Of a DNA stretch of 48,720 nt, positions 1 through 48,720 are shown piece after piece. How positions within the stretch are numbered: position 1 is the first letter of the stretch; the number at the start of each line of letters is the position of its first letter. Location: the NCBI GenBank assembly GCA_964399525.1, contig CAYNRF010000001.1:2125-50844 (forward strand), in the 5' to 3' direction. The translations under genes were made by a program, and so were the position numbers. This stretch comes from an uncultured Phycisphaeraceae bacterium. Lineage in GTDB: Bacteria; Planctomycetota; Phycisphaerae; Phycisphaerales; UBA1924. The notes beneath the pieces are model-generated. The model ran no database searches. It was given only the letters and a program-made list of their open reading frames with translations, and was not told the DNA's origin.

Positions 1-759
1 GGGGTTTGTCTGCTGCTGCCGTTCAGCCGCGGGCACACGGCCAAGGGCAACATCGACAAGGAGCCCTGGTCCTTCGGCCCGGAGGTCGAGGCCACCAGCC
101 GCCGCGCCCTCGAGCGCCGCTACCGGCTGATGCCGCACATCTACACGCAGTTCTGGATCAGCCACCAGACCGGCCTGCCCATCGCGGCTCCGTCCTTCTT
201 CGCCGATCCGACCGACCCCGCGCTGCGCAGCGAGGATGACTCGTTCCTGGTCGGCGACAGCCTGCTGGTGGCCGCCCGGGTGACGCCCGAGGCCGACCGC
301 GTGGCCGTGCTGCCGCGACCGGTGGACGGCGTGGCGTGGGCCCGGTTCGATTTCCCCTCGTTCGACGGTGGGCGGGACAGCAAGGACATCCACCAGCCCG
401 ACCTGTACATCCGGCCGGGCTCGATCATCACCGCGGCGCCCGTGACCCAGCACTTCGGCGACCGCCCGGATTCCCGGGACGAACTGCACCTGATCGTCCA
501 CCTCGGGGCCGACGGGACGGCCGAGGGCGTGCTCTATGAGGACGAGGGCGACGGCTGGGGCTTCCGGGACGGGGAGTACCTGCTGACCACCTACGAGGCC
601 CGGACGCGTCGCGACGGCTCGGTCGCGATCGGCATCAAGTCCGAAGAGGGCCGGATGCAGCGGCCTTCCCGGGCGGTGTATGTCCGATTGATCGACGGGG
701 ATCAGGAGCGGGAGATCTGGGGCGTGGACGGCGAAGAGATCGTCGTGCTGCGTCCCTGA
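1..759 (+). CDS. GH31 alpha-glucosidase, C-terminal fragment (5' end lies outside the window)
   Basis: Frame 1 is open from nt 1: GVCLLLPFSRGHTAKGNIDKEPWSFGPEVEATSRRALERRYRLMPHIYTQFW. This is the PFxRxH..EPW...RY.L.P..YT block that follows the GH31 catalytic barrel, and the distal beta-sandwich comes next. Stop TGA at 757-759. Tracked ORF 130-759 covers only the part after the first Met. Confidence 0.85.
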   Translation, partial: GVCLLLPFSRGHTAKGNIDKEPWSFGPEVEATSRRALERRYRLMPHIYTQFWISHQTGLPIAAPSFFADPTDPALRSEDDSFLVGDSLLVAARVTPEADRVAVLPRPVDGVAWARFDFPSFDGGRDSKDIHQPDLYIRPGSIITAAPVTQHFGDRPDSRDELHLIVHLGADGTAEGVLYEDEGDGWGFRDGEYLLTTYEARTRRDGSVAIGIKSEEGRMQRPSRAVYVRLIDGDQEREIWGVDGEEIVVLRP

Positions 760-811
760 CGCCGGCCGCCTCGGCACGGCGGCCATCGCGCGTCCCGAAC
801 CATGCGTGCGG

Positions 812-840
812 ACGCCCCGGCTCAGGCCGGGGCGTTTTCG
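812..840 (+). terminator. Rho-independent terminator after the GH31 gene
   Basis: ACGCCCCGGC-TCAG-GCCGGGGCGT forms a perfect 10-bp GC stem (812-835) followed by TTTTCG. The loop and right arm overlap the stop (822-824) and last codons of the convergent ABC ATPase gene. Confidence 0.6.
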
Positions 841-2405
841 TGACGGGCTGATTCGCGGGTCGCGAGGGTGAGGATGTTCTTCTGGGTCATGGCGGGGCCG
901 GTCAGTTCGCCCTGGATGCGGCCCTGCGCCATCACGAGGATGCGGTCGGACAAGGCCAGCAGCTCGGGCATCTCGCTGGAGACCAGCAGCACGGCCAGGC
1001 CGGCCGCGGCGGCTTCCTGAACGAGGCGGTAGACCTCGGCCTTGGTGCCGATGTCGATGCCGCGGGTGGGCTCGTCGAGCAGCAGGACCCGTGTGCCGTC
1101 GCGCATCCAGCGGGCGATCAGCAGTTTCTGCTGGTTGCCGCCCGACAGCTCGCCCGGGACCGTGCGGCGGACAGTGGCGGTCTTGATCTGGAACCGGGCG
1201 ACGCGGCCGACGACCTCGGCCAGCTCGGCCCGCAGATCGCGGATGCCGCCGCGGGCCAGATCGGGCATGATGGGGGCCAGGATGTTCTCGTCGATGGCCA
1301 GGTTGAAGAACAGCCCCTGCTGGCGGCGGTCCTCGGGCACGTAGCCCATGCCGGCGGTGATGGCGGCCCGGGGGCCGGTGCGCGGCACGGTGTGCCCGTT
1401 GACCTCGACGGTGCCGCCGGCGCGCGGGTCAAGGCCGAAGACGGCGTCGAGCAGCTCGGAGCGGCCCGCGCCGACGAGGCCGCCGATGCCGAGAATTTCC
1501 CCGGAGCGGACCTCGAACGAGGCGTGCTCGACCCGGCCGGGGGAGTGCAGGTCCGTGACCCGCAGATACACGGGCGCGTCGGCGCGGACCTCGTGCCCGG
1601 GGCCGGCCATGTCGGCCATGGCGTCCTCGGCCTTGGCGCCCGGGGTGGACAGGCGCCGGCCGATCATCTGCTCGACGAGCGTGGGCTCGTCGATGTTCTT
1701 GACCACGGAGGTGGCGACGAACCTGCCGTCACGCAGCACGCTGACGCGGTCGCAGCAGGCGAAGATCTCGCTCAACCGGTGGGAGACATAGATGATCGTC
1801 ACGCCGGCGGCGGCCAGATCCCGGGCGATGGCGAGCAGGCGGTCGGTCTCGTGGATGGACAGCGAGCTGGTCGGCTCGTCAAAGACGATGACCTTGGCGC
1901 CGCCGTGCGGGCCGTCCTCGTCGAGTGCGGCGGCGATCTGGCAGATCTGCCGGTGGCCCGGGCTGAGCAGGCCGAGGGGCTTGCGGACATCAATGGAAGG
2001 TTCGATCCGGTGGACCAGGCGGGCGGCGCGTTCCTCCATCGCCCGGAAGTCGACGGACAGGCCCTTGCGGGGGATGGCGTGCAGGCAGAGGTTCTCGGCC
2101 ACCGAGAGGTTGGGGCACTGGGCCAGTTCCTGGTGGACGATGCGCACGCCCGCGGCGAAGGCGTCGTCCAGTGAGCCGGGGGTCAGGGTGCGGCCGTCGA
2201 TGGTGACCGCGCCGGCGTCCTGCTTGTGCAGGCCGGCGATGACCTTGCCCAGGGTGCTCTTGCCCGCGCCGTTCTCGCCCATCAGGGCGTGGACCTCGCC
2301 CTTGAAGAACTCCACGCTCACATCGTCGAGCGCCTGGGTGATGCCGAAGCGCTTGGAGATGTGCTCGGCGCGGAGGAGGACGGGATGGGGGGAGGGACTG
2401 GCCAC
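822..2405 (-). CDS. Sugar ABC transporter ATP-binding protein with two fused ABC domains (CUT2, RbsA/MglA/XylG type)
   Basis: 527 aa. Walker A motifs GENGAGKST and GLVGAGRSE, signature LSGGNQQK, Walker B LLLDEPTRGID. GTG at 2405 is the only start codon in frame after the upstream stop. Confidence 0.93.
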   Translation of the reverse strand: MASPSPHPVLLRAEHISKRFGITQALDDVSVEFFKGEVHALMGENGAGKSTLGKVIAGLHKQDAGAVTIDGRTLTPGSLDDAFAAGVRIVHQELAQCPNLSVAENLCLHAIPRKGLSVDFRAMEERAARLVHRIEPSIDVRKPLGLLSPGHRQICQIAAALDEDGPHGGAKVIVFDEPTSSLSIHETDRLLAIARDLAAAGVTIIYVSHRLSEIFACCDRVSVLRDGRFVATSVVKNIDEPTLVEQMIGRRLSTPGAKAEDAMADMAGPGHEVRADAPVYLRVTDLHSPGRVEHASFEVRSGEILGIGGLVGAGRSELLDAVFGLDPRAGGTVEVNGHTVPRTGPRAAITAGMGYVPEDRRQQGLFFNLAIDENILAPIMPDLARGGIRDLRAELAEVVGRVARFQIKTATVRRTVPGELSGGNQQKLLIARWMRDGTRVLLLDEPTRGIDIGTKAEVYRLVQEAAAAGLAVLLVSSEMPELLALSDRILVMAQGRIQGELTGPAMTQKNILTLATRESARHENAPA

Positions 2406-2544
2406 TAGCCACTTGCCATTTGGGAACAGGATGGAAAAGGGGAGGTTCGCATTCTTAAAGAGTTGTTCCCATTCTGAACCCCAGTTGCCAGCGGCAGATG
2501 ATCAATGACGGGTGGCTAGTGGCTAGTGGCTAGTCGCCAGTCCC
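2394..2544 (-). repeat. Structured intercistronic element: 19-nt inverted repeat plus a (TGGCTAG)x3 heptamer array around a lower-GC core
   Basis: 2394-2412 GGGACTGGCCACTAGCCAC pairs with 2526-2544 GTGGCTAGTCGCCAGTCCC (18/19 complementary, 113-nt spacer). TGGCTAG occurs at 2513, 2520 and 2527, with a degenerate TCGCCAG at 2534. An inner stem is GGGAACA (2422-2428) / TGTTCCC (2464-2470). The element lies between the SBP stop (2553) and the ATPase GTG (2405). Confidence 0.7.
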
Positions 2545-2552
2545 TTCCTCAC

Positions 2553-3569
2553 TCAGTTGTTTCCCAGCCAGAGCTTCCAGTTCTCGCCGAAGGCCTCGAC
2601 GTTGTCGGGGGTGACGACGTCGAAGGTGGCGTAGACGAACTCGGACTCGGGGCTGCGGTCGAAGTGGAGCTTGTTCACGATCATCTCGACGGACTTCTCG
2701 CCCCAGCCGAAGTAGGGCTGGCCGACGAGGACCTGGACCTGGCCCTTGCGGACGTACTCGAGGGGCAGAGGGAGGGGGTCCATGGAGACGACCTTGGCGT
2801 TCTGGTAGATGCCGTCGAGGGCGTTGTCGGTGTAGAGGGGCCAGCCGCCGACGAGGGCCCAGCCGGTGATGTCGGGGTTGGCGGTCTGGACCTGCTGCAT
2901 CTTGGCGGCGGCCTCGGTGGCGGTCTCGGGGGTGAAGTTGTAGACGTTCTTGATGGTGATGCCGGGGAACTCGGCGGCGGCCTGCTGCACGCCGCGGACG
3001 CGGTTGCCCAGGTTGACGGCGGCGGGGTTGCCGGTCAGGACGGCGACGGTGCCCTGGCCGCCCATGACCTCGGCCAGCTGACGCATCACTTCCATGCCGG
3101 CCTGGGTGTCGTCCACGCCGTAGTAGGCCATGCGGCCGGATTCGGGGGCGTCGGAGTCGAAGGTGACGACGACGATGCCCTTCTCCACGGCCGCCTTGAG
3201 GGCGCTGTTGAGGATGTTGGCGTCGGTCACGGAGATGGCGATGCCGTCGACGCCGGAGGCGACGAGCTGCTCGACGTACTGGGCCTGGAGCTGGGCGTCT
3301 TCCTGCGGGGGCGTGTTCCACTGGACGCGGACATTCACGCCGAGCTCATCGCTGAGGCGCTGGCCGGCGGCCTCGGCGCCGGTGCGGGCGGCCTGGAAGA
3401 CGGGGTTGGCGTTGCTCTTGGCGATCACGCCGATGGTGTAGGTGGTATCGGCGGCGGTGGGGGCGTTCCCGCCGGGGGCGGCGGCCGGGGACTCGCTGGC
3501 CTTCTTGCAGCCGGTGGCGGCCAGGGCGGCGGCGAGCAGGAGGGCGGGGGTCAGGCGGGTGGTGTGCAT
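2553..3569 (-). CDS. Sugar ABC transporter substrate-binding lipoprotein (RbsB/LacI-type periplasmic binding fold)
   Basis: 338 aa. Signal peptide with lipobox (MHTTRLTPALLLAAALAATGCKK). YTIGVIAKSNANPVFQAA and VVTFDSD blocks are typical of type-I PBPs. GGGAGA lies 7 nt upstream of ATG 3569. Confidence 0.9.
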   Translation of the reverse strand: MHTTRLTPALLLAAALAATGCKKASESPAAAPGGNAPTAADTTYTIGVIAKSNANPVFQAARTGAEAAGQRLSDELGVNVRVQWNTPPQEDAQLQAQYVEQLVASGVDGIAISVTDANILNSALKAAVEKGIVVVTFDSDAPESGRMAYYGVDDTQAGMEVMRQLAEVMGGQGTVAVLTGNPAAVNLGNRVRGVQQAAAEFPGITIKNVYNFTPETATEAAAKMQQVQTANPDITGWALVGGWPLYTDNALDGIYQNAKVVSMDPLPLPLEYVRKGQVQVLVGQPYFGWGEKSVEMIVNKLHFDRSPESEFVYATFDVVTPDNVEAFGENWKLWLGNN

Positions 3570-3614
3570 GGAAGGTCTCCCGGAGAGGGGGTGGTTCGTT
3601 CGGATCGGAGGATA

Positions 3615-4787
3615 TCAGCCCTTGCGGGCGGCGAGACGCTGCTTGGTCTGGTCGACCACGACGGCCACGATGATGGCCGCGCCCATGACGATCTGGTTGT
3701 AGTTGGGATCCACGCCCAGGATGATCATGGCGTTGTTGATGAGCTGGATGACGATGGCGCCGAGAACGGCCCCGATGGCCGTGCCGCGACCGCCCATCAG
3801 CGAGGCGCCCCCGATGACCGTGGCGGCGATGACCTGCAGTTCGTAGGCCTGGCCGGCGTTGGTCTCGGCGGCCCCGTAGTACCCGATGGCCGCGCACGCG
3901 GACAGGCCGGCCAGAGCCCCCACGATGGTGTAGACGATGATCTTGACGCGGCCGACGGGGATGCCCGCGTACCGGGCGGCGGTCTCGTTGCCGCCGATGG
4001 CAAAGACCCGCCGCCCGAACACCGTGCGGGCCAGGACGAACCAGCCGGCGACGGCCACGAGCAGCATCAGGATGACCGGCACCGGCTGGACCCCGGCGAT
4101 CTCGGCCTTGAAGAACCCCGAGGTGAAGGAGTTGGGGAACCCGCCGATCGACTGCGTGTTGCGGATCTCGCTGGGCAGGACGAGCGTCAGACCGCGCAGC
4201 GCCGCCATCATGCCCAGCGTGATCACGAACGGGTGGACGCGCAGCCCCACGGTCATCGAGCCGTTGGCCAGCCCGCACAGCGCGCCGACGCTCACGCAGA
4301 CCAGGACGCCCACGGGGATGCTGATCAGCCAGCCCGCGTCGGGCGGCAGGGACGACATCGCCATGGCGCCGACGATCGCCGAGAGCCCGTAGATCGAACC
4401 GACCGACAGGTCGATGCCCGCCAGGATGATGACGGCGGTCATGCCCACGGCCATGATGGCGATGAAACTGGCGTCCTTGGCCACGAGCACGAGGTTCGAC
4501 CGGTTGAGGAACGCGTTGGAGGTCTGCTGCCCGAACAGGGTTCTGCGGGCCGATTCATAGCGCCATCCGTCGGCGGCCCGGTAGGTGGTCGAGGAGCCGT
4601 CCGGGCCGGTGACCTGGAACCCGCTGATCTCGGTGCGGGCCAGGGTGCCCGGCTCGCGGGGCTGGCCCTCGAGATCGAGCACGGTGATGACCGCGTCGGG
4701 CGCGATCTGGACGGGGATGTTGCGCTTGATGGGATTGAGCGCGCCGTAGACGGTCAGGCCCAGGCCCATCAGCAGGATGACGAGCAC
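3615..4787 (-). CDS. Sugar ABC transporter permease (RbsC/XylH type); start codon uncertain
   Basis: 390 aa from GTG 4787. The AVGMTAVIILAGIDLSVGS block and about 10 hydrophobic segments are typical of the BPD_transp_2 family. About 75 extra residues follow TM1. The in-frame upstream sequence also looks like genuine N-terminus but has no start codon (see findings). Confidence 0.85.
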   Translation of the reverse strand: MLVILLMGLGLTVYGALNPIKRNIPVQIAPDAVITVLDLEGQPREPGTLARTEISGFQVTGPDGSSTTYRAADGWRYESARRTLFGQQTSNAFLNRSNLVLVAKDASFIAIMAVGMTAVIILAGIDLSVGSIYGLSAIVGAMAMSSLPPDAGWLISIPVGVLVCVSVGALCGLANGSMTVGLRVHPFVITLGMMAALRGLTLVLPSEIRNTQSIGGFPNSFTSGFFKAEIAGVQPVPVILMLLVAVAGWFVLARTVFGRRVFAIGGNETAARYAGIPVGRVKIIVYTIVGALAGLSACAAIGYYGAAETNAGQAYELQVIAATVIGGASLMGGRGTAIGAVLGAIVIQLINNAMIILGVDPNYNQIVMGAAIIVAVVVDQTKQRLAARKG

Positions 4788-4962
4788 CAGCCCCGATTCC
4801 TGATGCCCGAAGAGGCCGGCGAGCCGCCGGCGATTGGAGCCCGGTTGTCCTTGGCGGGAGGCGGAGAGATCGGTCCCGGTGCCTTCCTGGGGGGGCCGGG
4901 CTGGCGCGTGGTTCGGCGCCCGCGGGTCGTCGCCCCGGCCCGGCCTGCACGGGCCGACTCGA

Positions 4963-6000
<1,038 letters not shown>

Positions 6001-6103
6001 GGTTCCCTCAATGCCGGTCAGACCGGCCTCATGCAGTGCGGCCGCTGGGCGGCCTCGTCCCTCAACGAGAGTCTAACGGAAAATCCCTCCCGAGGTCAAC
6101 CGA

Positions 6104-8173
6104 ATGTGCTTTCGTACTTTGACAGTTGCGCTGGTCGCCCTTTTTTCGGTGGTTGGGGCCGAGGCCCGTGGACGGGGCGATGTCTCCGTGGTGGTGGTGT
6201 CCCGAGATCCGGGCGTGCTCGAGGTGCGGGTCCCGCTGCTGGACTTGGCCCACGCGGCCGGCATGGCGATCCGCGTCGTCGGGACCGCGGAGCAGGGCGA
6301 CGGGGGCGGATGGGCGGCGGTGCGGGCGGTCGGGGCCGAGGAGCCGGGGGTCGGGGGGGTCGGGGGGGTGGGGGTGGCCCGGGTCGTGGTCCCGGGGGGG
6401 TTGCGGGGATCGCGGACGGTGCGGCTGGAGATCCGAGCGGCGGGACCGGAGAGCGGCGGGGCGGGCCGGACCGTGGAGTTCGTGGTCGGCCAACCGACCG
6501 CGGCGGAGGTGCCGGACTGGTCCAAGGGACTGGTCTGGTATCAGGTTTTTCCTGAACGGTTCCGCAACGCCAACCCGGGCAACGACCCGTTCGGCTGGCA
6601 CGCGACGACCGTGGCGTGGGACCAGCCGATCGATGCGGCGACGATCGAGGAGATCGAGCTGCAGTGGAACAGGCGGGCGGTGTCGCCGCGGTTCTTCTCG
6701 AACGATCCCGACCGGTGGTGGGGGGCGGCGGGGCAGGTGATCTTTGAGAAGCGCTACGGCGGGGACCTGCAAGGGGTGGTGGAGAAACTGGATGAACTGG
6801 CCGCGTTGGGGGTGACGGGGCTGTATCTGTGCCCGGTGTTCGAGGCGCGGTCGCTGCACAAATACGAGACGAGCGACCACCGGCATGTGGATCCGACGCT
6901 GGGGCATCCGGGGGTTCCCGGGCCGGAGGACCGGTCGGGCGAGGACCCGCTGGACGAGACGACCTGGGGCTGGGAGCCGGCGGACCGCTACCTGATCGAC
7001 GTGCTGCTGCCCGAGGCCCGCAGGCGGGGGATGCGGGTGATCCTCGACGGCGTGTGGAACCACGTGGGCACGGACCATTTCGCGTTCCGGGATGTCCTGG
7101 AAAAGGGGCAGGAATCGGTGTACGCCGACTGGTTCCGCGTCAACTTCGACGAGGAAGGCCGGGTGATGTCGTACGAGGCGTGGGACCGGCCCAACGGCGG
7201 GCTGCCGGAGTTCCGCCAGACGCCCGAGGGCGATCTGGCGCCGGGGCCGAAGGCGCACATCGCGGCGGTGACAAGGCGGTGGATGGACCCCGACGGGGAC
7301 GGGGATCCCAGCGACGGCATCGACGGCTGGCGGCTGGACGTGGCCCCGGACATCGGGCGGGTGTTCTGGAACGAGTGGCGCGGGCTGGTGCGGTCGATCA
7401 ACCCGGAGGCGCTGCTGGTGGGGGAGATCTGGACGGACGCCGAGCTGTGGTTCAACGGCGTGGCGTTCGATGCGCAGATGAACTATCCGATGGCGTATCC
7501 GATCACGGACTGGCTGTCGCTGGCGCGGGACGACACGGACGCGGCCCGGTTCGCCGCCCGGGTGCACGCGGCGCTCAACCACCATCCGGCGCACGATCTG
7601 GCGCAGATGACGCTGATCGCCTCGCACGATACGGAGCGGGGGGCGTCGCTGATGCAGAACGATTTCCCCCGGCAGTTCGACAACGGGGCCACGCCGTGGT
7701 CGCAGGCCTACGACCGGGGCCCGGCGGGTGAGGAGGCCAAACGCCGGTTGCTGGCGGCGTTTGCCCTGCTGGCGGTGCTGCCGGGGTCGCCGATGGTGTA
7801 CAACGGGGACGAGTTCGCGATGGCGGGGGCGGACGATCCGGACAACCGACGCCCGATCCCGTGGGCGGATCTGGGAGGCGGCGGGGAGGGGCTGGATCTG
7901 GCGTTCCGGGATCGGCTGGCCGCGATGCTGGCGTGGCGGGCGGAGCCGGTGGTGGGGGCCGTGCTGCGGTCCGGGGCGGTGCAGGTGGCGGCAGGTCCGG
8001 GTGATCAGGTGGTGGTGCGTCGGTGGCTCGGCGGGGTGATGGTGGAGGCGGCCATCGCCCGATCGGGGGAACCCGCTTTCGAGGAGTCCCCCTCGAATTG
8101 GGGTGTTTCGCGGGATCTTGGGGTGGAAGGGCCGGTTCGGCTGCGTGTGCTGGAGTGGGAAGGCGTCCGATAA
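6104..8173 (+). CDS. Secreted GH13 alpha-amylase-family glycosidase (neopullulanase/cyclomaltodextrinase-like)
   Basis: 689 aa with a signal peptide. GH13 conserved regions are VILDGVWNHVG (I), GWRLDVAPDI (II), GEIW (III) and LIASHDT (IV). Confidence 0.9.
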   Translation: MCFRTLTVALVALFSVVGAEARGRGDVSVVVVSRDPGVLEVRVPLLDLAHAAGMAIRVVGTAEQGDGGGWAAVRAVGAEEPGVGGVGGVGVARVVVPGGLRGSRTVRLEIRAAGPESGGAGRTVEFVVGQPTAAEVPDWSKGLVWYQVFPERFRNANPGNDPFGWHATTVAWDQPIDAATIEEIELQWNRRAVSPRFFSNDPDRWWGAAGQVIFEKRYGGDLQGVVEKLDELAALGVTGLYLCPVFEARSLHKYETSDHRHVDPTLGHPGVPGPEDRSGEDPLDETTWGWEPADRYLIDVLLPEARRRGMRVILDGVWNHVGTDHFAFRDVLEKGQESVYADWFRVNFDEEGRVMSYEAWDRPNGGLPEFRQTPEGDLAPGPKAHIAAVTRRWMDPDGDGDPSDGIDGWRLDVAPDIGRVFWNEWRGLVRSINPEALLVGEIWTDAELWFNGVAFDAQMNYPMAYPITDWLSLARDDTDAARFAARVHAALNHHPAHDLAQMTLIASHDTERGASLMQNDFPRQFDNGATPWSQAYDRGPAGEEAKRRLLAAFALLAVLPGSPMVYNGDEFAMAGADDPDNRRPIPWADLGGGGEGLDLAFRDRLAAMLAWRAEPVVGAVLRSGAVQVAAGPGDQVVVRRWLGGVMVEAAIARSGEPAFEESPSNWGVSRDLGVEGPVRLRVLEWEGVR

Positions 8174-8341
8174 ATCGGCCCAAAGCTCGGTCGGAGGGGG
8201 CAAAATCAGCAGAGAAGTCTGGCGTTCGGAAACGAGTTTCGCTATCCTGAGAATCCTGTGGCATACTCCGCCCGTGGCGTGTGCCATGCAAGAGCAGGAC
8301 GGCGGGAAGCCGCCGGCACGTTTGTGATGAGGGAGTTCCAA

Positions 8342-10399
8342 ATGAAGATTCGCAGCATGGTTTCCGCGGCGTCCTTGTGCGCTGCGGCCGGGATGGTGGT
8401 TGCTCAGCCCACGACCGACGGCGTCTTCGACGCCGCGACCGAGGGCTCGTTCTACAGCGACATCATCTGGTTCAACAACGTCCCCACGGGGTTCGGCGAC
8501 AACCAGGCCGGTGACTTCACCGGCGGCAACTTCGGCAACCCGCAGGACGTGGATACGGGCGTGGAGATCCGCATCCCGCTCGAGGCGCTCGGGCTCAGCG
8601 GCAACGAGACGATCCGGATCGCCGGGTGGGTGAACTCGGGTGACCGCACCTTCAAGAGCAACCAGATCATCGGCGCGCTGCCGATCGACACGGGCAACCT
8701 GGGCGGTGCGCAGGACTTCAACGCCGGCAACCTGGCCGGCACCACGCAGCACGTGCAGGTGAACCTGGGCTCGATCGCCAGCGGCACCCGCGTGCTGGAC
8801 GGCGCCCTGGACGGCGGCGTGGCGGGCTCGTCCTACACCCGCGTGTTCCTCACGCAGAACTACACCGGCTTCGGCAACGAGACCGACGGCACGATCGACG
8901 GCTCGGGTCCCAACGGCGGCGGCTCCGAGATCAACGCCGTGTACCTGGCCAAGGACGCGGGCCACCTGTACATCTTCGTCGCGGGCAACCTCGAGACGAA
9001 CGGCAACGGGCTGGACATCTACATCGACACCGGCGCGGGCGGGCTCGGCACGCTCGGCGGCCAGGGCGGCTCGGGCGGGTTCATCCCCGGCGGGCAGTCG
9101 GGCCTGGTGTTCGACACGGGCTTCAACGCGAGCCGGCTGATCTCCATCGACACCTTCGACGACGACGGCAACGGGCAGACCGTCAACGTGCCCCGCGCCT
9201 GGTACGGCAACCTGCTCGCGGGCACGGTTGACCTGGCGGGCAACATCGCCGGCTACGGCGCCGCCGGCGCCGGCACGGCCTCGGGTGGAGACATCGGCTT
9301 CCCGCCCATCGGCCTGGCCGTTGACAACTCGAACACCGAGGGCGTCGAGGGCAACCCGGCCGCTCCCACCCCCGTCGCGCCGGACGCCGACTGGGCGTAC
9401 GGCTCCGAGCTCAACAACGTCCGTGCGTACATCGACGTGCCCAACAACCGGCTCCACGTGTTCGTCGCGGGCAACATGCAGGCCAACTACAACAAGCTGC
9501 AGCTGTTCTTCGACGCCCAGCCGGGCGGCCAGAACGTGATCCTCAACACGAACGTGGACATCTCGTTCAACGGCCTGAACAGCAACGCCGGCGTGGCGTT
9601 CGACACGGGCTTCGAGGCCGACTACTGGCTGAACATCAACAACGGCGTGGACGGCGGCACCAGCCAGCTCGTCCGCTTCACCGACGCCGCGACCCTGCGG
9701 ACCAACGGCGCCAATCTGGACCCGTTCTTCGGCGTGATCACCGACTACGGCTCCTTCGACGGCGGCAACGCGGCGGACAACCCCGTGCTGCTGTTCGACG
9801 GGCCCCGCGTGGACGTCCAGGACGGCTCGCTGGGCAGCCTGTTCGCCCAGTACGCCCCGCGTCTGACGGCGGACAACCCGCTGGCCCCGATCCCCGAGCT
9901 GCTCCGCGTCGCGTTCAACAACTCGAACGTGGCGGGCGTGACCGATTCATCGGCCGACCCGGCCGCCGTGCAGGCCGTCAACACCGGCATCGAGATCTCC
10001 ATCGACCTCGACGAGCTGGGCTGGGACGGTCAGCAGGACATCCTGATGGCCGGCTGGATCGCCAGCGCGGGCTTTGACTTCCTGTCCAATCAGGTCATCG
10101 GCGGTCTGCCCGACGGGTCCGCCAACATCGGCAGCCGCGACACCGACGGCGACGGGACCAACGACCTGGACTTCAACGCCATCGACGGCACCCAGTACGT
10201 CAACCTGAGCCAGCCGCCCGTGCAGCCCTGCCTGGCGGACTTCAACAACGACACGTTCGTGAACTTCTTCGACATCTCCGCCTTCATCGCGGCCTTCAAC
10301 GCCCAGAACCCCAGCGCCGATATCGCCGCCCCCTTCGGCGTCTTCAACTTCTTCGACATCTCGACCTTCATCGCCGCCTACAACGCCGGCTGCCCCTGA
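8342..10399 (+). CDS. Secreted repeat protein with C-terminal GC-type dockerin-like module
   Basis: Start ATG 8342 (MKIRSMVSAASLCAAAGMVVAQ signal peptide) with GGGAG 6 nt upstream; tracked ORF starts earlier at 8258. Internal A-B-B'-A' duplication. Tail is CLADFNNDTFVNFFDISAFIAAFNAQNPSADIAAPFGVFNFFDISTFIAAYNAGCP (10229-10396). Confidence 0.8.
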   Translation: MKIRSMVSAASLCAAAGMVVAQPTTDGVFDAATEGSFYSDIIWFNNVPTGFGDNQAGDFTGGNFGNPQDVDTGVEIRIPLEALGLSGNETIRIAGWVNSGDRTFKSNQIIGALPIDTGNLGGAQDFNAGNLAGTTQHVQVNLGSIASGTRVLDGALDGGVAGSSYTRVFLTQNYTGFGNETDGTIDGSGPNGGGSEINAVYLAKDAGHLYIFVAGNLETNGNGLDIYIDTGAGGLGTLGGQGGSGGFIPGGQSGLVFDTGFNASRLISIDTFDDDGNGQTVNVPRAWYGNLLAGTVDLAGNIAGYGAAGAGTASGGDIGFPPIGLAVDNSNTEGVEGNPAAPTPVAPDADWAYGSELNNVRAYIDVPNNRLHVFVAGNMQANYNKLQLFFDAQPGGQNVILNTNVDISFNGLNSNAGVAFDTGFEADYWLNINNGVDGGTSQLVRFTDAATLRTNGANLDPFFGVITDYGSFDGGNAADNPVLLFDGPRVDVQDGSLGSLFAQYAPRLTADNPLAPIPELLRVAFNNSNVAGVTDSSADPAAVQAVNTGIEISIDLDELGWDGQQDILMAGWIASAGFDFLSNQVIGGLPDGSANIGSRDTDGDGTNDLDFNAIDGTQYVNLSQPPVQPCLADFNNDTFVNFFDISAFIAAFNAQNPSADIAAPFGVFNFFDISTFIAAYNAGCP

Positions 10400-10442
10400 G
10401 TCGGACGTGCTGATTCTCTGAAGCTGGAACCATGCTCCCAGG

Positions 10443-10479
10443 GCCGCCCGCGTCGACCAACGCGGGCGGCTTGTTTCTT
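10443..10479 (+). terminator. Rho-independent terminator
   Basis: GCCGCCCGCG-TCGACCAA-CGCGGGCGGC (10-bp perfect stem) followed by TTGTTTCTT. Confidence 0.6.
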
Positions 10480-10514
10480 GGGCGGGTATGATCTGCCGAA
10501 CACGGAGAAACCCC

Positions 10515-11819
10515 ATGCGAAACCTCTTGTCCCGCGCGATCGTCGCCTGCCTGACGCCCGGCCTGCTCGCCCTGCCGGCGTCGGCCGTCACCTCTGCGGA
10601 GCCCGACATGGTCCAGCCGGAACTGCTGCCCCAGGGCTTCGTGCTCGTGGTGGAGGATCTGTCCCGCACCGCCACCCCTGACCAGCCGATCTATCTCGCC
10701 TCGAGCATCAACGGCTGGAATCCGGCCGATCCCGACTATGTGCTCTCGCCGCGGTCGGACACGCGGTGGCAGATCGTGGTCGACAAGATCCCGGCCAACA
10801 CCACCATCGCCTACAAGGTCACGATGGGCGGCTGGGACCGCGAGGAACTCGACGAGTCGGGCAGCTCGATCGCCAACCGGTCGCTGCCAAAGGTCGACCG
10901 CTCGAAGCTGGCCCCCGGCGAGCGTCCGGTGATCGAGATCCAGGTGCCCCAGTTCCGCATCCCGGCGCCGCTGGCCGACGTGGTGCGGCAGTCGGGTCCG
11001 TACCGCAGGCTCGAGGTGACCGGCGACGTGCGCCGTCTGCCCGTGCAGGGCGGGGCGGGCGGGGCGGAGGCGCTGACGCGGGATCTGCTGGTCTGGCTGC
11101 CCCCGGGATACGACGCTCCCGAGAACGCGGGCCGTTCGTATCCCGTGCTGTACCTGATGGACGGGCAGAATGTCTTCGAGGCGCTGCCGGGCCTGCCGGG
11201 AGAGTGGGGGGCGGACGAGACGGCGACGCGGCTGGTCGAAGCCGGTGAGATCAGACCGCTGATCATCGTGGGCGTGCCGCACGCGGGCGAGCACCGTCTG
11301 ACCGAGTATCTCCCGTTCGGCTCGATCCAGGGCAACGAGGCGGCCGGGCCGGAGTTCCTCGGATGGGTGCGCCGTGAGGTCATGCCGCGGGTGGAGCGTG
11401 CGTTTCGCGTGGCCTCCGGGCCGGAGAACACGGGCATCGGCGGGGCCTCGCTGGGCGGGGCGATCTCGCTGTACGCGGCGACGCAGCACCCCGACGTGTT
11501 CGGCCGGGTGATCGTCGAGTCGCTGCCGCTGCTGCCGGACAACGGCAACGCGGCGCGGGCGTATCTGGACTCGGTCAGCGCCTGGCCGGGGAACGTGTTT
11601 GTCGGCATGGGCGGGCGCGAGGTCAGCAACGACGGGCGCGACGCCGAGCGCAACGCGATGTACCGGGCGTGGGCCGAGGAGCTGGACGCCCGCCTGGCGG
11701 CCGCCGGGCTCGGGGCGGACGCTCGGCGTCTGCGGATCGACGCCGAGGCCAACCACAACGAACTCGCTTGGGCCGCGCGGTTCCCGGAAGCCCTGGTCTT
11801 CCTGTTCCCCGCCGAGTGA
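10515..11819 (+). CDS. Secreted esterase-family alpha/beta hydrolase with N-terminal CBM48/glycogen-binding-like domain
   Basis: Start ATG 10515 (MRNLLSRAIVACLTPGLLALPASA) with GGAGA upstream. N-terminal block is YLASSINGWNPADPDYVL...WQIVV. Esterase (PF00756-like) blocks are YPVLYLMDGQNVF and GIGGASLGGAISLY, containing the nucleophile-elbow Ser. Confidence 0.8.
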   Translation: MRNLLSRAIVACLTPGLLALPASAVTSAEPDMVQPELLPQGFVLVVEDLSRTATPDQPIYLASSINGWNPADPDYVLSPRSDTRWQIVVDKIPANTTIAYKVTMGGWDREELDESGSSIANRSLPKVDRSKLAPGERPVIEIQVPQFRIPAPLADVVRQSGPYRRLEVTGDVRRLPVQGGAGGAEALTRDLLVWLPPGYDAPENAGRSYPVLYLMDGQNVFEALPGLPGEWGADETATRLVEAGEIRPLIIVGVPHAGEHRLTEYLPFGSIQGNEAAGPEFLGWVRREVMPRVERAFRVASGPENTGIGGASLGGAISLYAATQHPDVFGRVIVESLPLLPDNGNAARAYLDSVSAWPGNVFVGMGGREVSNDGRDAERNAMYRAWAEELDARLAAAGLGADARRLRIDAEANHNELAWAARFPEALVFLFPAE

Positions 11820-11844
11820 TTGATCCCGGATTTTCCAAGCTCCG

Positions 11845-11873
11845 ACGCGTCCGGCCACCGGACGCGTTTTTTT
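11845..11873 (+). terminator. Rho-independent terminator
   Basis: ACGCGTCCGG-CCA-CCGGACGCGT followed by a T7 run. An outer 8-bp inverted repeat is ATCCCGGA (11823) / TCCGGGAT (11873). Confidence 0.65.
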
Positions 11874-11884
11874 CCGGGATCTGT

Positions 11885-13243
11885 TCACACCTTGATGACG
11901 ATGTTCCTGCGCCAGAGCCACCAGCAGAAGAACCACCACATCGTCAGCCAGGTCAGCACGAAAACCCAGCCACCCCAGGCCATGGCCCACCACTCGCCGG
12001 CGCCGCGGAGCGCGGCCCAGTGCTGAACCCAGTTGATGAACCCGCCCGCCATGGCGCCGGCGTGGCCGTTGGGGTGGATGATCTGCCACTTGGCGAAGAT
12101 GGTCTTGAAGGTGAACTCGGCGCCCATGTAGAGGGCCAGGGCGTTGAGGCCGTAGACGCGGAAGACGAAGCAGGTGGAGATCTTCCAGACGTCGGTGACG
12201 AGGTAGAACCCCGCGAGCAGCATGGCCCCGGTGCCCGCGGCCAGCAGGCAGTAACTGGGCGTGAAGATCCACTTGCTGAAGGGCTGCGTCAGCGGGCCGA
12301 GCGAGCCGCCGCCCTCGGGGCGATAACCGGCCTGCAGGAGGTACGACAACGCGGTGACGAGAACGCCGATGCCCAGCAGCATGCCCGCCCGACGAAGTTT
12401 GGGCCATTTCTCGCTGGTGATCAGTTCGGTGCACCAGCCGCCCATCACCGCGACCGCGGCCAGCGGGAGGAACTGCTGGGCCATGCCGAACCAGCCAACC
12501 ACGAAGGCCCAGAACCGGGGCTCGCCGTTGGCGCGGAGGGTGGCCTTGGTGTGCTCGAGGTGGAGCAGGCGCTTGATGTCGTCGAGGTGGGTGAAGGTGC
12601 CAGGGCCGGTGAACTCGCCGCCGAGCACGCGGGGGGCGAGATTGGCGGCCTGCATCACGCCGCGGGCATAGTCGGCGGTGATGATCAGCGGCAGGGCGAG
12701 TTTGGCCAGCAGGATGGCGACCACGGCGGTGACCTGGGCCCAGCGCGGCATGAGGTAGATGCAGACCGCGACGAAGTAGCCCGCGCCGATGAGTTGCAGG
12801 ATGTTCCAGCTGAACCAGTCCGTCCAGGTCAGGGCGCGGTCGTAGGCCGGGCTGGCGACGGTGAGCAGCACGCCGAGCAGGTAGATGATGAGTCCCCGTC
12901 GGGCCGCGGCGGCCACTTTGGCCCAGGCACTCATCGAACGACCACGCCCGGACTTCATGGAGAGCGGGATGGCGGCCCCGGCGATGAACAGGAACCACGG
13001 GAAGACCAGGTCGGTGAAGGTGGCGCCCTGCTCGGGGGCGTTCCAGTCGATGTGGAAGAACTGCGGGTGGAACACCTTCTGGTTCCAGGTCATGTTGACG
13101 AAGAGCATGGCGGCGATGTCGAAGCCGCGGAAGGCGTCGAGGCACAGCAGGCGTTCGCGCTTGGCAGGGGCTGCCGGTGCGGGAGGAGCGGGGGCCGAGG
13201 GGGGGGCGGAAGGGGCGGCGGGTTCGGAGGCGATGCGGCTCAT
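11885..13243 (-). CDS. Polytopic membrane protein, DUF5009/DUF1624 heparan-alpha-glucosaminide N-acetyltransferase (HGSNAT)-like
   Basis: 452 aa. Pro/Ala-rich N-terminus, then RLLCLDAFRGFDIAAMLFVN and TFTDLVFPWFLFIAGAA, followed by many TM segments. The start ATG overlaps the lysA stop (ATGA at 13240-13243). Confidence 0.8.
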   Translation of the reverse strand: MSRIASEPAAPSAPPSAPAPPAPAAPAKRERLLCLDAFRGFDIAAMLFVNMTWNQKVFHPQFFHIDWNAPEQGATFTDLVFPWFLFIAGAAIPLSMKSGRGRSMSAWAKVAAAARRGLIIYLLGVLLTVASPAYDRALTWTDWFSWNILQLIGAGYFVAVCIYLMPRWAQVTAVVAILLAKLALPLIITADYARGVMQAANLAPRVLGGEFTGPGTFTHLDDIKRLLHLEHTKATLRANGEPRFWAFVVGWFGMAQQFLPLAAVAVMGGWCTELITSEKWPKLRRAGMLLGIGVLVTALSYLLQAGYRPEGGGSLGPLTQPFSKWIFTPSYCLLAAGTGAMLLAGFYLVTDVWKISTCFVFRVYGLNALALYMGAEFTFKTIFAKWQIIHPNGHAGAMAGGFINWVQHWAALRGAGEWWAMAWGGWVFVLTWLTMWWFFCWWLWRRNIVIKV

Positions 13244-14628
13244 CGGGCGGCCTCCGCGGGCAGGGGCACGGGCTGTTCGGCGAGGCCCGGAATGACCAGT
13301 TCGGCCGGGTGCTGGCGGGGGCGGAGCAGGGTGGCGCGGTCGGCGTCGACGAGCACCTCGGCCGGCAAGACCTGATCGTTGTAGGTGCTGGCCATGGTCA
13401 TGCCGTAGGCCCCGGCGGTGAACACGGCCAGGCGGTCGCCGCGCCGGACCTCGGGCAGGTGGATGCCGCGGGCGAGGAAGTCGCCGGACTCGCAGACCGG
13501 GCCGACGACATCGCAGGGTTCGACGCCGGGAGTTGGGGGCTCGAAGCGGCGGCTCGGAGGTTCGAAGCCGGGTTCGACCGTGGTGGGCCAGATGAAGTGC
13601 TTCGCCCCGTACAGCGACGGACGGATGAGTGCGTTCATGCCGGCGTCGCAGATCACGAAGCGGCGGCCGCCCTGGCGTTTGACGTGGCGAACGGTGACCA
13701 GCAGGACACCCGCGTTGGCCATGATGGTGCGCCCAGGTTCGAGGGCGATGTGCACGCCGCGGGTGACGAGGGGGCGGAGACGCGGGATCATCGCCTCCGC
13801 GAAAGTGGTGAAGGGTGGCGTCTGGCCGGTCTCGTAGTCCGCGCCGATGCCGCCGCCGAGGTCGAGATGGGTGACGGTGGTGCCCTCGGACTCGACACGG
13901 TCGATCAACATGGCCAGGCGGTCGATGGCTTGGAGATAGGGGTCGGGCTTGTAGATGGGCGAGCCGAGGTGGACGTGGAAGCCGGCGATGGCGACATCCG
14001 GATGGCCGCGGAAGTCGGCGCAGAGAGCGATCGCCTGATCAGCGGGAACGCCAAACTTGTCGCCCGCGCGTCCGGTCGTGGTGTGGTCGTGGGCGCCGGC
14101 GTCGATGTCGGGGTTGAGCCGGATGGCGACCCGGGCCCGGACGCCGAGTTCGGCGGCCACGGCCGCGATGCGTTCGAGTTCCGAGCGGGACTCGGTGTTG
14201 AGCACGCCGACCGGGCCGCGGGCGGCGGGGTCACCGGCATCGAGTTCACCGGCCCGGCCGCGGAGCGGGCTGAACCGGCCGTCGAGGGCGGCGCGGATCT
14301 CCTCGTCCGACTTGCCCACGCCAGCGAAGACCACCTTGTCCATCGGGCAACCGGCCAGCCAGGCCCGCTCGAGTTCGATGCCGGAGACCACGTCCATGCC
14401 CATGCCCGCCCCGACCAGGCGGCGGAGGACGCCGAGGTTCGAGCAGGCCTTGACGGCGTAGCAGAGCAGCGGATCGACTTCGGCGAAGGCCGCCCGGAAT
14501 CGTGTCACATGGTCGAGCATGGTCCGCTGGGAATAGACATACAGCGGCGTGCCGAGGGCGTCGGCCAGGGTGTCGGCGGCGATACCCTCCGCGTGGAGAC
14601 GGCCCGAGATGTAATGGAAATGGTCCAT
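13240..14628 (-). CDS. lysA: Diaminopimelate decarboxylase
   Basis: 462 aa. GTPLYVYS, CYAVKACSN (PLP Lys), DVVSG.ELERA, FHVHLGS, LDLGGGIG, EPGR.IMANAG, VVGPVCESGD and YGMTMASTYN blocks are collinear with LysA. Confidence 0.93.
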   Translation of the reverse strand: MDHFHYISGRLHAEGIAADTLADALGTPLYVYSQRTMLDHVTRFRAAFAEVDPLLCYAVKACSNLGVLRRLVGAGMGMDVVSGIELERAWLAGCPMDKVVFAGVGKSDEEIRAALDGRFSPLRGRAGELDAGDPAARGPVGVLNTESRSELERIAAVAAELGVRARVAIRLNPDIDAGAHDHTTTGRAGDKFGVPADQAIALCADFRGHPDVAIAGFHVHLGSPIYKPDPYLQAIDRLAMLIDRVESEGTTVTHLDLGGGIGADYETGQTPPFTTFAEAMIPRLRPLVTRGVHIALEPGRTIMANAGVLLVTVRHVKRQGGRRFVICDAGMNALIRPSLYGAKHFIWPTTVEPGFEPPSRRFEPPTPGVEPCDVVGPVCESGDFLARGIHLPEVRRGDRLAVFTAGAYGMTMASTYNDQVLPAEVLVDADRATLLRPRQHPAELVIPGLAEQPVPLPAEAAR

Positions 14629-14644
14629 GCGAGGGGGTTCGGAA

Positions 14645-14660
14645 GATTATAGAATATTCG
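14645..14660. promoter_or_regulatory. AT-only motif GATTATAGAATATTCG; candidate bidirectional -10 core in the 51-bp lysA/GH38 divergent gap
   Basis: The plus strand reads TAGAAT (14650-14655), 24 nt before the GH38 ATG. The minus strand reads TATAAT (14651-14646), 17 nt before the lysA ATG. The 12-mer TTATAGAATATT recurs at 25923-25934 on the minus strand. Confidence 0.4.
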
Positions 14661-14679
14661 CCCGCCACTGGAGCCTGCC

Positions 14680-17600
14680 ATGAAGGTCGACGCCCAAATC
14701 TTCCGCCCCCGCTTCGAGACGCTGTGCCGGGAGGTGATCGGACCGGCGATCTATCCGGACGCCGAGCGGCTGGCGGTGGGGGCCTGGGGGACCGACGAGC
14801 GGTTCGCGATCGGCAAGGCCCGGGCGGCACGGTTCGAGCCGGTGGCGTTGCCGCACGCGTGGGGCCCGGCGTGGTCCACGGCCTGGTTCAAGTTGACGGG
14901 CAAGGTGCCGGAGCGGTTCGCGGGCAGGGCCGTGCACCTGCGGTTCGATCCTGGGACCGAGGCGACGGTCTGGGTCGGGAACGATCCCGTGCGGGGGTTG
15001 GATGAGAACCGCGATTCGGTGGATCTGGGCCTGGTGAATGTGGATAACTCGGCCGGAGCGTCGGTTGAGGTGCTGGTCGAGGCGGCGTGCAATCACCCGT
15101 TCGGCGATCAGGTGTTCACATGGGACAGCCGCGAGCGGGGGGAGAAGTGGCGGTCGGCCACGCCCGGGCTCGTGTCCCGGGCCGAGCTGGCGGTGTTCGA
15201 CGAGACGGTCTGGCGGCTGCACCGGCGGATGCTGTTCGCGACGCAGCTGCTGGCGGAACTGGAGCCGGAGTCGGTCCGGGCCCAGGACCTGTACGCCTGC
15301 CTGCGGCACGCGGCGGACGCGGTGGACGACGCGGACGTGGCCGGGTCGGCGGCGGGAGCGTTGCGGACCCTCAACGAGGGGCTGGGCCGGTCGGCGGGCG
15401 GGTCGACGCCGCGGCTGGTCTGCGTGGCCCATGCACACATCGACACCGCCTGGCTGTGGACGCTGGCGGAGACGCGGCGGAAGGTGGTCCGGTCGTGGAC
15501 GAACACGCTGGACCTGATGGACCGCGATCCGGCGCTGCACTTCATGTGCTCGCAGCCGCAGCAGTACAAGTGGCTGGAGTCGGACGCGCCGGCGGTGTTC
15601 GAACGGATCAGGAAGAGGGCGGCGGAGGGTCGGTGGGAGCCGGTCGGATCGATGTGGGTCGAGCCGGACGCGCTGGTGCCGTCGGGCGAATCGCTGATGC
15701 GGCAGATGCTGTACGGCGTGCGTTATTTTGAGTCGCGGTTCGGGGAGCATGGGCGACAGCGGATGGTCTATCTGCCGGACACCTTCGGCTTCCCGGCGTG
15801 CCTGCCGTCGATCATGCGGGCGTGCGGCGCGGACGTGTTCATCACGAACAAGATCTCGTGGAACCAGGCCAACACCTTCCCGCACACCTCGTTCCGCTGG
15901 CGGGGGATGGACGGGTCGGAGGTGCTGGCGCACAACACGCCGGGCGGGGACTACAACGCGACGCTGACGCCGAAGGAGTTGCGCAAGGCGACGGCCAACG
16001 TGCGGGGGCGGGATGCGGCCGGGCTGGCCGGGCCGGCGGTCGCGCTGCAGCCGTTCGGGTTCGGCGATGGCGGCGGGGGGCCGACGGCCGACATGCTCGA
16101 GCGGGCGCACGCGGCGGCGGATTGTGAGGGCCTGCCGCGGGCGGAGCTGGGGTCGGTGGCGGGGTTCCTGGACGCCCTGAAGCAGGAGGACGAGCGGGCG
16201 GGGGGTCTGCCGGCGTGGTCGGGTCCGCTGGACCTGGAGCTGCACCGCGGCGTGCTGACGACGCACGCGTGGCTCAAGCGGGCGAACCGGGCGGCGGAGC
16301 GTGAGCTGCGGGTGGCGGAGCTGCTGGCGTGCGGGAGCGCGGCCCCGGCGGCGGCCACGCAGGAGAAACTCGACGAGGCCTGGGAGCGGACGCTGCTCAA
16401 TCAGTTCCACGACATCCTGCCGGGATCGTCGATCGGGCCGGTGTACGAAGATGCGCGCCGGGACCATGCCGAGATTTCGGCGATCGCGGCGGAAGTGCAG
16501 TCGGGGGCGGTGGTCCCGGGCGGTGAAACGTTCGTGTTGAACGCGGCAACGGACGGGCGGCGCGTCGTGGTTGAGGACGGGGGCACGCTGCGGCTGGTTG
16601 AAGCCGCGGCGTTCGGATTGCATCCCATGCAAGAGGTGCGTCCGGCCCATCCCGTGCGTGTCGAAGGCGCCCGGATCACCAACGGGCTGGTGTCGTTCGA
16701 GGTCGATGAGGCCGGACGGCTCGGCCATCTCGCGCACGCGGGCGGGGTCGATCTGGCGGCGGAGCGACCGCTCAACGAGCTGCGCCTGTACCGCGACCGG
16801 CCGATGAACTGGGACGCCTGGGATATCGATCTGGACTACGAGCGGAATCTGGCGTGGACCAACGACGCACCGGCCAAGGTCGAGATCCTGCGCGCGGACG
16901 CGTTGCGGGCCGAGGTGCGGGTGACCCATCGGATGGGCTCCTCGGCGTACACGCAGGTCTTCCGGCTGGACGCCGATTCGCCGGTGGTGGAGGTGCTCAC
17001 CCAGATCGACTGGCGGGAGCGGCACCGGATGCTGCGGGTGGAGAGCACGCCGCCAGTGTCGTGCGAGCGGGTGACGGTGGGCACGCAGTTCGGGTTCGTG
17101 TCCCGGCCGACGCACCGGAACACGAGCTGGGACCGCTTCGCGTTCGAGTTTGCGTGCCATCGCTGGATGGATGCCGCGCAGCCCGGGCGGGGACTGGCGG
17201 TCCTCAGCGACGCGCTGTACGGGCGGTCGGCCCACGGAAGGACGCTCGGACTCTCGCTGCTGCGTTCGCCGACGCACCCGGATCCGCAGGCGGATCAGGG
17301 TGCGAACACGCTGCGGTATGGCTTCCTGCCGCACGCGGGCGACTGGCGGGCGGCCGATGTGGACCGGCACGCCGAGGCGTTCGGAGAGCCGGCGCGGGTG
17401 ATCCGCGCGGGTTCAGGGATCGCGCCGGTGACGGTGCGGTGCGAGCAGGGCGGACGGGTTGAGATCGCGGCATTCAAGCGGGCGGCGGACGGGCCGGGTC
17501 GCGTGCTGCGGATCGTGGAGACCCGCGGGATGCACACGGGCGTCGATGTGGCATTCGCGTCGGCGTCGCGGCTTCGGCGGGTGGATGGGCTGGAGCGGGC

Positions 17601-17685
17601 GATCGCGGGTGAGGGGTGGCGGGATGGGGCGTCGGTGCGGGTGGAAGTGCGGCCGTTTGAGATTGTGACGTTGTTGGCGGAGTGA
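14680..17685 (+). CDS. GH38 alpha-mannosidase
   Basis: 1001 aa. AHAHIDTAWLW catalytic-region motif, PDTFGF, and a long C-terminal GH38 beta-domain. GGAG lies 6 nt upstream of the ATG. Confidence 0.92.
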   Translation: MKVDAQIFRPRFETLCREVIGPAIYPDAERLAVGAWGTDERFAIGKARAARFEPVALPHAWGPAWSTAWFKLTGKVPERFAGRAVHLRFDPGTEATVWVGNDPVRGLDENRDSVDLGLVNVDNSAGASVEVLVEAACNHPFGDQVFTWDSRERGEKWRSATPGLVSRAELAVFDETVWRLHRRMLFATQLLAELEPESVRAQDLYACLRHAADAVDDADVAGSAAGALRTLNEGLGRSAGGSTPRLVCVAHAHIDTAWLWTLAETRRKVVRSWTNTLDLMDRDPALHFMCSQPQQYKWLESDAPAVFERIRKRAAEGRWEPVGSMWVEPDALVPSGESLMRQMLYGVRYFESRFGEHGRQRMVYLPDTFGFPACLPSIMRACGADVFITNKISWNQANTFPHTSFRWRGMDGSEVLAHNTPGGDYNATLTPKELRKATANVRGRDAAGLAGPAVALQPFGFGDGGGGPTADMLERAHAAADCEGLPRAELGSVAGFLDALKQEDERAGGLPAWSGPLDLELHRGVLTTHAWLKRANRAAERELRVAELLACGSAAPAAATQEKLDEAWERTLLNQFHDILPGSSIGPVYEDARRDHAEISAIAAEVQSGAVVPGGETFVLNAATDGRRVVVEDGGTLRLVEAAAFGLHPMQEVRPAHPVRVEGARITNGLVSFEVDEAGRLGHLAHAGGVDLAAERPLNELRLYRDRPMNWDAWDIDLDYERNLAWTNDAPAKVEILRADALRAEVRVTHRMGSSAYTQVFRLDADSPVVEVLTQIDWRERHRMLRVESTPPVSCERVTVGTQFGFVSRPTHRNTSWDRFAFEFACHRWMDAAQPGRGLAVLSDALYGRSAHGRTLGLSLLRSPTHPDPQADQGANTLRYGFLPHAGDWRAADVDRHAEAFGEPARVIRAGSGIAPVTVRCEQGGRVEIAAFKRAADGPGRVLRIVETRGMHTGVDVAFASASRLRRVDGLERAIAGEGWRDGASVRVEVRPFEIVTLLAE

Positions 17686-17691
17686 GCGGCT

Positions 17692-17728
17692 CGGCCCTGC
17701 GGGCCGACGGGGGGCTGAAAGCCCCCCG
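17692..17728. terminator. Two tandem GC hairpins between convergent genes (no U-tract)
   Basis: CGGCCC-TGC-GGGCCG (17692-17706) and CGGGGGGCT-GAA-AGCCCCCCG (17708-17728), between the GH38 stop (17685) and the oxidoreductase stop (17737). Confidence 0.4.
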
Positions 17729-17736
17729 CTCCGAGG

Positions 17737-19404
17737 TCAGTTGTCCCATGGCCATTGGGTGGGCATGGATTGGTCCTCGGCCGCGGCGCGGAGGGCAGCG
17801 GTCGCGTCTGCGTCGTCGCAGATCGCGTGCGGCTCCGTCGCGTTGGTGACGCAGCGGGCCGCGGTCAGTCCGGCGGCTTCGCCGATGGCCCACTCGACCG
17901 GGTGCAGGCGGGTGCAGCCGTTGGCCACGTGGGAGACGCCCAGGGCCTTGCCGGCGCTGAGCAGGTTGCGGACACGCACGGGGACCAGCGCGCCCAGCGG
18001 GATCTGGAACGGGCACGCGGGCACATAGACGTTGTTGCGGCCCGCGGCGGACGGGTGCAGGTCGATCGGGTAATGACCGATGCCGATCGAATCCGTGAAG
18101 GACGCGCCGGCGCCGTAGCGGGTGACGTCCTGGTTCGGTCGGCCGTCGCGTTTGCGTTGCTCGGTGCCGACATGGACCTCGGTGAGCATGGTGCGGGCGC
18201 GGAGGCGGCGCGGTTCGCGGATGTAGGCGGCCATGGCGAAGCCGTCGGGCGTGCCGAGTTCGTCGCCGCGGAGTTTGAGCCCGGGATACCCGGTTCCGCC
18301 GTCATGGCGGGGCGCGTCGGTCTGCATCCAGTAGACGAGGCAGCGGGACTGTTCGCGGGCGGCTTCGCAGGCCTGGGCGCGGTCGGCTTTGGTCACGCCC
18401 AGCAGCGGGTGCAGCCAGTGGTCCATTTGGACCCAGTTGACGAGGCAGACGTCGGGGAACTGGGCCGCCTGGGCTTCGGTGTAGGCCGCGTGATCGACGA
18501 TGCGTCGATACCGCCAGAGTTCCCACTGGCCCTGCTCGGGCTCGTCGGGCCAGGGGACCATCGGCAGGTGGCGGCCCTCACGCCCGGTGTGGGTGGGCAC
18601 GGTCCAGCTGAACAAGGGGCCGGTCCACGGCGGGGCCATCTCCGGCACGAAGGAGCGCCAGAAGTCGTAGTCGGACGGCCGGGCAATGGTGTGGTTCTCG
18701 CCCGGGCGGTGTTCGAGCGCGAAGCACCAGGAGAAAGCCTGCTGGTCGCGTTCGTCGCATTCGACCCCCGCGCGGAGGTCGGTGCGGGCGTGGTGCTCGC
18801 CGAAGACGTGCTGGCCCTCGGCGCCGATGAGCGATTCGATACCGCCGAGGTCGAGGACGTCGCCGAGGTCGGTCGCATCGAGGACGAAGTCGGCCTCCAC
18901 GGTCAGTTCCTCGCCGCCGGGACGGACGAAGGTGACGGCGGTGATGCGGTCGGCGTGGGTGTGGACCCGGTGCAGATCCCAGCCGGTGCGCAGATCGATC
19001 AGGCCGCGGACGTGCGGCTCGGAGAGCATGTCGCGGAGGACGCGTTCGATGACGCGGGGCTCGGCGCAGAGGCGACTGACCCAGCCGCGGCCGGGGTTCA
19101 TGCGCGGATGGTCGCGGACCTCGGGAATCAGCGGGCGGCTGGCGCGGTACCAGGCGCGGACCTGCTCGCGCATGGCGGCGTAGGACCCGGTGCAGCCGCG
19201 GAAGCCGGCGGGGGCGCCCGGTCCGTCGCCTTCGACCCAGGGGTTTTCGTCGGGCGGGACTGCCTGGGCGGTGAGCTGGCCGCCGATCCAGGCGGTGGGT
19301 TCGACGACGACGCAACGGACGCCGTTGCGGGCGCAGGCAAGGGCGGCGGGGACACCGCCGCAGGTGGCGCCGACGATCAGGACCGGGGTGCGGATGGTGT
19401 CCAA
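17737..19404 (-). CDS. FAD-dependent oxidoreductase (FAD_oxidored/PF12831-like)
   Basis: 555 aa. N-terminal dinucleotide-binding motif is VLIVGATCGGVPAALACARNG. It is the last gene of the CUT1 ABC operon, 7 nt after the permease stop. Confidence 0.85.
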   Translation of the reverse strand: MDTIRTPVLIVGATCGGVPAALACARNGVRCVVVEPTAWIGGQLTAQAVPPDENPWVEGDGPGAPAGFRGCTGSYAAMREQVRAWYRASRPLIPEVRDHPRMNPGRGWVSRLCAEPRVIERVLRDMLSEPHVRGLIDLRTGWDLHRVHTHADRITAVTFVRPGGEELTVEADFVLDATDLGDVLDLGGIESLIGAEGQHVFGEHHARTDLRAGVECDERDQQAFSWCFALEHRPGENHTIARPSDYDFWRSFVPEMAPPWTGPLFSWTVPTHTGREGRHLPMVPWPDEPEQGQWELWRYRRIVDHAAYTEAQAAQFPDVCLVNWVQMDHWLHPLLGVTKADRAQACEAAREQSRCLVYWMQTDAPRHDGGTGYPGLKLRGDELGTPDGFAMAAYIREPRRLRARTMLTEVHVGTEQRKRDGRPNQDVTRYGAGASFTDSIGIGHYPIDLHPSAAGRNNVYVPACPFQIPLGALVPVRVRNLLSAGKALGVSHVANGCTRLHPVEWAIGEAAGLTAARCVTNATEPHAICDDADATAALRAAAEDQSMPTQWPWDN

Positions 19405-19411
19405 GGGGGAA

Positions 19412-20233
19412 TCAGCCTTTCACCGCGCCGCCGAAGAGTTCGGGCTTGAGCCAGCGCTGGACCGCGAGGAAGAAGACGATGATGGGCACGATGGCCAGAA
19501 CGGACGCGGCGTAGGCCACGCGGGGATTCGTGGCGAAGACGCCGAGCATGCGGTTGATGGCCACGGGCAGCGTGAACTTGTCCTCGCTCTGCAGGATGAT
19601 CAGCGGCCAGAGCAGGTCCGACCACGCGCCGATGACGCTGAACAGCGCGAGCAGGGCCAGCGACGGCATCGCCAGCGGCAGCATGACCGACCACCAGATC
19701 CGCAGCGAGCCCGCCCCGTCGATCCAGGCGGCTTCCTCGAGATCGCGGGGGATGGCCAGGAAGGCCTGGCGGCAGAGAAAGATGCCGAAGGCCGACACCG
19801 AGAACGGGATCACCGCCCCGGCCAGCGAGTCGTAGAGACCAAGCCCGGCGGCGATCTTGAACATCGGGACCACGATCACCTGCTCGGGGATCATGGTGGT
19901 GGCCAGCACCAGGACAAAGACGATGTCGCGGCCGCGGAAGCTGAGCCGGGCGAGGGGGTACGCGGCCAGGGCGGCCAGAAGCACGTTGAACCCGGCGCGG
20001 GCGAGTGTGACAAGCACCGAGTTGAAGGCGGCCAGGCCCAGCCCGCCCTCGCGGATGGCCTCTTCGAAGTTCTGCGTCGTCCACGGGCCGCTGAGGGTGT
20101 TGAGTTCGGCCTCGGTCGACTGGAAGGCGCCCACGACCAGCCAGATGGCCGGGCCGATCGCGAGCGTGACGAACAGGATCGCGGCGATCCAGGCGGTCAG
20201 GGTCCAGCCGGGGGCGCGTGCGGAAGTGTTCAC
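19412..20233 (-). CDS. Carbohydrate ABC transporter permease (MalG/CUT1 type)
   Basis: 273 aa from GTG 20233 (VNTSARAPGWTLTAW...). EAA loop is LEEAAWIDGAGSLRIWWSVMLPLAMP. The GTG overlaps the TGA of the upstream permease (GTGA). Tracked ORF 19412-21379 is an overrun. Confidence 0.88.
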   Translation of the reverse strand: MNTSARAPGWTLTAWIAAILFVTLAIGPAIWLVVGAFQSTEAELNTLSGPWTTQNFEEAIREGGLGLAAFNSVLVTLARAGFNVLLAALAAYPLARLSFRGRDIVFVLVLATTMIPEQVIVVPMFKIAAGLGLYDSLAGAVIPFSVSAFGIFLCRQAFLAIPRDLEEAAWIDGAGSLRIWWSVMLPLAMPSLALLALFSVIGAWSDLLWPLIILQSEDKFTLPVAINRMLGVFATNPRVAYAASVLAIVPIIVFFLAVQRWLKPELFGGAVKG

Positions 20234-21114
20234 GCGGCCTCCTTCCGGCCCGCGGAGAGGCGCAGGTTGATCAGACTGAAGACGAGGATGATGACGAAGA
20301 GCACCACGCCGGCGGCGCAGGCCGCGCCGAAGGCGCCCTGCTCGAAGGCGAGGTCGTAGATGTAGGGCACGGCGGTCTGCTGATCGACGGGCACCCCGCG
20401 GACGGTGACGAACAGCTCGTCGAAGACCTTCAGGGCCGAAATGGAGGAGATGACCGCGATCAGGGCGATGGTGGGGCGGAGGCTGGGCAGGGTGACGTGC
20501 ACGAAGGTGCCCCAGGGGCCCGCGCCGTCGATGGCGGCGGCCTCCTTGGTGGAGGAGGGAACCTGCATCAGACCCGCCAGGAAAATCATCATGTAGAAAC
20601 CGAAGCCCTTCCACGCCGTCACCATCATGGCGCTGATCAGCGTGAAGGGGTGCTCGGTGAGCCAGCGCACGCCGGTGGCGCCCGTCCATCCGAAGAGGGC
20701 AATGAGGGCCTGGTTCAGAAGTCCGTTGTCCTCGCTGAGCATCAGCCGCCAGGCGATGGCCGCGACGATCGTCGGGGTGACGACGGGAAGGAACAGGAGC
20801 ACCCGCAGCGGTTTTCCGGCCCGGATGCCCGAGTCGATCACCAGCGCCGCCGCGAGCGAGAGCACGATCAGCGCCGGGGTGACCAGCAGGTAAATGAATG
20901 AGTTGGCGATCGCCCTCCAGAACACGCGGTCCGAGAGCAGCGCGGCGTAGTTGTCGAACCCGACGAACTCGGGCGCGGAGAAGGCCGAGTAGCGGGTGAA
21001 CGAGTAGGAGACGACCTGCACGGCCGAGCCGAGGAAGAACACGCCGAGCACCAGCAGGGCCGGCGCGAGGAACAGCCACGGGGTCAGCGGCCGGTGGGCC
21101 CGCAGGGCGCTCAT
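20230..21114 (-). CDS. Carbohydrate ABC transporter permease (MalF/UgpA, CUT1 type)
   Basis: 294 aa. EAA loop is TKEAAAIDGAGPWGTFVHVTLPSLRP. The start overlaps the SBP stop (21111-21114). Confidence 0.9.
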   Translation of the reverse strand: MSALRAHRPLTPWLFLAPALLVLGVFFLGSAVQVVSYSFTRYSAFSAPEFVGFDNYAALLSDRVFWRAIANSFIYLLVTPALIVLSLAAALVIDSGIRAGKPLRVLLFLPVVTPTIVAAIAWRLMLSEDNGLLNQALIALFGWTGATGVRWLTEHPFTLISAMMVTAWKGFGFYMMIFLAGLMQVPSSTKEAAAIDGAGPWGTFVHVTLPSLRPTIALIAVISSISALKVFDELFVTVRGVPVDQQTAVPYIYDLAFEQGAFGAACAAGVVLFVIILVFSLINLRLSAGRKEAA

Positions 21115-22508
21115 CGGTCAAGCTCCACGGCAACCGGCTCGGGGCGTGGCACGGCGTCGATCGACATGGGCGGGGACCCGGCCCGCGCGCGGGCGAGGTC
21201 GGACTCATCCAGGATCCTGTTCCAGTCGCGCTCGATGTCCTCCAGCACCCGCTCGACGGGGATCTCCGAGAGCAGGGCACGCTTGATGTGCTCGTTGAAC
21301 GAGCGGCGGAGCGTCGGCCAGCACTCGAGGGCGGGGGTGAACGCCACGCCGTCCGCCAGCGCGGTGGCGACGATCGCACGGGCGATGCCGACCTTCTCGA
21401 TGCCCGAGGCGGCCTCTTCCGGGGTCGGCCCGGCGAAGAACGGGTCGGCCAGCGAGGCGGGCGTGCTGGGGAGGATCGGCGCGAGCCGGCAGAAGGCCAG
21501 CTGGTTCTCCGGGCTGGTCAGAAACCACGCCAGCCGCGCGGCCAGGTCCGGGTGACGGGTCCGGGCGCTGACACAGACAGGCATCACGGCGATATGGGCC
21601 CGCCCGAGCGACCCGACGATCGGCTCGGAGACCTCCGTCCGGGCGTAGACCCGGGGCGAGGCGTCCTTGACCCGCCCAAGAAAGTTTGCTCCCGTGTTGA
21701 GCACGCCCACGCGCTCGTCCTGGTACACCTCGATGAGGTGCTCGAACCCGTTCGTCGCGGCCTGGCGCGGCATCGCCCCCGAGCGGTACAGGTCCACCCA
21801 CGCCCGTGTCCACGACACGATGTCCGGGGAGGTCAGACTGGCCCGCAATCGGCCGTCCGCGCTGGTGACGAACGGCACCAGGCCGTCGGCGAGCATCATC
21901 ACGGGCAGCTGCGAGTCCTGCCCGAGCGGCTGGGTGAACAGCGTGGCGCCCGTCCGCTCGAACAGGTCGGCGGCCTGGGCTCGCAGCGTCGGCCAGTCCG
22001 CGGCGACGGTGTCCGGGTCGACGCCCAGTTCCTCGAGCAGCCCCTCGTTGACGATCCGGGACTGGGTGGTCAGGTACCAGGGCAGGGCGTACAGCCCGTC
22101 CGAGAGCCGCCCGACCGAGAGAGCGCCGGCGTGGTAACGGGCCTCCGGGGAGCCCTCGAGCACCCCGCCGAGTTCAAGGAACGCGCCGGCGCCGGCGAAC
22201 CGGGCGAACATCAGGTCCGACAGGTTGATCACATCGGGGGCGCGGTCCGCCGCGGCGGCGGCGATGAACTTGCGCTCCACCGCGCTGAAGGGCACGTCGA
22301 CCCAGAGCACGCGCACGCCCGGGTGCTCCGACTCGAAGGCGTCGATCAGACCTTCCATATACGTGTTGAAGGTCGGGCGGAGCGACAGCGTCCACAGCTC
22401 CAGCGTGATGTCATCCTCGGCACGGTCCGCGCACGATCCCGCCGAGAAAAGCGAGAGGATCAGCATCACGCCGGTCAGGGCGCGGCAGAGCGGGGTCTTC
22501 ATGAGCAC
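21111..22508 (-). CDS. Extracellular solute-binding lipoprotein, family 1 (CUT1 sugar ABC)
   Basis: 465 aa. Lipobox is LSLFSAGSC. ITLELWT...MEGLIDAFESEHPGVRV..VDVPF is the typical SBP_bac_1 N-terminus. Confidence 0.9.
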   Translation of the reverse strand: MLMKTPLCRALTGVMLILSLFSAGSCADRAEDDITLELWTLSLRPTFNTYMEGLIDAFESEHPGVRVLWVDVPFSAVERKFIAAAAADRAPDVINLSDLMFARFAGAGAFLELGGVLEGSPEARYHAGALSVGRLSDGLYALPWYLTTQSRIVNEGLLEELGVDPDTVAADWPTLRAQAADLFERTGATLFTQPLGQDSQLPVMMLADGLVPFVTSADGRLRASLTSPDIVSWTRAWVDLYRSGAMPRQAATNGFEHLIEVYQDERVGVLNTGANFLGRVKDASPRVYARTEVSEPIVGSLGRAHIAVMPVCVSARTRHPDLAARLAWFLTSPENQLAFCRLAPILPSTPASLADPFFAGPTPEEAASGIEKVGIARAIVATALADGVAFTPALECWPTLRRSFNEHIKRALLSEIPVERVLEDIERDWNRILDESDLARARAGSPPMSIDAVPRPEPVAVELDR

Positions 22509-22541
22509 AGCATCCCCGGAGAGCGGGCGGAACGCAACCGA

Positions 22542-23528
22542 TCAGCCCCCGTTGTTCGGCTCTTCCTCGTCCAGGCGCCGGTCTGCATTCGACCAGATGG
22601 CCTTGAAGGTGCTCAGGCCGGTGTTCTGGTTGAACAGCTCCTGCGCATCGATGGACTCGACGTGATTGTCGACGAACACGAAGTTGGCCCGCCCCTTGAG
22701 GCCGAAGGGCTGATCGCTCCTCCGCGGGTGGCGGTAATAGGGCAGGTAGGACTGCGGGGTGGGCCGGGCGCCGCTGCCGCGGTCGTACGAGCCCGCCTCG
22801 GGGGCGCGGAGATCGCGGGTGCCGAACGCGTTGCCGGGGAAGTCGTTGACGCCCTGACCGCCGCCGAAGCGCTCGCCCGGACGGCCCTGGGCGCCGACGG
22901 CCGAGTTGGTGAACCAACGCCATTCGCCGTTGATCTGGACGCCCGAGACGCCCCAGGCCTCGGTCAGCAGGAAGGTCTTGCCCGGCTCGTTGGCCGTGGT
23001 GTCCGTGAAGCCGACCCCGCCCGTGCCGGTGCTGAAGTTGGCCGTGTTGATGCGGTTGTAGCGGTGGGTGCGGTAGTCGCTGGCCGTGCTCCCGGGGGCG
23101 AGTGAGATGCCGGCGGAGGCGTAGTAGTTCATGGTGTAGGAACGTTCGCCGTCCGGATGGTTCGGGCAGACGAACACGCCGCCGCCCGCTGTCTGCGAGA
23201 TGGGGCTGTTGACGTCGTCGGCCTCGTTGCCGCCGAAGTCGGGCAGGTAGCTGCCGATGCGGGGGCGTTCGAACCAGTACACGCCCGGGTTGCCGTTCTC
23301 GTCCAGGCCCTCGTTGATGTTCGGCGGGAACTTGCCCTTCCAGTCGTTGGCGTACAGGATAAGCGCCTGTCCCAGCGAGCGGACGTTGGTCTGGCAGATC
23401 ACGTCCCGGGCGGTGTCGCGGGCGCGGCCGATGGCCGGCAGCAGGATGCCGATCAGCAGCGCGATGATCGCGATGACCACCAGCAGTTCGATGAGGGTGA
23501 ATGCGTGTCTTGTGCGGCTGCGGATCAT
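22542..23528 (-). CDS. DUF1559 family protein with prepilin-type N-terminal motif
   Basis: 328 aa. N-terminus [38 protein letters not shown]-terminal [15 protein letters not shown] block. The start overlaps the regulator stop (ATGA at 23525-23528). Confidence 0.9.
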
Positions 23529-24682
23529 GCTTTGACTCCTGCGGCGCGACGGGTGGTGACACGGCTTCCCTCTTCCGTGGCACGAGACGTCGATTCGCGG
23601 ATGATAAGTTCGGCGTCGAGCGTGCGACGCGACGGCGGATTCCCGGTTTTGACCTGGGACAGAAGTTCACGGATGGCGGCCTTGCCGACCTCCACGAGCG
23701 GCTGGCGCATGGTGGTCAGCGCGGGCGAGAGATGGACCGCGCTGGGTGGGTCGTCGACGCCCACGAGCGAGACATCGCCGGGGATGCTCAGGCCGGCCCG
23801 GCTGGCGGCGGTGTACATGTTCAGCGCGAAGTAGTACCCCGCGGCGAACACGGCGGTGGGCGCGTCGGGCGCGGACAGCAGCGCGGCCGCCTGGGTCAGC
23901 CCGGTCTCGTCGAGCTGCCAGCCCGGGGAGGACAGCTCCGGGCACGCGTCCGCGTCGAGCCCGAGACGCCGGCAGGCCCGGCGGTAGCCCGCCAGGCGGT
24001 CGATGTTGTTGGTCAGGTCGGTCTGTCCGCCGACGAAGGCGATGCGCCTGTGCCCGAGGTCGAAGAGGTGGCGCACCGCCGACTCGGCCAGCGCCACGTT
24101 GTCGGTATCGACGCACCCGATGGTCGGCACATCGGTCCGCGCGCCGACCACCATGGTCGGCTGCCGTCCCATGTCGTTGAGCGTCGGGCGCCGGCCGAAC
24201 CTGGGCGAGTGATCCAGCTGGGTCTTGTAGGGGTTGACGTAGAGGTATCCCTGGCACTCGTTGCGCCAGTCTTCCCCGTAGCGGAGCAGCACGATATCGG
24301 CGCCGATCTCCTCGGCCCCGCGGCGCACGCCCTCCATGATCTGTCCGTGGTACGAGTCGGCCAGCGACGCCTCGGTGTGGAACACGATCCCCACCCGCAT
24401 GGTCGAAGTCCGGTGCGAGGGCTCGGCGTAGGACTCGTGCACGAACGTGCCGCGCCCCTGCCCGCGACGCAGTACGCCGGCGGCGACCAGTTCCTGCAGG
24501 GCCCGGTGCACGGTGACGAGCGATACTTCGAGCGTGTCGGACAGAGCCTTGGTGCTGGGGATGCGCTCGCCGGGCCCGAAGACCCCGCGGTCGACCGCGT
24601 CGCGCACGGCATCCCGGACGAGTTCGTAGAGCGGGCGTCCTGGCTCTCCCCGAACGGGTTGCAACTCGGGTCTGGTCGTCAT
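23525..24682 (-). CDS. AraR-type transcriptional regulator (GntR winged-helix N-terminus plus LacI/PBP1 sugar-binding domain)
   Basis: 385 aa. The HTH is [65 protein letters not shown]. The C-terminal part has the periplasmic-binding-protein-like I fold pattern ([19 protein letters not shown]). Confidence 0.88.
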
Positions 24683-24687
24683 GAACT

Positions 24688-24715
24688 CCGGATCGGGCCG
24701 TCGGGCCCGATCCGG
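24688..24715 (-). terminator. Perfect 12-bp GC hairpin after the PEP-CTERM gene, abutting the regulator start
   Basis: On the minus strand: CCGGATCGGGCC-cgac-GGCCCGATCCGG, then AGTT, then ATG (24682). There is no U-tract. The 3' arm contributes the only GGAG near the start codon. Confidence 0.45.
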
Positions 24716-24731
24716 CGAAAAGTCGGAGATA

Positions 24732-25793
24732 TCAGCGGCGACGGCGGGCGGCCATCAGACCGGCCAGGCCCAGCAGGCCGGCGGCGCCGGGGGCGGGGAC
24801 CTGGAAGATGTGGACGTTGCGGTTGGCGAAGTCGAGCACGGCCAGGGTGCCGGAGGCGGCATCCCAGGAGAAGTCGTACCAGCCGTTGCCGTCGGCGAGC
24901 GTCCCGCCGCCGATCAGGTCGAGCGACAGCGAGAGGCTGTTGCCGTTCAGATCCGTGACCTTCAGGACGTTGGCGGCGGACTGACCGAGGCCGTTGCCGG
25001 TGCGATCGTTCCAGATCACGAAGTCACCGAAGGCGGAGTTGTCGACGTAGGCGACGTTCTGGCCGGCGATGAAGGCGCCGTTCTCGTTGTTCTCAACGAG
25101 CAGCGTCGCGACGCCGGAGTTCGCGCCGGTGCGGGTCAGCAGGGTGACGTCGTTGGACCGACGGGCCACCATGTTGCCGTTGGCGGCGAAGTCCATGTCA
25201 CGCCAGAACGAGCCCTGGAAGTCGGGGGTGATGATCATGCCGTTCTCGGGGGCCGAGTTGCCGAACACGTCGGCGCCGGTCTCGGTGTCCTGCAGGAAGC
25301 GGCGTCCCTGGCCGAAGGTGGTCCACGCCACGCCGGTGCCCTGGCCCTGGAAGCCCGAGTCGAACCCGACGCCGGAGCCGCCGCGGATGTTCTTGGCCCA
25401 CAGCACGCCGTTGGTGGTGGTGTCGAACACCTGCAGACCCTGGGCGTCGGCCGCGCCATCGTCGTAGGCGGCGGCGAGGCGGTTGCCGGAGATGTCCAGG
25501 CCGGAGAAGCCGCGGGCGCCGGGGGTGCCGGAGATGAACTGCATCAGCTCGAAGCTGCCGTTGGAGTAGCGGGCCACGCCCGTGCCGGTCGCGGCGGCGC
25601 CGTTGAACCCGGCGGCGAAGAGGTCGGTGCCGTTCCAGGCGATGGCCGACACGTTGGTGCCGATGAACGTCGAGCTCTGGTCGTTGTTCAGCGCGAACAG
25701 GTCGATCCGCTGGATCTCCCGCATGCTGATCTGGGCCGAGGCCGTCCCGGCGATCCCGGCGAGCAACAGAATGCCGATCATGGTGTTCTTCAT
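24732..25793 (-). CDS. Secreted protein with PEP-CTERM sorting signal; paralogue of the CDS at 37325-38680
   Basis: 353 aa from ATG 25793 (MKNTMIGILLLAGIAGTASAQ), with GGAGAG upstream. The C-terminus VPAPGAAGLLGLAGLMAARRRR gives the PEP-like motif, a TM helix and a basic tail. Tracked ORF 24732-26045 overruns the start. Confidence 0.85.
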   Translation of the reverse strand: MKNTMIGILLLAGIAGTASAQISMREIQRIDLFALNNDQSSTFIGTNVSAIAWNGTDLFAAGFNGAAATGTGVARYSNGSFELMQFISGTPGARGFSGLDISGNRLAAAYDDGAADAQGLQVFDTTTNGVLWAKNIRGGSGVGFDSGFQGQGTGVAWTTFGQGRRFLQDTETGADVFGNSAPENGMIITPDFQGSFWRDMDFAANGNMVARRSNDVTLLTRTGANSGVATLLVENNENGAFIAGQNVAYVDNSAFGDFVIWNDRTGNGLGQSAANVLKVTDLNGNSLSLSLDLIGGGTLADGNGWYDFSWDAASGTLAVLDFANRNVHIFQVPAPGAAGLLGLAGLMAARRRR

Positions 25794-25920
25794 CTCATCT
25801 CTCCAAATCGATGTGCGAGACCATCCCTCACAATGGGTGCAGAGCATCCGGGCCTCGTCGGCTGCTCTCCGATCCTCATCTACGAAAACCGCGCGAGCGG
25901 GGTCGCGGGCCAAGAGGACC

Positions 25921-25940
25921 ACTAATATTCTATAACAATC
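25921..25940 (-). promoter_or_regulatory. AT-only motif (minus strand GTTATAGAATATTAG), candidate promoter -10 for the PEP-CTERM gene
   Basis: It shares the 12-mer TTATAGAATATT with 14647-14658. On the minus strand the arrangement is TTGTGC-N18-TAGAAT. It lies about 130 nt upstream of ATG 25793. Confidence 0.4.
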
Positions 25941-26063
25941 CGGGATGGTTGCACAAGAGCCTTCCCGACTTCGTGAGGGAAAATCTCGGCCGAGGCGAGT
26001 GAAAGTACTTTCTTTGTCCCGGCAGGCACGACCCGGGGGCTTCACGGACCTCCGGGCGTCACC

Positions 26064-26990
26064 TTATCGGATTTCGGGCACCGCCACCCAGGCGCCGTCC
26101 TGGGCGATCGAGCGGTTGCCCGCCTCCATCACGGCGACGTTTTCCACAATGTCGCGCAGCGGCGCCGGGGGCTCTCCACCTTCGAAGAACCGGACCATGC
26201 CGGCCACGAGGCGGGTGTAGACGGGGGCGAAGTCGACCACGAACTGCTGGACCCCCTTCTCCCCGTGCACGGTCGCGCCGAAGGCCCAGGACGCCCTGCG
26301 ATCCATCCGGATCCGGACGTACCGGCCGTCCCGGTACTCCATGTCCAGCAGGTGGCGGTCCGGCATGGCGACGGCCGACACCCGCGCCACGCCCGCCCCT
26401 TGCCCGGAACGGCGGAAGATCGCGTCCACCATCTCGATCGAATGACACCCGTAGTGCCAGAGGTGCGGCATCATGTCCAGCAGTTCCCCGTTGCCGAACG
26501 CGTCGATCGCCACGATCGGTCCCAGCGCGGCGAAGTCGAGCTTCTCGATCTCCTCGACGAAACGCAGCGACGACGCGCTGTACGCCCGGGCATTGGCCGA
26601 GCGGGCCTTCTCCAGCAGCACCCGGGCCTGGTCCAGCGAGCAGGTCATCGGCTTGTCGATGTAGGTCGGCATGCCGCGATCGAGTGATGGGCTGGCCAGT
26701 TCGAGGTGCCGGTGACCGTTGATGTTCAGAACCATGACGCCATTGACCTTCGAGAGCAGCTCATCGATCGAGCCGACCTGCTGCGCCCCCAGTTCGATCG
26801 CGCGGGACTTCCAGGACTCGACATCCTTGCGGCTCTGCTCCGGGCCGTCGGGGTGCTGCCACTCGTGCTTGCCGGGGTCGAAGAAGTGCGTGACACGACA
26901 GGCGGTCCTGCCCGCGTCGTGCAACTCCTTGATGCGGCGGGTGAACTCGGGCAGGTGGGACGAGTCGATGCCGATGGCGCCGATGTTCAT
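26064..26990 (-). CDS. Gfo/Idh/MocA-family oxidoreductase (divergent N-terminal Rossmann motif)
   Basis: 308 aa. MNIGAIGIDSSHLPEF... and YIDKPMTCSL correspond to the family EKP-like motif. AGGAGA lies 8 nt upstream of the ATG. Confidence 0.8.
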   Translation of the reverse strand: MNIGAIGIDSSHLPEFTRRIKELHDAGRTACRVTHFFDPGKHEWQHPDGPEQSRKDVESWKSRAIELGAQQVGSIDELLSKVNGVMVLNINGHRHLELASPSLDRGMPTYIDKPMTCSLDQARVLLEKARSANARAYSASSLRFVEEIEKLDFAALGPIVAIDAFGNGELLDMMPHLWHYGCHSIEMVDAIFRRSGQGAGVARVSAVAMPDRHLLDMEYRDGRYVRIRMDRRASWAFGATVHGEKGVQQFVVDFAPVYTRLVAGMVRFFEGGEPPAPLRDIVENVAVMEAGNRSIAQDGAWVAVPEIR

Positions 26991-27112
26991 GACGGACGGT
27001 CTCCTGAGGGGGGCGATGCAGGGGTGTGGGGCCGGGGAACCGAAAGGTACTGGGGGATCTTGGAGATGATGGGGCGGCCGGCGAGGTTGGCAGTGGTGGG
27101 GTGGACGGGAGC

Positions 27113-27139
27113 GGGGGGCGGGGGGCGGGGGCGGGGGGG
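27113..27139 (+). repeat. G-quadruplex-type G-tract array (G6-C-G6-C-G5-C-G7) on the template strand of an operon spacer
   Basis: Read directly from the sequence: GGGGGGCGGGGGGCGGGGGCGGGGGGG. It lies inside the 163-nt spacer 26991-27153, which is strongly C-rich and G-poor on the transcribed (minus) sense. Confidence 0.7.
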
Positions 27140-27153
27140 AGTGACCGGGACGG

Positions 27154-28182
27154 CTACCACTTCGGTGTGACCGGGGATCCGGAGGCGGCGCTCTGACGCT
27201 CGGCCTCGATGAGCCGGGTCACCGCCAGGGCATCGTCGAGGGTGGGCAGGCCGTCGCGGGGACCGCCCGCGGCCGCGGCCACCACGGCGCGGGCCTGCAT
27301 GTCGTACCCGGACTCGGCCGGCAGCGGTGCAGGGGTCGCCTCGCCCCCCGCGTGCAAGGTCATCGCGGGGCTGCGTGAGGAGTCGAACGCGACGACGCCC
27401 CGTTCGAACTCGACCGTGAACGCCATGCGGAAGGGAAAGGACCGGTCGTTGAGCCAGCCGCCCTCGGTCTGGACGGCCGGGCCGCCCGCGTAGCACATCT
27501 GCGTGGCGATGTGGTGGTCGTCACCGATCGACCGGACGGAGTCGGGCCGGCCGAACAGCGACAGGGCGAAATCGGCGTCGTGCACGTGCAGATCGAAGAT
27601 CGCGCCGCCGCTGCGGGCCGGGTCCGCGTAGAAGTCGCCGGCCCAGGCCGGGGGGGCTCCCAGGCGTTCGAAACGGGCGTGCACGACGCGGCCGTAACGT
27701 TCGTCGGCGATCATCGACCGCAGGTCCGACCAGCCGGGCCAATGGCGCACGCACATCGCCGGGACGCAGAGAAGGTCGGTCCGCGCCGCCCGCTCGGCGA
27801 GCATGCGGATCGGCGGGAGGGTGACGGCGACGGGCTTCTCGACCAGCACGTGCTTGCCCGCGTCGAGCGCCCGCAGCGCCAGATCCACGTGGGAATCCGT
27901 GTGGGTGCAGATGCTCACCAGATGGATGGATCGGTCGGCGAGCAGTGCTTCCGGCTCGGCGTACCCGGCGACCTCGGCCGGGTCGAACAGGCGGTCTTCG
28001 GCGGCGCCGGGCCCGATGTTGCCCGCCCCGGTCGCCCGGCCCGTCCGTCGGTCCGGGTCCCGGTCGCAGACGGCGCGGAGCACGCAGGGCGAACCCGAGG
28101 CCGCGGCCGCCAAATAGGCCCGGGTGTGGGTCTGGCCCATGAAACCCATGCCGATCACGCCGATGCCGATGGTGCCGCTCAT
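27154..28182 (-). CDS. Gfo/Idh/MocA-family oxidoreductase
   Basis: 342 aa from ATG 28182 (MSGTIGIGVIGMGFMGQTHTRAY...HVLVEKPVA). The ATG overlaps the upstream TGA (ATGA at 28179-28182). Tracked ORF 27154-28887 overruns. Confidence 0.88.
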   Translation of the reverse strand: MSGTIGIGVIGMGFMGQTHTRAYLAAAASGSPCVLRAVCDRDPDRRTGRATGAGNIGPGAAEDRLFDPAEVAGYAEPEALLADRSIHLVSICTHTDSHVDLALRALDAGKHVLVEKPVAVTLPPIRMLAERAARTDLLCVPAMCVRHWPGWSDLRSMIADERYGRVVHARFERLGAPPAWAGDFYADPARSGGAIFDLHVHDADFALSLFGRPDSVRSIGDDHHIATQMCYAGGPAVQTEGGWLNDRSFPFRMAFTVEFERGVVAFDSSRSPAMTLHAGGEATPAPLPAESGYDMQARAVVAAAAGGPRDGLPTLDDALAVTRLIEAERQSAASGSPVTPKW

Positions 28183-29015
28183 GTGTGCTCGATCCATTCC
28201 ACGGACGAACGGACCAGCGCCGCGGCGGTCCGGACATCCTCGACCCGCTGCTCGCCCGCCTCCCGCTCGATCACCAGGTCGCAGTCGCTCAGACGCTGGC
28301 GGACGATGGCAAAGAAACGCGCCCAGTCCACCGCGCCGGTCCCCGCCGGGACTTCCCGGCCCCAGCTCCCCGGGACCGGCGTGTACAGGGCGTCCTTGAT
28401 GTGGATCTGCTCGACGCGCGGGGCGAGCTTGGTCAGCGCCTCGACCGGGTCGCCCATGTTGTACAGGATCATGTTGGCCGGATCGAAGTTGATGCCCACG
28501 GTGGGCCGGTCGAGCGCGTCGAGCGCTTCGAGCAGCGTGCCGGCGTCCTCCTGGCCCGTCTCCAGCGCCACGCGGACGCCGCAGCCGTGGAACACGTCCG
28601 CCAGATCCCGCAGGCGGTGGATCAGCTTGTCCCACTCCGGATCCTGGCGATCGTGGGGGATGAAGCCCGCGTGGAAGGTGACGAGGTTGACGCCGATGCG
28701 TGCCGCCAGCTCGGCGTCGCGTCGCGCCGCGGCCAGATTCTCGGGCCAGGTGCGGTCCGGGCGGACGCCGCCGGTCTCCCGGATGGTGTCGAGCGTGGAG
28801 TAGTCCTCTCCCGCGGTGGCCATCATGCCGGAGACGATCTCGATGCCGGCCCCGTCGAGCAGCGACACGGTTTCGATCTCGTCCCATTCACCGGTGCGCA
28901 CCGGGTCGAGGGCCAGCTGCACGGCGGAGAGGCCGCACTGCCTGATCTTGGCCACGAGATCGCCCGGCGAGGTCGGGCGCAGCGACCACGAGCACACGCC
29001 CAGCGCCGCGCTCAA
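28179..29015 (-). CDS. Sugar phosphate isomerase/epimerase (xylose-isomerase-like TIM barrel)
   Basis: About 278 aa. VNLVTFHAGF, RVALETGQE, GINFDPANM and IHIKDA are the metal-ligand blocks of the AP_endonuc_2 fold. The proposed TTG start at 29015 overlaps the nagB TGA (TTGA). The start is not certain. Confidence 0.8.
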   Translation of the reverse strand: MSAALGVCSWSLRPTSPGDLVAKIRQCGLSAVQLALDPVRTGEWDEIETVSLLDGAGIEIVSGMMATAGEDYSTLDTIRETGGVRPDRTWPENLAAARRDAELAARIGVNLVTFHAGFIPHDRQDPEWDKLIHRLRDLADVFHGCGVRVALETGQEDAGTLLEALDALDRPTVGINFDPANMILYNMGDPVEALTKLAPRVEQIHIKDALYTPVPGSWGREVPAGTGAVDWARFFAIVRQRLSDCDLVIEREAGEQRVEDVRTAAALVRSSVEWIEHT

Positions 29016-31054
29016 CGCCCGGCTCCCGTCTGGGCGAGGGGCTTGATCTCCGCGGCGGACGCGGCCTCGTCCAGCGATCCGTCGGCGGCGCTGGGCTTCC
29101 AGGTCACGAACCCTTCGATGGCCTGGTACTCGGGCAGGCCCAGGGCGTCGTAGAGCTCGGCGGTGGCCCGGTTGCGATCCTCGGCCCGTTCCCAGAACTC
29201 TCGCGGGTCGTTGGGGCCCGGGAACAGAGCGCGGTCCTTCTGGCTCTGGTGCTTGAAGATCGCCATGCGCTTGCGGTCCACCTCGTCGGGCGACAGGGGC
29301 ACCGCCATCTCGATGTCCTCGGCGCCCCATTCCTGCCACGCGCCGCGGTACAGCCACACGGTGCAGTCCTTCATCCACGCCTCGTCACGCAGCCGGTGCA
29401 GCGCCGTGGTGATCGCCGCCAGGCACACCCGGTGCGTTCCGTGCGGGTCGGACAGATCGCCCGCCGCGTAGACCTGATGGGGCTTGACGCTGCGCAGCAG
29501 GTCCGTCACGATCCGGATATCGTCCTCGCCCAGCGGCTTCTTCTTGACCTTGCCGGTCTCGTAGAAGGGCATGTCCAGGAAGTGGATGTTCTCCGCCTTG
29601 ACGCCCGAGTACTTCGCGCCCGCGCGTGCCTCGGCCCGCCGGATCAGGCCCTTGATGGTCTGGATCTCGGCCGAGTCGACCTCGCCGGGCTCCTTGTCGC
29701 GGATGAAGTCCTGCACGCGACCGGTCAGCGCCGTGATCTGTTCGACCGCAATTCCCAAAGCGTTGGAGAGCTCCTGGGTAAAGTCGGCGAACTTGGCGGC
29801 TTCGTCGTCGAAGACGGCGATGTTGCCGCTGGTCTGGTAGGCGACGTGCACCTCGTGCCCCTGGTCGCACAGGCGGATGAAGGTGCCGCCCATCGAGATG
29901 ACGTCGTCGTCGGGGTGCGGGCTGAACACGATCACCCGCTTGGGGAACACGTCGTCGGTCCGCGTGTCGTCGATGCCCTTGCCGGGGACGAACATCGGAC
30001 GCCCCGGCTTGCCGCCGGGCCAGCCGGTGATGGTTTTCTGGAGGTTCTTGAACACCTCGATGTTCACCTGATACGCCCCGCCGCGCGCGGCGACCAGCTC
30101 CTGCAGTCCGTGCTCGTTGTAGTCCTCGTTGGTCAGCTTGAGGATGGGCTTCTTGAGCGAGCGCGCCAGCCAGATCACCGCCCGCTTGACGAGCCGGGCG
30201 TCCTCCCACGAATGGCCGAACCGCTTGACCGGGCCGAGCAGCCAGGGGGTCTTGAAGCGGGTCAGTTCCGCCGCGGCCGCCTCGTCGAGCACGAAGCGGG
30301 CGTTGGGATGCTCCTGGAGGAACGAGGCGGCGACCGTGTTGGTGATCTCGCCCTCGACCGCGCGGCGGACGATCGGCGCCTTGTGCTCGCCGAAGGCCAT
30401 CAGCACCACCCGCTTGGCATCGAGGATGGAGCCCACACCCATGGTGATCGCCTGGTGCGGCACGTTCCACTCGCCGAAGAAGTCGCTGGCCGCGTCCATC
30501 CGCGTGACCTTGTCCAGCGTGATCAGGCGGGTGCGGCTGTCCTTGCTCGAGCCGGGCTCGTTGAAGCCGACGTGGCCCGTCCGGCCGATGCCCAGCAGCT
30601 GCAGGTCCAGACCGCCGGCATCAGCGATCGCCTTCTCGTAGCGCTCGCAGTACGCGTCGACATCGTCACGCGGGATCGTGCCGTCGGGCACGTGGGCGTT
30701 CTTCGGGTCAATGTCCACGTGGTCGAACAGGTGCTCGCGCATGAAGCGGCGGTAGCTCTGCAGCTCGTCCGGGCCCATCGGCCAGTACTCGTCGAGGTTG
30801 AAGCTGATCACGTCGCGGAACGACAGCCCTTCCTCGCGGTGCAGCCGGACCAGTTCGTCGTAGACGGCCTGGGGGGTCGACCCGGTCGCCAGACCCAGCA
30901 CGGTCTTCTCGCCGCGGGCGGACTTGGCGCGGATCAGCTCGGCGATCTCGCGGGCCACGGCCCGCGAGGCGGAGCTGGAAGAGGCATAAACGGTGACGGG
31001 GACGCGCTCGGGGGCGTGCCCGGTCGCGTGTGCGGCGTGGTCAGATCCGATCAC
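29012..31054 (-). CDS. nagB: Glucosamine-6-phosphate deaminase (NagB) fused to an LmbE/PIG-L-type N-deacetylase domain
   Basis: 680 aa. The N-terminal half has VLGLATGSTP, FNLDEY and LLGIGRTGHVGFNEPGS (NagB). The C-terminal half has VIVFSPHPDDDVISMGGT...HEVHVAYQTSG (PIG-L/LmbE zinc deacetylase motif). Confidence 0.9.
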   Translation of the reverse strand: MIGSDHAAHATGHAPERVPVTVYASSSSASRAVAREIAELIRAKSARGEKTVLGLATGSTPQAVYDELVRLHREEGLSFRDVISFNLDEYWPMGPDELQSYRRFMREHLFDHVDIDPKNAHVPDGTIPRDDVDAYCERYEKAIADAGGLDLQLLGIGRTGHVGFNEPGSSKDSRTRLITLDKVTRMDAASDFFGEWNVPHQAITMGVGSILDAKRVVLMAFGEHKAPIVRRAVEGEITNTVAASFLQEHPNARFVLDEAAAAELTRFKTPWLLGPVKRFGHSWEDARLVKRAVIWLARSLKKPILKLTNEDYNEHGLQELVAARGGAYQVNIEVFKNLQKTITGWPGGKPGRPMFVPGKGIDDTRTDDVFPKRVIVFSPHPDDDVISMGGTFIRLCDQGHEVHVAYQTSGNIAVFDDEAAKFADFTQELSNALGIAVEQITALTGRVQDFIRDKEPGEVDSAEIQTIKGLIRRAEARAGAKYSGVKAENIHFLDMPFYETGKVKKKPLGEDDIRIVTDLLRSVKPHQVYAAGDLSDPHGTHRVCLAAITTALHRLRDEAWMKDCTVWLYRGAWQEWGAEDIEMAVPLSPDEVDRKRMAIFKHQSQKDRALFPGPNDPREFWERAEDRNRATAELYDALGLPEYQAIEGFVTWKPSAADGSLDEAASAAEIKPLAQTGAGR

Positions 31055-31176
31055 GGGTCTCTCCCTCGGAGACGGTGTCAGAACCCGGCGGGCGCGATGC
31101 CTTGGGTAAAATCCCCGCGTCCAACTTCTTGGTCACGGGGCTTCTTCGGATCGGGGAGGGATTGCACCGATCCTCG

Positions 31177-31196
31177 AAAGATTATATAACCTTACT
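31177..31196 (-). promoter_or_regulatory. AT-only motif (minus strand GGTTATATAATCTTTCG), candidate internal promoter -10 for nagB
   Basis: It contains TATAAT. It overlaps the stop codon (TAA, 31182-31184) of the upstream Gfo gene. It matches 37250-37265 at 14 of 16 positions. It lies about 125 nt upstream of ATG 31054. Confidence 0.35.
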
Positions 31197-32189
31197 GGCT
31201 CGGGCGGCGTTGTCAACCGCCTCGGCCGCACCAAGCCCGTCCCGGGCGTCTGCCAGGTCTCCGCGGGGCGTCTCCCCGCGGGCGGCCCTGGCAAAGTGGG
31301 CAAGCTGTCGGGAGAAGCGGACCTCGTGAGACTCGACCTGGATCACCTCGGGCTGCCCGATGCCGGGCCGGTACACCAGCTCGGTGGGCTTCATGTAGTC
31401 GTAGTGCAGGGAGCCGTTGGTGCCGATCAGGTCGACGGTGAACCGCTCGGGCTCGAGCCATCCGGCCAGGATGACCCCGGCCACACCGGCGTGCTTGCCT
31501 TCCGAGGCCTTGACCAGCACGGTGGCGCTCGATTCGCCTCGCCCGTTCCAGTCGTAGTCGTACACCGAACCGACCACCTCGGCCGGGCCGACCAGGTAAC
31601 GGAACAGGTCCAGCGAGTGGCAGCCGGTGTCGATGAACGAGCCGCCCCCGGACACGGCCGGATCGGACATCCACCGCTCGGCCATGGGCGGGTGGTGGAA
31701 CGCGAAGGCGTTCTCGAACCGCGAGAGACGCCCGATCTTGCCGGACGCGACCAGCTTCTTCATCTCCACGATGGGCGGCGCGAAGCGGTGGCAGTAGGCG
31801 ATGCCGAACAGCGTCGCGGGGTGCGCGTCGGCGATCTCGACGATGCGGGCGGCATCCTCGGGGTTCGACGCCAGCGGCTTTTCGGCCAGCACCGCGATGC
31901 CGCGCTGCAGGGCGTGGCGGATCGGCTCGACCCGGACGGTGGGGGGGGTGCAAAGCACCACGCCGTCCAGCTTCAGGTCGCCCCCGTCGACCGCCCGGAA
32001 CAGGTCGTCCGTCGAGGCGAACGCCTTGGCGCCGTGCTGCTCGGCGAGTTTGGCGGCGGCCTGCGCGTTCGGATCGACGACGGCGACGATCCGCACGAGG
32101 CCGCCCGAGTCCTTGGCGGCCGCCGAGTGGGCGTTGGAAATGCCTCCGGCACCGATGACGCCGAGGGCGAAAGATCCGTTGTTGCTCAT
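31182..32189 (-). CDS. Gfo/Idh/MocA-family oxidoreductase
   Basis: 335 aa. Motifs LGVIGAGGISNAH, VLCTPP and AVLAEKPLA. Confidence 0.9.
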   Translation of the reverse strand: MSNNGSFALGVIGAGGISNAHSAAAKDSGGLVRIVAVVDPNAQAAAKLAEQHGAKAFASTDDLFRAVDGGDLKLDGVVLCTPPTVRVEPIRHALQRGIAVLAEKPLASNPEDAARIVEIADAHPATLFGIAYCHRFAPPIVEMKKLVASGKIGRLSRFENAFAFHHPPMAERWMSDPAVSGGGSFIDTGCHSLDLFRYLVGPAEVVGSVYDYDWNGRGESSATVLVKASEGKHAGVAGVILAGWLEPERFTVDLIGTNGSLHYDYMKPTELVYRPGIGQPEVIQVESHEVRFSRQLAHFARAARGETPRGDLADARDGLGAAEAVDNAARASKVI

Positions 32190-32272
32190 GTCTTACACCA
32201 TCCGGGCGATGCCCGGTGTCAGAACTCCTCCGCGGAAGGCCGATGCCCCCGCCGTGCTTGAAGGGTAGACGC

Positions 32273-33769
32273 ATGCTGGACCGATTCGTCAAGTTGATGT
32301 TCCTGGCCGCCTGCCTGGCGGCCCCCGCGGGTTGCGGGGCCCCGGCCCGGGCCGAGTCGCCCGCTCCCCCGACCGCGCCCGCCGAGGTCCGGGGCGTGTG
32401 GCTGACCACCACCGCCAACGACCACATCGCCAGCGAGGCCGACACGGCCCGGACCATGCGCCGCCTCCGCGAGATCGGCCTGAACACCGTCTACGTGGAA
32501 GCGTGGAAGAACGGCTACACGCAGTACCCCTCCGAGGTCCTCCGCCGGGTGATCGGCGTGGACCGCCGACCCGCGCTCATCAAACAGGATCCCGGCGACC
32601 CCGACCGCGCCGTCGAGGCCCGCGATCTGCTGGGCGAGACGGTGCTCGAAGCGCATCGCAACGGGCTGCTGATCATCGGCTGGTTCGAGTACGGCTTCAT
32701 GGCCGCCCACAAGGACACCCAGAACCACCTGCGCGAGATGTACCCGCACTGGCTCAGCCGGGACAAGGACGGCAACGAGGTGGCCCCCAACGGCTTCGTC
32801 TGGATGAACCCGCTTCACCCGGAAACGCGCCGCCTGCTCCTCGATCTGATCCTCGAGGCCGTGGACCGGTACGACCTGGACGGCGTGCAGCTCGACGACC
32901 GGATCGTCTGGCCCTACTACACGATGGGGTACGACGACTTCACGGTGGCCTGGTACCGCAACGAGCACGCCGGGGCGGCCCCGCCCGCCGACCCGCGGGA
33001 TCCGGAGTGGATGCGCTGGCGTGCGGACAAGGTCAACGAGTACGCCCGCCAGTTCGTCCGAGAACTCCGCGAAGCGCGGCCCGGCCTGATCGTCTCGCTC
33101 AGCCCCGCGCCCTATCCGTGGTGCTGGGAGAACTATCTGCTCGAGTGGCCCAAGTGGGCGGCCTGGCAGCCGGGAAACGACAAGAACATGTGGTGGGATG
33201 AGTTCATCCCCCAGTGCTACCGCTACAGCTGGCCGGCGTTCAAGGCGACCTGGGATCAGCAGGTCGGGAACCTCCGGGACGCGGGGGCCGAAAACAGGGT
33301 CAAGGACATGCTCGCCGGGGTGCTGACCACCGGCAGCCAGCCCGACCCGGTGCCCTGGGAAGACCTGCGTCAGTCCGTCGAGTACGTGCGCGCCACCGGC
33401 GGCGGGGGCCACGTGTGGTGGTTCAGCCGTGGTGTGCTGGACGTCTATCCCAACGAGATGGCTGCGTTTTATGACGTTGAATCCCGTGGTCGGGCGCCGC
33501 ATCCGATGCGTCCCGCCGACTGGCGACCGGCCCCGATCGTGATCGAGGGCCGCCCGGACGGGGCGGTGCATGTCTTCCCCATGCGGGATGTCCCCCCGGG
33601 CCGCTACCGCGTCATCCGGCATGCCGCGGACGGGCCCGCGGCGGACGACACCTGGTCGATCGATGTCCGGCCCGGAGCCGCCGACATCCGCCTGCCACGC
33701 AGCGTCGAGCGGATCGAGCTGCTGGCCGATCGCCGCCCGGCCATGATGAGTTATCCGCCCAGTCCGTGA
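32273..33769 (+). CDS. GHL10 (PF02638/DUF187; YngK/DigH-like) glycosyl hydrolase lipoprotein
   Basis: Start ATG 32273 (MLDRFVKLMFLAACLAAPAGC lipobox). VRGVWLTT...LREIGLNTVYVEAWKNGYTQYPS and DGVQLDDRIVWP are typical of the GHL10 TIM barrel. Confidence 0.85.
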   Translation: MLDRFVKLMFLAACLAAPAGCGAPARAESPAPPTAPAEVRGVWLTTTANDHIASEADTARTMRRLREIGLNTVYVEAWKNGYTQYPSEVLRRVIGVDRRPALIKQDPGDPDRAVEARDLLGETVLEAHRNGLLIIGWFEYGFMAAHKDTQNHLREMYPHWLSRDKDGNEVAPNGFVWMNPLHPETRRLLLDLILEAVDRYDLDGVQLDDRIVWPYYTMGYDDFTVAWYRNEHAGAAPPADPRDPEWMRWRADKVNEYARQFVRELREARPGLIVSLSPAPYPWCWENYLLEWPKWAAWQPGNDKNMWWDEFIPQCYRYSWPAFKATWDQQVGNLRDAGAENRVKDMLAGVLTTGSQPDPVPWEDLRQSVEYVRATGGGGHVWWFSRGVLDVYPNEMAAFYDVESRGRAPHPMRPADWRPAPIVIEGRPDGAVHVFPMRDVPPGRYRVIRHAADGPAADDTWSIDVRPGAADIRLPRSVERIELLADRRPAMMSYPPSP

Positions 33770-33823
33770 GCCATCCGCCCGATGAGGACCGAACGCAACA
33801 CCGAACCGACCCGAGAGGCCCCG

Positions 33824-36256
33824 ATGTTCAGCCGATACGCCGTCGTTTTTCCGTTGTGCCTGCTGTTCCTGGCGGTCGCGGCCTTTCCGCTCGGGGCCGC
33901 TCCGATCACCCTGACCGAGATCGACCGCACGCTGCAGGGCCGCAAGGTCCGCGGCTGGGTCGCGGTGGTTGATCTGAGCGACCCCCGGGTCGAGACGGTC
34001 GTGACCGGGCCGGCCCCCGCCGGGACCGACGCCGAAGCGGTGCTGACGCGCACCGACCTGTGGCAGCAGGCCAACGGTGTGCGTCTGGCCGTCAACGCCA
34101 ACTTCTACGCCACCCTGCCCGGCGGCAAGGCCGACATCGTCGGCCTGAGCGTTTCCGACGGGGTGATCGTCTCCGGGGCGCGGCGCTTCGAGTCCAACCC
34201 CCACGATCCCGCCCTGGTCTTCCGCCAGGACGGTTCGGCCGCCATCGGGAGCTTTTCCAACACCGACGCCCAGCAGGCCCGCGACGCGGTCGCCGGGGTC
34301 GGGCCTTCCAACACCGACTCCGTCGCGGGCACGCAGCTCGTCACCGACGGCCAGAACACGGGCGCGACCGCGCGTGTCGAGCCGGCGACCCGGGCCCCCC
34401 GCACGGCCGCGGGCGTGAGCCAGGACGGGCGGACGCTCGTCCTGATGGTGATCGACGGGCGCCAGCCGGGCTGGTCCGACGGCGTGACCCTGTCGCAGCT
34501 CGCGGACCTGATGATCGAGTTCGGCTCGTGGGATGCGATCAATCTCGACGGCGGGGGCTCGAGTTCGTTCATCCACGACGACGGGACGCAGCGCGTCACG
34601 AACCGCCCTTCGGACGGCCAGTTCCGCGCCGTCGCGAACCACCTGGGCATCCGGGTCAACGCCGCGCTGCCCCCGGACGCGCAGACCCGCCGCAAGATCC
34701 GCGGCGTGTGGCTGCGCCCGCCGGCCTCGGTCGCGGCGCTCGGGCCGACGTTCCAGACGCTCGCCTCGTGCGGCATCCGCGACGTCTACCTGGAGACCTT
34801 CTACTGGGGGCGGGCGACCAACGACTCGGCGGTGTTCCAGGATCGATTCTCGTTCGATTACCTGTCCGAGGCGATCCGCATCGGCGCGGCCAAGGGCATC
34901 CGCGTGCACGCGTGGCTCGAGGCGGCGTACTGGTCGTTCCAGGGATCGGGCGATTACATCCTCAACCAGCACCCCGAGTGGAAGGTCGTGGATCACAACG
35001 AGAACACCAACATCGGCGACCAGGCCGGTCAGGTGTTCGTCAACATCGGGCTGCCCGGCGTGCAGGCCAAGCTGGCCGAGTATTGCCGCGAGCTGGCGGC
35101 CTACCCGGGTCTGTGGGGCATCCAGACCGACTACCACCGCTTCCCGCTGGACAACAACACCGCCGACAACCAGCCGGCGCCGTACTCGTACGACTTCGAT
35201 TCGCGTCTGGCGTTCTTCGGACAGTATGGCGTCGATCCGCTCGTCGCCGTCCGCTCCCCGACCGCGCCGCTGTGGAACCAGTGGGTCGCGTTCCGCCGCG
35301 ACCGGATCGCCCGCGCCGCCCAGGCGATGCACAACGCCATCAACGAGGTGGCGCCCGCGCTGGTCTTCTCCGGGGCCATCTTCGCGCAGGCGATGACCAA
35401 CCCGTCCCAGCTCGTCAAGATGCAGGACTGGCCGACCATGGCCGCCAACGGCTGGCTTGAGCACGTCGTTCCGATGGCGTATTCGACCAGCACGACGGGC
35501 ATCCGCAACGACCTGCAGTCCGCGCTCAACCAGGCCGGGGGCGCGCGGATCGTTGCGGGCCTGGCCATCCTCACCAACCAGACCCGGCCGGGCATCGCCC
35601 AGCAGCTGGGCGCCGCCAAGGGCGTGGGCATCGAGGACTTCATCCTGTTCGACGCCAACGTGCTGGTGGCCAGCACGGCGATGCAGAACGAACTGCGCAG
35701 CTTTCTCCAGACCCAGGCCACCTTCCAGAACGCGGACTTCAACCGGGATTTCGACGTCGACTCCCGCGACTGGCAGTTTCTCGAATATGCCATGACCTTC
35801 GAGCCCGGACCGCCGCCGCCGGGCTTCGAGGCGGCCGATCTGAACGGCGACGGCTCGATGGGGCCCGCGGACCGGGCCATCTTCCGGGACCAGTTCCGCA
35901 AGCACCGCTTCAACGCCCAGGGCGTCGTGGGCGAGCGCGAGATGCGCGCTTTTCTCGATTCTTTCACCGGACCGGGGCCGGGCGGCCTGGCGCTGGGCGT
36001 CCACCACCTGCACGATCTCGACGGCGACGGCGACGTGGACTACGCCGACCAGCTGATCCTGCACGCGCTGCTGACCGAGCCCGTCCCGTTCGACCTGGAC
36101 CTCAACGCCAGCGCCACGGTGGACGTCGATGATCTCCACGCCTGGTTCGCCCAGCCCCGGGACGTCAACCGCGACGGCATCATCGACCAGCGGGATCGGG
36201 AGCTGCTCGAGCAGGTGATCCGGGACGGCGAGCTCGACGCGGTCTCCGGCCGCTAG
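33824..36256 (+). CDS. Secreted multidomain protein: phosphodiester glycosidase (NAGPA-like, PF09992), GHL10 domain and classical dockerin repeats
   Basis: Start ATG 33824 (MFSRYAVVFPLCLLFLAVAAFPLGAAP). NAGPA-like blocks are VNANFYA, GLSVSDGVIVS and TAAGVSQDGRTLVLMVIDGRQPGWSDGVTL...INLDGGGSS. The GHL10 domain begins at IRGVWLRPP (~34690). EF-hand/dockerin loops are DFNRDFDVDSRD, DLNGDGSMGPAD, DLDGDGDVDYAD and DVNRDGIIDQRD (~35730-36250). Confidence 0.85.
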   Translation: MFSRYAVVFPLCLLFLAVAAFPLGAAPITLTEIDRTLQGRKVRGWVAVVDLSDPRVETVVTGPAPAGTDAEAVLTRTDLWQQANGVRLAVNANFYATLPGGKADIVGLSVSDGVIVSGARRFESNPHDPALVFRQDGSAAIGSFSNTDAQQARDAVAGVGPSNTDSVAGTQLVTDGQNTGATARVEPATRAPRTAAGVSQDGRTLVLMVIDGRQPGWSDGVTLSQLADLMIEFGSWDAINLDGGGSSSFIHDDGTQRVTNRPSDGQFRAVANHLGIRVNAALPPDAQTRRKIRGVWLRPPASVAALGPTFQTLASCGIRDVYLETFYWGRATNDSAVFQDRFSFDYLSEAIRIGAAKGIRVHAWLEAAYWSFQGSGDYILNQHPEWKVVDHNENTNIGDQAGQVFVNIGLPGVQAKLAEYCRELAAYPGLWGIQTDYHRFPLDNNTADNQPAPYSYDFDSRLAFFGQYGVDPLVAVRSPTAPLWNQWVAFRRDRIARAAQAMHNAINEVAPALVFSGAIFAQAMTNPSQLVKMQDWPTMAANGWLEHVVPMAYSTSTTGIRNDLQSALNQAGGARIVAGLAILTNQTRPGIAQQLGAAKGVGIEDFILFDANVLVASTAMQNELRSFLQTQATFQNADFNRDFDVDSRDWQFLEYAMTFEPGPPPPGFEAADLNGDGSMGPADRAIFRDQFRKHRFNAQGVVGEREMRAFLDSFTGPGPGGLALGVHHLHDLDGDGDVDYADQLILHALLTEPVPFDLDLNASATVDVDDLHAWFAQPRDVNRDGIIDQRDRELLEQVIRDGELDAVSGR

Positions 36257-36282
36257 ATCCTGATCAGAAAGGCCTGGCGCGC

Positions 36283-37161
36283 GTGACCACCCTGGGCATC
36301 GACATCGGCGGCACCGCCGTCAAGGCCGCGGTCCTCGCCGCGGACGGCGCCGCGACGACCTCGGTCAGCGATCCCTACACGCGACCGGACCGCGCCGTGC
36401 TGCGGGCCGCCGTGCGCGACGCGGTCGCCCGGCTCGATCCGTCCGGGATCCGCGCGGTGGGGCTGTGCGTGCCCGGGCGGCGATGCGCCGCGGGCACGCA
36501 CGTGGAACTCGCGCTGAACGTCCCCGGGCTCGAGCGGTACCCGTTCACGGAGATCGTGTCCGACGCCATCGGACGCAAGGCGCCGGTGCGGGTGTGCAGC
36601 GACGCGCAGGCGGCCACCACCGACGCGGCTCGCGACCATCCGAACGCCCGGCGGGTGCTGGGGATCGCCATCGGCACCGGCGTGGGGGCCAGCCTTCTCG
36701 AGCACGGCCGCCCGCTGCGGCTGGGCGAGTGCACCATCGGGCTCCTCGGCCAGATCGATGTCGGCCGGCCCGACGGGGTGGATCCTCCGGGCCCGATCGG
36801 CCCCGACGGCGGGCGGAACTCGCTGGAGGCCTATCTGGGCGTCGCGGCGCTGCGCGGGCGGTTCGGGACGGACTTCGCGGCGGCGCTGCCGGACCTGCCC
36901 GCGTCCGATCCGGCGCTGCTGGCGCTGGCGCGGGCGATCCGGATTGCGCTGGCGGTGTACACCCCGGACCTTGTGCTGATCCTCGGCGGCCTCGGGCTGG
37001 CCCTGCGGGCCCACGCTGAACCGCTCGAGGCCATGGTCCGTACCGATCTGACGAGCATCGCGCCGCGTGGCTGGGCTTTGGCATTCGGCCGATCGCGTTT
37101 CCATGCGGCCGTTGGTGCGGCCCGGATGGCAGTGGATTTCTCGGACACGGAGCCGAAATAG
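36283..37161 (+). CDS. ROK/ASKHA-fold sugar kinase-like protein (polyphosphate-glucokinase-like, lacks the Cys-rich zinc motif)
   Basis: 292 aa from GTG 36283. LGIDIGGTAVKAAV (phosphate-1), GLCVPG and LGIAIGTGVGASL are present. No CxCGxxGC motif is visible. Confidence 0.6.
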   Translation: MTTLGIDIGGTAVKAAVLAADGAATTSVSDPYTRPDRAVLRAAVRDAVARLDPSGIRAVGLCVPGRRCAAGTHVELALNVPGLERYPFTEIVSDAIGRKAPVRVCSDAQAATTDAARDHPNARRVLGIAIGTGVGASLLEHGRPLRLGECTIGLLGQIDVGRPDGVDPPGPIGPDGGRNSLEAYLGVAALRGRFGTDFAAALPDLPASDPALLALARAIRIALAVYTPDLVLILGGLGLALRAHAEPLEAMVRTDLTSIAPRGWALAFGRSRFHAAVGAARMAVDFSDTEPK

Positions 37162-37246
37162 AAAATGCTTTCGTGGTTCCGATCGTGTTCCGGTCCACGA
37201 TTTCGACGGCTCCTGCCCCGATTTTCCCCTTCCGACCAAGGGAAAT

Positions 37247-37264
37247 AAGTTATATAATCATTCC
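37247..37264 (+). promoter_or_regulatory. AT-only motif AAGTTATATAATCATTCC, candidate promoter -10 for the GC-dockerin paralogue
   Basis: TATAAT at 37253-37258, with TTCCGA 17 nt upstream. It lies about 65 nt upstream of ATG 37325. The inverted repeat TTTCCC/GGGAAA (37223-37245) sits immediately upstream. Confidence 0.4.
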
Positions 37265-37324
37265 AGCGGAGTCCGGCGCGAGCCGGGCACGCTCCATCAG
37301 CAAGATCAGAGGGAGACCGGACTC

Positions 37325-38680
37325 ATGAATCGCAGCCGCATTGCCCTGTTCCTCGTCGCGGGGGCCCTGGGTGTATCACCCGCCATGGCCCAGGATTACA
37401 CCTTCCAGCTCATCCAGACCGAGGAGATCGATCTCCTCAGCGACTCCACCAGCCCGACCTTCTTCATCGGCAACAACCCCAGCTCGATCGCCTTCGACGG
37501 CACCGACCTGTACGTGGGTGGCTTCGCCAACTTTGCCAATCCGATCCCCGGCGTGCAGATCGTTCAGATCCAGGACTTCCTGCTCGGCACAGGCGGTCGC
37601 CAGTTCGCGATCGTCGAAGGTTCCTTCGCCGCCAGCCCCTCCCCCTTGACCAACTTCCGGGGCTGGACCGGTCTGGACTGGGACGCCGAGCGTGGCCTGC
37701 TGGGCACGGTCGACTTCGGCAACTCCGGTCTGCCCAACCAGATCAAGGTGTTCAACTACAAGCCCTCGACCGCCGGCGGCTTCCTCCGCTCGCTGAATCT
37801 CAAGGCCCAGTCGATCGACCTGCGCGGCATCGCCGGCCCGAGCTGGGACCGCGGCTACAACGGCCAGGGTTTCGGTGCTGACGGTGCCGTGGTCGCGTCG
37901 GTCCTCGATCCGTTCACCGGCCCGGCGGAGGAGAAGAACGGTCCGTTCGGCCACATCCTTCCCGACGAGCCCGGCCTGAGCGATCCGATCCCGGACCTGG
38001 ACAGCATCTTCGGCGTCGCGTACTTCCCCCCCAGCGGCCCCGCCCTGATCCAGCCCAACACCAGCACCCTGTGGCGTGACCTGGACATCGATCCGAACAC
38101 CGGCGACATGGCCGCCCGCGCCGCCAACATTCTGATCATCGCCACCCGCTCGCCGGACGGCCAGACCCCCAACCGCATCTCCGTCGGGGTCGACGACGCT
38201 CCGTTCGTCTCCGGCCAGAACGTCGCGATCCTCCACGGCCTGGAGGGCGGCGACCTGGTGATCTACAACAACCGGCCGCTCACCTCCGGCGGACAGCCCT
38301 TCGAAGGCGCCATCCGGCTCGCGACCAAGTCCGGCTCTCCCGTGACCCTGAACATCGTCGACGCGTCGGGCGCACCGGTCGCGCTGCCGCCCGGCGTGGG
38401 GTACTACGACTTCGCGTGGGACGAGGCCTCGCAGACCCTGTGCATCCTCGACTTCGCCGCCCGCGACGTCTATGTCCTCCGTCCGTTCAGCGACCCGGCC
38501 TGCCCCTGCGACAGCCCGGCCAACATCAACTGCGACGGCCAGCTCAACTTCTTCGACGTCTCCGCCTTCATCCAGCTCTACAACGCGCAGAACCCGATCG
38601 CTGACTTCAACAACGACGGTCTGTTCAACTTCTTCGACGTGTCGACCTTCATCGGCGTGTTCAACCAGGGCTGCCCGTAA
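37325..38680 (+). CDS. Secreted protein with C-terminal GC-type dockerin-like module; paralogue of the PEP-CTERM protein at 24732-25793
   Basis: 451 aa from ATG 37325 (MNRSRIALFLVAGALGVSPAMAQ), with GGGAGA upstream. The tail is CPCDSPANINCDGQLNFFDVSAFIQLYNAQNPIADFNNDGLFNFFDVSTFIGVFNQGCP (38501-38677). Tracked ORF 37067-38680 overruns the start. Confidence 0.85.
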   Translation: MNRSRIALFLVAGALGVSPAMAQDYTFQLIQTEEIDLLSDSTSPTFFIGNNPSSIAFDGTDLYVGGFANFANPIPGVQIVQIQDFLLGTGGRQFAIVEGSFAASPSPLTNFRGWTGLDWDAERGLLGTVDFGNSGLPNQIKVFNYKPSTAGGFLRSLNLKAQSIDLRGIAGPSWDRGYNGQGFGADGAVVASVLDPFTGPAEEKNGPFGHILPDEPGLSDPIPDLDSIFGVAYFPPSGPALIQPNTSTLWRDLDIDPNTGDMAARAANILIIATRSPDGQTPNRISVGVDDAPFVSGQNVAILHGLEGGDLVIYNNRPLTSGGQPFEGAIRLATKSGSPVTLNIVDASGAPVALPPGVGYYDFAWDEASQTLCILDFAARDVYVLRPFSDPACPCDSPANINCDGQLNFFDVSAFIQLYNAQNPIADFNNDGLFNFFDVSTFIGVFNQGCP

Positions 38681-38707
38681 GCCCCGCTCTGATCCGCGTG
38701 TTTCCTC

Positions 38708-38740
38708 GGCCGCCCCGGGCTCTGCCCGGGGCGGCCTTTT
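38708..38740 (+). terminator. Rho-independent terminator
   Basis: GGCCGCCCCGGG-CTCTG-CCCGGGGCGGCC (12-bp perfect stem) followed by TTTT. It abuts the stop of the convergent symporter gene. Confidence 0.65.
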
Positions 38741-40401
38741 CATGCCCGGGCACGCTCCGGGAAGATCCTCGCCGTCACGAGTCCCACCAGCCAGGCCGCA
38801 GCGCTGGCGATCGCCAGTTTCCACACGAACGCCAGATCCAGCACCGCCAGCAGCGGCGGGCGGGCCGCCACCGGATCGGCCAGGCGGGCGGCGCGGAAGT
38901 TCTCGCGCAGGGCGCTCAGATCAACGATGTTGGCCCAGACGATGTCCTGCATGGCCAGCACCACGACAAATCCGGTCACGAGCGTCGCCACGACGCCCGC
39001 GGTGCTGCCCCCCCGGGTCAGCAGCGCTGTCAGGAAGACGGGGATCAGGCCGGCGTAGGCGAACGTCATGACCGACAGGGCGAACGTGAGCAGCGTCCCG
39101 CCCTCGCGCAGTTCTCCTTCCTGCGACTGCCAGAACACACAGACCACGGCGAACCCGCCCAGGATCAGGCCCCATCCCACCACCGCGCACCGCCCGGCGC
39201 GCAGGTAGTGCCGCTCGTCGCGGTCGGGGCGCAGACGCCGGTAGAAGTCGTTGATGAAGGTTGACGCCATGGCGTTGATGCCGCTGTTCAGGCTCGAAAG
39301 CCCCGCCGCGAACAGCCCGGCCATCATCAGGCCGCTCACGCCGGCCGGCATGTGGTCGATGATGAAGCTCAGGAACACCCGGCGGGAATCCTCGGGCACG
39401 GCCGGGGCTTCGAGACCGTGGTCCGCCCACATCTGCGGCTGCTGGTAGAAGAGCCACAGCAGCAGACCCACGATCAGGAAGAGCGCCACCGAAGGCACCC
39501 CGAACAGGATGCCCCCGATCACCGATCGGGCGGCCGACTTCTCGTCCTTGCAGGTCAGCATCCGCTGGGTGAGGTCCTGGTCGGTCCCGTAGGACGCGAT
39601 GCCCATCAGGGCGAACCCGACGATCACCGCCGGCAGGGAGAACGGCATCGTCCACCAGGGGTCCGCGCCGGAGCCGGCCTGGATGACCGTCAGCTTGCTG
39701 GCCTGGCCGTCCCCCGGGCTGGCGAGCATCGCCACGGCCTCGCCCGCCGAGACGGGCAGCTGCCAGGCGATCAGCCCGATCGCCAGCACGCAGGCGCCCA
39801 GCAGCACCGCCATCTGGACCACGTCGGTCCAGATCACGCTCGAGATCCCGCCGGCGAGGGTGTAGACGATCCCCACGACCGTCAGCCCGGCGATCGCGAT
39901 GCACAGGTTGCCCGGCTCCAGCCCGGCGTCCCCGAAGAGGATGATCGATGCCGGGATGGCCCCGATGAACACGCGGACGCCGCTGGCCATGATCCGCCCG
40001 AGCATGTACGCCCCGCTCGTCGCCTGCATGGCGGTGCGCCCGTACCGCTGGTCGAGCAGCTCATAGATCGTCCGCACCCGCCTGCGATAGAACGCCGGGA
40101 TAAACAGGAAGGCGATGACGAACGCCGCGATGACCATGCCGATGTTCGTGCTCAGGTATGTCAGGTCCCCCGTGTATCCCTGCTGCGGAACGCCGATGAA
40201 GCTCGCCGCCGACATGCTCGTGGCCACGATCGACACCCCGACGGCCCAGGCGGGCATCCGGCGTCCGCCGAGGAAATAGTCGTCCGTCCCGGTCTGCTCG
40301 CGGCGCGCGTACCACACGCCCGTCACGGCCAGCACGGCGAAATAGCCGCCCAGAACCACCCAGTCCAGCGTCGCCAGGTCCGAAGAGAATCGCGTGAGCA
40401 T
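38740..40401 (-). CDS. Sodium:solute symporter family (SSF) transporter
   Basis: 553 aa from ATG 40401 (MLTRFSSDLATLDWVVLGGYFAVLAVTGVWYARRE...DDYFLGGRRMPAWAVGVSIVATSMSAASFIG). About 13-14 TM segments. Tracked ORF 38740-40587 overruns the start. Confidence 0.9.
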   Translation of the reverse strand: MLTRFSSDLATLDWVVLGGYFAVLAVTGVWYARREQTGTDDYFLGGRRMPAWAVGVSIVATSMSAASFIGVPQQGYTGDLTYLSTNIGMVIAAFVIAFLFIPAFYRRRVRTIYELLDQRYGRTAMQATSGAYMLGRIMASGVRVFIGAIPASIILFGDAGLEPGNLCIAIAGLTVVGIVYTLAGGISSVIWTDVVQMAVLLGACVLAIGLIAWQLPVSAGEAVAMLASPGDGQASKLTVIQAGSGADPWWTMPFSLPAVIVGFALMGIASYGTDQDLTQRMLTCKDEKSAARSVIGGILFGVPSVALFLIVGLLLWLFYQQPQMWADHGLEAPAVPEDSRRVFLSFIIDHMPAGVSGLMMAGLFAAGLSSLNSGINAMASTFINDFYRRLRPDRDERHYLRAGRCAVVGWGLILGGFAVVCVFWQSQEGELREGGTLLTFALSVMTFAYAGLIPVFLTALLTRGGSTAGVVATLVTGFVVVLAMQDIVWANIVDLSALRENFRAARLADPVAARPPLLAVLDLAFVWKLAIASAAAWLVGLVTARIFPERARA

Positions 40402-40447
40402 GCCGGGCACGATACCCTCCCCCGTCCAACCCTGCACGGAGACGCCG

Positions 40448-41455
40448 ATGCGACGGAATCGAATGACTGTCCTGCTGCTCGCCCTGGTCGCCGCCGTGGC
40501 CGGCTGCCGCGCGCCCGCGCCGCTGCCCGGCGACCGCCTGGAGCGGCGTGGGGACGAGATCGTGGTCGCCGGGCAGCTGTTCCACACCGGAGCCCCCGTC
40601 GTCCTCTGGACGGATCCGGGCGGTTACGACGCGTACCGCGTCGAGCGACGCTTCGCCCGGGCCGAGGAATCCTCGTGGAACGCCATCAAGGATGCGCTGG
40701 ACACCCCGAACCGATACGGCCAGCGACGGACCGACGACCCGGAGCTCAACGAGCGTGTCCGCGGCGGTGGTTGGACCCTGGACGAGCTGCGCGGCGTCGT
40801 GGATCAGTTCGTGCTGCACTATGACGTCTGCGGGACCAGCCGCACCTGCTTCCGCGTCCTGCACGACATGCGCGGCCTGTCCGTCCACTTCATGCTGGAC
40901 ATCGACGGCACGATCTACCAGACGCTGGACGTCAAGGAGCGTGCCTGGCACGCCACGATCGCCAACGACCGATCGGTCGGCATCGAGATCGCCCATATCG
41001 GGGCCTATCCGACGCTGGATGCCAGGCCGCTGACCGAGTGGTACGGAGCCGACGCCGAAGGCCGCACGCGGATCACCATCCCCGAGCGGCTCGGTGACGG
41101 CGGCGTCCGCACGCCGGGATTCATCGGTTTCCCGGCCCGGGCCGAGCCGGTTTCTGGAACGATCAACGGCTCCGAGCTGGTGATGTGGGACCTGACGCCC
41201 GAGCAGTACGACTCGCTGATCAAGCTCACCGCCGCCCTGCACCGCGCGCTGCCGGGGATCGAGCTGAACTACCCCGCCGACCCGGACGGGAGGGTGCTCG
41301 ACCGGGTGCTGGACGCCGACGAGTTCCGCTCGTTCCGCGGCGTGCTGGCGCACTGGCACGTGCAGCGCAACAAGATCGACCCCGGGCCGGCGCTGGATTG
41401 GAACAAGGTGATCGGCGGGGCCCGCGAACTCGTCGAGCGGGCGGAGCGCCGCTAG
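40448..41455 (+). CDS. N-acetylmuramoyl-L-alanine amidase (Amidase_2/PGRP fold) lipoprotein
   Basis: Start ATG 40448 (MRRNRMTVLLLALVAAVAGC lipobox). FVLHYDVCGTS, HFMLDIDGTIYQ, AWHATIANDRSVGIEIAH and HWHVQRNKIDPGPALDW are the zinc and substrate motifs of Amidase_2. Confidence 0.85.
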   Translation: MRRNRMTVLLLALVAAVAGCRAPAPLPGDRLERRGDEIVVAGQLFHTGAPVVLWTDPGGYDAYRVERRFARAEESSWNAIKDALDTPNRYGQRRTDDPELNERVRGGGWTLDELRGVVDQFVLHYDVCGTSRTCFRVLHDMRGLSVHFMLDIDGTIYQTLDVKERAWHATIANDRSVGIEIAHIGAYPTLDARPLTEWYGADAEGRTRITIPERLGDGGVRTPGFIGFPARAEPVSGTINGSELVMWDLTPEQYDSLIKLTAALHRALPGIELNYPADPDGRVLDRVLDADEFRSFRGVLAHWHVQRNKIDPGPALDWNKVIGGARELVERAERR

Positions 41456-42609
41456 ACCTTCAGGACCACCCCCGCGCGGTCCAGGCCCCAGGCGATCAGC
41501 CACCACAGGCCGACCGTGAAGAGGGCAAAGCCGAGCGAGGCGTTCGGCGGGCTGAGCACTGCGTCAAACCCGGCGGTGATCCACGCCTTCACGGTCGGCG
41601 CGTCGCCGGGCCCCGGGACCAGGATCAGGATGCGAGCGAGGATGCCGGACCCGACGAACACCGTGATCGCGTGGCGTCCGAGCAGCACGAGGGCGGCCCC
41701 GCCCGGGAGCCGATGCCGGTCGAAGGCGAACAGGCACAGTCCCAGCGCGGCGATCGCCCAGCCCCCGGAGAAGAGCACGTAGCTGCTCGTCCAGAGCGGC
41801 TTGTTGAGGGGAACGAACCCGGACGCCCACCAGCCGGCGCTCGCGAAGGCAACACCGGCGAGGACCAGCCGCCCGCACAGCCCGGGCGTCGGCGCACGGC
41901 CCCGGACTGCCAGGCCGCACCAATAGCCCATCATGGTGGACACCAGCGCCGGCAGCGTGCTCAGCAGGCCCTCCGGGTCGGTCGGAGAACCTCTGTAGAG
42001 CCGAGGCTCGCCGAGCACCGCCCGGTCCACCCAGCGGACCAGATTGTCGGACTCGGAGAAGGGGTCGGCCCGGTTGAACAGCCACAGAGCCAGCGGGTAG
42101 ACCGCCAGGAGGCAGGCGCACACGGCGACCTGCCCGCGCACGCCGACGAACGCGGCGAGCACGCACGCCATCAGGTAGACAAGCCCGATGCGCTGCAGCA
42201 CGCCCGGCAGGCGGACGGATCCGAGTTCGGACGCCGCGTCCGACCAGGACCAGGCCGCCGCGGCCTGCCACAGCGGCTGGAAACCGTTGAGCAGCAGCCC
42301 GAGGCCGATCAGCAACGCCGTGCGGCGCAGCACCCGACCCCAGAACGCCGCGCCCGGCCGCCCGCCTTCCAGATGACGCGGCAGCGAGAAGGCCATGGCC
42401 GCGCCGACGATGAACAGAAAGAACGGAAAAATCAGGTCCGTTGGCGTGCACCCGTGCCAGGCGGCGTGGCGCAGCGGCGGGTACACGGCCGCCCACGAGC
42501 CGGGGTTGTTGACGAGGATCATCGCCGCGATGGTGGCGCCGCGGAAGGCGTCCAGACTTGCAAGCCGTGTCCTGCCGGGCTCGGATTGTGGGCCGGATCC
42601 GTCGGGCAT
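41452..42609 (-). CDS. Polytopic membrane protein, DUF5009 heparan-alpha-glucosaminide N-acetyltransferase (HGSNAT)-like
   Basis: 385 aa. RLASLDAFRGATIAAMILVNNPGSW and AAWHGCTPTDLIFPFFLFIVGAAMAFS blocks, with about 10 TM segments. It lies 67 nt downstream of speA on the same strand. Confidence 0.85.
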   Translation of the reverse strand: MPDGSGPQSEPGRTRLASLDAFRGATIAAMILVNNPGSWAAVYPPLRHAAWHGCTPTDLIFPFFLFIVGAAMAFSLPRHLEGGRPGAAFWGRVLRRTALLIGLGLLLNGFQPLWQAAAAWSWSDAASELGSVRLPGVLQRIGLVYLMACVLAAFVGVRGQVAVCACLLAVYPLALWLFNRADPFSESDNLVRWVDRAVLGEPRLYRGSPTDPEGLLSTLPALVSTMMGYWCGLAVRGRAPTPGLCGRLVLAGVAFASAGWWASGFVPLNKPLWTSSYVLFSGGWAIAALGLCLFAFDRHRLPGGAALVLLGRHAITVFVGSGILARILILVPGPGDAPTVKAWITAGFDAVLSPPNASLGFALFTVGLWWLIAWGLDRAGVVLKV

Positions 42610-42676
42610 CGATCCTGAGCCTCCCTCTGCATCGGCGTTGTTCGCGCCGCTGTCCCGAGAAGATCGGGCGATCGCG

Positions 42677-44653
42677 TCAGCCCAGATCGACGTCCGGATC
42701 GAGGTAGGTGTACCCGTTCAGACCTCGGTCGTAGAAGTTGATCAGGATGCGGCTTTCCTGCACGGACATGCTGCCCGATCGGACGGCCTTCTCGCACTCT
42801 TTCTCGAGGTGGCGGCTCAGCCCGTCCGGCTCGTACTGCACGTAGCTGAGCACCTCGCGGATCGAGTCGCCCTTGACCACCTCGCCGATGACCCACTGCC
42901 CGTCCTCGACGTCGATGTGCACGGCGTGCGCATCGCCGAACAGGTTGTGCAGATCGCCGAGCGTCTCCTGGTAGGCGCCCACCAGGAACACGCCCAGGTA
43001 ATAGGGCTCGTTGCGGAGATCGTGCACGGCGAGCGTCTTCTCGGGCGCGCCCTGCAGCCCGATGAAATCGTCGATCTTGCCGTCCGAATCGCAGGTGATG
43101 TCCGCCAGCACCGCACGTTCGACGGGCTCCTCGCCGAGGCGGTGGATCGGCATGATCGGGAAGAGCTGGTCGATCGCCCAGGTGTCCGGCAGCGACTGGA
43201 AGAGCGAGAAGTTGCAGAAGTAGTTCTCGCACATCAGGTCGTCGATGCCCGCCAGCGCCTCGGGGATCTCCTCGCGCTTGTGCACGGCCTCCTGCACCAG
43301 CGAACAGGTGGTCCAGTACAGCCTCTCGGAGAGCGCCCGCTCGTGCAGGCTCAGGTACCCCAGGCTGAACAGGGTCAGGGCCTCCTCGCGGGCCCGCTCG
43401 GCGTCGTGGAAGCACTCGACCAGACGCCCGTTCGCCTTGGCGGCCGTGCTGATCGCCGCCCGCAGATCGCGGATCGGCTGGGGCTCGTCGTCGTGCCCGG
43501 GCGCGTCGATCAGGTTGCGGTCGACGAGTTCGCTGGGGCCGGTCGAGCCGAGCACGTCGAACACCAGCACCGAGCTGTGCGCCACCATCGCCCGCCCGCA
43601 CTCGGTCACGATCGTGGGGTGCTCGACCTCGGCCGCGTCGCAGACCGAGCCGATGCGGTACACCACGTCGGAGGCGTACTCGTCGAGGGAGTAGTTCATC
43701 GAGGAGGGACGATTGGTCTGGCTGCCCTGGTAGTCCACGGCCAGCCCGCCGCCGATGTCGATCATGGTCAGGCCGGCGCCCTCGCGCTTGAGCTGCACGA
43801 AGACGTGGGCCAGCTCGGTGATGCAGCGCTTGACCTGGGCGATGTCCTGGAGCTGGCTGCCCGAGTGGCAGTGGAGCAGCTTGAGACCTTCGAGCAGGTC
43901 GTGCCGGCGCAGCGTCGACACCGCCTCGAGCAGCTCGGCGATGGTCAGGCCGAACTTGCTCTTCACGCCCACGGAGTCGGCCCAGCGTCCCGATCCGCCC
44001 GAGGCGAGCTTGACCCGCACGCCGATGGTGGGGCGGACCTTGTGCTTCTCGGCGAAGTGGATGATCAGGCGCAGCTCCTTGACGTTCTCCACCACCGGGA
44101 TGATCCGGCGACCGAGCTTGGTCGCCAGGATGACCGCCTCGATGTAGCGGGCGTCCTTGAAGCCGTTGCAGATGATCGGCTGGTTGGGCGTCTCGACCGT
44201 CATGCCCAGCACCGCGAGCAGTTCGGGCTTGGAGCCGACCTCCAGGCCGAAGCCCAGCCGATGCCCGTAGTCGCGCACCTCGTCGACGACCTGCCGCTGC
44301 TGGTTCACCTTGATCGGGTACACGGCCAGGTAGTCGCCCTTGTAGTTGTTCTCCTTGATGGAGGTCTCGAACGCCTGGCGGAGCGACCGCAGCCGGTGGT
44401 CCAGGATCCCGGAGAACCGCAGGAGCACCGGCGTGTCGATGCCGCGGGCGGACAGACCGCGGATGACCTCGTGCAGGTCGATCTTCGGACCGTTCGCCCC
44501 GGTCGGGGTGGCCTCGACCTGCCCCTGGTCGTTGACCCGGAAATACCCCCCGCCCCAGTTGGCGATCCGGTACAGCTCGGCCGAGTCCTGATGGGTCCAG
44601 GCGGTTCCCGGGTTGACGGCGGACTGGCGGCTGGAAGGCGTTGCGGTGCTCAT
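42677..44653 (-). CDS. speA: Biosynthetic arginine decarboxylase
   Basis: 658 aa. YRIANWGGGYFRVN, the YPIKVNQQ PLP-Lys block, HCHSGSQ, IDIGGGLAVDY and CDSDGKID are collinear with SpeA. Confidence 0.93.
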   Translation of the reverse strand: MSTATPSSRQSAVNPGTAWTHQDSAELYRIANWGGGYFRVNDQGQVEATPTGANGPKIDLHEVIRGLSARGIDTPVLLRFSGILDHRLRSLRQAFETSIKENNYKGDYLAVYPIKVNQQRQVVDEVRDYGHRLGFGLEVGSKPELLAVLGMTVETPNQPIICNGFKDARYIEAVILATKLGRRIIPVVENVKELRLIIHFAEKHKVRPTIGVRVKLASGGSGRWADSVGVKSKFGLTIAELLEAVSTLRRHDLLEGLKLLHCHSGSQLQDIAQVKRCITELAHVFVQLKREGAGLTMIDIGGGLAVDYQGSQTNRPSSMNYSLDEYASDVVYRIGSVCDAAEVEHPTIVTECGRAMVAHSSVLVFDVLGSTGPSELVDRNLIDAPGHDDEPQPIRDLRAAISTAAKANGRLVECFHDAERAREEALTLFSLGYLSLHERALSERLYWTTCSLVQEAVHKREEIPEALAGIDDLMCENYFCNFSLFQSLPDTWAIDQLFPIMPIHRLGEEPVERAVLADITCDSDGKIDDFIGLQGAPEKTLAVHDLRNEPYYLGVFLVGAYQETLGDLHNLFGDAHAVHIDVEDGQWVIGEVVKGDSIREVLSYVQYEPDGLSRHLEKECEKAVRSGSMSVQESRILINFYDRGLNGYTYLDPDVDLG

Positions 44654-44778
44654 CCGGACAGTTTAGAAGGCTCACGCCCGACGGCGAGGTCCGGCCTACC
44701 GTCTGGGCCCCGGTTTTTTCGCACCTGGTAGCCAGCAACGCCCCGACGCACCCCGTCGGCGCTCCGGAGATCCCGCCG

Positions 44779-45747
44779 ATGACGATCCGAGCCTTCATGG
44801 AGGAGCATTACCGGCATTTCAACGCGGCCGCCGCGCTGGACGCCGCCAAGGGGTACGAGGCTCATCTGGCCAAGGGCGGGAAGATGATGGTCACCCTGGC
44901 CGGCGCGATGAGCACCGCCGAACTGGGCCGCTCGCTCGCCGAGATGATCCGCCGGGGCAAGGTCCACGCCATCACCTGCACGGGGGCGAATCTGGAGGAG
45001 GATGTCTTCAACCTGGTCGCCCATGATCACTACGTCCGCATTCCCGACTGGCGCAACCTCAACGACGCCGACGAACAGGCGCTCCTCGACCGCCACCTCA
45101 ACCGGGTGACCGACACCTGCATCCCCGAAGGGGAGGCGATCCGCCGCATCGAGCACGTCCTGCTCAAGCGGTGGCAGGAGGCCGACCGGTCCGGGAACCC
45201 GAAGTTCCCGCACGAGTTCTTCATGGACGCCCTGCTCTCGGGCGAGCTGGAGAAGTCGTACCAGGCCGACCCCAGGAACTCGTGGCTGCTGGCGGCCGCC
45301 CAGGCGAAGATCCCCGTGTACGTCCCCGGCTGGGAGGACTCGACGCTGGGCAACATCGCCGCGGCGCGGGTCATCGACGGCACCCTTTCGAACACCCGGT
45401 GCATCAAATCGGGTCTCGATTACATGGTGCATCTTGCCGACTTTTACACCCGCACCGTGTCCTCGGGCACGAGCATCGGCTTCTTCCAGGTCGGCGGCGG
45501 CATCGCGGGCGATTTCCCGATCTGCGTGGTCCCGATGATGCGTCAGGATCTGGAGCGGGACATCCCGCTGTGGGGCTATTTCTGCCAGATTTCCGACTCG
45601 ACCACAAGCTACGGGTCCTACTCGGGCGCCATCCCCGCCGAGAAGATCACCTGGGAAAAGATCGCCCCGGATACCCCCCGGTTCATGGTCGAATCCGATG
45701 CCACCATCGTCGCCCCGCTCATCTTCGGGTACCTGCTGGGCTGGTGA
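44779..45747 (+). CDS. Deoxyhypusine synthase family protein (bacterial DHS-like, possible homospermidine synthase)
   Basis: 322 aa from ATG 44779, with GGAGA upstream. TLAGAMSTAELG, ITCTGANLEEDVF, GWEDSTLGN, and GGGIAGDFP blocks of the DHS Rossmann fold are present. It is divergent from speA. Confidence 0.88.
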   Translation: MTIRAFMEEHYRHFNAAAALDAAKGYEAHLAKGGKMMVTLAGAMSTAELGRSLAEMIRRGKVHAITCTGANLEEDVFNLVAHDHYVRIPDWRNLNDADEQALLDRHLNRVTDTCIPEGEAIRRIEHVLLKRWQEADRSGNPKFPHEFFMDALLSGELEKSYQADPRNSWLLAAAQAKIPVYVPGWEDSTLGNIAAARVIDGTLSNTRCIKSGLDYMVHLADFYTRTVSSGTSIGFFQVGGGIAGDFPICVVPMMRQDLERDIPLWGYFCQISDSTTSYGSYSGAIPAEKITWEKIAPDTPRFMVESDATIVAPLIFGYLLGW

Positions 45748-45801
45748 CCGGATCGCTTTCCGAACGCCCGGATCGGGGCTACCATGCGGACCCATTCACC
45801 C

Positions 45802-45890
45802 GGAGAGGTGGCTGAGTGGTTGAAGGCGCACGGCTGGAATCCGTGTTTACGGGGTAACTCGTAACGGGGGTTCGAATCCCCCCCTCTCCG
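45802..45890 (+). tRNA. tRNA-Ser (anticodon GGA), class II with long variable arm; no encoded CCA
   Basis: Acceptor GGAGAGG/CCTCTCC plus discriminator G. Anticodon stem CACGG/CCGTG with loop CTGGAAT. Variable-arm stem TTACG/CGTAA. T-arm GGGGG-TTCGAAT-CCCCC. Confidence 0.93.
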
Positions 45891-45897
45891 CTTGAAG

Positions 45898-45933
45898 AGT
45901 CCCTGCCCCGCAATCCGTTGCATGGCAGGGACT
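45898..45933 (+). terminator. Hairpin downstream of the tRNA
   Basis: AGTCCCTGCC ... GGCAGGGACT (10 bp) with an inner GCAA/TTGC stem, followed by TATCATT. Confidence 0.4.
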
Positions 45934-46078
45934 TATCATTCGGGAGGAGCGATGAGATCACGTCAGCACCTCGACCGCCCGCGCTGCGGTGATCGGGGGG
46001 TGGGCTCCCGCCCGACCGCGTTCCCGCGAACCTGAGAACCAGGCCCCGCGGTGGAATCCCGATCCTGCTCGATTTCGC

Positions 46079-46107
46079 TTGAACTCCGGAATGAAAACAG
46101 TTACATT
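46079..46107 (+). promoter_or_regulatory. Candidate sigma70-like promoter TTGAAC-N17-TACATT
   Basis: Hexamers and 17-nt spacing were read directly from the sequence. It lies about 70 nt upstream of ATG 46176 (SD AAGGAG at 46162-46167). Confidence 0.3.
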
Positions 46108-46175
46108 GGAGGTCCGCGGTCTCGACCTGCGGGGATGCACGAGGGAAGCTTCGGTCCAAAAAGGAGAACTGAGGG

Positions 46176-47039
46176 ATGTCACACGTTACGCGATTCATGA
46201 TTCCGGCCGCCGGCCTGCTGCTGGGGGTCCAGGCGACCGCCATGGCCGGCGGCGGCTCCAACCTGATCACCAACCCGGGCTTCGAGGAGCCCAACCCGGG
46301 CATGCCGACGCTGCCGCTGGGCTGGAACGGCATCAATGTCGATTCGAGCGACTACGTCGATCTGAACGATCCGGGCGCTTTCGTTCGGACCGGGGACAAG
46401 TCGATCCGCCTTCGTCCGTCCGCGGGTGACGCGGACCGCTTCAAGGGCTGGACCACCAACCTCTTCCGACCGGACGGCTCGGACCTGTTCGACCCGGACT
46501 ACGTCTATCTGGGCGGTGACGTGACCGTGTCGGGGTACTACCTGGTGCCGGAAGGCGAAGTCCTCCAGGACACCATCGTGGGGGTCAAGCTCGAGTTCCG
46601 GCGCGAGCCCCCGAACTTCTCGATCTGGGCGGCGTTCGAGTTCGCGTTCCCCTCGAACACGACCGCGGGCGAATGGGTGCCCTTCTCGTTCGTGGTCACC
46701 GACGACATGATCGCCGCGGTGGGGGACTTCCCGCCCGATCCGACCAGCGTCTCGATCCTGCCGTTCCGCTTCTTCGGAGGCCAGTTCGGGCCGGGCACCT
46801 CGCCCACCGGCACGGTGTACATCGACGACCTGAACATGGTGCAGGGCGACATCCCCGGCGGCTGCAACGCCGCCGACGTGGCCGAGCCGTTCGGCACCCT
46901 GAACTTCTTCGACGTGTCCACCTTCATCGGTCTGTTCAACGCCAACGACCCCGCGGCGGACCTCGCGGCCCCGTTCGGGACCTTCAACTTCTTCGACGTG
47001 TCGGCCTTCATCGGTCTGTACAACGCCGGATGCCCGTGA
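46176..47039 (+). CDS. Small secreted jelly-roll (CBM4_9/galactose-binding-like) protein with GC-type dockerin-like tail
   Basis: 287 aa with a signal peptide. NLITNPGFEEP...GW is the typical opening of CBM4_9-like sandwiches. The tail is CNAADVAEPFGTLNFFDVSTFIGLFNANDPAADLAAPFGTFNFFDVSAFIGLYNAGCP (46863-47036). Confidence 0.85.
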   Translation: MSHVTRFMIPAAGLLLGVQATAMAGGGSNLITNPGFEEPNPGMPTLPLGWNGINVDSSDYVDLNDPGAFVRTGDKSIRLRPSAGDADRFKGWTTNLFRPDGSDLFDPDYVYLGGDVTVSGYYLVPEGEVLQDTIVGVKLEFRREPPNFSIWAAFEFAFPSNTTAGEWVPFSFVVTDDMIAAVGDFPPDPTSVSILPFRFFGGQFGPGTSPTGTVYIDDLNMVQGDIPGGCNAADVAEPFGTLNFFDVSTFIGLFNANDPAADLAAPFGTFNFFDVSAFIGLYNAGCP

Positions 47040-47072
47040 ACGGTCCCGCACGGAACATTCCTGCCTGATTTC

Positions 47073-47101
47073 GGAGGCCCCACGCCCGGCGTGGGGCCTC
47101 C
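47073..47101 (+). terminator. GC hairpin with a weak U-tract
   Basis: GGAGGCCCCACGC-CCG-GCGTGGGGCCTCC (13-bp stem) followed by CGCCTTTGG. Confidence 0.45.
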
Positions 47102-47166
47102 CGCCTTTGGAGTTCTCTGCCACCATCGCGCCGGCGTGATGAACCCGCCGGCCCCGCGGAGCACGC

Positions 47167-48609
47167 ATGGCTCAAGGAACCGAGCACCACGCCACGGCCG
47201 CGCGCGACCGCATCCCGTGGATCCAGCTCATCGCGTACGGCCTGGGCGGTTTCGTGCCCATCGCCCTGTTCAACTCGGTCGGACAGCTGTCCGGGCTGAT
47301 CCTCAACGTCGGCCTGGGGATCGGCGCCGTCATGGTGGGGGTGGCACAGATGGTCCCGCGCTTCTGGGACGCCGTGACCGACCCGGTCATGGGCCACATC
47401 ACCGACAACACGCGGTCACGCTGGGGGCGGCGACGCCCGTACATCTTCTTCGGGGGTCTGCTGGTCTCGGCGTCGTTCGTCGCGATGTGGTCCGTGCCGC
47501 GTGAGTGGGACGCCTCGGCCCAGTTCTGGTACTTCCTCGGAATGTCGCTCGTCTTCTACACCGCGGTGACGATCTTCGAGATCCCCCACGGCGCCCTCGG
47601 CATGGAGATGACCGACGACTACCACGAACGCACCCGCCTCTTCAGCGCCAAGAGTTTCATCGGCAACCTCGGGGCGATCATCACCCCCTGGTTCTACGCG
47701 ATGTCGCACTGGGACATCTTCAAAGGACCCGGCGGCGACGAGGTCGACGGCATGCGCCGGGTGGCGTACGTCGCCGGCGCGATGGTCCTGCTGCCGGCGT
47801 TCGCGTGCGCGTTCTTCTGCAAGGAGCGCCACCAGACCCGGGTGATGCAGCAGAAGCGCGAGTCGCTCCCGACCAGCATGCGCCGCGTCGGCCGGAACCG
47901 GACCTTTCTGATCCTGGTGGGGGTGGTGTTCGCCACCGTCATGGGGTTCAACGTGGTCAACGGGTTCGCCAACTACATCGCGGTGTTCTATCTCTTTGCG
48001 GGCAACCGCGACGCCGCGTCCTCATTGCTCGGCGTCAACGGCACCGCCTGGGGCATCACCTCCGTCGTGGCGGTGTTCCCGCTCGTGCTGCTGAGCCGGC
48101 GCGTCGGCAAGCGGAGAACGATGACCGCGGCGATCGGGCTGATGGCGGGTGCGCAGGCCCTCAAGATCGTCTGCTACAACCCGGAACTGCCCTACCTGAC
48201 CCTGATCCCCACCGTCATGCTGGCGGCCGGCATGCTCATGTTCTTCACGCTCGCCAGCGCCATGGTGGCCGACGTCTGCGACGACGACGAACTGCGGACC
48301 GGCACACGCAGCGAGGGCGCGTACTACTCCGTGTTCTGGTGGTTCATGAAGATGGGCATGGCCGTGGCGTACCTGATCGCCGGCGTGCTCATCGAGGTCA
48401 CCGGGTTCGACCAGACGTCCGACGTCCAGGCCGACCGCACGCTGCTGCTGTTGCGGGCGTTCGAGATCGGCCTGCCGATCGCGCTGTGCGCAGCTTCGTT
48501 GATCCTCGTGCGGATCTACCCGCTGACCGAAGCCCGGGCGTACGAGATCAAGTCTCAGCTCGAGGCCCGACGTGGCGAGAGCGTTTCAAGGGACGTCGGA
48601 TCGGCCTAG
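47167..48609 (+). CDS. MFS transporter, glycoside-pentoside-hexuronide (GPH):cation symporter family (MelB-like)
   Basis: 480 aa. The DAVTDPVMGHITDNTRSRWGRRRPYIFFG signature loop of GPH/MFS_2 is present, with 12 TM segments. Confidence 0.9.
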   Translation: MAQGTEHHATAARDRIPWIQLIAYGLGGFVPIALFNSVGQLSGLILNVGLGIGAVMVGVAQMVPRFWDAVTDPVMGHITDNTRSRWGRRRPYIFFGGLLVSASFVAMWSVPREWDASAQFWYFLGMSLVFYTAVTIFEIPHGALGMEMTDDYHERTRLFSAKSFIGNLGAIITPWFYAMSHWDIFKGPGGDEVDGMRRVAYVAGAMVLLPAFACAFFCKERHQTRVMQQKRESLPTSMRRVGRNRTFLILVGVVFATVMGFNVVNGFANYIAVFYLFAGNRDAASSLLGVNGTAWGITSVVAVFPLVLLSRRVGKRRTMTAAIGLMAGAQALKIVCYNPELPYLTLIPTVMLAAGMLMFFTLASAMVADVCDDDELRTGTRSEGAYYSVFWWFMKMGMAVAYLIAGVLIEVTGFDQTSDVQADRTLLLLRAFEIGLPIALCAASLILVRIYPLTEARAYEIKSQLEARRGESVSRDVGSA

Positions 48610-48720
48610 GAACTCGGGACGGTGTTCGACACGTCCGGTACGGCCTCTGCCGGATCGCCGCCGGTTGGCCCCCCCTCCCCCCCTCCCCGCACCTCCCGAC
48701 CGGCTGATCAGTCCACAACG

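What the first reader, a model, noticed from the sequence alone, without database searches (positions are those of the whole stretch)
11885..14628. lysA is translationally coupled to an HGSNAT-like membrane acyltransferase, and the same pairing recurs behind speA
Seen in sequence:
- The lysA stop and the start of a 452-aa polytopic membrane protein share ATGA (13240-13243).
- That protein has the DUF5009/HGSNAT signature (RLLCLDAFRGFDIAAMLFVN, TFTDLVFPWFLFIAGAA).
- speA (44653<-42677) is the only other fold-type-III PLP decarboxylase in the window. It is also followed on the same strand, 67 nt downstream, by the only other member of this membrane family (42609<-41452; RLASLDAFRGATIAAMILVN, TPTDLIFPFFLFIVGAA).
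- I see no strong terminator in that 67-nt gap.

Established: LysA and SpeA are homologues. HGSNAT-type proteins carry acetyl groups from cytoplasmic acetyl-CoA to a primary amine on the other side of a membrane.

I do not know this association from the literature.

Inference: a decarboxylase plus transmembrane N-acyltransferase module could do one of the following:
- acetylate or export the amine products (lysine or DAP-derived amines, agmatine);
- attach them to envelope glycans or peptidoglycan;
- link amino-sugar re-acetylation to DAP and arginine flux.
Basis: partly seen in the sequence, partly recalled or inferred. Interest (0 to 1): 0.7.

Follow-up and report, generated by a model that had tools for sequence, protein, structure and literature searches.

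The report
lysA coupled to cell-wall salvage acetyltransferase
Both decarboxylase–membrane-acyltransferase pairs are real, but comparison with relatives places the two membrane proteins in a cell-wall and amino-sugar salvage gene neighbourhood, where lysA is a long-standing neighbour and speA a recent, accidental one.

Summary
lysA (14628..13240, minus strand) and the 452-aa HGSNAT-fold protein M1 (13243..11885) share ATGA. speA (44653..42677) is followed after 67 nt, with no terminator, by the paralogue M2 (42609..41452).

The idea of a recurring decarboxylase-plus-acyltransferase module does not hold.
- In 5 of 7 M2 lineages at 57% identity or more, agmatinase speB sits between speA and M2. 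More distant M2 orthologues have no speA.
- 113 family loci outside Phycisphaerae carry no fold-III decarboxylase.

lysA-M1 is a real, conserved unit. It occurs in 11 Phycisphaerales loci from three M1 clades. Ten keep an ATGA/GTGA junction and one an 8-nt overlap.

In relatives the unit extends to lysA-M-GH20-anmK-murQ-SSF beside a MurNAc-L-Ala amidase. Elsewhere lysA is followed by a beta-lactamase-like/C39 peptidase gene. The same salvage genes (amidase, SSF, ROK, NagB/PIG-L, NAGPA, GH38) surround M2 in the window.

Best reading: M1 and M2 are NagX/HGSNAT-type transmembrane N-acetyltransferases of peptidoglycan and amino-sugar salvage. lysA may convert salvaged meso-DAP to lysine; this is inferred. 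I rate it a new variant of a known kind, of moderate interest.

The parts
13240..14628 (-). lysA, diaminopimelate decarboxylase (462 aa)
   Evidence: It scores 396.6 bits against TIGR01048 (cut-off 297.9) and has the Pfam domains PF02784 and PF00278.
11885..13243 (-). M1, a divergent HGSNAT/DUF5009-family transmembrane acyltransferase (452 aa)
   Evidence: Pfam hits are above the cut-offs. The family profile matches human HGSNAT at E = 1.7e-29. The AF2 model has pLDDT 89.2 and matches only HGSNAT structures, E = 2e-12 and TM 0.66.
13240..13243 (-). ATGA overlap of the lysA stop and the M1 start
   Evidence: Read directly. The same ATGA/GTGA junction occurs in 10 of 11 related loci, and the eleventh has an 8-nt overlap.
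13251..13255 (-). GGAGG Shine-Dalgarno-like motif inside the 3' end of lysA, 7 nt before the M1 ATG
   Evidence: Read from the sequence. A GGAG or GAG motif at a similar position appears at most related junctions.
14680..17685 (+). GH38 alpha-mannosidase, divergent from lysA
   Evidence: Pfam. It lies within 7 kb of M1-family genes in 17 of 47 planctomycete loci.
17737..19404 (-). FAD-dependent oxidoreductase (PF12831), a conserved neighbour of GH38 and lysA
   Evidence: Pfam. It is present in 14 of 47 loci.
10488..11819 (+). Secreted esterase (PF00756), convergent with M1
   Evidence: Pfam. In L167 the same esterase and its 713-aa neighbour sit beside M2-Ami2-SSF instead.
42677..44653 (-). 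speA, biosynthetic arginine decarboxylase (658 aa)
   Evidence: It scores 816.5 bits on NF003763 and 710.5 bits on TIGR01273.
42610..42676 (-). 67-nt speA-M2 spacer with no terminator; GGGAGG at 42620-42625
   Evidence: Relatives carry a whole agmatinase gene at this position.
41452..42609 (-). M2, a NagX-like HGSNAT-family transmembrane acetyltransferase (385 aa)
   Evidence: It scores 140.8 bits on the NagX model. Its profile matches human HGSNAT at E = 3.6e-46. As a single sequence its Pfam scores fall just below the cut-offs.
40394..41455 (+). Amidase_2, N-acetylmuramoyl-L-alanine amidase. It is a probable lipoprotein (lipobox VAGC; likely true start near 40448) and is convergent with M2.
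   Evidence: Pfam and the translation. The M2-Ami2-SSF trio is kept in all 7 close M2 lineages.
38740..40587 (-). Sodium:solute symporter. The ORF start is over-extended; the likely start is near 40404.
   Evidence: Pfam and NCBIfam hits.
29012..38680 (.). Amino-sugar and glycan block:
- NagB + PIG-L fusion (31054..29012)
- GFO oxidoreductase (32189..31182)
- GHL10 (32216-33769)
- NAGPA-GHL10-dockerin protein (33782-36256)
- ROK kinase (36283-37161)
- dockerin-tailed 537-aa protein (37067-38680)
   Evidence: The same order is found next to M2 in L161 and L163, and next to an M1-like gene in L034.
44641..45747 (+). Deoxyhypusine-synthase-like polyamine gene, divergent from speA
   Evidence: PF01916 hit. 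The DS<-speA arrangement is kept in L161, L165 and L172.

Best explanation
M1 and M2 are two old paralogues of the bacterial short form of HGSNAT (the NagX/DUF5009 type).

Proposed mechanism (inferred, not shown):
- The enzyme takes the acetyl group of cytoplasmic acetyl-CoA through the membrane pore to a periplasm-facing histidine.
- It then N-acetylates free-amine amino sugars in the periplasm, such as GlcN or de-N-acetylated muropeptide or anhydro-muramyl sugars.
- The acetylated sugars can enter a salvage route: SSF import, ROK or AnmK phosphorylation, MurQ, then PIG-L/NagB.

Shown here:
- Both genes belong to a peptidoglycan and amino-sugar salvage neighbourhood that is reshuffled among Phycisphaerae.
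- lysA is a long-standing member of that neighbourhood. In the window's lineage it is the first cistron of a translationally coupled lysA-M1 pair, a trimmed form of the lysA-M-GH20-anmK-murQ-SSF arrangement seen in relatives.
- speA stands next to M2 only because a speA-speB polyamine operon abuts the M2-amidase-SSF block and speB was lost from between them in the window's immediate lineage.

Inferred, not shown: lysA's most plausible role in this setting is to convert meso-DAP, freed from stem peptides by the amidase and peptidases, into lysine.

Conclusion: the two decarboxylase pairings have different histories and do not form one module.
For: Family and chemistry:
- Profiles of M1 and M2 match only human HGSNAT in the PDB, E = 1.7e-29 and 3.6e-46.
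- The AF2 model of M1 (pLDDT 89.2) matches only HGSNAT structures.
- Both hit only the NCBIfam NagX model.
- The HGSNAT residues N258, H269, D279, P283 and D244/R247 (PMC11357348) align with invariant residues: N50, H64, D78, P82, D36/R39 in M1 and N34, H48, D58, P62, D20/R23 in M2.
- NagX is proposed, from fitness data in five bacteria, to acetylate periplasmic GlcN (PMC9007349).

Genomic context:
- Next to an M1-like gene, L033 carries GH20, AnmK and a MurQ-like SIS protein (Pfam).
- L026, L027 and L029 read lysA>M>GH20>AnmK>MurQ, followed by SSF> where the contig continues (L026, L027). L042 reads lysA>M>GH20>MurQ>SSF>, with no AnmK hit.
- In L026, L027 and L042, Ami2 and GH38 lie divergent upstream.
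- Of 47 planctomycete M1-family loci, 23 carry at least one peptidoglycan-turnover gene. Counts are AnmK 14, MurQ 12, Ami2 12, Bla-like 11 and GH20 9.
- The same salvage genes swap between M1-like and M2-like genes in L034, L043, L167, L028 and L175.

lysA:
- lysA is directly upstream of M1 in 11 loci from three M1 clades.
- Ten of those junctions are RTGA overlaps and one is an 8-nt overlap.
- In five other loci a beta-lactamase-like/C39 peptidase gene follows lysA, overlapping it or starting within about 35 nt of its stop.

speA:
- speB lies between speA and M2 in L161, L172 and L167. L163 and L173 show speB directly upstream of M2, but their contigs end before speA.
- Direct speA-M2 adjacency is seen only in the window and in L165.
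Against: - No activity, substrate or transcript was measured.
- In the window itself, GH20, anmK and murQ are absent. The peptidoglycan link of M1 therefore rests on relatives.
- The role of lysA could be neutral hitch-hiking.
- I could not test whether this lysA is the genome's only copy.
- TfMurT, a relative, is described as a MurNAc transporter, not an acetyltransferase.
- The M1 subfamily has replaced the HGSNAT R344 equivalent, so its acceptor or mechanism may differ.
- speB-M2 4-nt overlaps in three lineages show that M2 really is co-expressed with polyamine genes in that clade. I treat this as an accident of position, but that is unproven.
- The M-family tree is a rough NJ tree without support values.
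Confidence: 0.6

Rival explanations
1. The decarboxylase and the transmembrane acyltransferase work on the same metabolite. The membrane protein acetylates, exports or attaches to the envelope the amine products (lysine or DAP-derived amines, agmatine).
For: - Both pairings exist in one window and are unlikely under random gene order, P about 3.7e-4.
- The lysA-M1 overlap is conserved.
- M2 is co-oriented with speA-speB in 7 lineages and overlaps speB by 4 nt in three of them.
Against: - The ancestral neighbour of M2 is agmatinase, not the decarboxylase.
- The speA/speB association disappears at 54% M2 identity or less.
- None of 113 family loci outside Phycisphaerae carries a fold-III decarboxylase.
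- lysA is coupled just as tightly to a beta-lactamase-like/C39 gene in other lineages.
- LysA and SpeA products are cytoplasmic, whereas the HGSNAT catalytic His faces the far side of the membrane (PMC11357348).
- In the papers read here, members of this family are reported to act only on amino sugars.
Confidence: 0.05
2. This is pure synteny. lysA is a housekeeping gene that happens to sit in this neighbourhood, and M1 merely uses its promoter and ribosomes. There is no metabolic link between lysA and the salvage genes.
For: - The adjacency is confined to Phycisphaerales and is lost in many M1 orthologues. L006-L009 keep GH38 or GH20-AnmK-MurQ beside M1 but no lysA, and Pirellulales loci have none.
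- The protein is an ordinary TIGR01048 LysA.
Against: - lysA stays within 7 kb of M1-family genes in 17 of 47 loci despite repeated rearrangement.
- It remains operonic with a peptidoglycan-related gene in 16 of those 17 loci: M1 in 11 and the Bla-like/C39 gene in 5.
- The overlapping junction persists down to 36% M1 identity.
Confidence: 0.25
3. M1 and/or M2 are amino-sugar permeases like TfMurT, importing MurNAc or anhMurNAc. They are not acetyltransferases.
For: - TfMurT belongs to this family and lies in one transcriptional unit with murK and murQ.
- M1-like genes abut AnmK-MurQ in about a dozen loci.
Against: - All acetyl-CoA-binding and catalytic residues are invariant in both subfamilies.
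- A dedicated SSF transporter co-occurs with them.
- Price et al. argue against a pure transport role for NagX.
Confidence: 0.15

Closest known systems
NagX (NCBIfam NF046061, Shewanella SO_3504 type), the proposed transmembrane glucosamine N-acetyltransferase
   Same: - It is the same short bacterial HGSNAT_cat architecture with the conserved catalytic His.
- It is encoded among amino-sugar catabolic genes. Near M2 these are NagB/PIG-L, a ROK kinase and a sugar transporter.
- NagX is the only NCBIfam hit for both M1 and M2.
   Different: - Scores are far below the equivalog cut-off of 480 bits (M2 140.8, M1 66.6).
- The context here is peptidoglycan-flavoured (amidase, and AnmK and MurQ in relatives) rather than a chitin/nag operon.
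- The genes are co-transcribed with lysA or speA/speB, which is not described for NagX in the papers read here.
Human HGSNAT (PDB 8vkj, 8jkv, 8tu9)
   Same: - The TmAT fold matches (Foldseek E = 2e-12, TM 0.66).
- The DxxR motif, N258, H269, D279 and P283 equivalents are conserved.
   Different: - M1 and M2 lack the N-terminal luminal domain (385-452 aa against 663 aa).
- Sequence identity to HGSNAT is about 20% for M1 in the Foldseek alignment.
- M1 lacks the R344 equivalent and carries an insertion of about 60 aa (residues about 185-250).
- The acceptor substrate is unknown.
Tannerella forsythia MurT within the ampG-murT-murK-murQ cluster
   Same: - Price et al. state that it is a family relative.
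- It is encoded with MurNAc kinase and etherase genes, as M1-like genes are with AnmK and MurQ in L007, L009, L016, L026, L027, L029-L033, L040, L042 and L045.
   Different: - It is described as a MurNAc importer.
- No lysA is reported in that cluster.
- I did not compare its sequence here.
Gram-negative peptidoglycan recycling (AmpG-NagZ-AmpD-AnmK-MurQ; MpaA releases mDAP)
   Same: The enzymatic steps are the same, carried out by amidase, hexosaminidase, AnmK and MurQ in the related loci.
   Different: - Import seems to use an SSF symporter rather than AmpG.
- The amidase is a predicted lipoprotein.
- An HGSNAT-type enzyme and lysA are part of the operon. I found no report of this in the literature searches.

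Membership tests
HGSNAT / TmAT superfamily (PF07786, PF16401) | Sequence match to the family model above the curated threshold | tested here: met
   M1 scores 45.4 bits on HGSNAT_cat (cut-off 22) and 27 bits on DUF5009 (cut-off 25). M2 alone falls just short (21.3 against 22; 21.8 against 25), but its orthologue profile hits human HGSNAT at E = 3.6e-46 over both halves.
HGSNAT / TmAT superfamily | TmAT fold (multi-helix catalytic core plus scaffold) | tested here: met
   The AF2 model of M1 has pLDDT 89.2 and pTM 0.87. The top 15 Foldseek PDB hits are all HGSNAT (E 2e-12 to 3e-9, TMq 0.59-0.67), and the next hit has E = 0.02. M2 was not modelled.
HGSNAT / TmAT superfamily | Catalytic His, acetyl-CoA-binding Asn and the DxxR motif | tested here: met
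   H269, N258 and D244/R247 (PMC11357348) align to invariant H64, N50 and D36/R39 in M1, and to H48, N34 and D20/R23 in M2.
HGSNAT / TmAT superfamily | R344 salt-bridge residue at the outer pore entrance | tested here: inconclusive
   It is kept in M2 (invariant R133 in RxPGVLQR). In the M1 subfamily it is replaced, with an invariant WNILQL motif instead.
HGSNAT proper (eukaryotic lysosomal enzyme) | N-terminal luminal domain and autoproteolytic two-chain form | tested here: not met
   The alignment to HGSNAT begins at residue about 264 of 663. M1 and M2 have only 14-30 residues before the first helix.
NagX (NF046061 equivalog) | Score at or above the 480-bit equivalog cut-off | tested here: not met
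   M2 scores 140.8 bits and M1 66.6 bits. They are homologues, not equivalogs.
NagX | Encoded with GlcN/GlcNAc catabolic genes | tested here: met
   Within 12 kb of M2 lie a NagB+PIG-L fusion, a ROK kinase and an SSF transporter, and these are conserved in L161 and L163. In L043, NagB/PIG-L is directly upstream of an M1-like gene.
NagX / HGSNAT | Acetyl-CoA-dependent N-acetylation of an extracytoplasmic glucosamine | not testable with these tools
   This needs biochemistry.
LysA (TIGR01048) | Equivalog score | tested here: met
   396.6 bits against a cut-off of 297.9.
SpeA (TIGR01273 / NF003763) | Equivalog score plus the helical-bundle and C-terminal domains | tested here: met
   710.5 bits (cut-off 624.1) and 816.5 bits (cut-off 369). 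Pfam Arg_decarb_HB and Arg_decarbox_C are present.
Proposed 'decarboxylase + transmembrane acyltransferase module' | Pairing conserved across related genomes for both pairs | tested here: not met
   lysA-M1 is directly adjacent in 11 of 47 planctomycete loci and only in Phycisphaerales-type loci. Direct speA-M2 adjacency occurs in 2 of 7 close lineages and 0 of 5 more distant ones. It occurs in none of 113 loci outside Phycisphaerae.
Peptidoglycan-recycling cluster | Co-location with amidase, hexosaminidase, AnmK and MurQ | tested here: inconclusive
   This is met in relatives such as L026, L027, L029, L033 and L040. In the window only the amidase is present, beside M2. GH20, anmK and murQ are not in the 48.7 kb.

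The most novel reading that the evidence does not exclude
The conserved translational coupling of lysA to the divergent M1 subfamily may reflect a real biochemical link. M1 has the HGSNAT core with a changed outer pore entrance.

One version: M1 N-acetylates a peptidoglycan-derived amine that NagX does not handle, such as a de-N-acetylated anhydro-muramyl end or the free amino group of meso-DAP in stem peptides. This would happen in the periplasm, in step with cytoplasmic DAP-to-lysine conversion.

That would define a Phycisphaerae-specific branch of cell-wall recycling or modification, and it would give the first assigned function to a DUF5009-type protein.
Probability: 0.1. Interest if true: 0.65.

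Novelty: new variant of a known kind. Interest (0 to 1): 0.35.

Why it matters
A 2025 structural survey of the superfamily says no DUF5009 protein has an experimentally confirmed function (PMC12423673). NagX's proposed role rests on fitness data.

The Phycisphaerae loci add a concrete, testable context for these proteins: peptidoglycan and anhydro-MurNAc salvage with lysA as lead cistron. This suggests specific substrates to test, namely GlcN, MurN and de-N-acetylated muropeptides.

The result also shows that a striking within-genome recurrence of gene pairs can arise from two unrelated histories. That is a useful caution for guilt-by-association annotation.

The practical impact is modest. 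This is a refinement of a known salvage scheme, not a new kind of system.

Tried and rejected
It returned only distant family members (35-46% identity) instead of close orthologues. These served as a broad negative control. Close orthologues had to be fetched one at a time.
- One Pfam call failed because I gave an untranslatable range.
- The sigma-70 promoter scan found nothing in either region. This says little, because planctomycete promoters may not fit that consensus.
- The Rfam and tRNA scans found only a tRNA-Ser and no riboswitch or leader near either pair.
- I considered duplication of an ancestral decarboxylase+M module and rejected it. LysA and SpeA align only over part of the PLP domain (24% identity). 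M2 is closer to cyanobacterial proteins (41%, L076) than to M1 (26%).
- I considered that the lysA here might be a different decarboxylase (nspC, ornithine/lysine decarboxylase or the exosortase-associated type). All of those scored far below their cut-offs.
- Literature searches for lysA in peptidoglycan-recycling operons, and for peptidoglycan recycling in Phycisphaerae, found nothing relevant.


Full report
**1. What is in the window**

- lysA (14628..13240, 462 aa) passes the NCBIfam lysA equivalog, 396.6 bits against a 297.9 cut-off.
- M1 (13243..11885, 452 aa) passes Pfam HGSNAT_cat and DUF5009.
- The lysA stop and the M1 start share ATGA at 13240-13243.
- No other start codon exists upstream of the conserved core of M1.
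- A GGAGG sits 7 nt upstream of that start, inside lysA.
- speA (44653..42677) passes both speA equivalogs.
- M2 (42609..41452, 385 aa) follows speA after 67 nt.
- That gap has no terminator-like site and no unusual fold, z = 0.04. It has a GGGAGG 10 nt before the ATG.
- Profile searches of every window ORF find exactly two fold-III decarboxylases and exactly two HGSNAT-family genes.

Under random gene order such a double pairing has P about 3.7e-4, but this is a post-hoc figure.

**2. What the membrane proteins are**

- Profiles of M1 orthologues and of M2 orthologues match nothing in the PDB except human HGSNAT, at E = 1.7e-29 and 3.6e-46.
- An AlphaFold model of M1 (pLDDT 89.2) matches only HGSNAT structures, E = 2e-12 and TM 0.66.
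- The HGSNAT structure paper (PMC11357348) names these residues: the acetyl-CoA-binding N258, the catalytic H269, D279, P283 and the cytosolic D244/R247.
- These align with invariant residues of both subfamilies:
  - M1: N50, H64, D78, P82, D36/R39.
  - M2: N34, H48, D58, P62, D20/R23.
- M2 keeps the R344 equivalent. The M1 subfamily has replaced it.
- The only NCBIfam hit for both is NagX, the "transmembrane glucosamine N-acetyltransferase". Both score far below the equivalog cut-off.
- From fitness data, Price et al. propose that NagX acetylates periplasmic glucosamine with cytoplasmic acetyl-CoA. They also note that the Tannerella MurNAc transporter MurT is a relative (PMC9007349; PMC7670621).
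- M1 and M2 are old paralogues, 26% identical.
- M1's family is small and almost entirely planctomycete (130 hits). M2's family is very large.

**3. Is lysA-M1 conserved?**

I fetched 80 genome loci for the M1 family and mapped window proteins onto them.

- lysA lies directly upstream on the same strand in 11 loci: L001-L005, L016, L024, L026, L027, L029 and L042.
- M1 identity in these loci ranges from 91% down to about 36%.
- In 10 of the 11, the lysA TGA overlaps an ATG or GTG start (ATGA/GTGA). In the eleventh the overlap is 8 nt.
- Most junctions have a GGAG-like motif just upstream.
- On a rough NJ tree the 11 loci fall in three separate M1 clades.
- Six more loci have lysA within 7 kb.
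- The adjacency is absent from other Phycisphaerales M1 orthologues (L006-L009) and from all Pirellulales-type loci, such as Bythopirellula, Botrimarina and Lacipirellulaceae.

lysA-M1 is therefore a real, selected bicistron, but a lineage-restricted and dispensable one.

**4. Is speA-M2 conserved?**

I looked up close M2 orthologues one by one.

- Seven lineages at 57% identity or more all keep M2-amidase-SSF.
- All seven have polyamine genes directly upstream of M2 on the same strand. speA itself is seen in five of them (window, L165, L161, L172, L167). In L163 and L173 the contig ends at speB.
- In five of the seven (L161, L163, L172, L167, L173) the agmatinase gene speB lies between speA and M2.
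- In three of those five, speB overlaps M2 by 4 nt.
- Only the window and L165 (78% identity) have speA directly next to M2. This is a secondary state caused by loss of speB.
- Five orthologues at 47-54% identity (L028, L169, L171, L174, L175) have no speA or speB nearby.
- Three of those five sit beside an M1-like paralogue.

**5. The broader family**

- None of 33 non-planctomycete loci (L048-L080) encodes a fold-III decarboxylase within the flanks.
- Nor does any of the 80 metagenomic M2-family loci (L081-L160). This holds by tblastn and by profile search.
- The 118 immediate neighbours of the metagenomic set are heterogeneous.
- They include AnmK, the exo-muramidase NamZ and GH3 (two each), but no decarboxylase among the 25 most frequent Pfam families listed.

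**6. What does travel with M1 and M2**

- In L033, Pfam identifies GH20, AnmK and a MurQ-like SIS protein directly upstream of the M1-like gene.
- Downstream in L033, lysA is followed by a beta-lactamase-like/peptidase-C39 protein.
- With these proteins added as queries, the map becomes clear.
- L026 and L027 read FADox> GH38< Ami2< | lysA> M> GH20> AnmK> MurQ> SSF>.
- L042 is the same but without an AnmK hit. L029, a short contig, shows lysA> M> GH20> AnmK> MurQ>.
- L007 and L009 have M1 beside GH20-AnmK-MurQ-Ami2-SSF, without lysA.
- L016 has lysA>M1> next to MurQ and AnmK.
- In L032, L033, L035, L038 and L040, lysA is tightly followed by the Bla-like/C39 gene, and the M1-like gene is convergent with it.
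- Among the 47 planctomycete loci, the counts within 7 kb are:

| Gene | Loci (of 47) |
|---|---|
| LysA | 17 |
| GH38 | 17 |
| AnmK | 14 |
| FADox | 14 |
| MurQ | 12 |
| Ami2 | 12 |
| Bla-like | 11 |
| SSF | 10 |
| GH20 | 9 |

- In the window, M2 is flanked by the predicted lipoprotein MurNAc-L-Ala amidase and the SSF symporter.
- Beyond these lie a dockerin protein, a ROK kinase, a NAGPA-GHL10 protein, GHL10, a GFO oxidoreductase and a NagB+PIG-L fusion. The order is the same in L161 and L163.
- These genes swap partners between M1-like and M2-like genes in other genomes:
  - L034: M1-like next to Unk537-ROK-NAGPA-GHL10.
  - L043: NagB/PIG-L>M1-like>GH38<.
  - L167: M2-Ami2-SSF-esterase-Unk713, whereas in the window the last two flank M1.
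  - L028 and L175: M2 and M1 side by side with amidase, GH38 and C39/Bla-like genes.

**7. Interpretation**

- The stable association of both paralogues is with peptidoglycan and amino-sugar salvage, not with decarboxylases.
- I infer that M1 and M2 N-acetylate periplasmic free-amine amino sugars so that they can enter the salvage route. This is the NagX logic applied to cell-wall-derived sugars.
- lysA is a long-standing member of the neighbourhood and heads operons with peptidoglycan-active genes in 16 loci.
- The most economical functional reason is conversion of meso-DAP from recycled stem peptides to lysine. This is inference. Neutral hitch-hiking of a housekeeping gene remains a serious rival.
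- speA is next to M2 because a polyamine operon abuts the block and lost speB.

**8. Limits**

- There are no expression or activity data.
- GH20, anmK and murQ are not in this window.
- The number of lysA copies per genome is unknown.
- The tree has no support values.
- The literature library is partial. I found no report of lysA inside peptidoglycan-recycling operons, or of such operons in Phycisphaerae.

**9. Verdict**

- This is a new variant of a known kind: a NagX/MurT-type enzyme in a salvage cluster, here led by lysA.
- Interest is 0.35.

Noticed in passing
L032, L033, L035, L038, L040 (e.g. L035:8126-10734, L033:8383-11836): In a sister set of Phycisphaerales, the gene that follows lysA is a Beta-lactamase2-family protein, sometimes fused to a Peptidase_C39_2 domain. 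It overlaps lysA or starts within about 35 nt of its stop (ATGA overlap in L035). This is a second, independent coupling of lysA to a probable cell-wall peptide hydrolase.
   Followed up: partly
window 42610-42676 versus L161:7117-7980, L172:3504-4367: The agmatinase gene speB lies between speA and M2 in most relatives. It is missing here and nowhere else in the 48.7 kb. The polyamine route downstream of agmatine in this organism is therefore unclear, because only the deoxyhypusine-synthase-like gene remains beside speA.
   Followed up: partly
window 29012-31054 (-): A 680-aa fusion of a glucosamine-6-phosphate deaminase (NagB) domain with a PIG-L-type de-N-acetylase domain (NF002557, 1020 bits). 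It presumably does the NagA and NagB steps in one protein.
   Followed up: no
window 33782-36256 (+) and 37067-38680 (+): A NAGPA (phosphodiester glycosidase) + GHL10 + dockerin protein, and a 537-aa protein with no Pfam domain but a GC-type dockerin tail. Both are conserved next to ROK and SSF in relatives. Together with the cytoplasmic GH38 they hint at GlcNAc-phosphate-linked or mannose-containing wall polymers as substrates.
   Followed up: no
M1 residues about 138-151 (window about 12791-12832) and 185-250: The M1 subfamily replaces the RxPGVLQR motif, which holds the HGSNAT R344 equivalent and is kept in M2, with an invariant SWNILQL motif. It also carries a partly low-confidence insertion of about 60 residues. 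Its outer pore entrance may therefore accept a different substrate.
   Followed up: partly
window 40394-40587 and 44641-44653: The longest-ORF calls make SSF overlap Ami2 by about 190 nt and the DS-like gene overlap speA by 13 nt. Homology starts later in each protein. The real starts are probably near 40404 (SSF), 40448 (Ami2, giving a lipoprotein signal peptide) and 44779 (DS-like), which leaves short divergent promoter regions.
   Followed up: partly
window 45802-45891 (+): A tRNA-Ser (anticodon GGA). It is the only RNA gene found by ARAGORN and Rfam in the window.
   Followed up: yes
window 822-4787 (-), 20230-24682 (-): There are two sugar ABC-transporter sets. The first consists of an ATPase, a Peripla_BP_4 binding protein and a permease. 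The second consists of an SBP_bac_1/8 binding protein and a permease, with a GntR/LacI-type regulator at 23525-24682. Two N-terminal-methylation (DUF1559-type) proteins lie at 4963-6000 and 22542-23528. Almost the whole window is glycan-utilisation territory.
   Followed up: no
window 26990-29012: A stretch of about 2 kb without a clean high-GC3 ORF. One ORF with atypical codon-position GC (28179-29378) overlaps the NagB/PIG-L gene. I did not examine it.
   Followed up: no
L004:14520-15314: In a relative with 71% M1 identity, the DS-like polyamine gene lies only about 6 kb downstream of lysA-M1. The two loci that are 27 kb apart in the window are much closer there, so the intervening block is mobile within the neighbourhood.
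   Followed up: no

Follow-up and report, generated by a model that had tools for sequence, protein, structure and literature searches.

Organization of the locus

The locus lies within a 48,720-nucleotide stretch of DNA from an uncultured Phycisphaeraceae bacterium, a marine planctomycete; this stretch is referred to here as the window. A preliminary description had reported a six-gene operon on the minus strand, encoding an AraR-type regulator, a DUF1559 protein, a CUT1 importer devoid of ATPase and a terminal FAD oxidoreductase. All six open reading frames are present at the coordinates listed below, and their junctions read exactly as reported (ATGA at 23525-23528, a 33-nt gap, ATGA at 21111-21114, GTGA at 20230-20233 and a 7-nt gap). 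However, the cassette is most likely one conserved co-oriented unit of seven genes, not six, with a conserved gene for a secreted protein (24732-25793) located behind a conserved cis region. The features of the locus are:

26001-26012, minus: perfect 12-bp palindrome GAAAGTACTTTC, candidate operator, the sole exact match in the window
25927-25935, minus: AT-rich element TTATAGAAT(AT), candidate -10 region and/or cassette operator, conserved 5' of the first gene
24732-25793, minus: first gene, conserved upstream of the regulator; its product, 353 aa, is a secreted protein that carries a signal peptide and ends in a PEP-CTERM-like tail
24688-24715, minus: 12-bp perfect hairpin separating the first gene from the regulator gene (fold z-score -3.0)
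23525-24682, minus: regulator with a GntR wHTH and a LacI-type sugar-binding domain, AraR architecture (Pfam domains)
22542-23528, minus: type-IV-pilin-like (prepilin-type) protein, 328 aa (N_methyl, class III signal)
21111-22508, minus: CUT1 solute-binding protein, GTG start (alternative start ATG at 22502)
20230-21114, minus: ABC permease 1, UgpA/MalF-like (BPD_transp_1; UgpA-like, 97 bits)
19412-20233, minus: ABC permease 2, UgpE/MalG-like (BPD_transp_1, 74 bits; UgpE-like, 112 bits)
17737-19404, minus: cytoplasmic FAD-dependent oxidoreductase (PF12831), TTG start, last gene of the unit
17692-17729, minus: two adjacent G+C-rich hairpins past the flavoprotein stop, common to the convergent GH38 gene (-33.9 kcal/mol, z -2.4)
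14680-17685, plus: gene for a cytoplasmic GH38 alpha-mannosidase
14647-14655, plus: second TTATAGAAT(AT) copy, candidate co-regulated promoter, between lysA (minus) and the GH38 gene

Domain searches agree with the reported nature of the regulator, importer and oxidoreductase. The regulator joins a GntR wHTH (PF00392, 58 bits, residues 18-81) to a LacI-type sensor (PF13377, 125 bits, residues 203-365; also Peripla_BP_3/1), the layout of B. subtilis AraR; the analysis provided no evidence for arabinose as its effector. The importer comprises an SBP_bac_8/SBP_bac_1 protein and two BPD_transp_1 permeases, and no ABC ATPase is encoded in the cassette. CUT1 ATPases are usually encoded elsewhere, and one of the loci fetched for comparison (L numbers), L007, has a MalK-like gene away from the cassette. 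The terminal flavoprotein matches PF12831 with 289 bits (1e-85), lacks a signal peptide and has a Rossmann motif that begins at residue 8.

The protein encoded by the first gene carries the PEP-CTERM-like tail VPAPGAAGLLGLAGLMAARRRR and has no Pfam or NCBIfam match. Its homologues, named 'hypothetical protein' by NCBI, are encoded directly 5' of the regulator in L001-L003, L006, L008, L012, L104, L113, L118, L123, L150 and L151, and the homologue in L009 presents a weak PF07589 match.

Conserved cis elements and transcript boundaries

The region upstream of the first gene has a conserved bipartite structure, in which the GAAAGTACTTTC palindrome is followed 77 nt downstream by TTATAGAAT. Allowing up to two mismatches, GAAAGTACTTTC has three matches in the window (0.23 expected), and in the window, L002, L006 and L091 a GAAAnnACTTTC element precedes TTATAGAAT by 77-79 nt. 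The 15-mer TTATAGAAT(AT) matches twice in the window, against 0.00 expected. The TTATAGAAT element has a conserved position in L001-L004 and L006, matching that in the window, precedes the regulator in L005, L123, L150 and L151 and NAGPA in L008, and lies directly 5' of the prepilin gene in L113, where it thus heads the transporter operon. Across the roughly 2 Mb of fetched loci, 20 of 21 TTATAGAAT sites fall within cassette loci. A strict sigma-70 scan calls no promoter at this element. The second copy in the window, at 14647-14655, has conserved counterparts at the orthologous position of L001-L005.

The hairpin that precedes the regulator gene folds better than all of 200 shuffled sequences; six loci keep a hairpin at this position, with three pairs changed on both sides. 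Its 3' arm overlaps the GGAG ribosome-binding site of the regulator, and it could act as the terminator of a separate upstream transcript. Between the prepilin gene and the transporter genes, inspection for an internal promoter or terminator revealed no terminator-like or sigma-70-like site, and the 33-nt gap preceding the binding-protein gene folds no better than shuffled sequence (z +1.3). The paired hairpins past the flavoprotein stop constitute the probable transcript end; they are not called by a strict terminator scan because they contain no T-run. From gene order, we infer co-transcription of the unit and a role in transport.

A distinct family of pilin-like proteins

The product of the gene that follows the regulator gene presents a class III signal (MIRSRTRHA/FTLIELLVV, with E at +5) and matches PF07963 (N_methyl, 29.8 bits) and TIGR02532 (25.9 bits, cut-off 16.3). 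At position -1 of this signal, where Gly is canonical, 59% of family members have Ala. In its AF2 model (pLDDT 86), a 51-residue N-terminal helix (residues 12-62) precedes a beta-rich head, and two cysteines are near-invariant in the family. Relatedness to solved structures is confined to the pilin N-terminal helix; for the head domain, searches returned no solved structural relative and no detectable binding-site homology. DUF1559 has been called a solute-binding protein family in an old annotation-level claim (PMC2754498), and a solute-binding fold for the head was rejected on the basis of the model, which contains no periplasmic-binding-protein fold.

The DUF1559 label holds insofar as the PF07596 cut-off is passed (27.6 bits against 23.3), but the score is marginal, the match stops about halfway along the profile (positions 2-153 of 268) and the protein belongs to a head family of its own. 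Head motifs, including SYIPYYRHP, delimit 217 clusters among 1.84 billion representatives, and the head contains many aromatic residues that are invariant. This family is small, distinct and previously unnoticed. It has the N-terminal motif, size, terminal FxDGHV strand and phyla in common with the PVC prepilin-like paralogues (PF07596 'SBP_bac_10'; TIGR04294), and the protein does not match the H-X9-DG model (TIGR04294). Neither type IV filament assembly genes nor a prepilin peptidase gene were found in the window.

Linkage of the pilin-like gene to sugar importers

To assess linkage, 40 generic PVC prepilin-like loci were used as controls. CUT1 permeases are encoded downstream on the same strand in 26 of 31 non-redundant informative head-family loci and in none of the 40 controls, which sets the importer-linked family apart from generic PVC prepilin-like families, although part of this linkage reflects inheritance and not independent confirmation, since the cassettes all come from one taxonomic class and perhaps derive from one ancestral cassette. 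The transporter is missing in the other 5 of the 31, and an adjacent regulator is present in 23 of 31 head-family loci as opposed to 1 of 40 controls. Hence, the coupling between pilin-like gene and importer put forward in the preliminary description finds much stronger genomic backing than it had offered, while the accessory mechanism is inferred.

Gene order and strand are the same in L001, L002, L003/L004, L005, L006, L008 and L012, and are repeated on many metagenome contigs. The full cassette is present in L001-L006, and the cassette is also found in L012, L104, L113, L118, L123, L150 and L151, as well as in an unrelated genomic context in the complete genome CP054186.1 (L008); in L009 the order is reshuffled and the genes are still linked. 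The ATGA overlap of regulator stop and prepilin start seen in the window recurs in L001-L003, L005 and L006, and in L006 the prepilin stop also overlaps the start of the binding-protein gene. The commonest architecture (10 of 36 loci) is prepilin-regulator-binding protein-permeases, without the secreted first-gene protein, and the pilin-like gene is also paired with importers that have LacI-type regulators and unrelated binding proteins (e.g. L007). Across cassette types, head identity remains at 40-45%, whereas that of the binding protein, permeases and regulator drops to 25-35%. The head does not co-diverge with the binding protein and is therefore unlikely to be a substrate-specific element, which points to a putative role of the pilin-like protein as a substrate-independent accessory of the importer.

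Predicted substrate

The binding protein is probably a lipoprotein (..LFSAGSC) of the ChiE/MsBP-like type, with 6WPM (MsBP) as its best PDB match (E 2e-55). As in ChiE/MsBP-type CUT1 importers, the cassette combines an SBP_bac_1/8 protein with two MalF/MalG-type permeases and an ATPase encoded elsewhere, but the anion-binding arginines of MsBP (R125 and R228) are replaced by Q149 and E256, which makes a phosphosugar an unlikely ligand. For ChiE, in turn, chitobiose is a proposed ligand only (PMC8938411). Genes for a NagB/PIG-L fusion, NagX-like HGSNAT proteins, NAGPA, GHL10 and the cytoplasmic GH38 lie in the neighborhood of the cassette, with a GH20 in L005; these neighbors suggest that the imported substrate is probably an amino-sugar-containing oligosaccharide.

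A proposed pilin-like accessory of sugar import

On balance, and with some reserve, we regard the locus as a probably sugar-inducible uptake cassette of the Phycisphaerales (Planctomycetota) in which the pilin-like protein serves as an importer accessory. Transcription would start at the bipartite region, with the GAAAGTACTTTC palindrome followed by TTATAGAAT 77 nt on, would proceed through the genes for the secreted protein, the AraR-architecture regulator, the pilin-like protein, the lipoprotein SBP, the two CUT1 permeases and the flavoprotein, and would end at the hairpins common to the convergent GH38 gene. The pilin-like protein would be anchored in the inner membrane via its N-terminal helix or, alternatively, type IV filament machinery encoded elsewhere would assemble it into a short pseudopilus. 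In the periplasm, it would act irrespective of substrate, scaffolding the binding protein at the permease or bridging outer-membrane substrate capture to the permease. A shared MalK/MsiK-type protein would provide the ATPase in trans, and the LacI-type domain of the regulator would sense the imported sugar or a product. If true, this pilin-like protein would work in sugar import, not in secretion or motility. Several features tell against the model: some head-family loci lack the transporter, filament assembly and prepilin peptidase genes are absent from the window, Ala prevails at -1 of the signal, the head shows no binding-site homology, and the hairpin ahead of the regulator could end a separate transcript.

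The closest analogue of the cassette is the archaeal bindosome, by analogy and not homology, and the pilin-like protein may be its functional counterpart. In Sulfolobus solfataricus, the type-IV-pilin-type Bas proteins are required for sugar ABC importers at the envelope, with BasABC acting as small pilin-like accessories of binding-protein-dependent sugar uptake (PMC3047682). The bindosome places the class III signal on the sugar-binding proteins, with a dedicated ATPase and platform (BasEF) encoded alongside them, whereas the binding protein of the cassette carries a normal signal peptide with a terminal Cys, no assembly genes are adjacent and the class III signal resides on a separate 328-aa pilin-like protein with a large novel head, in a diderm bacterium.

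The pilin-like protein might instead belong, as a regulated pseudopilin, to a type II secretion or type IV filament system that exports or displays cassette-linked exoproteins (such as the secreted first-gene protein or extracellular glycosidases), being co-regulated with the importer but taking no part in import. The best family matches of its N-terminus are GspG, GspH and ComGC, with which it has in common a class III signal with Glu at +5, a long N-terminal helix and a beta-sheet head; its scores fall far under the family cut-offs (35.6 bits for GspG, cut-off 88.9), its head is more than twice the size of theirs and its gene lies in a sugar importer operon, not with secretion or competence machinery. 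The competence pseudopilus is itself a precedent for a type IV filament serving import. Secreted neighbors are conserved, with the first-gene protein present in many loci and a CBM-containing protein encoded between prepilin and binding protein in L132, and in L128 and L156 the pilin-like gene is paired only with a first-gene homologue, with no transporter, a possible sign of a partner different from the importer. Yet the transporter is present in nearly all loci while the commonest architecture lacks the secreted first-gene protein, the head is conserved though the secreted partners differ among cassettes, and secretion pseudopilins are normally encoded alongside their machinery, none of which lies nearby. 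We thus consider a pseudopilin devoted to export unlikely.

Quite unlikely, in our view, is a surface fiber subunit or adhesin for polysaccharide particles, co-regulated with sugar use and mechanistically independent of the importer. Planctomycetes have pili-like fibers that bind dextran (PMC5394234), modular pilins that include a lectin module are widespread (PMC8179133) and invariant aromatics abound in the head, but a lectin-type head should follow the substrate, whereas head identity is equal despite unrelated binding proteins, and the slot between regulator and binding protein, with its stop/start overlaps, is unusually intimate. Like PilB and PilC of S. sanguinis (PMC8179133), the protein joins a pilin module to an extra module, but here the extra part has no recognizable domain or solved relative and the partner is a transporter instead of a pilus locus. 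A further reading, in which duplication of an ancestral cassette left this arrangement as a lineage-specific legacy and the pilin-like gene is functionally unrelated to its neighbors, seems highly improbable: all examples come from Phycisphaerae and relatives and the cassettes are paralogous, but the linkage persists with binding-protein identity down to ~25%, through the swap of the regulator DNA-binding domain (GntR vs LacI), across at least four gene orders and through transfer to other genomic contexts, and generic prepilin-like genes of the same phyla lack it.

Putative role of the flavoprotein

Within the importer-accessory model, the flavoprotein would be the first enzyme to act on the imported compound in the cytoplasm, possibly by an oxidation that feeds xylose-isomerase-like and Gfo/Idh/MocA enzymes, which are encoded 2-8 kb upstream; this neighborhood makes oxidation of the imported sugar plausible. 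Oxidative (keto-intermediate) glycoside cleavage, including C-glycoside deglycosylation, combines an FAD/NAD 3-dehydrogenase with a xylose-isomerase-like lyase and Gfo/Idh/MocA proteins, a pathway reportedly described by Nasseri et al. in Nature in 2024. As in such pathways, the flavoprotein clusters with an AP_endonuc_2 TIM-barrel protein and three Gfo/Idh/MocA proteins, but the known flavin enzymes of oxidative cleavage are GMC-type, whereas this one belongs to PF12831, and the likeness may serve as a lead only. Fold searches with the AF2 model (pLDDT 93) returned only generic FAD folds (TM <=0.31) and no close solved relative; a C-glucosyl oxidoreductase is among these matches, as a generic match with TM 0.26-0.29. 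The flavoprotein slot is filled by a GH1 in the sister cassettes L141, L149, L153 and L163, in L010 a flavoprotein paralogue has AP_endonuc_2 as its sole partner, and in L009 the flavoprotein gene follows two Gfo/Idh/MocA genes.

Gene content and conservation of the cassette

The minus-strand genes between 17737 and 24682 had been described, from the sequence alone, as a six-gene unit. An ORF check recovered all six reading frames at these coordinates with the junctions originally proposed: ATGA overlaps at 23525-23528 (regulator and prepilin-like genes) and 21111-21114 (binding-protein and first permease genes), a GTGA overlap at 20230-20233 between the permease genes, and gaps of 33 nt and 7 nt ahead of the binding-protein and flavoprotein genes. 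The unit is most likely longer than the preliminary description had it: one further gene lies upstream on the same strand.

Genes of the cassette, in reading order
24732-25793, minus: first gene, 353-aa ORF, 49 nt upstream of the regulator gene, with a signal peptide and the tail VPAPGAAGLLGLAGLMAARRRR
23525-24682, minus: regulator
22542-23528, minus: prepilin-like (pilin-like) protein, 328 aa
21111-22508, minus: binding protein
20230-21114, minus: permease
19412-20233, minus: permease
17737-19404, minus: flavoprotein

The binding-protein gene starts at a GTG at 22508, with an equally good ATG at 22502, and the flavoprotein gene at a TTG at 19404. Scans for sigma-70 consensus promoters and for terminators found no internal signal between the prepilin-like and transporter genes, where the gap is unstructured (fold z +1.3), and fold analysis placed two strong hairpins after the flavoprotein stop; an Rfam search returned no match. 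Domain searches bore out the assignments of the regulator, binding protein, permeases and flavoprotein, as well as the absence of an ATPase, but left the DUF1559 label of the pilin-like protein only marginal (PF07596, SBP_bac_10; 27.6 bits against a cut-off of 23.3, restricted to positions 2-153 of 268, the first half of the profile). In the regulator, PF00392 (residues 18-81) precedes PF13377 and PF00532 (residues 175-365), a domain order that corresponds to a GntR winged helix-turn-helix fused to a C-terminal LacI/GalR-type sugar-binding domain, as in the AraR subfamily of GntR regulators.

The window has a G+C content of ~70% and its best relatives are Phycisphaerales metagenome-assembled genomes. 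The comparison of synteny called for earlier revealed that gene order and strand are kept in the relatives' loci L001-L006. The order regulator, prepilin-like protein, binding protein, permease, permease, flavoprotein is found both in L001, L002 and L003/L004, where the prepilin-like proteins share 67-83% identity with that of the window, and in L005 and L006, where they share 48-49%. The complete genome CP054186.1 (L008) carries an intact cassette amid unrelated housekeeping genes. On a 5.76-Mb Phycisphaeraceae chromosome (L009) the set stays together in reshuffled order (two Gfo/Idh/MocA genes, flavoprotein, binding protein, permeases, regulator, hypothetical gene, PEP-CTERM protein, prepilin-like gene, GHL10), and in L006 the prepilin stop overlaps the start of the binding-protein gene. 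Because of this unrelated context, reshuffling and overlap, the association is better explained by function than by mere regional synteny. The operon itself is ordinary; its dedicated pilin-like family is not.

A pilin-like protein with a distinct head

The pilin-like protein begins with a class III signal, consisting of the short basic leader MIRSRTRHA, Phe at +1, Glu at +5 and a hydrophobic stretch. Its residue at -1 is Ala, as in 131 members of the head family (homologues of the part that follows the N-terminal helix), with Gly in another 90. It matches PF07963 (29.8 bits, cut-off 21.2) and TIGR02532 (25.9 bits, cut-off 16.3), and its AlphaFold (AF2) model (pLDDT 86, pTM 0.83) consists of a 51-residue N-terminal helix (12-62) followed by eight strands in a beta-rich head. 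Foldseek aligned the helix to the gonococcal pilin 1AY2. Judged by signal peptide and predicted fold, the protein is thus a putative member of the type IV pilin-like superfamily.

Sequence and fold searches of the PDB matched only N-terminal pilin helices and gave no relatives of the head, so that no function can be transferred from solved structures. The solute-binding fold implied by the name SBP_bac_10, with two alpha/beta lobes and a hinge, was rejected, as the model has one helix and a beta-rich head and Foldseek returned no significant match to binding proteins. Precomputed PF07596 matches in the homologues are weak, faint or absent, and the H-X9-DG model TIGR04294 gave no match at E <= 0.01 in NCBIfam. 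In the terminal strand, FVFVDNHV, the position ten residues before the Asp is occupied by Leu and not by the His that H-X9-DG requires. The protein is hence a marginal member of DUF1559, outside the H-X9-DG family. Its head has invariant motifs, including SYIPYYRHP and FxDGHV, and two near-invariant cysteines; at residues 283-290 the orthologue group of the window (13 sequences) reads DNHV, versus DGHV in most of the family (176). A head-only search of 1.84 billion cluster representatives retrieved 217 clusters at E <= 1e-3, 38 of them at E <= 1e-30, which makes this a small family within the very large world of PVC prepilin-like proteins. The annotated parts of the 48.7-kb window showed no gene for a prepilin peptidase or for an assembly machinery.

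Per genome, planctomycetes and related bacteria have tens to hundreds of prepilin-like "DUF1559" proteins, and we know of none with an established function. In Planctopirus limnophila, DUF1559 accounts for the largest paralogue group, with 68 members, of which two are essential (PMC10632474). Our literature searches found no function for DUF1559 beyond the annotation-level label "solute binding protein family" (PMC2754498), no link between pilin-like proteins and bacterial ABC importers, and nothing relevant on H-X9-DG or on prepilins, Planctomycetes and solute binding in combination. A 2025 review of the phylum mentions neither pilins, DUF1559 and type II secretion nor ABC transporters (PMC12673574).

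The head family is linked to CUT1 importers

When genomes were scanned with the full-length alignment, the search was captured by the N-terminal motif common to all pilins and yielded 80 generic PVC prepilin-like loci, which we used as a negative control; the only two that sit in a regulator-importer cassette, L011 and L012, are true head-family members. Scanning metagenome contigs with the head alone produced a test set of 78 loci. For the linkage count, loci were clustered at 90% identity and had to extend at least 1.8 kb upstream and at least 5.5 kb downstream.

Genes next to prepilin-like genes
Head family: CUT1 permease genes downstream on the same strand, 26/31; directly adjacent PBP-type regulator, 23/31
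Generic PVC prepilin-like: CUT1 permease genes downstream on the same strand, 0/40; directly adjacent PBP-type regulator, 1/40

The 36 informative loci, counted before clustering, fall into at least four architectures, and in one of the relatives (L007) the regulator is of LacI type instead of GntR type.

Cassette architectures
Prepilin, regulator, binding protein, permeases: 10 loci
First gene, regulator, prepilin, binding protein, permeases, flavoprotein: 5-6 loci
Distant regulator, then prepilin, binding protein, permeases: 5 loci
Regulator, prepilin, extra gene, binding protein, permeases: 4 loci

Exceptions are one locus that keeps only the pilin-like gene and the regulator (L121) and two that keep only the pilin-like gene and a homologue of the secreted first-gene protein (L128 and L156).

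The window also contains a second prepilin-like gene (4963-6000, minus), upstream of a CUT2 (ribose/xylose-type) importer (3615-4787, 2553-3569 and 822-2405, all minus) that comprises a permease, a Peripla_BP_4 binding protein and a two-domain ATPase. Only N_methyl was detected in its product, which has just the first 64 residues (73% identity) and a terminal FxDGHVE strand in common with the pilin-like protein of the cassette and belongs to a different head family. Its position beside an importer suggests that the pairing may extend beyond the head family of the cassette.

Role of the pilin-like protein

Identity to the proteins of the window
Same (flavoprotein) type, other organisms: head 43%; regulator 55%; binding protein 48%; permeases 59-60%
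Other cassette types (mean of five loci): head 42%; regulator 32%; binding protein 30%; permeases 39%

Divergence of the head does not follow that of the substrate-specific parts of the cassette, the mean for other cassette types being taken over one locus with same-type-like components (L139, 47-60%) and four at 25-35%. The function of its conserved core is therefore most probably one that all linked importers share. Recognition of one particular sugar by the head is unlikely, and its candidate partners are a feature that the permeases or binding proteins have in common, or else an assembly or outer-membrane partner used by all.

From the observed gene content, conservation and linkage statistics we infer, as the reading with a somewhat better than even chance of being right, an inducible cassette of seven genes whose pilin-like product serves the CUT1 importer as a dedicated periplasmic accessory, independently of the substrate. 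Presumably co-transcribed with the transporter genes and processed at its signal, the protein would be held in the periplasm by its N-terminal helix or built into a short pseudopilus, and would there contribute to transport. Two loci that pair a pilin-like gene with a first-gene homologue, L128 and L156, favour instead a regulated pseudopilin that exports or displays neighbouring secreted proteins, which we nevertheless regard as unlikely. A co-regulated yet independent glycan-binding fibre is a slightly weaker contender still, since the head of such a fibre would be expected to co-diverge with the binding protein, and it does not. That the arrangement is purely a legacy of duplication is very improbable, given that the linkage survives domain swaps, reorderings and relocation.

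The closest functional analogue of the proposed importer accessory, and an analogy only, is the archaeal bindosome, in which sugar-binding proteins with class III signals and small pilin-like proteins are needed for ABC sugar uptake (PMC3047682). Unlike those proteins, the binding protein of the cassette has an ordinary signal peptide, its N-terminus MKTPLCRALTGVMLILSLFSAGSC being of the Sec/lipoprotein type and not of the FTLIE type, and no genes for a bindosome-type assembly ATPase and platform (BasEF) were found in the window or in the inspected 20-kb loci. A more far-reaching and rather doubtful proposal is that Phycisphaerae possess a bacterial equivalent of the bindosome, or uptake pseudopilus. 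Importer-linked pilin-like proteins would form the body or the tip of a type IV filament, which would cross the unusually wide planctomycete periplasm or the outer membrane and hand oligosaccharides to CUT1 importers. Such a structure would provide the first function for one branch of the huge DUF1559-like expansion and a molecular identity for the glycan-binding fibres on planctomycete cells; dextran-binding fibres have been described without one (PMC5394234).

Both for DUF1559 and for the passage of glycans across the planctomycete envelope, a small, well-delimited subfamily that almost always lies in sugar ABC importer operons offers a genetically testable entry. Should the link prove mechanistic, nutrient import would join DNA uptake, secretion, motility and adhesion among the uses of bacterial type IV filament proteins, in parallel to the archaeal bindosome.

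The first gene

Homologues of the first gene, named hypothetical by NCBI, hold the same upstream position in nearly all cassettes of the flavoprotein type. The tail of the encoded protein, whose pattern is invariant across 6 homologues, reads as a putative PEP-CTERM-like sorting signal. No Pfam or NCBIfam model matched the protein, PF07589 and TIGR02595 included; PF07589 is weakly matched by the L009 homologue, in which the motif is VPEP. The sole match in a profile search of the PDB, the lectin BambL, was not significant (E 0.45) and was discarded as a relative. In L128 (8221-10825) and L156 (8240-10807) the first-gene homologue and the head-family pilin-like gene form an isolated pair with no transporter, followed by AddAB-like helicase-nuclease genes. 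On the evidence of these pairs, the two proteins may interact directly.

The importer, its substrate and the flavoprotein

The transporter has the composition of a CUT1 importer, with an SBP_bac_1/8 binding protein and two MalF/MalG-type permeases (BPD_transp_1, of the UgpA/UgpE kind). No MalK/MsiK-type ATPase gene is present in the cassette, a six-frame translation of the window contained no MalK-type Walker A match, and the only annotated ABC ATPase (822-2405) is the two-domain CUT2 type. Supply of the ATPase in trans is common in CUT1 systems, and in L007 a MalK-like gene lies apart from the cassette.

The closest solved relative of the binding protein is Synechococcus MsBP (6WPM, E 2e-55), which lies in a ChiE-type cluster with chitobiose as its putative ligand (PMC8938411). 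Two arginines linked to the binding of phosphorylated sugars in MsBP are replaced by Gln149 and Glu256, making a phosphosugar ligand unlikely; Asp198 and Phe276 are conserved. Amino sugars and mannosides are suggested by the genes around the cassette, which encode a NagB-like/PIG-L fusion (NF002557, 1020 bits), two HGSNAT/NagX-like proteins, NAGPA, two GHL10 proteins, a cytoplasmic GH38, three Gfo/Idh/MocA proteins and one xylose-isomerase-like TIM-barrel protein, and the neighbourhoods of relatives add GH20 (L005) and MurQ-like and AnmK genes (L006). The three Gfo/Idh/MocA genes, the AP_endonuc_2 gene for the TIM-barrel protein (about 28179-29015) and the NagB-like/PIG-L fusion occupy 26064-32189 (minus), divergent from genes for a GHL10 protein and a NAGPA-GHL10-dockerin protein at 32216-36256 (plus). 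The block 26064-36256 is syntenic in L001-L006 and looks like an uncharacterised pathway for the degradation of amino-sugar glycans. The product of lysA (13240-14628), considered as a pathway member, is a bona fide diaminopimelate decarboxylase and probably a housekeeping neighbour.

The flavoprotein matches PF12831 over its full length (289 bits, residues 8-528), carries the dinucleotide-binding motif VLIVGATCGG at residues 8-17 and has no signal peptide. A fold search with its model (pLDDT 93) confirmed the FAD domain through ~2,000 generic FAD-fold matches (TM <= 0.31). With a best sequence-search E of 0.011, solved structures did not assign it to a specific family, and literature searches on PF12831 and FAD_oxidored found nothing relevant. 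In four sister cassettes the gene after the second permease encodes a GH1 glycosidase; that a glycosidase is the usual occupant of the position taken by the conserved flavoprotein offers a clue to what PF12831 proteins do. The flavoprotein could perform the first cytoplasmic step on an imported oligosaccharide containing amino sugars, perhaps an oxidation whose product passes to the TIM-barrel and Gfo/Idh/MocA enzymes, in analogy to known routes of glycoside cleavage through keto intermediates. In L010 (9083-11635) a PF12831 paralogue with 54% identity lies divergent from an AP_endonuc_2 (xylose-isomerase-like TIM-barrel) gene, its only partner in surroundings that are otherwise unrelated, a pairing which suggests that the two enzyme types work together.

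Candidate regulatory elements

Candidate regulatory elements in the window
26001-26012: perfect palindrome GAAAGTACTTTC, in the 270-nt region upstream of the first gene
25927-25935: AT-rich element TTATAGAAT(AT), 77 nt downstream of the palindrome, upstream of the first gene
14647-14655, plus: second copy of TTATAGAAT(AT), between lysA (13240-14628, minus) and the GH38 gene (14680-17685, plus, convergent with the cassette)
24688-24715, minus: perfect hairpin (12-bp stem, 4-nt loop) in the gap that separates the first gene from the regulator gene, its 3' arm overlapping the GGAG of the regulator and sequestering part of it

The palindrome GAAAnnACTTTC is a candidate operator, followed by TTATAGAAT at a spacing of 77-79 nt in four loci: the window, L002 (7513), L006 (7701) and L091 (6416). 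Two weaker copies of the palindrome occur, one at 37161-37172 and one at 6102-6113, where the second prepilin-like gene and a GH13 gene diverge.

The fetched loci (~2 Mb) contain the TTATAGAAT element 21 times, with 20 of these sites in loci that have a flavoprotein-type cassette. Elsewhere it heads the gene that starts the unit, namely NAGPA in L008, the regulator in L005, L123, L150 and L151, and the prepilin-like gene itself in L113. We read it as a putative promoter and/or operator specific to this regulon. A strict sigma-70 consensus scan did not call it a promoter, and a generic lineage promoter was rejected as its sole reading, the element being missing from LacI-type sister cassettes and unrelated genes in these ~2 Mb. 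The copy at 14647-14655 is kept at the orthologous site in L001-L005 and suggests that the cytoplasmic GH38 alpha-mannosidase and/or the lysA-HGSNAT pair are co-regulated with the uptake cassette.

The hairpin at 24688-24715 folds better than 200 of 200 shuffles and is kept in place in six loci despite sequence change, including some two-sided changes. It could act by attenuation or partial termination and so make the first-gene product abundant relative to the regulator. Positions 25892-25907 (minus), ~20 nt downstream of TTATAGAAT in what would be the 5' leader of the first gene, form a short hairpin rich in G+C, with TTTTCGT after it, and at the matching place in L001-L003, around 40 nt downstream of TTATAGAAT, we observed a hairpin formed by GGCACCGG and CCGGTGCC.

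What the first reader, a model, noticed from the sequence alone, without database searches (positions are those of the whole stretch)
24732..25793. Same passenger domain, two anchors: the PEP-CTERM protein is a paralogue of the GC-dockerin protein at 37325-38680
Seen in sequence, four collinear conserved blocks (24732 protein / 37325 protein):
- TFIGTNVSAIAWNGTDLFAAGF / TFFIGNNPSSIAFDGTDLYVGGF
- FWRDMDFAANGNMVARRSNDVTLLTR / LWRDLDIDPNTGDMAARAANILIIATR
- AFIAGQNVAYVDNSAFGDFVIWNDR / PFVSGQNVAILHGLEGGDLVIYNNR
- GWYDFSWDAASGTLAVLDFANRNVHIF / GYYDFAWDEASQTLCILDFAARDVYVL

Immediately after the last block the two proteins diverge. One ends in a PEP-CTERM signal (VPAPGAAGLLGLAGLMAARRRR) and the other in the GC-type dockerin module.

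Both genes are preceded by the AT-only promoter-like motif (25921-25940 and 37247-37264).

Established: PEP-CTERM implies exosortase-dependent processing.

Inference:
- This is a 'choice-of-anchor' situation.
- It argues that the GC-dockerin tail is functionally an alternative cell-surface attachment device.
- The shared domain has no function I can recognise and appears to be an important surface module.
Basis: partly seen in the sequence, partly recalled or inferred. Interest (0 to 1): 0.65.

Follow-up and report, generated by a model that had tools for sequence, protein, structure and literature searches.

The report
Surface beta-propeller paralogues with swapped anchors
Two genes in one sugar-utilisation locus of an uncultured Phycisphaerales (Planctomycetota) bacterium encode the same unannotated six-bladed beta-propeller, one with a PEP-CTERM-like membrane tail and one with a "GC-type dockerin" tail; this is a real but fairly ordinary example of a secreted domain carried on interchangeable C-terminal attachment modules.

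Summary
Protein A (24732-25793, minus strand) and protein B (37325-38680, plus strand) are paralogues: BLASTP E=2e-33, 30% identity from the signal peptide to the last shared block.

The shared domain is a six-bladed, velcro-closed beta-propeller (AF2 pLDDT 92.7). It matches no Pfam, NCBIfam or PDB-sequence family. It defines a family of about 700 clusters at 50% identity, and every named member is from Planctomycetota. The propeller is nearly always N-terminal, followed by variable tails:
- VPAP- or VPEP-type PEP-CTERM;
- dockerin-like repeats plus PEP-CTERM;
- GC-type dockerin;
- two other beta-rich domains of about 130 aa;
- PATR repeats.

A and B belong to one conserved amino-sugar locus (GHL10, NAGPA-GHL10-dockerin, NagB/PIG-L, ROK kinase, GntR regulator, ABC transporter, pseudopilin-like protein). 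One metagenomic protein fuses GHL10 to the propeller.

My best reading is that both are substrate-binding or accessory surface subunits of this glycan-utilisation system, attached in different ways.

Caveats:
- A's tail is below the curated PEP-CTERM cutoff (P-A-P instead of P-E-P).
- No exosortase could be looked for.
- The anchoring role of the GC-dockerin is untested. Its terminal Cys looks like half of an internal disulfide.
- The AT-rich motif is a general -10-like element of the locus.

Verdict: a new member of a known kind, of moderate interest.

The parts
24732..25793 (-). Gene A: secreted propeller protein with a PEP-CTERM-like tail (353 aa plus stop)
   Evidence: ORF and translation; GC3 0.88; orthologues at 45-94% identity start at the same Met
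25734..25793 (-). A signal peptide (aa 1-20, MKNTMIGILLLAGIAGTASA|Q); no lipobox Cys
   Evidence: Read from the sequence; modelled as an N-terminal helix with low pLDDT
24801..25733 (-). A six-bladed beta-propeller domain (aa ~21-331); the N-terminal strand 21-31 closes blade 6
   Evidence: AF2 pLDDT 92.7, pTM 0.90, 24 strands in 6 groups of 4; Foldseek finds only generic propellers; no Pfam or PDB sequence hit
24735..24800 (-). A tail VPAPGAAGLLGLAGLMAARRRR: P-x-P motif, Gly/Ala/Leu-rich transmembrane helix, terminal RRRR (a lineage variant of PEP-CTERM)
   Evidence: TIGR02595 10.6 bits, below the cutoff of 16; modelled as helix 337-352; the same [VI]P[AST]PG...ARRRR tail occurs on orthologues and on unrelated ~250-aa proteins in other Phycisphaerales loci
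37325..38680 (+). Gene B: paralogous propeller protein with a GC-type dockerin tail (451 aa plus stop)
   Evidence: orthologues at 65-88% identity
37391..38482 (+). B propeller domain (aa ~23-386). It is the same fold as A, with about 52 extra residues in the loops of blades 1-3
   Evidence: AF2 pLDDT 83.6, with lower confidence in the inserted loops; the family's conserved Arg/Asp/Asn/Tyr positions are retained
38483..38677 (+). B tail. A Cys-rich linker (PFSDPACPCDSPANINC) is followed by two EF-hand-like dockerin repeats (DGQLNFFDVSAFIQLYN and NNDGLFNFFDVSTFIGVFN) and ends in GCP
   Evidence: NF041540 aa 400-450, 40.3 bits against a cutoff of 29; two helices at 409-420 and 436-448 in the model
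25920..25940 (-). AT-rich -10-like element GTTATAGAATATTAG, about 130 nt upstream of the A start codon
   Evidence: conserved at -109 to -184 upstream of A orthologues in 9 of 11 Phycisphaerales loci
37241..37263 (+). AT-rich -10-like element AGTTATATAATCATT, about 65 nt upstream of the B start codon
38708..38736 (+). Intrinsic-terminator-like hairpin (13 G-C pairs followed by TTTT) just after B
23525..24682 (-). GntR-HTH / periplasmic-binding-fold regulator directly downstream of A; this adjacency is conserved
   Evidence: Pfam; synteny
32159..36256 (+). Secreted GHL10 protein, then a NAGPA-GHL10 protein with dockerin/EF-hand repeats. Both lie upstream of B in the same orientation
   Evidence: Pfam; sequences; conserved next to B-type and A-type genes
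36283..37161 (+). ROK-family sugar kinase immediately upstream of B
   Evidence: conserved upstream of B orthologues
26064..32192 (-). Block upstream of A: GFO/IDH/MocA oxidoreductases, a xylose-isomerase-like TIM-barrel protein, and a glucosamine-6-phosphate deaminase-like/PIG-L fusion
   Evidence: Pfam; NF002557 1021 bits; conserved order in L001, L003 and L010-L020

Best explanation
A and B are two paralogous secreted proteins of one conserved glycan (amino-sugar polymer) utilisation locus, about 25-30 kb long, in an uncultured Phycisphaerales bacterium.

Shown:
- Each has a Sec signal peptide and the same six-bladed beta-propeller, followed by a different C-terminal module.
- The propeller family is known only from Planctomycetota so far, has no annotation, and is used as an N-terminal head on many tail types.
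- Both paralogues keep the same set of conserved Arg/Asp/Asn/Tyr residues.
- The genes are syntenic with GHL10 and NAGPA enzymes and with amino-sugar catabolic genes, across two classes of the phylum. One protein fuses GHL10 to the propeller.

Inferred:
- The propeller is a single-site ligand-binding head, less likely a catalytic one, for an anionic amino-sugar-containing polymer handled by the neighbouring GHL10/NAGPA enzymes.
- A is first held in the cytoplasmic membrane by its P-x-P / transmembrane / RRRR tail. It is then cleaved and passed outward by an exosortase-type enzyme.
- B is positioned non-covalently through its disulfide-clamped, Ca-binding dockerin-like module. This could place it alongside the NAGPA-GHL10 enzyme of the same operon, which carries EF-hand/dockerin repeats of a different (non-GC) type.
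- The two copies therefore put the same binding activity at two different places or attachments in the cell envelope.
For: Paralogy: E=2e-33.

Fold:
- AF2 pLDDT is 92.7 for A and 83.6 for B.
- Foldseek returns only generic WD40/NHL propellers at TM 0.45-0.67.
- There is no Pfam, NCBIfam or PDB sequence match to the propeller.

Family:
- The profile search finds 694 clusters at 50% identity with E<=1e-3, and the propeller is nearly always at residues ~22-335.
- Every named source is Planctomycetota.

Tail swapping.

Conserved site:
- The conserved residues are R94, D111, R137, D145, R198, R211, N214, R221, N262, R264, Y306/D307 and D321.
- B keeps all of them.
- By the DSSP strand map, 11 of these 12 positions lie at the start of A-strands or in D-A and B-C loops, the usual ligand face of propellers (inference).

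Locus:
- A-type genes are flanked by the GntR/PBP regulator, a pseudopilin-like protein, an SBP with permeases, FAD_oxidored (PF12831), GFO oxidoreductases, NagB/PIG-L, GHL10 and NAGPA-GHL10.
- B-type genes follow GHL10, NAGPA-GHL10 and ROK.
- The Botrimarina locus has GHL10 x2, AnmK, two tandem propellers, a pseudopilin-like protein and FAD_oxidored.
- GHL10 or NAGPA lies within 10 kb in 19 of 33 species-level loci.
- P0252 is signal peptide-GHL10-Golvesin_C-propeller with no internal signal peptide.
- GHL10 has a characterised member, Cwp19, a peptidoglycan lytic transglycosylase (PMC6016235).
- The window also holds a NagB-like protein (1021 bits) and a weak, far sub-threshold AmpD-like amidase match (36 bits against a cutoff of 143).

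Tails:
- NF041540 is above its cutoff for B.
- The VPAP...RRRR tail recurs on unrelated proteins in sister genomes. This fits the lineage-specific PEP-CTERM variation described in PMC1569441.
Against: - No ligand, activity or localisation has been measured for any family member.
- A's tail fails the curated PEP-CTERM thresholds, and the presence of an exosortase is unknown.
- No cohesin-like partner for the GC-dockerin is known, and no paper on the module was found.
- The more distant family members (L024, L026, L029-L033, L036-L042) show no detectable homologues of the window's locus genes nearby, so the GHL10 link is not universal.
- GHL10 substrates are not uniform; another member is reported to act on starch (PMC9967864, listed).
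- Conserved charged residues at a propeller's central face fit an enzyme as well as a binder.
- The mapping of conserved residues to the top face comes from strand order, not from coordinates.
Confidence: 0.55

Rival explanations
1. The two tails are not equivalent anchors but send the same domain to different compartments. A stays tethered to the cytoplasmic membrane and faces the enlarged planctomycetal periplasm, where whole polysaccharides are taken up. B is released, or joins a soluble or outer multi-enzyme assembly through its dockerin.
For: - A's tail is a plain transmembrane helix plus RRRR and scores below the PEP-CTERM cutoff.
- Planctomycetes import intact dextran into the periplasm (PMC5394234).
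In L018 both lie within 10 kb. This suggests non-redundant roles.
- Dockerin-like repeats co-occur with PEP-CTERM in the same protein in Pirellulales, so a dockerin is not simply a replacement for the membrane tail.
Against: - The P-x-P motif is strictly conserved next to the transmembrane helix across the lineage, including on unrelated proteins. That points to a recognition site for processing rather than a mere anchor.
- The PEP-CTERM literature argues for cleavage and export (PMC1569441).
Confidence: 0.25
2. The propeller is an enzyme (for example a lyase, hydrolase or esterase acting on an anionic amino-sugar polymer) rather than a binding module.
For: - The blades are not sequence repeats.
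- Conservation is concentrated in one set of Arg/Asp/Asn/Tyr residues, which is more like a single active site than a multivalent lectin.
- The domain is fused to, and clustered with, glycoside-hydrolase-like domains.
Against: - There is no structural or sequence similarity to any known propeller enzyme family. The top Foldseek hits are scaffolding WD40/NHL domains at 9-15% identity, and the PDB profile search is empty.
- The domain is used as a head on long PATR or dockerin stalks, as adhesins and binders are.
Confidence: 0.25
3. These are generic adhesin or biofilm-matrix proteins, and their position in the sugar locus has no functional meaning.
For: - PEP-CTERM proteins are historically linked to exopolysaccharide and biofilm (PMC1569441).
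- Distant family members lack the locus context.
- PATR-repeat and long-stalk architectures exist.
Against: - Gene order is conserved down to 45% protein identity and across Phycisphaerae and Pirellulales.
- A GHL10-propeller fusion exists.
- The same conserved promoter-like element sits in front of the propeller genes and two sugar genes of the locus.
Confidence: 0.1

Closest known systems
NCBIfam/CDD 'choice-of-anchor' domain families, e.g. choice-of-anchor I (PF22494), described as part of a seven-bladed barrel in MSP130 proteins (PMC11878542)
   Same: A secreted, uncharacterised, propeller-like passenger domain whose homologues carry different C-terminal sorting or anchoring modules. One GC-dockerin protein found here even carries PF22494 (P0234).
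   Different: There is no sequence relationship. None of 72 family members hits PF22494 or any choice-of-anchor model, and hhalign of the family profile against P0234 aligns only the dockerin tail. This family has six blades, and its named members are all from Planctomycetota.
PEP-CTERM / exosortase (EpsH) sorting system (TIGR02595, PF07589; PMC1569441)
   Same: A's tail is C-terminal and follows a signal-peptide-bearing, otherwise unannotated passenger. It has the tripartite layout: a Pro-containing motif, a hydrophobic helix of about 14 residues, and a basic cluster. The tail is nearly identical among proteins of the lineage.
   Different: The motif is P-A-P (also P-T-P and P-S-P in relatives), not P-E-P. 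HMM scores are below the curated cutoffs. The exosortase partner was not verified.
GC-type dockerin domain (NCBIfam NF041540) and clostridial type I dockerins (PF00404)
   Same: B's tail passes the NF041540 cutoff. It has two EF-hand-like loops, each followed by a helix. Like dockerins it sits at the C-terminus of many different secreted enzymes, including S8, M10 and trypsin-like peptidases, amylase and FG-GAP proteins.
   Different: B does not hit PF00404. The module is bracketed by a Cys pair at a fixed spacing of 53 residues and ends in GCP. No cohesin partner is known, and no publication on the module was found. 'Anchored' is the model's name, not a tested property.
Surface glycan-binding proteins of Bacteroidota polysaccharide utilisation loci (SusE/F-like SGBPs); comparison from my own knowledge
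   Same: Non-catalytic (inferred) surface-attached proteins encoded next to glycoside hydrolases, transporters and a sugar-sensing regulator, often as paralogous pairs.
   Different: The fold differs (propeller rather than Ig-like or beta-sandwich). The attachment differs (PEP-CTERM-like or dockerin rather than lipoprotein). The uptake machinery differs (ABC/SSF transporters and pseudopilin-like proteins rather than SusC/D). Binding is not shown.
Cwp19 of Clostridioides difficile (GHL10 catalytic domain plus CWB2 wall anchors; PMC6016235)
   Same: A GHL10 enzyme held at the cell surface by a C-terminal anchoring module. It gives a biochemical precedent (peptidoglycan lytic transglycosylase) for the enzyme family that is genomically and physically linked to this propeller.
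   Different: Cwp19 has no propeller. The link to peptidoglycan in Planctomycetota is only suggested by the AnmK, AmpD-like amidase and NagB neighbours.

Membership tests
PEP-CTERM sorting domain (TIGR02595 / PF07589) | HMM score at or above the curated cutoff | tested here: not met
   TIGR02595 scores 10.6 bits against a cutoff of 16. There is no PF07589 hit at E<=1. Canonical VPEP relatives in the family do hit PF07589: 27 of 72 members.
PEP-CTERM sorting domain (TIGR02595 / PF07589) | Pro-Glu-Pro motif immediately before the transmembrane helix | tested here: not met
   A has V-P-A-P. Phycisphaerales orthologues have P-A-P, P-T-P or P-S-P, and Pirellulales orthologues have P-E-P.
PEP-CTERM sorting domain (TIGR02595 / PF07589) | Extreme C-terminal position, hydrophobic helix of about 14 residues, terminal basic cluster, N-terminal signal peptide | tested here: met
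   GAAGLLGLAGLMAA followed by RRRR-stop; signal peptide MKNTMIGILLLAGIAGTASA; helix 337-352 in the model.
PEP-CTERM sorting domain (TIGR02595 / PF07589) | Many instances per genome on unrelated passengers | tested here: inconclusive
   There is only one instance in this 48.7-kb window. The same tail is found on unrelated ~250-aa proteins in L003 and L008. The whole genome was not available.
PEP-CTERM sorting domain (TIGR02595 / PF07589) | Co-occurring exosortase (EpsH/Xrt) gene | not testable with these tools
   No gene in the window or in any fetched locus gave an exosortase Pfam hit.
GC-type dockerin (NCBIfam NF041540) | HMM score above the curated cutoff, at the extreme C-terminus, ending in GC(P) | tested here: met
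   40.3 bits against 29, aa 400-450 of 451, ending ...NQGCP. Two other window proteins also pass.
GC-type dockerin (NCBIfam NF041540) | Two EF-hand-like loop-helix repeats | tested here: met
   Loops NINCDGQLNFFD and DFNNDGLFNFFD have D/N at positions 1, 3, 5, 9 and 12. Helices at 409-420 and 436-448.
GC-type dockerin (NCBIfam NF041540) | Actually anchors the protein to the cell (binding partner, localisation) | not testable with these tools
   No literature was found and no cohesin candidate was identified.
Existing 'choice-of-anchor' families (NCBIfam/Pfam, e.g. PF22494) | Homologous passenger domain found with alternative C-terminal sorting or anchor modules | tested here: met
   At least six tail architectures follow the same propeller boundary.
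Existing 'choice-of-anchor' families (NCBIfam/Pfam, e.g. PF22494) | Sequence match to one of the curated models | tested here: not met
   The propeller has no NCBIfam or Pfam hit. hhalign against a PF22494 protein aligns only the tail.
Six-bladed beta-propellers (NHL/WD40-like folds) | Predicted fold: six four-stranded blades with velcro closure | tested here: met
   DSSP strand map of a model with pLDDT 92.7. Foldseek probability is 1.0 to WD40 and NHL propellers; the best target-normalised TM-score is 0.67, for the Brat NHL domain.
Six-bladed beta-propellers (NHL/WD40-like folds) | Sequence membership in NHL, WD40, PD40 or other repeat families | tested here: not met
   Among 72 members there is only one PD40 hit and one WD40 hit, both at E>0.05. 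The PDB profile search gives 0 hits.

The most novel reading that the evidence does not exclude
The propeller paralogues are the substrate-capture subunits of a cell-surface, cellulosome-like assembly found in Planctomycetota, which scavenges anionic amino-sugar polymers (peptidoglycan or GlcNAc-phosphate glycans). In this reading the Cys-clamped GC-type dockerin is a new docking and sorting system with an undiscovered receptor. It brings enzymes (the many GC-dockerin-tagged hydrolases, and possibly NAGPA-GHL10 through its own non-GC dockerin repeats) and binders together, while the PEP-CTERM-variant copy is covalently passed to the envelope by an exosortase.
Probability: 0.15. Interest if true: 0.75.

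Novelty: new member of a known kind. Interest (0 to 1): 0.42.

Why it matters
How Planctomycetota capture and import polymers is poorly understood, and they lack the SusC/D-type loci that explain this in Bacteroidota. This work defines an unannotated propeller family known only from this phylum. The family is genomically, and once physically, tied to GHL10/NAGPA enzymes and amino-sugar catabolism, which gives a concrete candidate for a surface glycan-binding component. It also offers a natural tail-swap series for testing what the uncharacterised GC-type dockerin and the VPAP variant of PEP-CTERM actually do: the same head is found with PEP-CTERM, dockerin plus PEP-CTERM, GC-dockerin and other tails. 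The concept itself, one passenger with alternative anchors, is already established, so the gain is a new family and a testable functional context rather than a new principle.

Tried and rejected
- Chance similarity: rejected (E=2e-33).
- Membership of the propeller in a known family: Pfam on A and B, Pfam on 72 members, NCBIfam, a PDB sequence profile and hhalign against a choice-of-anchor I protein were all negative. Foldseek against the PDB gave only generic propellers, and no sialidase, lactonase or lectin ranked in the top 50.
- The AT-rich motif as a specific link between A and B: rejected, because there are four sites in the window. The sigma-70 two-hexamer scan found nothing in 24000-39000, so the element is only -10-like.
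- B-type as the orthologue of the Pirellulales 'long' dockerin-plus-PEP-CTERM paralogues: rejected. Those score 160-270 bits to A-types but only about 100 to B, so the duplications are independent or B is fast-evolving.
- The terminal GC as a covalent attachment site: considered unlikely, because the terminal Cys is paired with a Cys exactly 53 residues upstream in 79 of 95 tails.
- Exosortase: no gene in the window or fetched loci, and the literature searches gave no statement for Phycisphaerae. This is unresolved.
- The first genome-collection scan, using the broad alignment, failed for lack of a conserved stretch. It was repeated with a narrower alignment.
- Rfam on the whole window found only a tRNA.
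- The search with the ~140-aa 'type v' tail returned only short proteins or fragments, so its status as a sorting module stays open.
Full report
**1. The observation**

The two ORFs are as described.
- Protein A is window 24732-25793 on the minus strand (353 aa).
- Protein B is window 37325-38680 on the plus strand (451 aa).
- The window is 69% G+C, so long spurious ORFs overlap both genes. The annotated frames have GC3 of 0.86-0.88 and start at the same Met as their orthologues.
- BLASTP of A against B gives E=2e-33, with 30% identity over 390 columns. The alignment is collinear from the signal peptides to '...NRNVHIFQ / ...ARDVYVLR'.
- In a 72-sequence alignment the homology ends at exactly that column. 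A continues with 22 residues (VPAPGAAGLLGLAGLMAARRRR) and B with 65 residues ending NQGCP.

The paralogy and the sharp break point are therefore real.

**2. The tails**

- B's tail matches NCBIfam NF041540 ('GC-type dockerin domain-anchored protein') above the curated cutoff (40.3 bits against 29).
- A's tail reaches only 10.6 bits against the TIGR02595 cutoff of 16, and has no Pfam PEP-CTERM hit.
- A's tail still has the tripartite layout that defines PEP-CTERM in the founding paper: a Pro-containing motif, a hydrophobic helix of about 14 residues, and a basic cluster (PMC1569441). The motif is P-A-P instead of P-E-P.
- Phycisphaerales orthologues, and two unrelated ~250-aa proteins in sister genomes, carry nearly the same [VI]P[AST]PG...GLAGL..ARRRR tail. 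Pirellulales orthologues carry canonical VPEP tails.

I read A's tail as a lineage variant of PEP-CTERM. Membership by the curated models fails, and the exosortase partner could not be checked.

**3. The shared domain**

- AlphaFold2 with the family alignment gives a confident model of A (pLDDT 92.7, pTM 0.90). It has 24 strands in six four-stranded blades, and the N-terminal strand (residues 21-31) completes the last blade in a velcro closure.
- B gives the same propeller with about 52 extra loop residues, followed by two helices for the dockerin (pLDDT 83.6).
- Foldseek against the PDB returns only generic WD40 and NHL propellers, at 9-15% identity and TM 0.45-0.67.
- Nothing in Pfam or NCBIfam matches the propeller in A, B or any of 72 relatives. 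Only the tails hit.
- A profile search of PDB sequences is empty.
- hhalign against a choice-of-anchor I protein aligns only the dockerin.

**4. The family**

- A profile of the propeller alone, searched against 1.84 billion representative proteins, finds 694 clusters at E<=1e-3 and 223 at E<=1e-30. The propeller is almost always at residues ~22-335.
- Every named source is Planctomycetota: Phycisphaerales, Botrimarina, Posidoniimonas, Lacipirellulaceae and Isosphaeraceae-like MAGs.
- The closest species-level genomes are Phycisphaerales MAGs at 79-83% identity, which places the window in that order.

The tails after the fixed boundary include:
- VPAP-type PEP-CTERM;
- canonical VPEP PEP-CTERM;
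- dockerin-like repeats followed by PEP-CTERM;
- GC-type dockerins and related dockerins with a Cys at or near the end;
- two kinds of beta-rich domain of about 130-140 aa;
- PATR repeats plus PEP-CTERM;
- larger fusions.

This is a textbook 'choice-of-anchor' pattern. The idea is already embodied in curated domain names, for example choice-of-anchor I, a seven-bladed barrel in MSP130 proteins (PMC11878542).

**5. Context**

A and B are not scattered paralogues. They sit 11.5 kb apart in one locus.

- Downstream of A (same strand): a GntR-HTH/periplasmic-binding-fold regulator, a prepilin-type N-methyl/DUF1559 protein, a solute-binding protein with permeases, and a PF12831 FAD oxidoreductase.
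- Upstream of A: GFO/IDH/MocA oxidoreductases, a xylose-isomerase-like TIM-barrel protein, and a glucosamine-6-phosphate deaminase-like/PIG-L fusion (NF002557, 1021 bits).
- Then, divergently: a secreted GHL10 protein, a NAGPA-GHL10 protein with dockerin/EF-hand repeats, a ROK kinase, and B. B is followed by a strong terminator.

This order is conserved widely.
- It holds around A-type genes down to 45% identity and around B-type genes.
- In Botrimarina (class Planctomycetia) two tandem propeller paralogues lie between GHL10 x2/AnmK and the pseudopilin-like, FAD-oxidoreductase, TIM-barrel and GFO genes.
- Of 33 species-level loci, 19 have GHL10 or NAGPA within 10 kb. One (L018) has B-type and A-type copies in the same 10 kb.
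- One metagenomic protein (P0252) is signal peptide-GHL10-Golvesin_C-propeller-tail, with no vestigial signal peptide at the junction. It is a true fusion.

The only GHL10 enzyme whose activity I read about is Cwp19, a peptidoglycan lytic transglycosylase (PMC6016235). Together with AnmK, a weak sub-threshold AmpD-like amidase match, NagB and a GlcNAc/ManNAc-type kinase, this points to an amino-sugar polymer as substrate, possibly peptidoglycan or a GlcNAc-phosphate glycan. That step is inference, and another GHL10 is reported to act on starch.

**6. Mechanism**

- Conserved polar residues are R94, D111, R137, D145, R198, R211, N214, R221, N262, R264, Y306/D307 and D321. B retains all of them.
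- By the strand map, 11 of these 12 positions fall at the start of A-strands or in D-A and B-C loops, the face that binds ligands in most propellers. This is topology-based inference, not measured on coordinates.
- The blades are not sequence repeats. I therefore expect one central, Arg-rich site suited to an anionic sugar, rather than a multivalent lectin.

I commit to the following model. Both proteins are exported by Sec and display the same binding head. A is processed through its PEP-CTERM-like tail. B is held non-covalently through its dockerin-like module, and the NAGPA-GHL10 enzyme of its operon carries dockerin/EF-hand repeats of a different, non-GC type. My confidence in each step is:
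- paralogy: about 1.0;
- propeller fold: about 0.95;
- extracytoplasmic location: about 0.85;
- functional link to the sugar locus: about 0.7;
- binder rather than enzyme: about 0.55;
- both tails acting as surface anchors: about 0.45.

**7.

- Dockerin-like repeats and PEP-CTERM occur together in many family members, so the two are not simply interchangeable.
- In 96 unrelated proteins that share only the tail, 95 end in GC(x). In 79 of those 95 the nearest upstream Cys is exactly 53 residues before the terminal Cys, usually within CPADL. This fixed bracket suggests an intramodule disulfide clamp rather than a covalent attachment site.
- No cohesin-like partner and no publication on the module were found.

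Two facts do fit a localisation or assembly tag. The module decorates many secreted hydrolases (S8, M10 and trypsin-like peptidases, amylase, FG-GAP proteins). Three proteins in this window pass the NF041540 cutoff.

**8. The AT-rich motif**

- TTATA[G/T]AAT occurs four times in the window, always intergenic and pointing at a downstream gene of this locus: GH38 mannosidase, A, NagB/PIG-L and B.
- GTTATAGAATAT is conserved 109-184 nt upstream of A orthologues in 9 of 11 Phycisphaerales loci, including orthologues at 50-59% protein identity.
- It looks like a -10 element. No -35/-10 pair is detected.
- It is shared by the locus, not private to A and B.

**9. Verdict**

The novelty is limited: alternative anchors on one passenger, PEP-CTERM and the GC-type dockerin are all known concepts or curated models.

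What is new:
- an unannotated six-bladed propeller family, known so far only from Planctomycetota;
- its conserved pairing with GHL10/NAGPA amino-sugar loci;
- the Cys-bracket feature of the GC-dockerin.

I classify it as a new member of a known kind, with interest of about 0.4.

Noticed in passing
window 14642-14659 (+), 25920-25940 (-), 31174-31189 (-), 37241-37263 (+); also L010-L020 upstream of the propeller gene: An AT-only element TTATA[G/T]AAT stands out in 69% G+C DNA. It occurs four times in the window, each time intergenic and oriented towards a gene of the same sugar locus. GTTATAGAATAT is conserved at -109 to -184 in 9 of 11 Phycisphaerales orthologous loci. It is probably the -10 box of co-regulated promoters.
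   Followed up: partly
window 8174-10399 (+) and 46173-47039 (+): Two further secreted proteins (741 and 288 aa as stop-to-stop ORFs) have no Pfam domain and end in GC-type dockerins (NF041540, 37.0 and 37.8 bits). Their second repeat is the degenerate 'ADxAAPFGxFNFFD' form rather than a canonical EF-hand loop.
   Followed up: partly
P0144-P0239 (tail-only hits): GC-type dockerin modules are bracketed by two Cys residues at a fixed spacing. The nearest upstream Cys is exactly 53 residues before the terminal Cys in 79 of 95 tails, typically CPADL...GCP. This suggests a disulfide clamp joining the ends of the module.
   Followed up: partly
window 33770-36256 (+): A NAGPA (phosphodiester glycosidase) plus GHL10 two-domain protein with an N-terminal signal/anchor and three EF-hand/dockerin-like loops in its C-terminal 200 residues. 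It does not end in GC. It is conserved next to the propeller genes.
   Followed up: partly
P0077, P0047, P0070, P0075 etc. (tails); P0371-P0480: A C-terminal domain of about 140 aa, ending ...W[YF]RD...TSNF[TS]DG..V.F, replaces the anchor in many family members from marine 'Planctomycetota bacterium' MAGs. It recurs on short proteins and with FG-GAP, Endonuclease_1 and LamG passengers (110 hits). A second tail of about 130 aa, ending ...SNGVQL.IP, behaves similarly. Either could be an undescribed sorting or attachment domain.
   Followed up: partly
P0252 (970 aa, metagenomic): A single polypeptide combines a signal peptide, GHL10, Golvesin_C, this propeller and a tail of about 130 aa. It is a Rosetta-stone fusion linking the propeller to GHL10.
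   Followed up: yes
L007 8001-10748 (Botrimarina hoheduenensis Pla111); L021, L025, L028: Pirellulales carry tandem propeller paralogues: a short one with PEP-CTERM and a long one with dockerin-like repeats plus PEP-CTERM. By bit scores the long forms are not orthologues of the Phycisphaerales B type, so short/long pairs arose more than once.
   Followed up: partly
window 4963-6072 (-) and 22542-23666 (-): Two prepilin-type N-methyl (DUF1559/SBP_bac_10-like) proteins lie next to sugar ABC-transporter genes. The one at 22542-23666 is a conserved neighbour of the propeller/GntR pair.
   Followed up: no
window 45802-45890 (+): A tRNA gene, the only Rfam match in the window (57.4 bits).
   Followed up: no
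window 11885-14646 (-) and 41452-44662 (-): Two similar gene pairs occur in the window, each a HGSNAT/DUF5009-like membrane acetyltransferase next to a PLP-dependent Orn/Arg decarboxylase. The second pair is followed by a deoxyhypusine-synthase-like gene (44617-45747). This points to a duplicated polyamine-related module.
   Followed up: no

What the first reader, a model, noticed from the sequence alone, without database searches (positions are those of the whole stretch)
32273..36256. Tandem GHL10 (DigH-like) genes, one fused to a phosphodiester glycosidase and to classical dockerins: candidate cell-wall glycan stripping enzyme
Seen in sequence:
- A GHL10 lipoprotein (32273-33769) is followed by an 810-aa secreted protein.
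- That protein contains an NAGPA-like phosphodiester glycosidase domain (~33950-34640), a second GHL10 domain (~34690-35700) and 4-5 EF-hand/dockerin loops (~35730-36250).

Established:
- The E. coli GHL10 member DigH (YddW) cleaves denuded peptidoglycan glycan strands.
- NAGPA-type enzymes hydrolyse GlcNAc-1-phosphodiester linkages. This is the chemistry that joins wall teichoic acids and secondary polymers to MurNAc in Gram-positive walls, and it also occurs in some capsules.

Inference:
- The fusion could first uncap phosphodiester-linked polymers and then cut the exposed glycan backbone. That would make it a scavenging enzyme for foreign cell walls or capsules.
- The genomic context fits a peptidoglycan and amino-sugar salvage theme. 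It includes Amidase_2 (40448-41455), the NagB-LmbE operon, a ROK-like kinase, HGSNAT-like proteins, lysA and symporters.
- I am not aware that this domain combination has been characterised.
Basis: partly seen in the sequence, partly recalled or inferred. Interest (0 to 1): 0.6.

Follow-up and report, generated by a model that had tools for sequence, protein, structure and literature searches.

The report
Fused phosphodiester glycosidase and GHL10 enzyme
An uncultured aquatic planctomycete (Phycisphaerales) carries two exported sugar-chain-cutting enzymes, one fused to an "uncovering-enzyme"-type domain, at the front of a conserved amino-sugar feeding locus; this ties two poorly understood enzyme families to one still unproven substrate, most likely debris of other bacteria's cell walls.

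Summary
Gene A (32273-33769) is a GHL10 protein. Gene B (33824-36256) is NAGPA + GHL10 + five dockerin-type calcium loops, confirmed by Pfam and by AlphaFold/Foldseek (Cwp19, DUF2233, vertebrate NAGPA).

The pair opens an operon (GHL10, fusion, ROK kinase, surface beta-propeller, terminator). It diverges from a three-Gfo, TIM-barrel and NagB-PIG-L operon under a GntR-type regulator. This locus recurs across Phycisphaerae. Where the fusion is missing, a stand-alone NAGPA orthologue sits in the same locus, so the NAGPA-GHL10 coupling is real.

Corrections:
- Neither gene is the DigH orthologue; that gene lies on another contig.
- The fused GHL10 replaces the second Asp of the family's Asp-Asp pair with an invariant Tyr, so its activity cannot be inferred from DigH or Cwp19.
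- No cohesin was found. Some orthologues carry a GC-type dockerin instead, so the tail looks like a surface anchor.

Peptidoglycan is the leading substrate (amidase, MurQ/AnmK, NagZ-like neighbours) but unproven; GH18 and GH38 neighbours fit other GlcNAc glycans. Earlier notes of this scan report the same pairing in at least 25 other genomes. I found no paper characterising the combination. New variant of a known kind; interest 0.5.

The parts
32273..33769 (+). Gene A: exported A-type GHL10 TIM-barrel glycanase (498 aa). Signal with lipobox-like LAAC, barrel about nt 32384-33487, C-terminal beta-sandwich about nt 33530-33742. Keeps the Asp-Asp pair (LDDRIVWPY).
   Evidence: Pfam; AF2 and Foldseek, Cwp19 first then PgaB/BpsB GH153; invariant residues in 26 orthologues; motif alignment
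33824..36256 (+). Gene B: secreted three-module protein (810 aa; alternative ATG at 33782)
   Evidence: (the database copy is 810 aa); GAGAGG lies 5 nt before ATG 33824
33905..34657 (+). NAGPA/DUF2233 phosphodiester-glycosidase domain. Invariant D256-G-G-G-S260 lies at nt 34547-34561 and invariant R282 at 34625.
   Evidence: Pfam E 7.8e-32; PDB profile alignment to 3ohg and vertebrate NAGPA; invariant columns; motif role from PMC13474241
34694..35716 (+). B-type GHL10 TIM barrel. Invariant E338, H376, W378, E380, N421, D450 and Y451 (nt 35129-35134), K546, D549, Y567. The second Asp of the family's DD pair is Tyr.
35729..36253 (+). C-terminal tail with five dockerin/EF-hand-type calcium loops (35735-35770, 35837-35872, 36014-36049, 36098-36133 degenerate, 36161-36196)
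   Evidence: Pfam Dockerin_1; regex scan; PDB profile hits to dockerins; swapped for a GC-type dockerin in orthologue P0024
36283..37161 (+). ROK-family sugar kinase, next in the same operon. Best weak hits are ManNAc and GlcNAc kinases.
   Evidence: conserved position in L001, L003, L005, L006, L009, L012
37325..38680 (+). Secreted protein of unknown function with a GC-type dockerin tail, last gene of the operon. Paralogue of 24732-25793.
   Evidence: conserved after ROK in related loci
38708..38736 (+). Strong intrinsic-terminator-like hairpin (13 G-C pairs plus a T run) that closes the operon
26064..32189 (-). Divergent catabolic operon: Gfo/Idh/MocA (31182-32189), NagB+PIG-L (29012-31054), xylose-isomerase-like TIM barrel (28179-28988), Gfo (27154-28182), Gfo (26064-26990)
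   Evidence: the same order occurs in L001, L003, L006, L007, L009, L012
23525..25793 (-). GntR-HTH/periplasmic-binding-fold regulator (23525-24682) and a secreted paralogue with a PEP-CTERM-like tail (24732-25793)
38740..42609 (.). Accessory genes: SSF symporter (38740-40401, -), Amidase_2 lipoprotein (40448-41455, +), NagX-like membrane acyltransferase (41452-42609, -)
   Evidence: the amidase+SSF pair is again in the locus in L009 and L093

Best explanation
The two genes are the extracellular front end of a conserved Phycisphaerae locus for scavenging an N-acetyl-amino-sugar glycan. The most likely substrate is cell-wall debris of other bacteria: peptidoglycan carrying polymers joined through sugar-1-phosphate diesters. 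Shown: gene A is an exported GHL10 TIM barrel of a planctomycete-specific subtype. Gene B is a secreted protein joining an uncovering-enzyme-type (NAGPA/DUF2233) domain with an intact DGGGS catalytic loop, a divergent GHL10 barrel and a calcium-loop tail. Both genes are co-oriented with a ROK kinase and a surface protein, ahead of a terminator. They face an operon of three Gfo oxidoreductases, a TIM-barrel enzyme and NagB-PIG-L, under a GntR-type regulator. NAGPA and GHL10 travel together in this group whether fused or separate. Inferred: an AmiD-like lipoprotein amidase strips the peptides. The NAGPA domain hydrolyses the HexNAc-1-O-phosphate glycosidic bond, releasing the appended polymer and leaving a sugar 6-phosphate on the backbone. 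The GHL10 barrels bind and cut the bared glycan, with the A-type the more secure catalyst. The fragments are imported (SSF), phosphorylated (ROK), then deacetylated and deaminated (NagB-PIG-L). The tail holds the enzyme at the cell surface rather than in a cellulosome.
For: Domains and folds. Catalytic loop: D256GGGS and R282 are invariant in 28 orthologues down to 40% identity, and the motif's role comes from PMC13474241. Conserved locus. Fusion versus separate genes: L007 has GHL10_B-dockerin without NAGPA but a stand-alone NAGPA in the same locus, and L006 and L012 have both. In relatives without the fusion, stand-alone NAGPA orthologues (41-55% identical) lie beside the same GntR regulator and Gfo_a in most loci. 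In 6 of the 12 such loci fetched they also lie within 10 kb of clear A-type GHL10 genes: L090, L092, L094, L096, L098, L099. Peptidoglycan markers in or beside the locus: Amidase_2 lipoprotein in the window, L009 and L093; MurQ+AnmK in L003; NagZ-like GH3 in L001. The two GHL10 members with a peptidoglycan assay both cut peptidoglycan glycan: Cwp19 (PMC6016235) and DigH (PMC12288456). Operon end. Tail as anchor: no cohesin found, about 80 GC-dockerin tails in the genome, tail swap in P0024.
Against: No biochemical data exist for any member. The fused GHL10 has Tyr where Cwp19 has Asp196, the proposed catalytic residue. The A and B types also carry Glu where DigH and Cwp19 have Gln77 and Asn, so their specificity may differ. 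The residue matching human E226, which reads the N-acetyl group, is Asn here, so HexNAc specificity is unproven. Several related loci carry GH18 (L005, L006) or GH38 (L001, L096, and the window 15 kb upstream) instead of peptidoglycan genes. Three fusion genes (L004, L089, L010) lie outside the locus, among housekeeping genes in L004. MurQ, AnmK and GH3 were not found in this 82%-complete genome. MurQ is present in 208 of 301 genomes of the class regardless of the locus. One GHL10 member, DogH, is reported to act on starch (PMC9967864). The next-nearest fold is the PNAG hydrolase PgaB.
Confidence: 0.5

Rival explanations
1. Same kind of scavenging locus, but the substrate is a GlcNAc-containing glycan that is not peptidoglycan. 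Candidates are chitin or chito-oligomers, (phospho)N-glycans or phosphoglycans of algae, fungi or protists, and the biofilm polymer PNAG. NAGPA would remove HexNAc-1-phosphate caps, as the vertebrate enzyme does on mannose-6-phosphate glycans.
For: GH18 lies directly downstream in L005 and L006. GH38 alpha-mannosidase lies in L001 and L096 and 15 kb upstream in the window. NagX-like acyltransferases are known from chitin/GlcNAc regulons (NF046061). The second-best fold match for both barrels is PgaB/BpsB GH153, a PNAG hydrolase. The only biochemically defined NAGPA substrate is GlcNAc-1-P-6-Man on N-glycans (PMC13474241).
Against: The GH18 and GH38 genes are variable add-ons, not core genes. 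The amidase, MurQ/AnmK and NagZ-like add-ons point to peptidoglycan. The GHL10 members with a peptidoglycan assay both cut peptidoglycan. Chitin and PNAG contain no phosphodiester for NAGPA to act on.
Confidence: 0.28
2. The fused GHL10 barrel is not a hydrolase. It is a glycan-binding module, a 'dead' barrel, that docks the NAGPA domain on its polymer, and cutting is left to gene A and other paralogues.
For: The second Asp of the DD pair is an invariant Tyr (D450-Y451) in all 28 orthologues, and the Q-x-Y motif of beta-6 is M-x-Y. Pfam matches only profile positions 69-282 at 44 bits. This rival is compatible with either substrate hypothesis.
Against: About 25 barrel residues are invariant, including two Glu (E338, E380) shared with the A-type at strand ends, plus D413, D450 and D549. 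That is more than a binding module usually needs. B-type barrels also exist as stand-alone GHL10-dockerin proteins, about 12 clusters at 50% identity.
Confidence: 0.25
3. The genes serve the cell's own envelope, either as autolysins for division and turnover (the DigH role) or by trimming a self-made exopolysaccharide. The COG4632 name 'exopolysaccharide biosynthesis protein' suggests the second.
For: JGI names of homologues. DigH and Cwp19 act on the producer's own wall. PgaB-like folds process self-made PNAG.
Against: A separate full-length DigH-like lipoprotein exists on contig 26. The locus holds a sugar-responsive regulator, a kinase, a deaminase and transporters, and none of the genes annotated in the ~20 kb of the locus (23525-42609) or in the related loci is a glycosyltransferase or polymer-export gene. 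Distribution is patchy: the fusion is in 2 of 301 class genomes sampled (this one and G218), and clear NAGPA orthologues are in about a dozen more.
Confidence: 0.07

Closest known systems
Cwp19 of Clostridioides difficile (GHL10; PDB 5oq2/5oq3), a peptidoglycan lytic transglycosylase
   Same: Best structural match for both barrels (Foldseek E about 1e-17, TM 0.71-0.73). Same Pfam family. Both are exported and carry a C-terminal surface-attachment module.
   Different: Sequence identity is only 15-18%. Cwp19 is an autolysin anchored by CWB2 repeats. Here the genes sit in a catabolic locus. The A-type has Glu in place of Gln77 and lacks Arg132. The B-type also lacks Asp196 (Tyr). No NAGPA partner is described for Cwp19.
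DigH (YddW) of E. coli, a divisome hydrolase of denuded peptidoglycan glycans
   Same: GHL10 family lipoprotein. The amidase-then-glycanase logic would fit the Amidase_2 neighbour.
   Different: Not orthologous: P0001 is 23% identical (E 7e-14) and the P0002 barrel scores E 0.02. The genome's contig-26 gene is 30% identical over its full length (E 7e-66). DigH is a single housekeeping gene, not part of a regulated utilisation locus.
Vertebrate uncovering enzyme NAGPA (EC 3.1.4.45) and bacterial DUF2233 protein BACOVA_00430 (PDB 3ohg)
   Same: Same fold (TM 0.64-0.73), an invariant DGGGS loop, and the RT, DG and following Arg residues.
   Different: The residue matching human E226, which contacts the N-acetyl group, is Asn. 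There is no propeptide or EGF stalk. The domain is fused to a glycanase-like barrel. No bacterial member has a known physiological substrate.
Peptidoglycan and amino-sugar salvage clusters (AmiD/AmpDh2, NagZ, AnmK, MurQ, NagK, NagA/NagB) and Gram-negative polysaccharide utilisation loci
   Same: Regulator, surface enzymes, importer, kinase and deaminase are arranged as one locus. The amidase, MurQ, AnmK and NagZ-like genes appear as add-ons in related loci.
   Different: There is no SusC/SusD pair. The core instead has three Gfo/Idh/MocA oxidoreductases, a xylose-isomerase-like barrel, beta-propeller surface proteins with PEP-CTERM or GC-dockerin anchors, and the NAGPA-GHL10 pair.
Cellulosomal type I dockerins
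   Same: Pfam Dockerin_1 is over its cut-off. The tail has paired 12-residue calcium loops followed by helices, and the profile hits solved dockerins.
   Different: There are five loops, not two. No cohesin (PF00963) was found in the genome, which is 82% complete. Some orthologues use a GC-type dockerin instead.

Membership tests
GHL10 (Pfam PF02638), gene A | Profile match above the gathering score | tested here: met
   189.3 bits against 27.9, profile positions 1-278 of 311
GHL10 (Pfam PF02638), gene A | (beta/alpha)8 barrel like Cwp19, with the Asp-Asp pair at the end of strand 4 | tested here: met
   Foldseek top hit is Cwp19, TM 0.71. D208-D209 are invariant in 26 orthologues and align with DigH and Cwp19 DD.
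GHL10 (Pfam PF02638), gene B barrel | Profile match above the gathering score and a Cwp19-like fold | tested here: met
   44 bits against 27.9, partial profile 69-282. Foldseek top hit is Cwp19, E 2e-17, TM 0.73.
GHL10 (Pfam PF02638), gene B barrel | Asp-Asp pair (Cwp19 Asp195-Asp196; Asp196 is the proposed catalytic residue) | tested here: not met
   The motif is G-I-Q-T-D450-Y451. The Tyr is invariant in 28 orthologues. Residue roles come from PMC5765458.
DigH orthologue (denuded-glycan hydrolase) | Closest relative of DigH in the genome, with the shared motifs HAW-N-P-x-R, DDYFY and PQ-x-YWP | tested here: not met
   The contig-26 gene is much closer (E 7e-66 against 7e-14) and keeps the motifs. 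Genes A and B do not.
DigH orthologue (denuded-glycan hydrolase) | Hydrolysis of peptide-free peptidoglycan strands | not testable with these tools
   This needs an enzyme assay.
NAGPA / DUF2233 phosphodiester glycosidase (PF09992) | Profile match above the gathering score and the three-subdomain alpha/beta fold | tested here: met
   111 bits against 25. 3ohg scores E 1e-23 with the family profile. Foldseek TM is 0.64-0.73 to 3ohg and 6pku.
NAGPA / DUF2233 phosphodiester glycosidase (PF09992) | Invariant DGGGS loop (human D286-S290) and the phosphate-binding Arg (human R316) | tested here: met
   D256-G-G-G-S260 is invariant. R282 is invariant at the place where 3ohg also has Arg. The equivalence to R316 is inferred, not superposed.
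NAGPA / DUF2233 phosphodiester glycosidase (PF09992) | GlcNAc recognition through E226/T227 (human numbering) | tested here: inconclusive
   These positions align to N192-T193. The Asn is at least 90% conserved and the Thr is variable.
Type I dockerin (PF00404) within a cohesin-dockerin system | Dockerin profile match with duplicated calcium loops | tested here: met
   40.8 bits against 22.9; five loops
Type I dockerin (PF00404) within a cohesin-dockerin system | A cohesin partner encoded in the genome | tested here: not met
   No PF00963 match in G000. The genome is 82% complete, so absence is not proven.
Bacterial lipoprotein (gene A) | Lipobox [LVI][ASTVI][GAS]C at the end of a signal peptide | tested here: inconclusive
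   L-A-A-C lies at residues 11-14 after a short hydrophobic stretch, with a second Cys at 21. A Cys after the signal is the majority state in 26 orthologues, but A_L005 has none.

The most novel reading that the evidence does not exclude
The NAGPA domain is a 'reverse-LCP' enzyme. It would hydrolyse the GlcNAc-alpha-1-phosphate glycosidic bond that ties wall teichoic acids, secondary wall polymers or capsules to C6 of MurNAc. That releases the polymer and leaves MurNAc-6-phosphate in the strand. The Tyr-bearing B-type barrel would then be a GHL10 variant adapted to this anionic, phosphorylated glycan, possibly with a Tyr/Glu nucleophile pair as in sialidases. This would give bacterial DUF2233 proteins their first physiological substrate. 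It would also define an extracellular route that feeds MurNAc-6-P units towards MurQ.
Probability: 0.2. Interest if true: 0.8.

Novelty: new variant of a known kind. Interest (0 to 1): 0.5.

Why it matters
Bacterial DUF2233/NAGPA proteins have had a structure since 2010 (PDB 3ohg; function paper 2013) but no known substrate. GHL10 has only two members with a tested peptidoglycan activity. In this group the two families are fused in one lineage and encoded side by side in its relatives. That is direct genomic evidence that they act on one polymer, inside a regulated amino-sugar catabolic locus. If the polymer is peptidoglycan carrying phosphodiester-linked polymers, this would be the first hydrolase known to me for the linkage made by LCP ligases. 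It would also show how abundant aquatic planctomycetes recycle bacterial necromass. If the polymer is something else, the locus still offers a compact, testable set of enzymes for assigning functions to two orphan families and to a new GHL10 subtype that lacks the usual acidic pair.

Tried and rejected
1. Diaminopimelate dehydrogenase as a peptidoglycan marker. The PF19328 genes beside L003, L097 and L020 looked like it, but NCBIfam calls the L003 gene 2,4-diaminopentanoate dehydrogenase-like and its neighbour BioF/Kbl-like. Dropped.

2. Phyletic profile of MurQ against the locus. MurQ is in 208 of 301 class genomes and 12 of 13 of the same family. It therefore does not discriminate, and its absence from this MAG is probably incompleteness.

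3. Scan of species-representative genomes for the fusion. Only 3 full-length fusions and 1 NAGPA-less form came back; the rest were unrelated NAGPA genes.

4. Is NAGPA-GHL10 adjacency general? An HMM of my GHL10 alignment was run against 76 NAGPA loci from many phyla. It found GHL10 only in the Planctomycetota loci L013 and L020, plus a weak hit in L063. The adjacency is specific to this orthologue group in that sample.

5. Independent fusions among distant representatives. Ten long proteins with B-like barrels or NAGPA were scanned, and none had both domains.

6. Cellulosome reading. No cohesin was found.

7. Active-site geometry.

9. Literature searches for GHL10, DUF2233, 'phosphodiester glycosidase', 'uncovering enzyme' plus teichoic, and PF09992/PF02638 found no paper on the domain pair. 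The 2013 DUF2233 paper is not held.

Full report
**What is there**

The window is about 69% G+C throughout. Two co-oriented ORFs with coding-type GC3 occupy 32216/32273-33769 and 33782/33824-36256.

Gene A:
- It matches Pfam GHL10 at 189 bits.
- Its AlphaFold2 model (pLDDT 86, pTM 0.85) is a TIM barrel plus a C-terminal beta-sandwich.
- The best solved relative is Cwp19, followed by the PNAG hydrolase domain of BpsB/PgaB.

Gene B:
- It matches NAGPA (111 bits), GHL10 (44 bits, partial profile) and Dockerin_1 (41 bits), all above the curated cut-offs.
- Its model (pLDDT 86.8, pTM 0.83) matches Cwp19, the bacterial DUF2233 structure 3ohg, vertebrate NAGPA and then PgaB.
- Five 12-residue calcium-type loops lie at 35735-36196, one of them degenerate.

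**The operon**

ATG 33824 is preceded by GAGAGG, and the database copy of the protein is 810 aa. A ROK kinase starts 26 nt after gene B. A secreted protein with a GC-type dockerin (NF041540) follows, and a hairpin of 13 G-C pairs with a T run closes the unit at 38708-38736.

On the other strand, 83 nt from gene A, lies an operon with this order:
- Gfo/Idh/MocA
- NagB+PIG-L (NF002557)
- a xylose-isomerase-like barrel
- Gfo
- Gfo

Beyond it lie a secreted paralogue with a PEP-CTERM-like tail, a GntR-HTH/binding-fold regulator and a DUF1559/N-methyl protein.

**Conservation**

The fusion has about 100 clusters at 90% identity and about 9 at 50%. All that carry a name are Planctomycetota or Phycisphaerales MAGs, and identity falls to about 40%. 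Around seven of them the locus is essentially the same as here: L001, L003, L005, L006, L008, L009 and L012.

Three observations show that NAGPA and GHL10 are coupled beyond the fusion:
- L007 has the B-type barrel and dockerin without NAGPA, but a stand-alone NAGPA at the other end of the same locus.
- L006 and L012 have both a stand-alone NAGPA and the fusion.
- In 300 other genomes sampled from the class, only one (G218) besides this genome has the fusion. About a dozen have stand-alone NAGPA orthologues (41-55% identical). Most of these sit next to the same regulator and Gfo_a, and 6 of the 12 loci fetched have clear A-type GHL10 genes within 10 kb.

The adjacency is not a general property of NAGPA genes. 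Among 76 NAGPA loci from many phyla, only the planctomycete ones had a GHL10. Three fusion genes (L004, L089, L010) lie outside the locus.

**Active sites**

In a 28-sequence alignment the NAGPA domain keeps N-A-N, R-T, D-G, D256-G-G-G-S260 and R282 invariant.
- The DGGGS loop is the invariant sugar-phosphate site of the human enzyme. D286 and R316 are needed for its activity (PMC13474241).
- Human E226-T227, which read the N-acetyl group, align with N192-T193. Sugar specificity is therefore open.

The GHL10 domains fall into four subtypes:

| Subtype | Where | Motifs |
|---|---|---|
| DigH-like | contig 26 of this genome | Q, HAW-N-P-x-R, DDYFY, PQLYWP |
| A-type | gene A | VE[AT]W, GWFEYGF, LDDRIVWPY, PQCY |
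| B-type | the fusion | LET, HAWxE, x-D-Y-H-R-F-P, PMAY |
| X-type | extra lipoproteins in L001, L003, L007 | LDYIRF |

- The contig-26 gene is 30% identical to E. coli DigH over its whole length (E 7e-66).
- Gene A is 23% identical to DigH (E 7e-14), and gene B's barrel scores E 0.02.
- In the B-type, the residue equivalent to Cwp19 Asp196 is an invariant Tyr. Asp196 is the only exposed acidic candidate named by the Cwp19 structure paper (PMC5765458).
- The A and B types share two Glu at the ends of strands 2 and 3, where DigH and Cwp19 have Gln and Asn.

So neither gene is 'DigH-like' in the sense of orthology. The fused barrel may use other chemistry or may only bind glycan.

**The tail**

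No cohesin was found in the 82%-complete genome, and only five ORFs carry Dockerin_1. About 80 ORFs end in the GC-type dockerin. Orthologues such as P0024 end in a GC-type dockerin in place of the last classical loops. The tail therefore behaves as an exchangeable surface-attachment module.

**Substrate**

For peptidoglycan:
- The GHL10 members with a peptidoglycan assay both cut peptidoglycan glycan: Cwp19 is a lytic transglycosylase (PMC6016235) and DigH hydrolyses denuded glycans (PMC12288456).
- An AmiD/AmpDh2-like Amidase_2 lipoprotein with an SSF symporter lies in the locus here, in L009 and, in another family, in L093.
- MurQ and AnmK abut the locus in L003, and a NagZ-like GH3 does so in L001.
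- From established knowledge, LCP ligases join teichoic acids and capsules to MurNAc O6 through GlcNAc-1-phosphate. A NAGPA-type C1-O cleavage would leave MurNAc-6-P, which is the MurQ substrate. This step is inference.

Against peptidoglycan:
- GH18 follows the operon in L005 and L006, and GH38 is nearby in L001, L096 and the window.
- The NagX-like acyltransferases belong to GlcNAc/chitin regulons.
- DogH, a GHL10, is reported to act on starch.
- PgaB is the next-nearest fold.
- MurQ is almost universal in the class.
- MurQ, AnmK and GH3 were not found in this incomplete genome.
- lysA is real (TIGR01048) but is a biosynthetic gene.

I put peptidoglycan-type wall debris at about 0.5 and another GlcNAc glycan at about 0.3.

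**Known or new**

NCBI and JGI already list these proteins as 'phosphodiester glycosidase family protein' or 'YddW family'. Full-text searches found no paper on the domain pair.

Earlier notes of this scan report the same two families paired, and twice fused, in at least 25 other genomes. These include gut Clostridia, a betaproteobacterium, an Ignavibacteria-like bacterium and Paludibacteraceae. I did not verify those notes. My own sample of NAGPA loci did not show the pairing outside Planctomycetota.

**Verdict**

This is a new variant of known kinds, and it gives a concrete, testable link between two orphan enzyme families.

Noticed in passing
G000 contig C26, about 11000-12700 (-), outside the window: This is the genome's true DigH/Cwp19-like GHL10 lipoprotein. 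It is 30% identical to E. coli DigH over its full length (E 7e-66), keeps all family motifs and has a C-terminal extension.
   Followed up: partly
window 8258-10399, 37325-38680, 46176-47039 (C-termini), and about 80 sites across G000: The GC-type dockerin (NF041540) is the dominant C-terminal tag of secreted proteins in this genome, and no cohesin was detected. Its binding partner is unknown.
   Followed up: partly
window 24732-25793 (-) and 37325-38680 (+): Two secreted paralogues (about 29% identical) of unknown function flank the locus. One has a PEP-CTERM-like tail and the other a GC-dockerin tail. Both positions are conserved in related loci.
   Followed up: partly
window 26064-32189 (-): This operon holds three Gfo/Idh/MocA oxidoreductases, a xylose-isomerase-like barrel and a NagB-PIG-L fusion. 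Weak NCBIfam hits point to glycoside 3-dehydrogenase, levoglucosan dehydrogenase and UDP-GlcNAc 3-dehydrogenase. It may be an oxidative route for an amino-sugar glycoside or an anhydro-sugar.
   Followed up: partly
window 11885-14628 (-) and 41452-44653 (-): Two NagX-like (HGSNAT/DUF5009) membrane acyltransferases are each paired with a PLP decarboxylase, lysA and speA respectively. The reason for the pairing is unexplained.
   Followed up: no
L001 12430-13617, L003 14201-15613, L007 11851-13068: A fourth GHL10 subtype ('X') of lipoproteins carries LDYIRF, again Tyr in place of the second Asp. It is inserted after the fusion gene in some loci and is absent from the window.
   Followed up: partly
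L003 18069-22436: Next to the locus lie a beta-lactamase-fold protein, a BioF/Kbl-like acyltransferase, a 2,4-diaminopentanoate-dehydrogenase-like gene, MurQ and AnmK. This may be a D-amino-acid/ornithine branch joined to MurNAc catabolism.
   Followed up: partly
L001 16042-18222: A 726-aa secreted protein combines Beta-lactamase2 and Peptidase_C39_2 domains, between the surface propeller gene and a NagZ-like GH3. No NCBIfam family matches it.
   Followed up: no
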